This document shows, piece after piece, positions 1-26,145 of a stretch of 26,145 bases of DNA; the stretch's first letter is position 1; each line of letters starts with the position of its first letter. The notes beneath the pieces were generated by a model that was not told where the DNA came from, did no database searches, and was given only the letters and a program-made list of their open reading frames with translations. The position numbers and the translations under genes are program-made. This DNA comes from Leidyana gryllorum EB-2025a (lineage: Eukaryota; Protista; Apicomplexa), in contig JBLWGC010000107.1 in assembly GCA_048772705.1 (NCBI GenBank), positions 1 through 26,145 of the forward strand. The letters are read 5' to 3'.

Positions 1-203
1 CTTCAATGCCTCATACAGTTGCCGCTGCCAGTGCAAATATTTTGCGTGTTTTTTCTTCTCGTCATCCTTAACCCGTTCAAGTCTCATCGAAATTTTTACG
101 CAAATTTTGCGCGATTCTACCAATGTCGTCACCCTTATCTCGTTACAAATTTTTTTGTAAATACAAAGTTGCCACCAGTTTTTTGTATCGCTTAAGATTG
201 ACC

Positions 204-1299
204 ATGGCACAGAAAGCCCTTTGTGACGCACCCACTGAAGCTCAAGGTGAGGCTCTGGCCCTTCCCAGCGTACCAACGACGCTCAACATGGAAGCCTCGA
301 GCAACACTGAGCTCGAAGAAGAGACCATCGAGGCCACGCCTCCCGAGTCGCCCCCCAACAGCCCTGCTACCCCCTCTACCCAGCCCGCTGAAAGTTCGCC
401 CCCTTCTCTGACACAGGTAAGTCCCCTCCAAAGCCCCTCCGAGCCCGAAGCCCCTGTGGAAGCGACAACCACAATGGTTGTGAGGGCTCCGACGCGGTCC
501 TACCTCACCGAAGCCGCCTCGACAGCAAGCCCTCCGCTCTCCCAGCCGCTCGGGCTTGGACAGAGACCACCCACCGTCTCGACGGCTCCACCGGCGCCTC
601 CCAACTCCCCCCCTTCTTCCCCCTGCGGCAGCTTCTCCCCCCTCATCCCTACTCAAAGACGAACGGTTGGTTGAGGATATCATCCACAATCACACTGTTC
701 CTCTTCGAACACCTCTCTCCCACCCACCGGGTCACCAAGCATACATGGAACCCATCCCCCTTCAAGGGAGCTCTGCTCGGGCTCGCTCTCAAGCCCTTGA
801 CGCACCCATTGCCACACATGGCGTGCCCATTTGGGGTGAACCCGCAGTTCAGCAGGCTAAGAGGCTCAAGGATCGACACAAGAGGAAGATTGAAGAGCTG
901 AAGCAAGCGATGGAGGTGGAGATGTTCCACATACAGAACATCGACCGCCACCTCCAGTTGCAAATGGAACTGCGAACCCTCCAATGGCGTCATCAACAAG
1001 CCATGTACAACCCATATATGGGCATCGGCAACTCCCACGAGCTCGCCCCATACAGTGTGCTACCGTCAGGAGTTCCTACCCCCTTTTACGGACCTCCTCA
1101 GCTGTATTACGGAGGTCCGAACCCTTTTTACCCCCCTACGTTGGCTACTGCTCCCCCTTCTCTCTCTCCCACTCTCACTGCGGCTGTTAGCAATCCACCA
1201 CCGCAAGCAAGGGCAACACCCCGCGCTGGAATAAGGGTTACGACTCACGAACAGGGAGACAGACAGCAAGTTTTTTCGAACCCAACAAACAATCAATAA
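204..1299 (+). pseudogene. Orphan Pro/Ser/Thr-rich protein with central coiled-coil, probably one gene split by a 1-nt frameshift (or an intron)
   Basis: ORFs 123..674 (ATG at 204) and 556..1299 overlap. Removing one C from the C-run near 619-623 joins PPNSPPSSP to AAASPPSSLLKDE. Helical segment QQAKRLKDRHKRKIEELKQAMEVE. A CAG|GTAAGT donor-like site lies at 414-422. No family recognised. Confidence 0.45.
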
Positions 1300-1483
1300 A
1301 GTTTTTCTAGCAACCCAATACATACTAAACATGCCACCAATAACCCTCGCAAACCTCACACACTGCGCACACGGTAAGCTGTGGCTCTTCCCTACCCGAT
1401 GCACATCTCTGTAGAATGCTATCACACTTGTAGCACCCTTCTACACGGTCTACGACATGATTAATGTCTTACACATCTATAAT

Positions 1484-2431
1484 ACTTGTTTGGCACATGT
1501 TTGCTACTTGTTTGTCACGTGTCTGCTACTTGTTTGTCACATGTTTGCTACTTGTTTGCCACCTGTTTGCAACATGTTTGGCAGTCGTGAGCGACAAACT
1601 TGACACTTGTTTGTAACATGTTTGCTACTTGTTTGTCACATGTTTGCTACTTGTTTGTCACATGTTTGCTACTTGTTTGTCACATGTTTGCTACTTGTTT
1701 GTCACATGTTTTCTACTTGTTTGCCACCTGTTTGCAACATGTTTGGCAGTCGTGAGCGACAAACTTGACACTTGTTTGTAACATGTTTGCTACTTGTTTG
1801 TCACATGTTTGATACTTGTTTGTCACATGTTTGATACTTGTTTGTCACATGTTTGATACTTGTTTGTCACTTGTTTGTTACATGTTCATTACCTCTTTCA
1901 CACTTGTCTACCACATGTTTGCGACATGTGTGGTACTTGTTTGACACTTGTCTAGCACATGTTTGCGACATGTTTAGCAGTTCTTTGACACTTGTTTGCG
2001 ACATGTTTGCGGCATGTTTGCGACATGTTTGCGACACCTTTGCGACATGTTTGCGACATGTTTGCGACATATTTGCTACTTGTTTGCCACATGTTTGCCA
2101 CTTGTGAGCGACAAACTTCACACTTGTTTCCAACATGTTTGCTACTTGTTTGTCACATCTTTGATACTTGTTTGTCACTTGTTTCCGACATACTTGACAC
2201 TTGTTCGCAACATATTTGCTACTTGTTTGACACATGTTCGTGCCATTTTTGATACTTCTTTCACACATGTTTGCGACATACTTGGCACTTGTTTGCGACT
2301 TGTTTGCCACTTGTTTCCAACATGTTTGCTACTTGTTTGAAACTTGTTTCCCACATACTTGACACTTGTTTGCGACTTGTTTACCACTTGTTTGCCATTT
2401 GTTTGCCACTTGTTTGCAACATGTTTGGCAC
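1484..2431 (+). repeat. Minisatellite, 11-bp unit ACWTGTTTGNN (22-bp dimer ACTTGTTTGTC-ACATGTTTGCT)
   Basis: Directly visible tandem array. Variant block GCAGTCGTGAGCGACAAAC recurs at 1581 and 1746 (165 bp = 15 units). Confidence 0.97.
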
Positions 2432-4324
2432 TTCGTGGACCCCGATGAACCGTTTCAGGTAACAACAGACGCAAGTCTCACTGGTATAGGAGCATCCTTG
2501 GAACAAATCCAAGATGGAGAAACGATAGTGATCGAGCACTTCAGCAAGACACTCTCTCCATGCGAACAAAGGTGGCCCACCCATGAGCGCGAACTATTCG
2601 CACTATACAGCGCGTTCAAGAGATGGAAGTACTATTTAATGAACAAACCGTTTCTGGCACGCACCGACCATAAACCCCTCAGCACCCTCCTGGAACTTAA
2701 GGAGCTCAAACCCAAGATCACTCGATGGCTAATCAAAATGAGCCAATTTCCCGCGAAGATCGACTACATACCCGGAGCTGATAATCTACTTGCAGACCTT
2801 TTGAGCAGAAGCGAACAAACCACCTACCCGAAACTCAAAGAGGTACTCATGAACACCGCCGATACCCCAACCCAGCAGCTCGCGGTGACTCCGACCATGA
2901 ACTTCACCGACAGGCTGAAGGAAGCTTCCACCCTCAACCCATACCCAACTCAGAACTACACACTACACGAAGGACTATGGTTTAACGAAGAAGGCCGGAT
3001 CCTAATACCCCCAGGACCACTGCGGAAAGAAGCACTCTTCGAGTATCACTCATCACCCCTAGCAGGCCACCTCGCCTACACTCGAACCCTCCAGAAGCTT
3101 TCCGCGGTATTCACATGGCCGGGCATGAGCCAAGACGTCAGAGATTATTGCAGACACTGCCTCACCTGTCAGACCTCCAAAGCCTCGAACCAACTGCCAC
3201 TCGGACTACTGAATCCCATCACCCCACCGACCTTACCCTGGGAAGCAATCTCAATAGACCTCGTCTCACTTCCACCCGACCGACGCACCGGCTACGACTG
3301 CCTCTTCGTAGCTATCGATCGCCTGACCAAAAGAATCATACTCGAACCGTGTACTCATAGCGCTTCGGCCGAAGACTGTGCCGAATTCCTCTTCAAAAGG
3401 GTCGTCAGGGAAAAGGGCTTTCCCGCCCGAATCGTGGGCGACAGAGACCCAAGGTGGCTTTCCGACGTATGGACCCACCTCCTGGCACAAAGCGGTACCA
3501 AGCTCTCACTGAGTACAACCCAACACCCGCAAACGAACGGCGCCGTCGAACGGTCGCACCGAACAATAATCCAAATCCTGAGAGCCGCCTGCAACGAGCT
3601 GACCGACGACTGGTATCAGTACCTCACCTGCACCGAAATAGCGTTCAACCTCACCCCGAACGCGTCAACAGGTATATGCCCGTTCGAAGCCGAACTCGGT
3701 TTCATACCTCGCCACCCAATCACGATCAACCTCCCACCAACCCTCCCCAGCCTGCACTTGTACACAGAAAAGATAGCCACCATGCGCGACCGAATGACCG
3801 CCGCTGGCGACCGCCAAAAAGCCCAACACGACCAGAGAAGGCGCGACCATCAGTTCGAGGTAGGGCAACTCACATTACTGCAGACGAAGGGCCTGAGAGG
3901 CCTACCACAAGACAAGTTACGGCGTCCTTTCTGCGGTCCCTACAAGATACTCGCGAAACTGGACGCAGACGTATACGAGCTGGACCTACCCAAAGGCTGG
4001 AGATGCTTTAGACGCTTCCACGTCTCTCGGTTGAAAGCATTCATCCGCGAAGCTGAGACCACACCCGACCCAATTTACATGATGGAATCAGTACAAGGAG
4101 AGAGAGACCAAGCAACCCCAGGAGGAAAGGAGTGGCTCGTCAAATGGAGCGGCTACAGCGACACCGAGAACACCTGGGAAACACTCAAGACCATCAAAGA
4201 AGCACAAGCAGAAGACCTGGTCATAGACTACAGAGTCAAATGGAATCAGAAACATCCCCCTCACCAGCACTACACTACAGACGAGATCGCAGGAAGAGAC
4301 CTCACTGACCGGGGAGGAGTGTAA
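2432..4324 (+). pseudogene. pol: Element B pol 3' half: RNase H, integrase (HHCC, DDE, GPY/F), chromodomain
   Basis: VTTDAS, HERELFAL, RTDHKPL, ADLLSR; H..GH..CRHCLTCQ; ISIDL, IVGDRD, QTNGAVER; GPYKI; EWLVKWSGYSDTENTWE. The first 22 codons of the ORF track call are satellite. Confidence 0.95.
4311..4319 (+). promoter_or_regulatory. Polypurine tract of element B
   Basis: GGGGAGGAG directly before the LTR start TGTAAG. Confidence 0.85.
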
Positions 4325-4500
4325 GGTACACTGTAAGTACACACACACACTCACTCGGGTTTTCCTAGGAGGGCGGGCAGACACAGACATAGACGGACAG
4401 AAAACAGGGAGATAGAGTAGGATGGTGAAACGCACTCAGAGGTCCCCGGTACAAACGACCGTAACGCCGAATCTAGAGGATGACGGCCCAGACTCTTACA
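4320..4500 (+). repeat. 3' LTR of element B (181 bp, TG...CA)
   Basis: Matches the reverse complement of 7282-7463 with about 2 substitutions and 1 indel seen by eye. Confidence 0.95.
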
Positions 4501-4664
4501 ATTAGCATAGTGAACCAATTGTATCAATATTACGAGTGATTGCTTGTGAGTAAGATGTAGGACGACAATGGAATGCGTTAATGCGGGGGAGGAGAGAAGA
4601 ATTGAAAGTAAAGTTGTAAGCTTAGTGGAACAGAATGAAAGTAGTATATGGCTTACGAACTACT

Positions 4665-4913
4665 CGCAGAGTAGTCGCAAACAAGGAGCAAACATCTCGC
4701 AAAGAACTGGCAAACCAGTCGCAAACAGGTGTCAAGAAAGTCGCAAACAAGTGGGAAACATGTGGCAAACAAGTTTGAAACAAGTGTCAAGTGAGTGGCA
4801 AACATGTGGCAAACAAGTAGCAAGTGAGTGGCAAACATGTGTCAAACAAGTAGGAAGTGAGTGGCAAAGATGTGGCAAACAAGTAGCAAACATGTGACAA
4901 ACAAGTGTCAAGT
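4665..4913 (-). repeat. Displaced, inverted continuation of the 11-bp minisatellite
   Basis: GCAAACAAGT/GCAAACATGT units are the reverse complement of the 1484-2431 array and degenerate toward ~4665. The left boundary is approximate. Confidence 0.92.
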
Positions 4914-6452
4914 CCCGAGTTTCAGGTCGGGTCGGAAGGCTGCGGTGAGGTCAGACCATTGCCCTAATAATTCGGGCGTCCAGTCGATATTTTTGCTCGA
5001 TTTTTTGTGTGTGCGTGTCAGTGCGTGGAGGTCGTTGGTAAGTTGGGCGAAGTTGGGTACGAACCGGGCGTAGTATGTCATTGCTCCTAGGTGTTTCTGG
5101 AGGTCGTGGACGGTGTGAGGTGGTCGGAGTTTGCGGAAGCAGTCCAGTCGTTGAGGTTCGGGTTTGAGGCCGTTGTGTGTGAGTGAGTGGCCGATGAATT
5201 CGACTTCTTTGATACAGAAGTGGGATTTGCGTGGGTGGATGTATAGTTGGTGTTCCTGGAGTGCCGAGAGGACTTTGTCGATGTGTTCCCGGTGCGTTTG
5301 TATATCTGTGCTATAGATCAAGATGTCGTCGATGTAGGCGAAGACGAAGTGGCCGATATAGGGCTTGAGTATCTCGGTAATGAATGCGACGAATGCGCTT
5401 GGTGCGTTTTTCAGTCCGAAGGGCATTACGTTGTATTCGTACTTCCCTAGTGGTGTTTGGAAGGCTGTGAAATGTCGTGATCCTTCTTCAATGAGTATCT
5501 GGTGGAAGCCTGACTGGAGGTCCAGTTTTGTGAAGACTGTGGCTCCCCGCATCTTAATGAGCATTTCTTCGATCCGCGGGAGTGGGTACGCGTAAAATTC
5601 CGTTCGGGCGTTGAGTCGTCGGTAGTTGACCACTAGTCGGGGTACTGGGGTGTCTTTCTTTGGTACTAGAAAGCAAGGTGAGCCCCACGCCGACTTGGAT
5701 GGTCGTATCATTCCTTTGGTGAGTAGATCCTCGATTTGTCGTTCTATCTCTTCGGAATCCGCTGATTTCAGGCTATATGGTTTGGCGCTGAACGGTTCCG
5801 CGGGTGTTGTTTTAATTTGGAAGTCGTGGAAACCTCTCGGTGGCGGGAGTCTTTGCGGCGTGGTGAAGAGCGTGGAGTATTTGTCAACGATCCATCCTTC
5901 CTCTGGCGGGATCTTGATGCATTGTTGGTCTGGTTTGGGGTCTTGTTGAGTGGTACTGAGCATGCACTGTGCCGGGATAATGTGGTTCTCAACCACTACT
6001 GGCTGTCCGTGGGTGTTGGTGCCGACGGCGAGTCCTGCTTGGGCAAAGCTCGGTAGCCCGATCACTGCGTCTAATCCATTAAGGTTGATGACGTGTAGTG
6101 TTAGATTTAGTGCCTTTCTTCCCGTTGTGAGTATCGTGGCTTGGACTGTACCCGCTGAAGTTGTGCTTCCTACTCCTGTTATCTTTATCGCTTCGTGCTG
6201 GTCTGGTTGGAGTTGGAGCCTTCTGGCTATGTGTTCTCCCAGCAGGTTGATCTCTGCTCCGCTGTCGGCTAATGTCAGGATGGGAGTGAGCTTGTGGTCG
6301 TTCTGAATGTGCCACCTAACTATTGCTCGTCGTTCTCTTCCATTCGTGTTGTTCCATAGCCACGCACTTGCTGTGGCTGTTGTCATTTCTCCCTTCGACT
6401 CGGGGCCTATTGTGCGGGTCGGGAGCGTTTCCGCGGCCTCTAGCGAAAATCC
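4914..6452 (-). pseudogene. pol: Element B pol 5' half: aspartic protease and reverse transcriptase, truncated at the inversion breakpoint
   Basis: LADSGAEIN; SAWGSPCFLVPKK, VVNYRRLN, TKLDLQSGFHQI, MPFGLKNAP, AYIDDILIYS. Confidence 0.95.
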
Positions 6453-7360
6453 TGAGTCAGCGTCGCTGCTTCGGTGATTCGCTCTTCCTCGTTCTCTCTT
6501 TCGCTGGCGAGGAAGGCTCGTCTCTGTGGTCCTGACGGGTTTCTGGGGTGTTGTCGCCTCAGTGGGCACTGTGGTGTTATGTGTCCGGGTTTGCCGCATA
6601 CGTAACAGAGTCCGTTCTTGCGGCAGTGGTCGCGTGTGTGTCGGTTGGTGGGTCTGGTCCATCCGGGGTAGGATTGGTGGGTATGGCTCGGTCTCATCGT
6701 TGCTTCGCGTCCTGTGATCATCACTCGTGTTGTTGGTTGTCGGTTTCGGCGCTAGGCTAGTTCGATGATGCATTGGGCCGCCTCCTCGAAGTCGCTCGGT
6801 TTTCTGGCGAGGAGTAGGGCCTGTTCGAAGTCTGGGAGTGCGTTTATGAAGATCTCCAAGCAGTCGGAGTCGGTGAGGTTGTGTATGCCCCTTCGTAAGT
6901 CGCGGGCTGTTCTGACGTATTCTTCGAGCCTCTCGGGGTGGGCCCGTAGGTTCAGGAACTGGGTGAGGTCAGTCTTTCCTGTGTCCGCAAACTCTCTGAG
7001 GAATTTCTCCTTGAAGTGTGGCCAGCTTGTCTCTCTAAGGCTATCACCGTTGCCTGGTCTATTCAGCCATTTGGTGGCGGATCCTTTCAGTGTGGCGCAG
7101 GCTATTCGGGTCTTGTCGGTTTCCTCTATCTGGAGGTTTCCGAATGCTGCTTCCAGTTCCTCGAGGTGTTGTCGTGGGTTTCCAGTGGCGTCGTAGCTGG
7201 CTACGAGTTGAGTGACCCATCTTATCCGCTTGAACAGGTGTTCGCAATTGTCGGTTCGTTGGAGTTTCGCACTGCTACCAGTGTAAGAGTCTGGGCCGTC
7301 ATCCTCTAGATTCGGCCTTACGGTCGTTTGTACCGGGGACCTCTGAGTGCGTTTCACCAT
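6440..7360 (-). pseudogene. gag: Element B gag with CCHC zinc knuckle, one in-frame TAG at 6752-6754
   Basis: ORFs 6752..7360 and 6440..6724 are in the same frame. Capsid-like LKGSATKW..SWPHFKEKFLREF; CYVCGKPGHITPQC. Confidence 0.9.
7268..7280 (-). promoter_or_regulatory. Primer binding site of element B (TGGTAGCAGTGCG), probably initiator tRNA-Met
   Basis: Begins 1 nt after the 5' LTR end with TGG, complementary to tRNA CCA. Confidence 0.85.
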
Positions 7361-7463
7361 CCTACTCTATCTCCCTGTTTTCTATCCGTCTATGTCTGTG
7401 TCTGCCCGCCCTCCTAGGAAAACCCGAGTGAGTGTGTGTGTGTACTTTACAGTGTACCTTACA
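7282..7463 (-). repeat. 5' LTR of element B (182 bp), contains the gag ATG at 7360
   Basis: Pair of 4320-4500; followed by the PBS. Confidence 0.95.
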
Positions 7464-7493
7464 CTAATTACCAGGTACGTGAAGACACTTCTC

Positions 7494-7588
7494 CTAACTG
7501 CTACCTTCTCCTCCCTCTCTATCTGTATCTCCTTCATCCTCCCTTACTGGACTCTGCTCTCCACCTCCCTCAGTAGCCCCGACCTTTC
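7494..7588 (-). pseudogene. Detached 3' end (31 codons + TAG) of the backbone gene at 17459-18725
   Basis: After removing element C and one CTTC copy the frame continues MPE-GKVGATEGGGEQSPVREDEGDTDREGGEGSS*. Confidence 0.75.
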
Positions 7589-7592
7589 CTTC

Positions 7593-7827
7593 TGTAAGTC
7601 TGGGGTTCTTCTGGGGCCGGTGCCTTGGCAGTTCTCTTAGCCTTCAAGGCAAATGATCTGGGAAGTATACTGGGCCAGTTGGTTCGTCTGGTCATGGTAA
7701 ATCCAGTTAACTAGTTGCGTGCGTGTGCTGTGTTTGTACCCACCGTGTCTCCGGCCGGGCGGTTAGTTACGTCATGCATATTAAAAAGGGTGGTTTCACA
7801 AGCTATCTGAGAGGTGTAATCCTTACA
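7593..7827 (-). repeat. 3' LTR of element C (235 bp)
   Basis: Direct repeat of 17224-17458 with about 2 substitutions; PPT GAGGGGAGGAG adjacent. Confidence 0.95.
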
Positions 7828-8816
7828 CTCCTCCCCTCGCCATTAGATCTTGACCTGATAGTTCTTCGTCTGTGAAAGGTACCCCCCGTTTCGTTCGATT
7901 CCACTCTTCTCTGTATGCAATGATGAGATCTAGCGCATCGGCGTCAAGTACGTTGTGGGCCGGTTCCCATGTGGCCTGCTCGTGTGGGTAATCTGTCCAC
8001 TTTATGAGGAATCGTAGTCCATGTCGGTCGTTGCTCTGAGCCAGTACCTTCTCCATTTGGAATATCTCCCCTGCTTCCTCTTCTTCGCCGCCAGTGTATT
8101 TCTTGAGTCTGGATATATGGAACTTATTCAGGCCCTGCCAGGCTTGTGGCATCGCTAGCTCGTATACGTCGGTCTCTAATACTCGTTTCACTCTGACTGG
8201 TCCCATGTACGCTTTCGTTAGTTTGTGTCGGGGTCCTCTCTTAAGTCCCTGGGTCCTGAGAAGGACTAGTTCTCCGACCTCGAACGATTCGTTGGCCCTG
8301 TGGCGGTCGTACGCGAGCTTCTGTTTGGACTGAGCCTGTCGGATGCGGTCCTGCATTATGCTGATCGACTGTGAGTGTAGCGTGAGTTCCGCGGTGGGCC
8401 CGGGGTCAAGTCCGAGATTGAGAGGGATCTTGGGGATGTATCCTCTCTCCGCTTCGAAAGGACTTATACCTGTTGACGCATTTGGCATTGCGTTGTACGC
8501 AAATTCGATGGCGGCTAGTCGAGTGGTCCATCTGGGGCCCACGTCCTCGCACACACAACGAAGCATTTGGATGACAGTTCGGTGTCCCCTTTCCAGTAGC
8601 CCGTTAGTTTGAGGGTGTGCTGCAGTAGTGGCTTTCAGAGTGATCGCGGCTGATTCGCAAAGTTGCTTCCACAGCTCGTTGAGCCACCGCGAGTCCCTGT
8701 CACGTACTATGACCGATGGGAATCCGTGTTCCCTAACGACTCTATTCATGAGTATGTTGGCGCAGTCTTTCGCCGTTGCGGTGATATAGCACGGCTCTAG
8801 GAGTAGTCTCCGCGTC
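7823..8816 (-). pseudogene. pol: Element C pol 3' segment: integrase core, GPY/F-like region, chromodomain
   Basis: In-frame continuation IIDRL|TRRLLLEPC; RDRDSRW, HPQTNGLLER, RFLIKWTDYPHEQATWEP; ends RGGV* in the LTR. Confidence 0.93.
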
Positions 8817-8944
8817 AGTCTTGTTGTGCTCCAGTGTGCAGCTTAGACGTGCGTGTACGACGCTGTGGGGCCTCCTGGGGGCTCCCCCACCCGTCCTCCA
8901 TCCTCGACCTGCCCTCACCCGTCACCTGGGGGTCTTGGCACAGT

Positions 8945-9016
8945 TGTCCGAGGTGGGATTCGATCCGCCGACCTGCGGGTCCCAAGTCCGAGTAGTTACC
9001 ACTGCACTACTGGATC
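8945..9016 (-). ncRNA. Degenerate tRNA-like unit 2 in G1 (Pol III type-2 promoter)
   Basis: A box TAGTGCAGTGG and B box GGATCGAATCC at tRNA spacing; acceptor stem imperfect. Confidence 0.65.
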
Positions 9017-9068
9017 ACAATACTAAGGGCAGCCATGTGCCGGTCGAGGTGGCTAGCCAAGGGCGAAG

Positions 9069-9141
9069 TGCAGGGCCGTGGATTCGATCCTGCGACCTCC
9101 AGGTTGCGAGCACAAGACACTTCCCATTGCACTAACTGGTA
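9069..9141 (-). ncRNA. Degenerate tRNA-like unit 1 in G1 (initiator-Met-like)
   Basis: A box TAGTGCAATGG; B box GGATCGAATCC. Confidence 0.65.
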
Positions 9142-9151
9142 CACCACAACA

Positions 9152-9364
9152 TGTAGTGTTGCTCTAATGGTCTGTCTACGGTTCGTCCTGATCTAAGTTC
9201 GGTCGGCATGCACAGTTCTGATCACTAAAAGGTAAGCCGGTTCAAAAGGGTAAGTCTATCTGTGTGTGTCCGTGTCTCCGTGCCGGCTGCCGGCCGGCCC
9301 CCCCGGAGACACAGACATGTTGTCCCCAGACTAGCTGCGGCTAGATGGGTACTGAAGCGCTACA
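9152..9364 (-). repeat. 3' LTR of element D (213 bp)
   Basis: Direct repeat of 13829-14041; TG...CA. Confidence 0.95.
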
Positions 9365-9374
9365 TCCCTCCCTC

Positions 9375-12300
9375 CTAAATATCTGTATATGGGTTGTGGG
9401 GGTGTCTCTCGTTCCATTCTGCCTTGAACGCCTGCACCAAATCCATTGCTGCTGCATCGATGATGGTGTCCAGGGGTTCCCAGGTGGCTTCTTGGTCTGT
9501 ATATCCCGCCCACTTAACCTTATATTCCGGTAGCCCTTCTTGGTTGATACGTTCGCCTAAAATCTTTTCCATCAGGTAAATGTCGGTGGGTTGGTTCGTC
9601 TGTCTGTCTGATCTATCCGAGTGCTGTTGGGGTGTTGCAGTGTTCTGATGATGCGGTTGCTTGAAGTGTTCCAGTCGTGAGGCGTGGAATTTGGGAAAAA
9701 TCTTCCAGGCGTCTGGTAGATCTAGTGTATATGTGTCGGTGTCGGTGGCTTCTACGATCGTAAAAGGGTCCACAATAGGGTAAAGCCAATTTGTTGTTCG
9801 GCACATGGATCAAGTTCTTCGTCTTCAGCAGTACTCGATCTCCAACCTTGAATGTGGTCTCTGCTCTACCTTGATCAGCTCCCAACTTCTGTCTGTCTGC
9901 TGCGGCGGACAATCGGTCCTTAGCTTCTTGTAGCTTCTGCAGGTATAATCTGAATGGTGTTGAACATGCTTTGATTGACGAGAGGTTGTCTTGTAGGAAT
10001 TGTGATCGCCCCGTGTCCAGTTCAAATGGGGTTGCATTCGTTGATGATTGTGTCGACGTGTTGTACGCGATCTCTACCGTATTGATGTGAGTACACCAAT
10101 TGGTTCCTAGTCCTCTCAGGGCGCATCTCAACATCTGTAGGATGGTCCTGTTTGCACGTTCTGTCAGACCGTTCGCTTGTGGGTGTGCCGCTGTTGTCAT
10201 TGCCAGATTAATGCTCAGATCTTTCATCAAGTGGTTCCAAAGGCCTGCCGTGAATCGAGGGTCGCGGTCGCTGATAATTTTGCGCGGTACCCCATGGATC
10301 TTGACAATGTTCTCTAGGAACAGTTTCGCGGCTTCTTCCGAGGTGATAGTTTTTTGACAGGGGATCATCCGGATCCGTCTCGTCATTCGGTCTATGACGA
10401 CCATTAAATAATCCAATCCTGTATTCCCATCTCTGGGTAGTTCCAAGAAGTCGATTCCTATCGATTCCCATGGGCTCGTTGGGTTGCAAATTGGATGGAG
10501 CAAGCCGTACGGTCTATGGCTTCGCTTTTTTGCCTTCTGGCACGTTGTACATCGGCGGCAGTATTCCGTGACGTCTGCCGTCAGACCTCTCCAGTTGAAT
10601 ATACTGCGGATTCTTGCTGTGGTTCGAGCGGGTCCCAGGTGGCCCGCCAGTTTTGAGTCGTGATTCTCCTTGATAATCTTTTCTATGAGGCATTGTTCCG
10701 CCGGAACTTCAATTGATCCGTCTGGTGTCACTGGTATTCCTTCTTGCCATTCGACTTCTCCACAAGTCCCTGCGTTCTCTTCGTTTCCTCTCCACGCAGT
10801 TCTCAACTCCTCTTCAATTGTGGGTCTGTCAATTTGGTCCTGTTCCAATTCCGTTTGTGTTGTCATAAACACACTTCCTTGCTTCCTCTCCTCGTCTTTT
10901 GTTTTCTGTGCCCGTGGCCGACTGAGTAAATCTGCAATGATGTTTTGAGTCCCTTCCAAATACTGTATCTCCAGCTGGAGTTCTCCCAGCGTCTGAAGCC
11001 ATCGGCTTTGCCTGTCGGATATCTGGGATTGCTTCAATAAGTGGGTCAACGGTTTGTGGTCGGTCCTCACAAGGATCTCCCGACCAATCAGCAAGTGTCG
11101 CCACTGTCTGCAAGCATAAACAATCGCCAGTAGCTCCCGTTAATGGGTTGGATATCTGCTTTCCGCTGGTGTGAGTACGCGAGACATGAATTCGATCGGT
11201 TTAATCCCTTCTGCCAAGGAGTACTCGTCCAATACAGCTCCTATGGCCTCCAAACTGGCGTCGGTGGTCAGCACCAAACTTGTGCAGCCTTTCGATGGAT
11301 ATCCCAGCACTGGGCACTTACACAATCCGTCCTTGAGCTCATCCATCGCTTGTTTCACCTCATCCGAGGCGGCTATCTTGTCATTTGGTCTTTTCAGTCC
11401 TTTCATTGCATCATATAGCGGTTTCGCTTTGCTCGCAAAGTTCTGGATGAATCTCCGATAAAAATTGAACATGCCTAAGACACTTTGCGTCTCCTTCAAT
11501 GTGGACGGTGTTGCCAACTGCTTCAGTGCCATCATTTTCTCTTCTACTGGATGAATCCCATTGCGGTCCAGTCTGTGCCCTAAGTATATCACCTTGTCCT
11601 TGAAGAAGTGGGATTTCCGCCTGTGGATAACGAGTTGATTGTTCATTAGTCGTGTTAGGACTTCCCTCAAATGTCGACGATGCTCTTCCCATGTCCTTGA
11701 GTAGATCAGAACATCATCTAGGTAGACAAAGACGTACTCGCCTATGATGTCCCTGAATATGGTGTACATTAATAACATGAATGTAGATGGGGCATTCATA
11801 AGGCCATTCGGCATCACCACCCATTCAAATAGTCCCCACGGGGTCGCGAATGCCGTCAGTGGGGCTGATTTTGGGTCCATTCGTACCTGATGGTACCCAC
11901 TTTTGAGGTCCAGAGTCGAGAATATAGTAGCTCCTTCCAGTTGGGAGAGCGCTTCGTCGATGGGTGGCATCGGGGACACTATCCGGACCGTTTCTTGATT
12001 TAATCGGCGGTAATCGCATACCAATCGAGGAATTTTGGTGTCTTTTTTTGGTACAAATAAGCAGGGTGATGACCATTGGGATGTGCTGGGTTGTATCTTC
12101 CCTTCCTTCAACAAGGTGAGTATTTGTTCCTTCAGCTCTCCGGCATAGTGCTGTGGTATTTTGTAAGGCTGCCTGGCAAATGGCGTCACGTGTTGTCCTT
12201 TGAGTTGTATGCTGTGGTCAATTCCTTTGCGGTACGGTGGTAAGGTTCCCTGGTCTTCGAATGCCATGTAGAAACATCGCTCAATCCAGTCTTCCTCGTC

Positions 12301-12846
12301 CGGTCGGTCCAAAGATGTGGTAATAATGGCATCCTTTTCGCCTCGTATGTTGTACACCGCTCCGCTAATGTGTGGTCTGAGCCATTCTGTAGGTTTCATG
12401 TTGGTATCAATGGGCAGCACTAATTCCTCTAGGACACACCAACGTTGATTCCGGTCGGTCCCTATCCAAAGCCCCAATCGTTGTATCACCGTTGTGGAGA
12501 TTATTAAGTCGTAAGGTAAATTGTCCAGTATCACGCACGAGATCTTAAGTTCCTGTCCTTTGGTGGTTTTGATGACCGCTTGTGTTGTTCCCCGGGTCTT
12601 CGTGGGTTCCGCTGATACTCCTCTGATCCGCATTGTGTCCTCTCCCACCGTTCCTCCTATTCTATTCACCACGTCCCGTGAGATGCAGTTGGTGTCGCTC
12701 CCTGTGTCAATTAGAACGCAGCAGGGTAAGATTGTCTCCTTCCCTGGTGCTCGGATCGTCCACGTTGTTTGGAGGGGTGGTTCGGGTCCTATAGCTGGGC
12801 ATCCGGAGTGAGTTCCCCTGACTCTTCCTGCCCAATCTGAAAATCC
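9375..12846 (-). pseudogene. pol: Element D pol (PR-RT-RH-IN-chromo) with a nonsense codon at 11140-11142 and a +1 frameshift near 9763
   Basis: LIDTGS, YLDD, LTTDAS, H*RELLAI (TAA at the conserved Glu), IGIDF, ISDRD, QANGLTER; GPF|TIVE frameshift in a T-run; EYKVKWAGYTDQEATWEP. Confidence 0.93.
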
Positions 12847-13886
12847 GACCCCTCCAAGGCGTGTACCCTCCCTTCTCTGCGGTCTGTGCGTTTTTGGCAT
12901 TGAGCCATCAAATGTCCTCGCTCCCCGCATGATCTGCATCTTCCTTCGGCCATACACTGGGCGTATGTGTACTTGCATTGCGGCCCCACTGATCCCCGTT
13001 GGTACCCTCTGGTTCCTTGCGTCGCCAGTACTCGCCCTTCCGCTCTGCGTAGATCTCTCCTTTCTGTCACTGTTGCATAAAGTAGCGCTCGTTCGCATAT
13101 GTTTTCGAATGTGGTTCCTATGCAGGTGGCTAAAGCCAGCTGGTCTTTCTCCGGCAAGCCCTGGAAAAATAGATTGATAGCAGAATTTTCCGACATCATC
13201 GGCAGTCCTCGCTTCAACTCCCTGCATTCCAACACGTAAGCTTGCATGTCCTGTCCTTTCCGCAGTTGGGTCCACTTTATTAGGTCGTCTTCGGCCTTAT
13301 TCCGAGCCCCGAATTCTCGGAGGAAGCTCTGTCGGAAGTTAGACCATGATCCTTGGACCAGATCATCGGCCTTTGCCAGATACCACCTCGCTGGCCCCCC
13401 GTCCATCCCCGAACATGTGGCTCTGATCATTTCTTCCTCCTCCGTTACCCCAAAGCCTTTGAATCGGGCTTCACAGCCATCGAGCCAGTCCCTCGCATCC
13501 GTGGTCTTGTTGGCTGTGAACAGCGGCTGTCGTTTCAGTGCCTGCTGGGCTGCTTCGGATATGCCTCGGTGAGTGTTAAACGGTTTCTTTGTTTGTTTCC
13601 CTATTTCAGTTGGGCGGTTAGTCCCTGGGTTCTTAGTGATCTGTTCTTCCATAGTTTCCATCCGAAGCGCTAATCTTTCAATCACTGTCGTAAGTTTCTC
13701 CACATCTGTCCTGAGTCGTTCCTCTGTGCTGGTCTGTTCTGTAGCCTCTGTCTGAGGTTCGTTTGTCGCGTGCATCGTATCCTGTAATTCGCTCATAGGT
13801 CCGTCCTCTGGCTGCGCACTGCTACCAGTGTAGTGTTGCTCTAATGGTCTGTCTACGGTTCGTCCTGATCTAAGTTCGGTCGGCAT
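12789..13886 (-). CDS. gag: Element D Gag with CCHC zinc knuckle
   Basis: Open 365-aa ORF; MPTELRSG start inside the LTR; GPARWY..SWSNFRQSFLREF; CRSCGERGHLMAQC. Confidence 0.92.
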   Translation of the reverse strand: MPTELRSGRTVDRPLEQHYTGSSAQPEDGPMSELQDTMHATNEPQTEATEQTSTEERLRTDVEKLTTVIERLALRMETMEEQITKNPGTNRPTEIGKQTKKPFNTHRGISEAAQQALKRQPLFTANKTTDARDWLDGCEARFKGFGVTEEEEMIRATCSGMDGGPARWYLAKADDLVQGSWSNFRQSFLREFGARNKAEDDLIKWTQLRKGQDMQAYVLECRELKRGLPMMSENSAINLFFQGLPEKDQLALATCIGTTFENICERALLYATVTERRDLRRAEGRVLATQGTRGYQRGSVGPQCKYTYAQCMAEGRCRSCGERGHLMAQCQKRTDRREGRVHALEGSDFQIGQEESGELTPDAQL

Positions 13887-14041
13887 GCACAGTTCTGATC
13901 ACTAAAAGGTAAGCCGGTTCAAAAGGGTAAGTCTATCTGTGTGTGTCCGTGTCTCCGTGCCGGCTACCGGCCGGCCCCCCCGGAGACACAGACATGTTGT
14001 CCCCAGACTAGCTGCGGCTAGATGGGTACTGAAGCGCTACA
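13829..14041 (-). repeat. 5' LTR of element D (213 bp), contains the gag ATG
   Basis: Followed by C + TGGTAGCAGTGCG PBS. Confidence 0.95.
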
Positions 14042-14046
14042 CAACA

Positions 14047-16418
14047 AGTCTGTCAATTATACTCATCACGCAATCGGGAGCTCCGTTCGTTTCCGGTGGA
14101 AGCTTCAGTAGATCAATCGATAGTTCCTGCCACGGAAGCTCTGGTGGGGCAATCGGGTTCAACAGTCCAAGGGGTTTAGATGTGCTCGTTTTTGACCTCT
14201 GGCATATCGGGCACGCTCTGCAGTATTGTCGAACGTCTTCGGTCACCCCCGGCCAGTTGAATTGTCCTCTGACTTTCAGAAGGGTCCTGTCGTGTGCTAG
14301 GTGGCCGGCGATGATGGAGCCATGGGATTCTCTGATGACGAGACGTCTCAGGTCTGCTTGATTAGGTATAAATAGTCGGCCAAATTCATCGTGAATCCAC
14401 TCTCCGTTTCGTTCAAAACCTTCGGGCGGTGTTTCCACCTGCCTCAGTGCCTCCTTAAGTTGCTTGGTGAAGTCTATTTCAGCTGAAAAGGTGGCGAGTA
14501 CTTCTGTCTTGGGTTGAATGGCTCCGGCGCCGCTGAGTAAGTCCGCCAGGACATTGTCCTTTCCTGGGATGTGGTCTATGGTGGCTGGGTACTGGGAGAT
14601 TTTGATCAGCCACCGTATGACCTTCGGGCTGAGAACTGTGCTCGTCTTCTGCAGTACCACCAAGGGTTTGTGGTCTGTGTGGATGTAAAAGTCGCGGCTC
14701 ATCAGGTAGTGCCTCCAACGCTTTAGCGCTGCCAGGATGGCCCACAACTCTCTCTCGTGAACCGCCCAGTTTGTCTGTGTTGGCGTGAGCCTGCAACTGA
14801 AATGCTCGATGATGCGTTTGGAGTCACCTCCATCCGTCCATTGTTCAAGTGTGCCCCCAACTGCAGTGTTGCTAGCGTCTGTGGTGACATGAAAAGGTAG
14901 TTCATCGTCTACCACCCGGAGGGTTAGGTCTGTTCCGAAGGCATCCGTCAGACGGTTCCAAGCCTCTTCTTTTTCCGTGGTCCATAAAATTTTGTCCGAC
15001 GGTTTTTTGAGTTGGTTGATGATCTCGTGGAACGGTATGGTTAGTTCCGCAAACTTCTGGATGTATTTCGCGTAGTAAGTCATTCCCCCAATTGCTCGTC
15101 TCAGTTCTCCCATTGTTGCATGCGGTTTCAGACGTTTGAACGCGTTCTGCCTCTCTGGGTTGGGTCTGATGCCGTGGTGATCAAGATGCTGTCCGATGAA
15201 GTCTACCTCGGTGAGGAAAAAGCTGGATTTCTTCGGGTGCACTTTGAGTTTATGTTCTTCTAATTTCTGCAGGATCGCTCGGAGATGTACGCGGTGTTGA
15301 GCTACAGATGGGCTATACACAAGTATGTCGTCAACATACGCGATGGCGCATCTCCCCAGCCACGGCTGGAGGATCTCCTCGATGAACGCCACAAAGGCCG
15401 GGGGAGCATTCCTCAGTCCGAAGGGGAGTACCCGCCATTCAAATTTGCCCACAGGTGAGGAGAAGGCTGTCAAATGATAGCATTGTTCACGTAGGAGTAT
15501 CTGGTGGTACCCAGACTGAAGATCCAGTTTGGAGAATATGCGCGCTTTCCTCAGTTCGGGGGCGGCCAGATCGGCACGAGGAATTGGGTAGGCGTAAGTG
15601 ATTGTTGCGTCATTCAATTTCTTGTAGTTGATCACAAGTCGGGGTGTCGGCGTGTCCTTCTTGGGGACCAGGAAGCACGGGGCACCCCATTCCGACTTGG
15701 ACCTCTGGATTTTCCCTTGAGCTTCTAGTTCCGCTAGTTGTCTCGTCATTTCCTGTTTGTTTTGTTCGGAACTTGCGTATGGTCGGTCGAATGATGGTAT
15801 GGTTCCGGGTTTCAGTTGTATGTCAAAGTCATGGAAGCCCCTTGATGGGGGGAGTGCTATATTTGGCTTGAAGAGCCCTCCGAAATCTGATAAGATCCAT
15901 TCTTCCTCTATCGGGGTTTTGAGTGTCACTGCTGTTGCCATGTGTATCTGGCCAGGGATTGAGTCCCGGCCTTGCTTCTGAATGGAGGCTTGTTCCAAGA
16001 TAGTGAGTTTCCCTTTGGAGTCTGTCCCTATGGCAAGTTGTAATCCCATGATTGTTTCTATCCCAAGAATGGCATCGTACGGTGTGATGTCCGCTACTAC
16101 GAAGCAAAGGTCGAAGGTTTGGTGAGCTTGTGTGAGCAGTGTGGCTGTCACTGTACCCTGACTCTGCTGTTGTCCGATGCCGTGCAGCGTGAGCGTGTTG
16201 TTCTTGTCGGGCTCCAATTTGAGGTATGACGCCATGTCTGGGCTCAAAATATTCACTTCGGCGCCTGTGTCCACAAGGCATAAGGCCGTGGTTTGGCCCT
16301 GCGGGCTTCTTATCTGCCACGTGACCGCTGCTCTAGATTGTGTTCCTATCCTGAATAGGTCAGCTACCGTTTGGAGCCCCACATCTGGGTGAGCAGGTGG
16401 GGCTCTTTTCAAAAATCC
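14047..16418 (-). pseudogene. pol: Element C pol 5' segment: PR, RT, RNase H, integrase N-terminus, interrupted by insertion
   Basis: LVDTGAEVN, YVDD, VTTDAS, HERELWAI, H..GH..CRACPICQ, LSIDL; breaks at SIIDRL. Confidence 0.95.
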
Positions 16419-17326
16419 TGGTCCGCGTTCGTTGGTCCTTCTTCCTCGTCCACGGTGATGGGGTAAGAGCGTTTGGGTGTGGCCAGAGCCGGTCGTTGGT
16501 TTCGTGATCGTTTGGGGCAGTTCGGGGCCAGGTGTCCTTTCTCGCCACAGGTATAACACAAGCCGTTCTTCTGGCAGTGTTCCCTGCAGTGTGGGTTGTT
16601 GTAGCCCACTCCTTTCGGCCGGGCAACAAGCACCCTGGGGTTGTTGCCTATTGCTCTGGTGTGTTCCCGCTCTAACTCGGCTATGAATTCCAGGGCTTCC
16701 TCGATGGTCTGAGGGCGTCGTGTCATCATCAGTGCTTTTTCTTGTGGTGGTAAGGCCCGTTTGATTATGTGCAGGATTTCGCTTGGTTCCATAGTGAAGA
16801 GTCCGCGGCGCAGCTCCCGTACCCGGCGTACAAAGCCCATGAGATCTTGGGGGTCAGCTCTGAGGTCTATTAGTTCTTCTAGGTCTGTTCTGGTCGCTGT
16901 TCCGAATTCCTTGAGGAATCGCGAGCGGAAATCGGTCCACAGGAGGTCCCGGATGTCTTCCGCACTGGCTACTGCGTTCAGCCACCTTGCTGCCGAGTCT
17001 TTCAGTGTTCCGCAGGCGATGCGGGTCCGTTCTTGTGCTCGTACCATCAAGGTGTCAAAGGCAGCCTCTAGGTTGTCCAGGTGGGAGCGTGGGTCTTGCG
17101 CGCCTGTGAAGGAGCTGGTAAGTTGCGTAACCATTTTGATATTGCGGACAATTGAACTCTGGTTGGCCGGCATCGGTTCGATCGTCGATCTTTCGTCGTC
17201 TAATGGGTAGTCACTGCTACCAGTGTAAGTCTGGGGTTCTTCTGGGGCCGGTGCCTTGGCAGTTCTCTTAGCCTTCAAGGCAAATGATCTGGGAAGTATA
17301 CTGGGCCGGTTGGTTCGTCTGGTCAT
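16409..17326 (-). CDS. gag: Element C Gag with CCHC zinc knuckle
   Basis: Open 305-aa ORF homologous by eye to B and E Gag; CYTCGEKGHLAPNC; ATG inside the LTR. Confidence 0.92.
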   Translation of the reverse strand: MTRRTNRPSILPRSFALKAKRTAKAPAPEEPQTYTGSSDYPLDDERSTIEPMPANQSSIVRNIKMVTQLTSSFTGAQDPRSHLDNLEAAFDTLMVRAQERTRIACGTLKDSAARWLNAVASAEDIRDLLWTDFRSRFLKEFGTATRTDLEELIDLRADPQDLMGFVRRVRELRRGLFTMEPSEILHIIKRALPPQEKALMMTRRPQTIEEALEFIAELEREHTRAIGNNPRVLVARPKGVGYNNPHCREHCQKNGLCYTCGEKGHLAPNCPKRSRNQRPALATPKRSYPITVDEEEGPTNADQDF

Positions 17327-17458
17327 GGTAAATCCAGTTAACTAGTTGCGTGCGTGTGCTGTGTTTGTACCCACCGTGTCTCCGGCCGGGCGGTTAGTTA
17401 CGCCATGCATATTAAAAAGGGTGGTTTCACAAGCTATCTGAGAGGTGTAATCCTTACA
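17224..17458 (-). repeat. 5' LTR of element C (235 bp)
   Basis: Pair of 7593-7827; followed by C + TGGTAGCAGTG. Confidence 0.95.
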
Positions 17459-18725
17459 CTTCTGGCATCTCACGATCTTCCACACCTGACACAGGAACCC
17501 CAAGAGGCCACACGCCGTTCCCCCCTGCAACATCTTCCAGCTGCAACGTCGGTTGAATCAGGGTTGATTCAATCGATGATTCATGATCAACAACGACATC
17601 AGGTTCTTTCATCACCATTCGTTCCAACCGGTTTGCCATACTCATCATCATTTTCTTCATCTGCTCTATTTCCCCCTTTAAGTCCCCATCCGCCGCCTCG
17701 ATTCTCGGTCCTTCCTCTCGCTTACTTGCTACGGAAGGTCCAAGACCAACTTCCCCCACCCCCTTTATAGTCCTCGCACGCTTCGCAACTTGACGACCCA
17801 GCTCTGACTCCCTGATATTGATTTCTCGCAACCGGTCATTCATCTCCGCTCTCCGTCTCGCAACCCTCTTCTCTTCTTCCTCAGCCATCCGAACTAGCTC
17901 TTCCGTGTCACGATCCGTCATCGGTTCGAGCACAGGCCGTCGATCCAAGCCCATCCTGATGGCTAACTGCTTTCTCCGGAACTCCAAGATCCTCACGTGA
18001 ATGAACACCCAATGGTTGCGCAATCCAGCGAGATCATTCAACTCGAATTTCCTCACACTCGTGCGCGGCTTGAACACATCATTCACGTTCATGCACAGTG
18101 CTTGGAAATCGATTTGAGTGCCAACTATCACTGGCCCTTGGAAGTACTGGCACGAAGAGATTAAGTACCAAGCACTCAAGTTAACTCGCCCCCTCACTCC
18201 ATCGAACACTTCAGCTGCTTCCGCCACCTCCTCCAGAGCTCGCTCCAAGGTGTTGTAGTGACGATACCTACAACCATCACGCAACTTAGACTTCACATCA
18301 TCTGCCTGATCGAAGAATAAGTGCTTCCTCACGTCTGAGAACCACGAGATCACAACAGGAGCAACAAACTCAGGTGGGCGACCAACGTAAATCGTGTCTT
18401 GCAACACCTTATTAATCATTTCCTGCATGTGTTGCTTCTTCTCACTCGTCACCACGGCGCTATCCTCTCGGCGCTCCTCCACTCCACTCTCGCGACTGGC
18501 TAGTTGCATCAACATGTCGCTCGCGTTCCCTCTTCCAGTTTGACGACGACGTTGCTCCATCAGCCGTTCCAACGCAAGGTAACCCACCGGAATATCCGAA
18601 CTTGATGTGTTCTTTTCCATCTCAACAAGCTTCTGTGTAACAGTGGATGATTTGAGTGCAACAATCAATATTTGACAAAAAAGCTGTCCTTCAATCCACA
18701 GTGTTCTGTCTAATGTCGTGTTCAT
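17459..18725 (-). CDS. Orphan backbone protein with C-terminal coiled-coil and acidic tail, cut by element C
   Basis: 423-codon ORF whose stop is supplied by the LTR (G|TG TAA); no family recognised; start codon uncertain. Confidence 0.65.
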
Positions 18726-18762
18726 CCCATTCTTTACCCAATTTTGACTACTGTTCCTTCAA

Positions 18763-19614
18763 ATGAATCGGCTACTCCAAGATGAAACTTTCGAAGAGTT
18801 ACAACGCATTTGGAGAGTTCAATCATTGCTCATCCAACCACCAACACTTCAAGACCAAGCTCATGCGTGGACCACAATCCGACAAGCAAGAAATACCTTA
18901 CTTCAATCATGGGTCACTGCTGGCATCCTTGAATCAGTCGATTTTCCACTTCATTTCGGCTCTTTCAAGTTGTTCGCGTGTAGTTATTGCGGTTCACGAT
19001 GTTCTATGGACGAGTTGACACCCATTCAATGGACCAACCTGCCCGATTCTATCAGAATTCGTCTCGATCCCACACCCACGTTCATGATACTACATAGACT
19101 TCGGCCGCATTTCCCCTATCAACTACCAGAGTCAATCGACCAAATACTCCCACTCATTGCCCAGCTTCTCGTCATCTGTCACACTTGCTCTGACTATAGC
19201 CAACCTATCATCCGGTGTGCAAGCAACGTAATCAATCCACTACCCAACCTCTTCCTTCTCAATTTATCTATGATTGAGAAACGAGCGATCGCCCTTGCAC
19301 AACCTTGCGTGTGGCTGAAGCATTACTCAGGGATTCACTCAACTATAGCCGTATACCACAAGTATACTGATCTATACGCCTTCTCCGAGCTCATTCCACT
19401 GGCTGAACGCTCCCAAGTCATACCAGCGAAGTTTTACTTCAATACACACAGTTTCCACCCCCACTTCTATGGAAAACTCAACAGTAGAAACATCATCCAC
19501 GCGTTCAACCTACTATCGCTCCGAGATTCCCGCTACGGGACCTCCCACATACAACAGGATCTTCCCGACAACCCCCGCAACCCTTTTCCCCAGGAAGGAG
19601 GGGGAGGAGTGTAG
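18763..19614 (+). CDS. Cys-rich protein resembling the N-terminal region of Helitron RepHel proteins, fused to the element F PPT/LTR
   Basis: CSYC...CHTC, N..NPLP..L.NLSMIEKRAIA..QP, IIHAFNLL..RDSRY. The resemblance to DUF6570-like regions is from memory only. Confidence 0.4.
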   Translation: MNRLLQDETFEELQRIWRVQSLLIQPPTLQDQAHAWTTIRQARNTLLQSWVTAGILESVDFPLHFGSFKLFACSYCGSRCSMDELTPIQWTNLPDSIRIRLDPTPTFMILHRLRPHFPYQLPESIDQILPLIAQLLVICHTCSDYSQPIIRCASNVINPLPNLFLLNLSMIEKRAIALAQPCVWLKHYSGIHSTIAVYHKYTDLYAFSELIPLAERSQVIPAKFYFNTHSFHPHFYGKLNSRNIIHAFNLLSLRDSRYGTSHIQQDLPDNPRNPFPQEGGGGV

Positions 19615-19797
19615 TAGTGACAACGTCTCTGTGTCTCCGGTGCCGGCCGGCCCAGTCACGGAGACACAGAGACACGCAGATAGACACACGTGTGCAGATT
19701 GTTTTTTGTTGCTTGACGACTAACGGAACACTTACGATGGATCTAAGAAACAGAAGCCTAGTGGCACCCTCGGCGCAGCAGAGTAGGCCAGATTACA
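19592..19797 (+). mobile_element. Element F remnant: PPT (19592-19609) plus 188-bp 3' LTR (19610-19797) of a fifth Gypsy family
   Basis: AGGAAGGAGGGGGAGGAG|TGTAGT...GATTACA. Contains the hairpin motif shared with the D LTR and a gag-type start MDLRNRS...PDYT. Confidence 0.85.
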
Positions 19798-19918
19798 CCG
19801 GCCAGAGCCGGTCCGCCATTTGTCTGTGTCTCGGTGCCCGGCCGGCACCGGCACGAGACGGAGACGGGATCAGACAGACACGCGTGTGCTTACGTTTTTG
19901 AGTTACTTGACAACGGAG

Positions 19919-20889
19919 ATGAACGATCAACCAGGATTAGTCCTACGAAATGGAAAGCAGATTAGCCTAGTAGATCCAGCTACAGACTTACCCCCACCGG
20001 GTTATACTGGTAGCAGTGCGTGTCAACCAGCACTGGGCGAGGAACCAGAAACGGCAACGGATTTGGACGAAGGCGCCAGGCCGCAGAACACTCACAAGCA
20101 AACCGACCTGGCTAATGAACCACTGGAGCCGACGGACACAGCCTTACGTCTGATGGGATGGATTCGCACGACCGTTCAGGTGGCGGGATCCTATGATGGC
20201 AATTCAGAACCACTTGTTCACCTCGACACACTCGAGAACTGTTTCAGGAACGCAGGCCTCCCAGTCAGGCATTGGACAGCGGTGGCCTGTGGGACCTTCA
20301 GAGGGGGAGCGTCGTCGTGGGCGAACGCGGTCAACATGGACATTCGCCATATGGAGTGGGCAGCGTTCCGCAGAATGGTAACAACCGAATTCGAATCGGA
20401 CAAGCGAGGCAGCCTCGCACGACTTGTGGCCCTACGACCGGAGGAGGCAGGGATCCGTCAGTTTGCCTTAGCATTTCGACAAGAGCGGCGCATGATTCGC
20501 AACATTCCGGAGGCGGACATGGTGGATTTGTTCCTATCAAGACTCCCAAAAGCAGAACAGCTCGCGATACGAGGCAGAAACCCGCAATCGGTGGCCGAGG
20601 CTGTATCGCTGACGCTGGTGCTCTGCCCACAGGGAGCGATGGACACCAGGACAGTATTGGTTGCGACCCGCCGGCGCGTGGGGTCCAGAACCCTCACACT
20701 CGAGAACATTGCAGCAAGCATTAGTTGTGCTACATCTGCGGACAAGGGGGACACCTATCCAACAAGTGCCCAAAACGCGGAAACTCAGGGCGACCTACAC
20801 ACCCACAGCGCAAAGCTTTCCCAGCCAGACCCGACATCTCGGTGGAGGCGGCGATAGAGGAAGAAGCGGAAGTGGATTCGGATTTTTAG
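19919..20889 (+). pseudogene. gag: Element E gag with a 1-nt deletion near 20684 and TAG at 20722-20724
   Basis: MNDQPGLVLRNG start in the LTR; capsid-like region. The alternative frame gives QNPHTREHCSKH*LCYICGQGGHLSNKC...VDSDF*. Confidence 0.88.
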
Positions 20890-23800
20890 ATCAGGCCCTC
20901 GGTGGGCCTGACGCATGCTTCACAGCCACAGACTGGCGCGGCGCTCAGCGCGCAGGATGGACAGCCACAATGGAGTGGGAGATGACCAGCACAAAGGGAG
21001 GGCACGTTAGACGAACAACAGCGCTGATCGACTCTGGATCAGAATTAAACATTATGACACCGAATCTAGCAAAGAGCTTGGAACTGGAACTGCGGCCATC
21101 CGAGACTCACCGAATAGACGGGATGGGCTCCGCAAGATGCGAAGGGGAAGTGGAGGCGTGCGTGAAGACAAAATTCGGCACTTACGGACCGACTCGCTTC
21201 GCGGTGGTGCACAATGACCACTACGAAGCCATCATAGGGTTACCACTGATACACAGCATACCGCTGGTCCTCGGAACCGACGGTAACGGACGGATGGTGA
21301 TCGCGGAGGGCTCTATCCTTGAAAGCGAGACAACCTTTATAACAAAGCCAATACAACTGACCTTACCGGAGCCAAAACCTGAAATAAACGGACCGAATGG
21401 GTGGATACTCGAACGATTTGGACAGCTCTTCCGAAACAAACTCCCATTCCCACCGGACCGGGCCTTCCATAATTTTCAAATCAAAGTCTTACCAAACGCG
21501 AAACCATATGCGGGACGGCCGTACAGTGGAAAGGGAGACACTCAGGAACTCCGCAGGCAGGTAGAAGAATTGCTGGCCGAGGGTAAGGTCGTCAAGTCCA
21601 AATCGGAATGGTCAGCGCCATGCTTTCTCGTGCCAAAGGCCGACACAGCGGTACCTCGCATGGTTACCAATTACAAAGCGTTAAATGACCAAACCGTGAA
21701 CTACGCCTACCCTAGCACAACGACCGAAGAGAACTTGTCCGTTCTGCGAGGAGCGAAGGTGTTCTCGAAGATCGATTTGAAATCAGGGTTTCATCAGATA
21801 AGGATTGAACCGGAGTCGCAACAGTTCACGGCGTTCGTCACACCGTTCGGTAAGTACCAGTACACGGTTATGCCGTTTGGGTTGAAGAATGCTCCTTGTG
21901 CCTTCATTGCGCTCATGACGGAGGTCTTGGACGGACTGATCGGAGACTGCGTGGTTGCTTATGTGGACGATCTATTGGTGTACAGTGCGACATGGGAAGA
22001 GCACAAGACGCACCTAGAGAGAGTCTTCCAGAGACTAGGCGAGCATCAGCTATATATCAACCCCAGCAAGTCGAAGTTCTACCTGACGGAAGTGGAGTTT
22101 ACGGGACACAGAGTGACACCAGAAGGCATTCGGCCAGCAAAGACGAAAGTGGACTTCTTTCGCGCCAGACCACCCCCAGAAACGATCAAAGAATTATCAA
22201 CCCTGGTTGGAGCGATGAGCTACTATTCGCGATTCATCCCGCTGTTCGCACAGAAGGTTCGCACCTTCCACGGAATTATAGCAGCAAGTGATAAGCCGAG
22301 GGCGACGATCGAGTGGACGGAGGAGCGGAAACAAGCGTGGCGGGAGCTTACGGCGTGTTTCAACGACGAGAGACAACTAGGGCACATGGACCGCAGACTA
22401 CCACTCGTAGTCACAACGGATGCGTCCAATGAAGCGATAGGCGCCACACTGGAACAGAATCAGCCAGAGGGACGAGTACCCCTCGAGTTCATGAGTTGCC
22501 GACTCACAGCGGCACAGAAGGCCTGGCCTGTGCACGAAAGAGAGCTGTACGCGATTGAGTGCGCACTCAAACGCTGGAAACATTACTTGATCATGAAACC
22601 TTTCTCCGTTTTCACGGACCATAAGCCGTTGGCGACCCTGGCAAAGGCTAAGAATGTGTCGGACCGCGTGGTGAGAACCTTGCTCAAGATCTCTCAGTTC
22701 CCGTGTCGGATTGACTATATAAAGGGAACTGAAAATCATCTAGCGGACCTGCTCAGCAGGCCTCCACAGCGATTGTGCCACATGGCACAGTACCAGACGC
22801 ACGAAGGCGAATTCATGCTACTGCTACAACGGTTAAGCGGACCACTTCAGCCAGTCGGGGACCAGATCAAGCACCAAGGACTGGTGTACGATAGCGAAGA
22901 CCGAATAATAGTGCCGGACAACCGAGAAGTGAAGCTGCGAATACTGGAAGAATGCCACAGCTCACTGCTAGGGGGACACATGGGAGCGGATCGCACCTTG
23001 AGAAGGGTGACTGCCATGTTCTTCTGGCCTCACGTGGCCCGTGATGTGCGGGAATACTGCCGCTCGTGTGACACATGTCAGCGAGTCAAAGCGACGAACC
23101 AAAAACAGGTCGGACTACTACACCCGATACCACCACCCAGCGGACCGTGGTTAGAGGTCAGCTTGGACCTGGTATGCCTACCAGAAGATAGGAGTCGGGG
23201 CTCAGACAGCCTGATGACGATAATCGACCGATTTTCTCGACGAATGATACTGATCCCCTGCCGAAGAGATATCTCGGCCACAGAATCGGCCCAACTCCTC
23301 ATAGAATACCTCATCAGGCCTCACGGGTGTCCGGAATCGATCATTTGTGATAGAGACTCTCGCTGGTGCTCAGACGTGTGGACAGAAATGTTGAAGATCA
23401 TGGGAACCAAACTAAGACCTAGCACCGCCTTCCATCCCCAAACAAACGGCATGGTCGAAAGGGGGCATCGAACGGCATTGCAAGTACTCAGAACGGTTTG
23501 TACCGAGATGGGAGACAATTGGGCGCAACTAATCCCAACGGTTGAGATGGCGATCAATTCAGCATTGAACGAATCCATTGGAATGTCTCCGCACGAGGCC
23601 GACACGGGAGTACCATTCAGGACCCCTCTAGCAGCAGCCATACCTAGCAATCCGGACAGAGCCCGAAAACCCCTCCAGCTGGAAGCGGAACGCTTACAAG
23701 AGATAACGGATCGAATTCGAGCAGCACAGAACAAGCAGAAGACGGCGGCGGATGCGAATCGGAGGAACGAATGTCACCAGGAAGGCGACTATGTACTATT

Positions 23801-24242
23801 GCCCGCAAAGCAGCTCAAAGGACTACGCAGAACGAAACTATCCCACAACTACATCGGGCCCTTCAGGATAAACGCCTGCATTCCAGGAGACGTCTACCAA
23901 CTTGAATTGCCCAGTAGCTTGCAAGTGCATAATAGATTCCATGTGAGTCGCCTAAGGCGCTATAACGGGCCGTCACCGGAGAACCCACAACCGGTTTACC
24001 AAATGGAAGCAGTCAAGGGCGAGAAACTCAGACAGGGCACCTACCTGTGGCTGATAAAATGGAGAGGTTACCCGGACTCGGAGAACACCTGGGAACCGTT
24101 GTCCGTAATCCGAGAAGGCGACGCGGTGGACCTCGTACTGGACTTTAGGAGGGAGTATAATGCGAGACCGAGCACTAAGGTACCCTACACCGCGGAACAA
24201 CTCGAAGGACGAGACTTAGATCTCGGGCCGGGAGGAGTGTAA
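20880..24242 (+). CDS. pol: Element E Pol, intact: PR-RT-RNase H-integrase-chromodomain (expressed by -1 frameshift)
   Basis: LIDSGS, YVDD, VTTDAS, H..GH..CRSCDTCQ, VSLDL, ICDRD, QTNGMVER, GPFRI, LWLIKWRGYPDSENTWEP; ends PGGV* in the LTR. Confidence 0.96.
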   Translation, partial: GFLDQALGGPDACFTATDWRGAQRAGWTATMEWEMTSTKGGHVRRTTALIDSGSELNIMTPNLAKSLELELRPSETHRIDGMGSARCEGEVEACVKTKFGTYGPTRFAVVHNDHYEAIIGLPLIHSIPLVLGTDGNGRMVIAEGSILESETTFITKPIQLTLPEPKPEINGPNGWILERFGQLFRNKLPFPPDRAFHNFQIKVLPNAKPYAGRPYSGKGDTQELRRQVEELLAEGKVVKSKSEWSAPCFLVPKADTAVPRMVTNYKALNDQTVNYAYPSTTTEENLSVLRGAKVFSKIDLKSGFHQIRIEPESQQFTAFVTPFGKYQYTVMPFGLKNAPCAFIALMTEVLDGLIGDCVVAYVDDLLVYSATWEEHKTHLERVFQRLGEHQLYINPSKSKFYLTEVEFTGHRVTPEGIRPAKTKVDFFRARPPPETIKELSTLVGAMSYYSRFIPLFAQKVRTFHGIIAASDKPRATIEWTEERKQAWRELTACFNDERQLGHMDRRLPLVVTTDASNEAIGATLEQNQPEGRVPLEFMSCRLTAAQKAWPVHERELYAIECALKRWKHYLIMKPFSVFTDHKPLATLAKAKNVSDRVVRTLLKISQFPCRIDYIKGTENHLADLLSRPPQRLCHMAQYQTHEGEFMLLLQRLSGPLQPVGDQIKHQGLVYDSEDRIIVPDNREVKLRILEECHSSLLGGHMGADRTLRRVTAMFFWPHVARDVREYCRSCDTCQRVKATNQKQVGLLHPIPPPSGPWLEVSLDLVCLPEDRSRGSDSLMTIIDRFSRRMILIPCRRDISATESAQLLIEYLIRPHGCPESIICDRDSRWCSDVWTEMLKIMGTKLRPSTAFHPQTNGMVERGHRTALQVLRTVCTEMGDNWAQLIPTVEMAINSALNESIGMSPHEADTGVPFRTPLAAAIPSNPDRARKPLQLEAERLQEITDRIRAAQNKQKTAADANRRNECHQEGDYVLLPAKQLKGLRRTKLSHNYIGPFRINACIPGDVYQLELPSSLQVHNRFHVSRLRRYNGPSPENPQPVYQMEAVKGEKLRQGTYLWLIKWRGYPDSENTWEPLSVIREGDAVDLVLDFRREYNARPSTKVPYTAEQLEGRDLDLGPGGV

Positions 24243-24473
24243 GGGGTTACACAATTATCAGCGGCCGGCCAGAGCCGGTCCGCCATTTGTCTGTGTCTCG
24301 GTGCCCGGCCGGCACCGGCACGAGACGGAGACGGGATCAGACAGACACGCGTGTGCTTACGTTTTTGAGTTACTTGACAACGGAGATGAACGATCAACCA
24401 GGATTAGTCCTACGAAATGGAAAGCAGATTAGCCTAGTAGATCCAGCTACAGACTTACCCCCACCGGGTTATA
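24238..24473 (+). repeat. 3' LTR of element E (~236 bp)
   Basis: Starts TGTAAG after the PPT; appears identical to 19798-20006 over the shared part. Confidence 0.92.
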
Positions 24474-24494
24474 CAAGTCGTTTGTGTTGTGGTG

Positions 24495-24567
24495 TACCAG
24501 TTAGTGCAATGGGAAGTGTCTTGTGCTCGCAACCTGGAGGTCGCAGGATCGAATCCACGGCCCTGCA
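24495..24567 (+). ncRNA. Degenerate tRNA-like unit 1 (initiator-Met-like)
   Basis: A box 24502-24512, B box 24546-24556. GGAAGTGT..GCTCGCAACCTGGAGGTCG..GGATCGAA parallels eukaryotic tRNAi-Met, including the ATCG T-loop. Confidence 0.65.
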
Positions 24568-24619
24568 CTTCGCCCTTGGCTAGCCACCTCGACCGGCACA
24601 TGGCTGCCCTTAGTATTGT

Positions 24620-24691
24620 GATCCAGTAGTGCAGTGGTAACTACTCGGACTTGGGACCCGCAGGTCGGCGGATCGAATCCCACCTCGGACA
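24620..24691 (+). ncRNA. Degenerate tRNA-like unit 2
   Basis: A box 24627-24637, B box 24670-24680; AGGTC variable loop; TGG at the anticodon position. Confidence 0.65.
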
Positions 24692-24834
24692 ACTGTGCCA
24701 AGACCCCCAGGTGACGGGTGAGGGCAGGTCGAGGATGGAGGACGGGTGGGGGAGCCCCCAGGAGGCCCCACAGCGTCGTACACGCACGTCTAAGCTGCAC
24801 ACTGGTCTGCAGTGCCACGACATGTTCGGCGACT

Positions 24835-24907
24835 GCGCCAATAGCACAATGGTAATGACTACGGACTTATGTTCTGAAGGTCGGTGGTTCGAGTCTCCCC
24901 GCGGACA
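24835..24907 (+). ncRNA. Degenerate tRNA-like unit 3 (paralogue of unit 2)
   Basis: A box TAGCACAATGG 24842-24852, B box GGTTCGAGTCT 24886-24896; shares CGGACTT, AGGTCGG and the CGGACAA end with unit 2. Confidence 0.6.
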
Positions 24908-25054
24908 AGCCTGACTCCACGGCATTGTCAACGGGACTGGCTGCTTAAGGTAAGTCTTATCCATACGTGTGCAGGTGAAGGCTGTACACGCGCGCGCCAA
25001 GACATTTGAGCCTTAGCTGTAGCACATAGGTAGCGTTAGGTCCAACTTAGATGC

Positions 25055-25059
25055 TTTTT
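25055..25059 (+). terminator. Candidate Pol III terminator (T5) in G2
   Basis: First run of 4 or more T on the sense strand downstream of the three tRNA-like units. Confidence 0.45.
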
Positions 25060-25122
25060 AGAAAAGGAAAAAAGGGGGAACGAACTCGACAGTCGGCACT
25101 CACCCTGGAGCACAACAGTTTG

Positions 25123-25388
25123 AACTCGTACATATCGTTCCAGCGCAATTGCACGCAAGATTGATGCAATTGGTCCGTTCTACTTATCACATTCACGATA
25201 GGTTGCTAACTATTCCATCAATAAATAAATCTCACAGAAACAATGGGTACGGGGAAGCGCCCGAGCGAAGCGACAAGGGCGCTCCACACACCCCATCAAT
25301 ACTTCTTCACGCACACTATTACTCAACGTACATATCAGCCTTAACATCCCGCTCGTACACTAACAATCCGAATACCCATAACTCTTAG
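25123..25388 (+). pseudogene. Possible 3' end of a backbone ORF (helicase-tail-like)
   Basis: With G2 removed, the frame is open from the E junction: KSFELVHIVPAQLHARLMQLVRSTY...; weak support. Confidence 0.25.
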
Positions 25389-26145
25389 CATATATACACT
25401 CTCTCAATGTTTTATAGCAAACAACTGACCACCACCCTCTTACCACACCTCGAACTACATCACAATTGTCAATATACTCCTATTAACCTACCTATCATTA
25501 GCCAAATTCATGTCGCCCGAATCAACACTCAAATCCTATGCATAACTTGACTCCATCCGCATATTCTTACAAATTCCCATTCACTCCAATAAATAATGTC
25601 CACGATACGCATTGGACTCATGACATTCTTCTCAACACTCTCAATTCAACTTGAATCTCATTGATTCCCCTATATCTAGCATTACAAGCTTTTATACGTC
25701 TACAAATACTCCCTCAATCAACGAGCGAATCGCTAACTCACTCTAGACCCCTCACAGCCTAACAGACAAACCATCTAAACCAATATCACTCACACATAAC
25801 CTTCCAAGTTGCTCCACATTCACTTTAGCAAACTGAGCATACTACACATCACAGCACAGTTACCAAAATACACGCCATACACTCATACAATCATGCATCT
25901 CCAGCTCATATAGTCTCACAAATCAATACATAACAAGCACGATACCTGTCAACATACTAAGCAACACAACTACATCGTCACAGTCTTTTATTAGCACAAT
26001 ACACACCACATCAGACCTTACTTGCGCACGCTACAGCAACCGCAACGTGTAGAGAATTGAAAGCTAAACATTCGCAAACACGCAAACACAGTACAATTCA
26101 GCGATAAACAAGCACATAAACCACATAATCCAAAAGCAAACAGCA

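Follow-up and report, generated by a model that had tools for sequence, protein, structure and literature searches.

Gypsy-type retrotransposons repeatedly found at the upstream edge of an LTR with tRNA-like units in Leidyana gryllorum

Nested elements of the window

The window, the whole 26,145-nucleotide stretch of DNA that was analysed, contains the Gypsy elements D, E and F, the 3' LTR of a further element, X, two copies of a solo LTR named G and a repeat, H (Table 1). D, E, F and an element on contig C43 are Ty3/Gypsy chromoviruses with the domain order protease, RT, RNase H and integrase. All four carry a C-terminal chromodomain; for the C43 element, the classification is based solely on this domain and the C-terminus of the integrase. 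Among pol clusters, the nearest ones are fungal (Basidiomycota).

Table 1. Features of the window, numbered from its first nucleotide
Feature	Position	Strand	Details
F, outer Gypsy chromovirus, host of G1 and D	7593..17463	-	LTRs about 7593-7827 and 17224-17458
G1, internally deleted solo LTR of the G family	8822..9151	-	G positions 1-321 plus last 9 bp
D, Gypsy chromovirus	9152..14041	-	3' LTR 9152-9364; 5' LTR 13829-14041; Pfam domains
Upstream copy of D duplication, TGTTG	14042..14046	-	First 5 bp of G1, duplicated at D integration
X, 3' LTR	19610..19797	+	188 bp; last base abuts position 28 of the E 5' LTR, same orientation
E, Gypsy chromovirus	19798..24473	+	5' LTR 19798-20006; PBS 20008-20020; 3' LTR 24238-24473
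E-G2 spacer, 11 bp of repeat H	24474..24484	+	CAAGT (presumed E duplication), C, GTTTG (G2 duplication)
G2, full-length solo LTR of the G family	24485..25117	+	633 bp; GTTTG on both flanks
G2 unit 1	A box 24502-24512; B box 24546-24557	+	
G2 unit 2	A box 24627-24637; B box 24670-24681	+	
G2 unit 3	A box 24842-24852; B box 24886-24896	+	
H, repeat hosting E and G2	25118..26145	+	At least 41 copies; tandem subrepeats, then ~1.1-kb inverted arms

The terminal repeats of F are 237/240 identical and its PBS is at 17210-17222. Pfam domains are found on either side of the insert, and the flanks read AGAAG and GAAGG, with a one-base offset. G1 lies in the integrase gene of F, whose protein alignment is unbroken across the site. 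D has the full set of LTR-element features: paired LTRs (213 bp, 212/213 identical, TG..CA ends), a PBS at 13815-13827 complementary to initiator tRNA-Met, a PPT and a 5-bp target duplication. Its Pfam domains are Gag, protease, RT, RNase H and integrase, and a chromodomain was found in a shifted frame. The D duplication, TGTTG, is present in perfect form at 14042-14046 and 9147-9151, the latter being the first 5 bp of G1. The G1 duplication, AGACT (14047-14051 and 8817-8821), is also perfect and surrounds D plus G1. Because AGACT encloses both elements and TGTTG is the start of G1, G1 was inserted first and D second, an order that the sequence-only reading of this DNA had already deduced from the position of the D duplication.

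The D/G1 pair is inverted relative to the E/G2 pair. The true LTR of E is 236 bp long with TG..TA ends, which were fixed through copies on C116 and C43. Its 5' LTR retains positions 28-236 only (the first 27 bp are missing), and the LTR pair is 209/209 identical. E has LTRs, a PBS and a PPT, and its Pfam domains are protease, RT, RNase H, integrase, SH3_Tf2-1 and chromodomain; with the 5' end lost, no check of its duplication is possible. The G2 duplication recurs at 25118-25122. The observation that started this work, that D and E each lie just upstream of a G copy, co-directional with it and with the 3' LTR at G, was verified in the sequence for both pairs.

G, an LTR with tRNA-like units

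G is dispersed, with 11 independent loci that are 98-100% identical, nine of which have a perfect 5-bp duplication. Full-length G is 638 bp long, with TG..CA ends, 5-bp target duplications and 7-bp inverted repeats at its termini (TGTTGTG..CACAACA). The length of 321 bp given earlier is incorrect and reflects the deleted copy, G1. This copy is 100% identical to G2 across 321 bp and, by comparison with 14 other G copies, its deletion breakpoints lie between CTGG repeats. G2 has a private 7-bp deletion and is counted as carrying two private changes. At two loci, excision of G and one duplication in silico restores intact tRNA-Gln and tRNA-Pro genes. After a gap of 2 nt, one G copy (L007) leads into a perfect PBS, 16 nt that match the 3' end of tRNA-Ala plus CCA, and downstream of this PBS is a gag-like ORF of 332 aa with a weak zinc knuckle and gag-family neighbours. 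L007 is co-oriented with copy L014, with 5.6 kb between them, and the 4.5-kb gag-to-pol span is compatible with one unit; the region was read without its middle 2.3 kb. The two copies are 97% identical, their flanks are unlike (GTTCC and GCTGT), and pol is separated from the 3' G by a complete second LTR. G-like pieces L017-L020 (C43), located in or beside the LTR of another family, were excluded from all counts because they have no clean junction.

G holds three decayed tRNA-derived units with consensus A and B boxes. These units are recognisable only through alignment with this genome's own tRNAs, and ARAGORN and Rfam call no tRNA in the window, G included. They score 3.6 to 6 SD over shuffled sequence; unit 1, at about 6 SD, is closest to initiator tRNA-Met. 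The A54-type B box of G is also found in this genome's real tRNA-Ala and initiator genes. The earliest T-run downstream of unit 1 is about 550 nt away. L016, an old copy with 82% identity, has mutations in two of its B boxes, but as a decaying copy it is uninformative on box conservation.

G resembles tRNA-derived SINEs in that it is dispersed and has tRNA-derived units with Pol III boxes. It differs from them in its inverted TG..CA termini, its constant 5-bp duplication and its 3' end, which is CACAACA; the SINE hallmarks of variable-length duplications and an A-rich, simple-repeat or LINE-derived tail are absent from G. Given these termini, the fixed duplication, the lack of a tail and the PBS and gag that follow one copy, G is the LTR of a retrotransposon, present mostly as solo LTRs plus one 5' LTR with PBS and gag, and its identification as a tRNA-derived SINE is ruled out. 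The earlier proposal that G disperses through the genome is therefore borne out by the 11 loci, whereas a reading of G as an autonomous landing pad or SINE fails on the LTR ends, the PBS and gag.

Insertions at the upstream edge of G

A third junction is present on contig C43, where an unrelated Gypsy family stops 10 bp short of L014; its LTR, of about 380 bp, also occurs on C26 and C6. Three independent Gypsy families have a 3' LTR end at -11 to +5 of G. Measured to the nominal +1 of unit 1, the LTR end is ~10-11 bp away for D/G1, 20-21 bp for the C43 element and about 21-22 bp for E/G2, where E ends 11 bp before G2; the last value agrees with the ~20 bp first estimated. No insertion was found upstream of G units 2 or 3, all three being at unit 1. 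At 3/11 independent loci, or 3/6 of those within transposon islands, the interval from -11 to +5 around the first base of G holds the 3' LTR end of a co-oriented Gypsy element. At an island density of roughly one co-oriented LTR 3' end every 10 kb, ~0.01 such junctions would be expected by chance among the six island copies. An LTR hairpin motif occurs within 1.5 kb of G in 3/15 copies, in each case upstream and co-oriented. The upstream edge of G is a genuine hot spot at which other Gypsy-type elements land; the adjacency suspected from two cases recurs with a third family and is non-random.

It is very improbable that these junctions arose by chance in a densely nested region, or that the hot spot is H and not G. 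The window is itself a nest, in which an LTR end occurs about every 5 kb, and a D-family copy on C201 lies just 22 bp downstream of the E/G2 site in a different H copy. However, three junctions were seen against the ~0.01 expected, and both G1 and the C43 copy lie outside H. The empty E/G2 site is continuous in 10/12 H loci and, among ~21 other H copies that keep the left flank, it is intact in 19 (one has the C201 insertion and one is unclear). H shows no similarity to G and has no A or B boxes. As most H copies are intact at this site and H is unlike G, H was mostly rejected as a hot spot.

For E/G2 and the C43 copy, the sequence of events might instead be reversed, such that the G integrase prefers sites 1-6 bp downstream of another 3' LTR end, a preference that would count against the sequence-only reading; G2 and the C43 copy would then have arrived later, and D/G1 would be a separate case. 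E and G2 have separate duplications without overlap, which fit either order, and the presence of both elements in only one H copy out of ~22, that of the window, is compatible with either direction. At a junction on contig C215 (described below), the spacer opens with bases of a PBS, as would be expected of an incoming downstream LTR element. Nonetheless, the reversed order is improbable: D/G1 proves the opposite order once, and 9/11 G insertions are far from any LTR end (in tRNA arrays, in pol genes or inside tRNA genes). The two private changes in G2, compared to the identical LTRs of E, weakly suggest that G2 is the older of the two. The reversed order also needs two mechanisms, whereas an incomer landing on the 5' edge of a resident LTR covers all cases with one.

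Candidate bases for the targeting

Similar junctions are found at resident LTRs that have no tRNA-like part. The junction of X with E (Table 1) strongly indicates that X entered the LTR of E. The PPT and LTR start of X are at 19603-19614, and both of its LTR ends were fixed by full-length copies on C201 and C26; its 5' side is deleted, hence there is no duplication to compare. On C215, an E-like LTR stops 10 bp before the start of another LTR, head-to-tail. The initial 4 nt of the usual PBS stand at the start of the 10-bp spacer, and the downstream element, rather than the upstream one, may be the incomer here. A spacing of 10-11 bp to the resident LTR start is shared by three junctions (E/G2, C43 and C215), while D and X landed inside the resident LTR, at +1 and +28. 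Co-orientation is seen in 5/5 junctions, a small sample. Duplications establish the order of arrival at one of them (D), and at another (X) it is strongly indicated. Approximately 2/15 readable 5' edges of non-G LTRs are occupied vs 3/6 island G copies, and so G may be special after all.

The genomic distribution of these elements speaks against simple tRNA targeting. RT and integrase matches are confined to ~30 transposon-island contigs that barely overlap the tRNA-array contigs, and the Gypsy LTR motif is absent from 60 array loci holding 279 real tRNA genes. A comparison of D and E insertion sites with tRNA genes had been suggested as a check on Ty3-like targeting; among copies with readable flanks, most are not in the narrow upstream window. 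The 3' flanks lie away from G or tRNA-like sequence in 2/3 D-family copies and 1/2 readable E-family copies, and none is beside a real tRNA gene. A separate solo LTR (~310 bp, with a TCCAT duplication) is found 24 bp upstream of tRNA-Ala genes, and therefore tRNA-proximal LTR insertion does occur in this genome.

These data bear on a Pol III model, in which unit 1 would assemble TFIIIC/TFIIIB and so tether Gypsy integrases just upstream of the Pol III start, as for Ty3 and DGLT-A. The model is possible, though not likely. It would account for the convergence of three unrelated families on one site and for distances to +1 of 10-11, 20-21 and 21-22 bp, compared to ~15 bp (13-18) for Ty3/DGLT-A (PMC6101501). 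The consensus boxes kept in all three units, their scores above shuffled sequence, the B box shared with real tRNA genes and the solo LTR near tRNA-Ala are also consistent with it. If chromodomain tethering limited targeting to heterochromatic islands, the real tRNA arrays would be spared. On the other hand, the model is at odds with the absence of the LTR motif from those arrays, with the remaining readable D and E copies, which are not beside tRNA-like sequence, and with the X/E and C215 junctions. All three insertions are at unit 1 (chance ~0.04 if the units were equally attractive), the first T-run is distant, and neither Rfam nor ARAGORN calls a tRNA in G. In an unlikely extension of the model, a U3 built from a piece of a tRNA array (an initiator-Met-like unit plus two others) would have kept functional Pol III promoter boxes, and spreading solo LTRs would plant TFIIIC/TFIIIB sites in heterochromatic islands, to be used as Ty3-style pads by several chromovirus families. 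One retrotransposon would then engineer the nesting sites of others.

A general integration hot spot at the 5' edge of resident LTRs in transposon islands is the explanation that we favour, tentatively and at somewhat less than an even chance. The proposed course of events is this. G would be the 638-bp LTR of a Gypsy chromovirus, with most copies solo. In the islands that gather chromoviruses, integration would be drawn to the 5' ends of LTRs already in place. The incomer would land co-oriented, as far out as about a helical turn (10-11 bp) upstream or as deep as a few tens of bp into the resident LTR. The frequent hits on G may reflect its recent amplification and its abundance as a solo LTR. 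The integrase complex would be positioned by something bound at or just inside the LTR 5' end, perhaps a host DNA-binding factor (cf. Sap1 for Tf1) or, alternatively, a positioned or excluded nucleosome read by the chromodomain integrase. In G, the bound component may be TFIIIC/TFIIIB on unit 1, although the data do not require the tRNA-like part, since the X/E and C215 junctions lack such sequence.

The choice of target site governs both the places in which retrotransposons build up and the growth of nests and transposon islands. Here, three unrelated chromovirus families occupy the same few bp of one LTR edge in one orientation, which amounts to targeting at a single-nucleotide scale in a protist that does not yet have a genetic system. 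Nests would seed themselves, and would not be passive dumps, if integration were guided by a factor bound at LTR ends; were that factor the Pol III machinery bound to tRNA-like units, a mobile element could carry tRNA-type targeting with it. In both cases, the G edge provides a short defined sequence for direct tests of targeting.

Three known systems invite comparison. In integrase-independent insertion of Tf1, cDNA primer tails anneal to give tandem elements at resident copies (PMC11042837). The head-to-tail placement beside a resident element is similar, but D has a perfect 5-bp duplication, the flanks are unlike the PBS and no LTR is shared between the elements. The insertions were therefore made by integrase, and for D the duplication and flanks rule out the PBS-homology route. 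Ty3 of S. cerevisiae and DGLT-A of Dictyostelium are Gypsy elements that integrate ~15 bp upstream of tRNA genes via TFIIIB/TFIIIC (PMC6101501), and the elements described here share with them the Gypsy type and recurrent insertion 10-22 bp upstream of an A/B-box unit. They differ in that the target is a decayed tRNA-like unit within the LTR of another element, real tRNA genes are spared (0/279 in the sampled arrays), the elements carry chromodomains, and contact with Pol III factors is hypothetical. In addition, only about a third of D and E copies are at this position, compared to 18/20 DGLT-A copies upstream of tRNA genes (PMC6101501). Tf1 of S. pombe is guided by the DNA-binding protein and fork barrier Sap1, and its insertions fall next to the motif that Sap1 binds, at -9 and +19 (PMC5741268). 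The sites described here differ from those of Tf1 in being LTR 5' ends in transposon islands and not Pol II promoters, and in their complete orientation bias (5/5), and a Sap1-like factor and motif are hypothetical here. What they have in common is a chromovirus integrase of the SH3_Tf2-1 plus chromodomain type and a short, nearly fixed offset from a resident site, ~10-11 bp in three of the junctions.

Identity of the repeat G

The repeat G, of which G1 and G2 are the copies in the window, contains three tRNA-derived units with alignment scores 3.6 to 6 SD above shuffled sequence. Among tRNAs, unit 1 comes nearest to initiator tRNA-Met; the best counterparts of unit 3 are of Trp/Arg types. In each unit the A and B boxes retain the consensus, and a tRNA fold was found in none of the three. 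The sequence-only reading had given G an extent of 321 bp. This length was not upheld: full-length G is 638 bp, as all copies but G1 (the sole short copy) run beyond 321 bp to a common end. There are 15 near-identical copies genome-wide, representing 11 independent loci; the remainder are assembly or segmental duplicates.

G is an LTR, as its inverted termini, 5-bp duplications, restorable tRNA genes and, at one locus, a PBS and gag-like ORF show, and the majority of its copies are solo LTRs. The termini are 7-bp inverted (TGTTGTG..CACAACA) and perfect 5-bp duplications surround G at 9 of the 11 independent loci. At L008 (contig C71, 33 kb) and L012/L013 (C187, C68), G solo LTRs are found within tRNA-Pro(TGG) and tRNA-Gln(CTG) genes of tRNA arrays. 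Both tRNA-gene insertions fall in the anticodon region, and excision of G plus one duplication in silico leaves tRNA-Gln(CTG) and tRNA-Pro(TGG) genes that ARAGORN calls intact. At L007 (C43), a spacer of 2 nt separates the end of G from a 16-nt stretch that is an exact complement of the tRNA-Ala 3' end plus CCA. Beyond this PBS lies an ORF of 332 aa, which has gag-family neighbours and, at its C-terminus, a weak zinc knuckle.

The G-flanked element on C43, read up to 175.5 kb and again from 177.8 kb on, has this tRNA-Ala PBS; every other family here has one for initiator tRNA-Met. Between pol and its 3' G it carries a complete second LTR (~380 bp), its flanks are mismatched, and a chimeric origin from two lineages is probable. 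The only relatives of its gag (31-36% identity) are on C122, C181, C13, C72 and C123. Three of these five (C181, C13 and C123) are tRNA-array contigs, which hints at a lineage living in tRNA arrays. The arrays are enormous, use both strands and are extremely dense, with 279 genes in 60 kb (L065-L124, 60 loci on many contigs); all sampled loci together hold 359. The same array slot carries differing anticodons, and a T4 run in the 40 nt downstream is seen for only 28 of 327 tRNA genes (all sampled loci).

Pieces of G are also present at L017-L020 (C43:118-124 kb). Positions 55-123 are found there reversed, with 96% identity, within a 212-bp LTR that belongs to a different Gypsy family, and positions 14-51 lie ~100 bp away. 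The LTRs here seem mosaic, swapping pieces.

Gypsy junctions at the edge of G

In the window, Gypsy chromoviruses, among them D, E and F, form a nest that also holds part of another element, X. D encodes gag, protease, RT, RNase H and integrase domains and a chromodomain, and its PBS is complementary to the initiator tRNA-Met of the same genome. Given the identity of its LTRs it is a young copy, and it is probably non-autonomous. The protein alignment of F, the outer host of G1 and D, is unbroken across the D/G1 insert. The E LTR is 236 bp, with first bases TGTAAGG and final bases GGGTTATA; these ends are set by copies on C116 and C43 and so define the E 3' LTR.

Coordinates of G, the Gypsy elements and associated repeats (window positions unless a contig or locus is named)
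Feature	Position	Strand or orientation	Details
G1	8822-9151		flanks AGACT; positions 1-321 fused to last 9 bp across CTGG repeat
G2	24485-25117		flanks GTTTG
D	9152-14041	minus	LTRs 213 bp, 212/213 identical, TG..CA ends; pol match interrupted by one in-frame TAA
D chromodomain	9365-9700	minus	frame shifted relative to integrase core
F, outer element	7593-17463		D and G1 inside its integrase gene
X 3' LTR, complete	19610-19797	same as E	adjoins position 28 of E LTR
E 5' LTR	19798-20006	plus	first 27 bp missing
E 3' LTR	24238-24473	plus
H	25118-26145		also L055-L064; at least 41 copies; often hosts Gypsy insertions
11-bp tandem repeat	1399-2200		long array
11-bp tandem repeat	4629-4924		long array, between one element's 3' LTR and next element's truncated end
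G-flanked element	C43:173686-179925		L007, L014
~310-bp solo LTR	L088:546-865; L123:1-102		TG..CA, TCCAT duplication; upstream of tRNA-Ala(TGC), tRNA-Ala(CGC)
LTR-like units	C215:24420-26539	co-oriented	L035; three within 0.9 kb

A co-directional Gypsy element just upstream of both G1 and G2, and the arrival of D after G1, had been claimed from the sequence alone, and both claims are borne out. TGTTG, the first 5 bp of G, is present on both sides of D, and AGACT encloses D plus G1; these duplications are therefore consistent with a single order, in which F first received G1 and G1 then received D. The perfect duplication also rules out integrase-independent annealing (PMC11042837) as the way in which D arrived. 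E and G2 lie in the repeat H, which has the empty site ...CAAGT-C-GTTTG... in 10 of 12 loci. CAAGT directly follows the E 3' LTR end and GTTTG is on both sides of G2, a pattern that is read as two integrations into H, 6 bp apart.

The possibility that H, rather than G, is the hot spot at E/G2 draws on a D-family copy on C201, which is inserted in another H copy 22 bp downstream of the E/G2 site. However, among the ~21 H copies with the left flank, 19 are intact at the E/G2 site, one has the C201 D copy and one is ambiguous. E and G2 occupy the window's H copy only, both in that one, and H has neither similarity to G nor A or B boxes. The E/G2 adjacency is therefore more readily accounted for if one of the two elements drew the other to its side. 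H consists of ~1 kb of ~22-bp subrepeats followed by ~1.1-kb inverted arms around a ~100-bp centre, and looks like a foldback element.

A third junction is on C43, where a different chromovirus, which has an integrase and a chromodomain, lies in front of the G copy at L014. The LTR of this chromovirus (~380 bp) bears the clade's hairpin motif, is also found on C26 and C6, and terminates with CA 10 bp upstream of G, co-oriented with it. No LTR motif was found within 1.5 kb of the other G copies. A co-oriented Gypsy 3' LTR end is thus positioned at -11 to +5 of the first base of G at 3 of 11 G loci, or 3 of the 6 in transposon islands, the other five being in tRNA arrays. If LTR 3' ends occur about once per 5 kb, as in the window, and half are co-oriented, ~0.01 junctions are expected, and at least three would arise by chance with a probability on the order of 1e-7. 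The hot spot at the G edge is real.

Resident LTR edges and a possible role of Pol III factors

The description that fits the hot spot best is a resident LTR's 5' edge, at which elements land with matching orientation and in many cases exactly 10-11 bp upstream. The X/E junction strongly indicates that X entered the E LTR in like manner, and on C215 a gap of 10 bp lies between the end of an E-like LTR and the start of the next LTR.

The sequence-only reading had proposed a Pol III landing pad, with TFIIIC/TFIIIB on G guiding integration. The spacing agrees with this proposal: measured from the nominal +1 of unit 1, the LTR ends of D, E and the third family lie at 10-11, 21-22 and 20-21 bp, respectively, near the insertion distance of ~15 bp for Ty3 and DGLT-A (PMC6101501). 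The intact boxes of the G units are also in its favour, as is the different ~310-bp solo LTR, which lies 24 bp upstream of tRNA-Ala genes. This LTR has empty paralogous sites in L080 and L110, and its two copies are two events or one duplicated. However, a Gypsy LTR motif was found in none of the 60 sampled array loci, and the RT and integrase matches, in ~30 contigs, scarcely overlap the tRNA-array contigs. The remaining D/E-family flanks are H, the coding region of another element or an unrelated repeat. Unit 1 accounts for all three G junctions, units 2 and 3 for none, and neither resident LTR at the X/E and C215 junctions has a tRNA-like part. Guidance by TFIIIC/TFIIIB could be at work in G, but is considered fairly unlikely.

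The proposed mechanism for the resident LTR edge is as follows. Chromodomain-bearing integrases would be guided by a factor, or by a feature of the chromatin, located at the end of the LTR, and we think that such a putative feature may direct the insertions described here. A precedent is Tf1, whose insertions fall at -9 and +19 next to Sap1 (PMC5741268).

Follow-up and report, generated by a model that had tools for sequence, protein, structure and literature searches.

The 26,145-nt stretch of contig JBLWGC010000107.1 of the apicomplexan Leidyana gryllorum EB-2025a (assembly GCA_048772705.1) that we analysed (the window) contains a short sequence, G2, that looks as if an integrase had inserted it and that also resembles tRNAs in three places. 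What kind of mobile element is this, and which polymerase makes its RNA? The original prediction, made from the letters of the window, held that G2 is a non-coding mobile element, built from tandem tRNA-derived Pol III promoters, that makes a Pol III RNA of roughly 570 nt. That interpretation is partly supported by our analysis: the LTR-type nature of the sequence and its tRNA-like units hold, whereas a non-autonomous, Pol III-spread element does not. The features of G2 itself are as follows.

24480..24484, no strand: GTTTG, left target-site duplication of G2, single at empty paralogous sites
24485..25117, plus strand: G2, read here as a 633-bp solo LTR of a G-family Ty3/gypsy chromovirus, 96-100% identity to 14 full-length copies
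25055-25059, plus strand: T5, the only T5 run of the LTR, at which Pol III might stop short of the LTR end
25118..25122, no strand: GTTTG, right target-site duplication of G2, single at empty paralogous sites

Every descriptive point of the prediction is confirmed. G2 has 7-bp inverted ends of the integrase type, TGTTGTG at 24485-24491 and CACAACA at 25111-25117. In at least 10 paralogues of the host repeat, H, the site is empty, with a single uninterrupted GTTTG. Just two ORFs occur in G2 (105 and 119 aa, both on the minus strand); neither gave a match in a Pfam search, in keeping with the predicted lack of a credible ORF. The T5 near the 3' end is indeed single, and no other run of four or more T residues was found in the G LTR.

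The window holds one other copy of G, and both copies have been disturbed or approached by further retrotransposons:

8822..9151, minus strand: G1, second solo LTR, 330 bp, found by self-comparison of the window
9152..14041, minus strand: E1, nested chromovirus with 213-bp LTRs 99.5% identical, inserted into G1 bases 1-5
19798..24473, plus strand: E2, chromovirus with truncated 5' LTR, its 3' LTR ending 11 bp upstream of G2
24474-24478: CAAGT, duplication of E2
25118..26145, plus strand: repeat H, host of the G2 and E2 insertions, 47 genome matches

The match to G1 is inverted (8831-9151) and 100% identical over 321 nt, after which G1 (9151->8822) continues into the last 9 bases of G. G1 equals G2 minus 303 bp (unit 3, see below, and the tail), lost between two CTGG motifs. 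Its own 5-bp duplication, AGACT at 8817-8821 and 14047-14051, is visible only when the nested E1 is removed; with this step, the predicted target-site duplication is present at both copies. This part of the prediction is supported: G was inserted by an integrase, is of LTR type and, as described below, contains three tRNA-derived units with good A- and B-box matches.

We searched the genome (15.5 Mb, 237 contigs) for further copies. It contains 14 full-length G LTRs of 633-640 bp that are 96-100% identical to G2; some of these represent one site seen more than once, either on redundant contigs or because a tRNA array was segmentally duplicated. At least eight independent insertions are solo LTRs, each with a different perfect 5-bp duplication. 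The same G insertion sites, with identical flanks, occur on two contigs each (C99:1-1673 and window 24473-26145; C98 and C66; C187 and C68). Judging from these flanks, the assembly holds redundant contigs, whether haplotigs or collapsed repeats, and raw G copy counts therefore exceed the true number of insertions.

Contig 43 carries a full-length element of 6.2 kb (C43:173686-179925, equal to L024 2687-8926) in which two G LTRs in direct orientation, 5.6 kb apart, enclose a primer-binding site (PBS), gag, pol and a polypurine tract (PPT), in that order. Two nucleotides separate the 5' LTR from the PBS, which complements the 3' end plus CCA of the genome's tRNA-Ala(AGC). gag (3357-4355 in L024 coordinates) encodes 332 aa; pol (4352-7894), in the -1 frame, encodes 1180 aa with the domain order PR-RT-RNaseH-IN-chromodomain, and Pfam finds RVT_1, RT_RNaseH, Integrase_H2C2, rve and Chromo in that sequence. 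The PPT is a purine tract directly before the 3' LTR. An AUG start of gag inside the G LTR was considered and rejected, since the LTR has an in-frame stop and the first ATG comes after the PBS. The element thus has direct LTRs around PBS-gag-pol-PPT, a pol of gypsy order with a chromodomain, TG...CA ends and 5-bp duplications, as expected of a Ty3/gypsy chromovirus. The 5' and 3' LTRs are ~3% different and the 5-mers on either side of the element do not match (GTTCC and GCTGT), so it may be a recombinant of two elements. Apart from this one full match, the internal region is represented in the genome by one 389-bp fragment at 98% identity.

These copies bear directly on the claim that G is a non-coding, non-autonomous mobile unit, either TRIMp3/Helenus-like or of a new family, that spreads via a Pol III transcript. 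Most G copies are monomers with their own 5-bp duplications, and the LTR holds tRNA-like units as in Helenus (PMC10886601), both of which would suit such a unit. However, the pattern of monomer plus duplication is identical for solo LTRs, and on C43 the sequence flanks a complete gag-pol with PBS and PPT. None of about 15 G copies has the structure of a TRIM, in which two LTRs enclose a short non-coding core of only PBS and PPT. The claim is contradicted by the C43 element, of which G is the LTR and which is an autonomous chromovirus; a match of this kind, to the ordinary LTR of a family, is what the original prediction had itself named as evidence against it. Since no short-core copy was found and gag-pol on C43 is flanked by G, we interpret G2 as a solo LTR.

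The distribution of T-runs points the same way. Read along its sense strand, the full element has its first T-runs at LTR position 577 (the T5, downstream of all three units) and in gag (a T6). Both would stop Pol III, so the genomic RNA of the G element is most probably a Pol II product. A Pol III RNA started from unit 1 would end at the T5, short of the LTR end and the PBS; it could not prime reverse transcription of the LTR type and would not serve as its template. The predicted Pol III RNA of ~570 nt therefore fails as a transposition intermediate, and we regard spread of a non-autonomous G by this route as highly improbable.

Our preferred reading, to which we assign a probability of about 0.88, is that G2 is the solo LTR of a chromovirus that is replicated through Pol II and whose LTR has recently gained, and has probably retained, tRNA-like units. 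A G-family Ty3/gypsy chromovirus integrated into repeat H, creating the 5-bp GTTTG duplication, and later recombination between its LTRs would have removed the coding part and left one LTR of 633 bp. The 5' two-thirds of the LTR, where the three units lie, is presumably U3. The units would derive from a tRNA-related sequence, such as a pseudo-tRNA from the tRNA arrays of this genome or a tRNA-derived SINE, and would have been taken up recently in the lineage and partly multiplied by internal duplication. The element presumably replicates via a Pol II genomic RNA like other LTR retrotransposons, and the units have probably been kept as part of the regulatory region of the LTR.

The units were located with R1, a covariance model with cloverleaf that was built from 42 aligned tRNAs of this genome and run over the entire window without filters:

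24499-24569, plus strand: unit 1, A-box-like TAGTGCAATGG, B-box-like GGATCGAATCC; R1 18.7 bits, E 3e-4
24620-24691, plus strand: unit 2, boxes TAGTGCAGTGG / GGATCGAATCC; R1 25.5 bits, E 2e-6
24831-24907, plus strand: unit 3, boxes TAGCACAATGG / GGTTCGAGTCT; R1 22.8 bits, E 1.5e-5

R1 finds exactly these three units in G2, all on the plus strand and within 410 bp, and it also matches units 1 and 2 in G1. Their scores amount to between a third and a half of what real tRNAs reach (45-77 bits); pseudo-tRNAs inside arrays score 20-24 bits. Unit 1 aligns to model positions 5-67 and has, in the T-loop, 9 nt where the model has 2. Unit 2 is matched over the full length of the model with 8 of 21 pairs non-canonical; in unit 3 the figure is 4 of 21. 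With so many non-canonical pairs the units are tRNA-like without an intact cloverleaf, which bears out the prediction of three degenerate units that keep A and B boxes. The box matches are good and the spacing of the boxes is 43-44 nt, as in the real tRNAs of this genome; since R1 finds the units largely through the A- and B-box positions, the quality of the boxes is in part a bias of detection.

Could the resemblance be a chance match of a GC-rich LTR to short A- and B-box motifs? ARAGORN reported no tRNA in the window, Rfam returned nothing for 24400-25200 at the gathering score or at E ≤ 10, and no unit forms a cloverleaf at or above the threshold of the Rfam family RF00005 that would mark a tRNA gene. 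Local alignments of the units to single tRNAs extend over just 19-22 nt, the T-arm. Findings of this kind would fit a chance match. Such a match is hard to reconcile with three full- or near-full-length R1 matches on one strand in 410 bp (E 2e-6 to 3e-4), given that the best score in the rest of the 26 kb is 8 bits, and we consider a chance origin the least probable of the alternatives weighed here. A lack of any covariance-model signal had been named beforehand as evidence against tRNA-derived units; such a signal is absent with Rfam and present with the genome-specific model.

Units 2 and 3 are 61% identical, and the best real tRNA tested is 55-57% identical to either. This suggests that the two units arose by internal duplication. 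Naming a parent tRNA was attempted and rejected: the best identities (54-57%, background mean 49% between unrelated tRNAs) are no better than those of unrelated tRNA pairs. In a blast search of the genome, units 2 and 3 were found only in G copies and in one diverged relative on contig C194, and no free SINE or source locus was detected. The insertion sites of G make one route of capture plausible. Five of nine independent insertions lie inside tRNA arrays, which would give ready access to a pseudo-tRNA or a tRNA-derived repeat. G copies are either 77-690 bp from the nearest tRNA or inside tRNA genes. The arrays can be dense, as on contig C66 with 31 tRNAs in 10 kb.

Several observations on these arrays were made in passing. 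In C66:10000-33000 they are of mixed orientation, with 31 and 21 tRNA calls per 10 kb, and ARAGORN labels one call, with the anticodon CTA, 'Pyl'. Where arrays have been segmentally duplicated, the G copies in them were duplicated too. Two tRNA genes are interrupted by independently inserted G solo LTRs (C71:32761-33399; C68:13964-14603, equal to C187:9365-10004), and removing G and one copy of the duplication restores an intact tRNA-Pro(TGG) and tRNA-Gln(CTG). In both split tRNAs the duplication corresponds to tRNA positions 30-34, in the anticodon stem/loop, and the relative orientations are opposite. Positions 30-34, between the A and B boxes, may thus be a preferred integration point of G (n = 2). 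At ~119.4 and 122.9 kb of C43 (L025 2390-2470 and 2562-2599), beside a tRNA-Gly(TCC), G-like pieces correspond to G positions 55-123 and 14-51 (96-97% identity). They face opposite ways, are separated by ~100 bp and recur in a 3.5-kb tandem duplication of the tRNA array. These pieces may represent either a G fragment that was rearranged or a remnant of the sequence from which unit 1 arose.

The proximity of E1 and E2 to the two G copies raises the further possibility that G serves as a mobile landing pad to which its Pol III-like 5' unit draws other retrotransposons, much as Ty3 is drawn to real tRNA genes. The geometry fits such a model. The duplication of E1, TGTTG at 9147-9151 and 14042-14046, is bases 1-5 of G1, and the 3' LTR of E1 adjoins G1; the duplication of E2 occupies positions 7-11 bp upstream of G2. 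Counted from position 1 of unit 1, the two duplications are at about -10..-6 (E1) and -21..-17 (E2), and both elements have the orientation of the adjoining G copy. On the other side, no element sits at the 5' edge of any of the other G copies, of which at least eight are independent, and a copy of repeat H lacking G has an E1-family element inserted ~30 bp from the corresponding position. Pol III-directed targeting by E1 and E2 was rejected, because other copies of their families have no tRNA within 1.5 kb and no tRNA-like sequence detectable with R1. The E1-family insertion into a G-free H makes it seem that H itself is an insertion hot spot, which accounts for the adjacency of E2 and G2 without any contribution from G. 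A landing-pad role for G is accordingly unlikely.

Repeat H is preceded by a satellite of 11-bp period and has received three different LTR-element insertions within ~45 bp: E2 at CAAGT and G2 at GTTTG in the window copy, and an E1-family element at GAGCA in the copy in the C201:64997 region. E1 and E2 have a common PBS, TGGTAGCAGTGCG (window 13815-13828 and 20008-20020), which resembles a PBS of the initiator-tRNA-Met type; the G family uses tRNA-Ala. The LTR of E2 apparently ends in TA, not CA.

If the units neither move the element nor attract others, are they of any use to it? Across an alignment of 13 G copies, the three units (224 nt) contain 4 variable sites and the rest of the LTR (409 nt) contains 39 (Fisher p = 1e-4); unit 2 is invariant. 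This is a hint that favours constraint on the units, probably in the active lineage. With just four variable unit sites, boxes and stems are inseparable in such a comparison. The single relative at 82% identity, on C194, shows a different picture. Its units are no more conserved than its spacers, the boxes of units 1 and 2 are degraded, and unit 3 is the only one that R1 still detects (21.5 bits). Further afield, elements in metagenome assemblies whose Gag is 45-52% identical over most of its length have no tRNA-like unit on the four contigs concerned, and an 18-mer conserved in three diverged versions of G gave chance matches only against metagenome contigs. From the Gag relatives that lack units, together with the decay on C194, we infer that the units are a recent and lineage-specific acquisition.

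The metagenome relatives come from ENA and Logan contigs of ~6.1 kb (L122-L126), in which the element is circularly permuted and runs from the pol 3' end through LTR and gag to the pol 5' end. Between pol and gag, inside or beside the LTR, they have a 346-aa ORF with no Pfam match.

Compatible with, and additional to, the reading of G2 as a solo LTR is the idea that the units are working Pol III/TFIIIC modules in the LTR of an autonomous element. They would then make an LTR RNA of ~570 nt or, bound by TFIIIC but not productively transcribed, form barriers between the LTR promoter and the heterochromatin that the chromodomain of the element seeks. In yeasts, tRNA genes and TFIIIC sites act as chromatin barriers. 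The box matches and their tRNA-like spacing, a roughly five-fold lower variability of the units compared with the rest of the LTR, and the position of the sole T-run downstream of all three units are consistent with working modules. The degraded boxes of units 1 and 2 in the 82% relative, the metagenome relatives without any unit and the part that detection bias plays in the good boxes speak against it. Binding of TFIIIC or Pol III by the units is plausible, yet we hold working modules to be a possibility with the odds against it. The fuller proposal, that the chromovirus keeps three such modules as a heterochromatin barrier, a promoter aid or a source of LTR RNA, must be put more tentatively still.

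G combines traits of three known groups of elements. The closest parallel in the LTR comes from terminal-repeat miniature elements. Kojima 2024 (PMC10886601) described two kinds of TRIM, Helenus and Ajax, whose LTRs include tRNA-like and 5S-like sequence, respectively, and proposed to unite Helenus with Cassandra and Ajax, both 5S, as TRIMp3. The precedents given in the original prediction need correcting to this extent: Cassandra does carry 5S-derived sequence, whereas the tRNA family is Helenus and not Ajax. Helenus and Ajax are non-coding and 311-1263 bp in total, and the longest Helenus LTRs named have 321-323 bp (PMC10886601). Within TRIMp3, transcription from the internal Pol III promoter has been validated for Cassandra only (PMC10886601). 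G shares with Helenus an LTR that includes tRNA-derived sequence with A and B boxes (here three R1 matches), TG...CA ends, 5-bp duplications and many solo LTRs, and in both the tRNA-like part is unlikely to encode a working tRNA. However, Helenus has its tRNA-like sequence in the short LTRs of a non-coding element, whereas G has three units in an LTR of 633-640 bp that belongs to a 6.2-kb gag-pol element. In Kojima's argument, the autonomous partners of these elements have to rely on Pol II promoters and are not expected to have LTRs of this kind; he also remarked that "not a few" Repbase LTRs resemble parts of tRNAs (PMC10886601).

With the chromoviruses G has in common the PR-RT-RNaseH-IN-chromodomain order, a PBS complementary to a tRNA, a PPT, 5-bp duplications, nested insertion in repeat-rich DNA and solo LTRs formed by LTR-LTR recombination. 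The LTRs of the neighbouring chromoviruses E1 and E2 (213 and ~237 bp) are about a third as long as the G LTR, whose extra length holds the units. A third comparison is with LTR elements that target tRNA genes, such as Ty3 of S. cerevisiae. Tj1 of S. japonicus (PMC4600332) and DGLT-A of Dictyostelium (PMC5006619) are also of this type. Like them, G is a Ty3/gypsy element associated with tRNA genes and is frequent in tRNA arrays. The tRNA-gene-targeting elements integrate at a constant distance upstream of their target genes and contain no tRNA-like sequence, whereas G shows no such fixed spacing and carries the units.

So far, tRNA- or 5S-derived promoters in LTRs have been characterized only for the miniature, non-coding Cassandra, Helenus and Ajax. 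A tRNA-like feature in an LTR is already known; what is new here is a coding chromovirus with three such units. If the units are passengers, the finding is mainly a matter of annotation, as G LTRs seed tRNA-like pseudo-hits and should be masked. If they work as modules, the G element would be the first of the 'p3' type with coding capacity, and Helenus-type miniatures could plausibly have arisen from such a state. Binding of Pol III factors by the units would show how miniature elements of this kind could originate, and would provide a natural case for the role of tRNA-like modules in an element that seeks heterochromatin.
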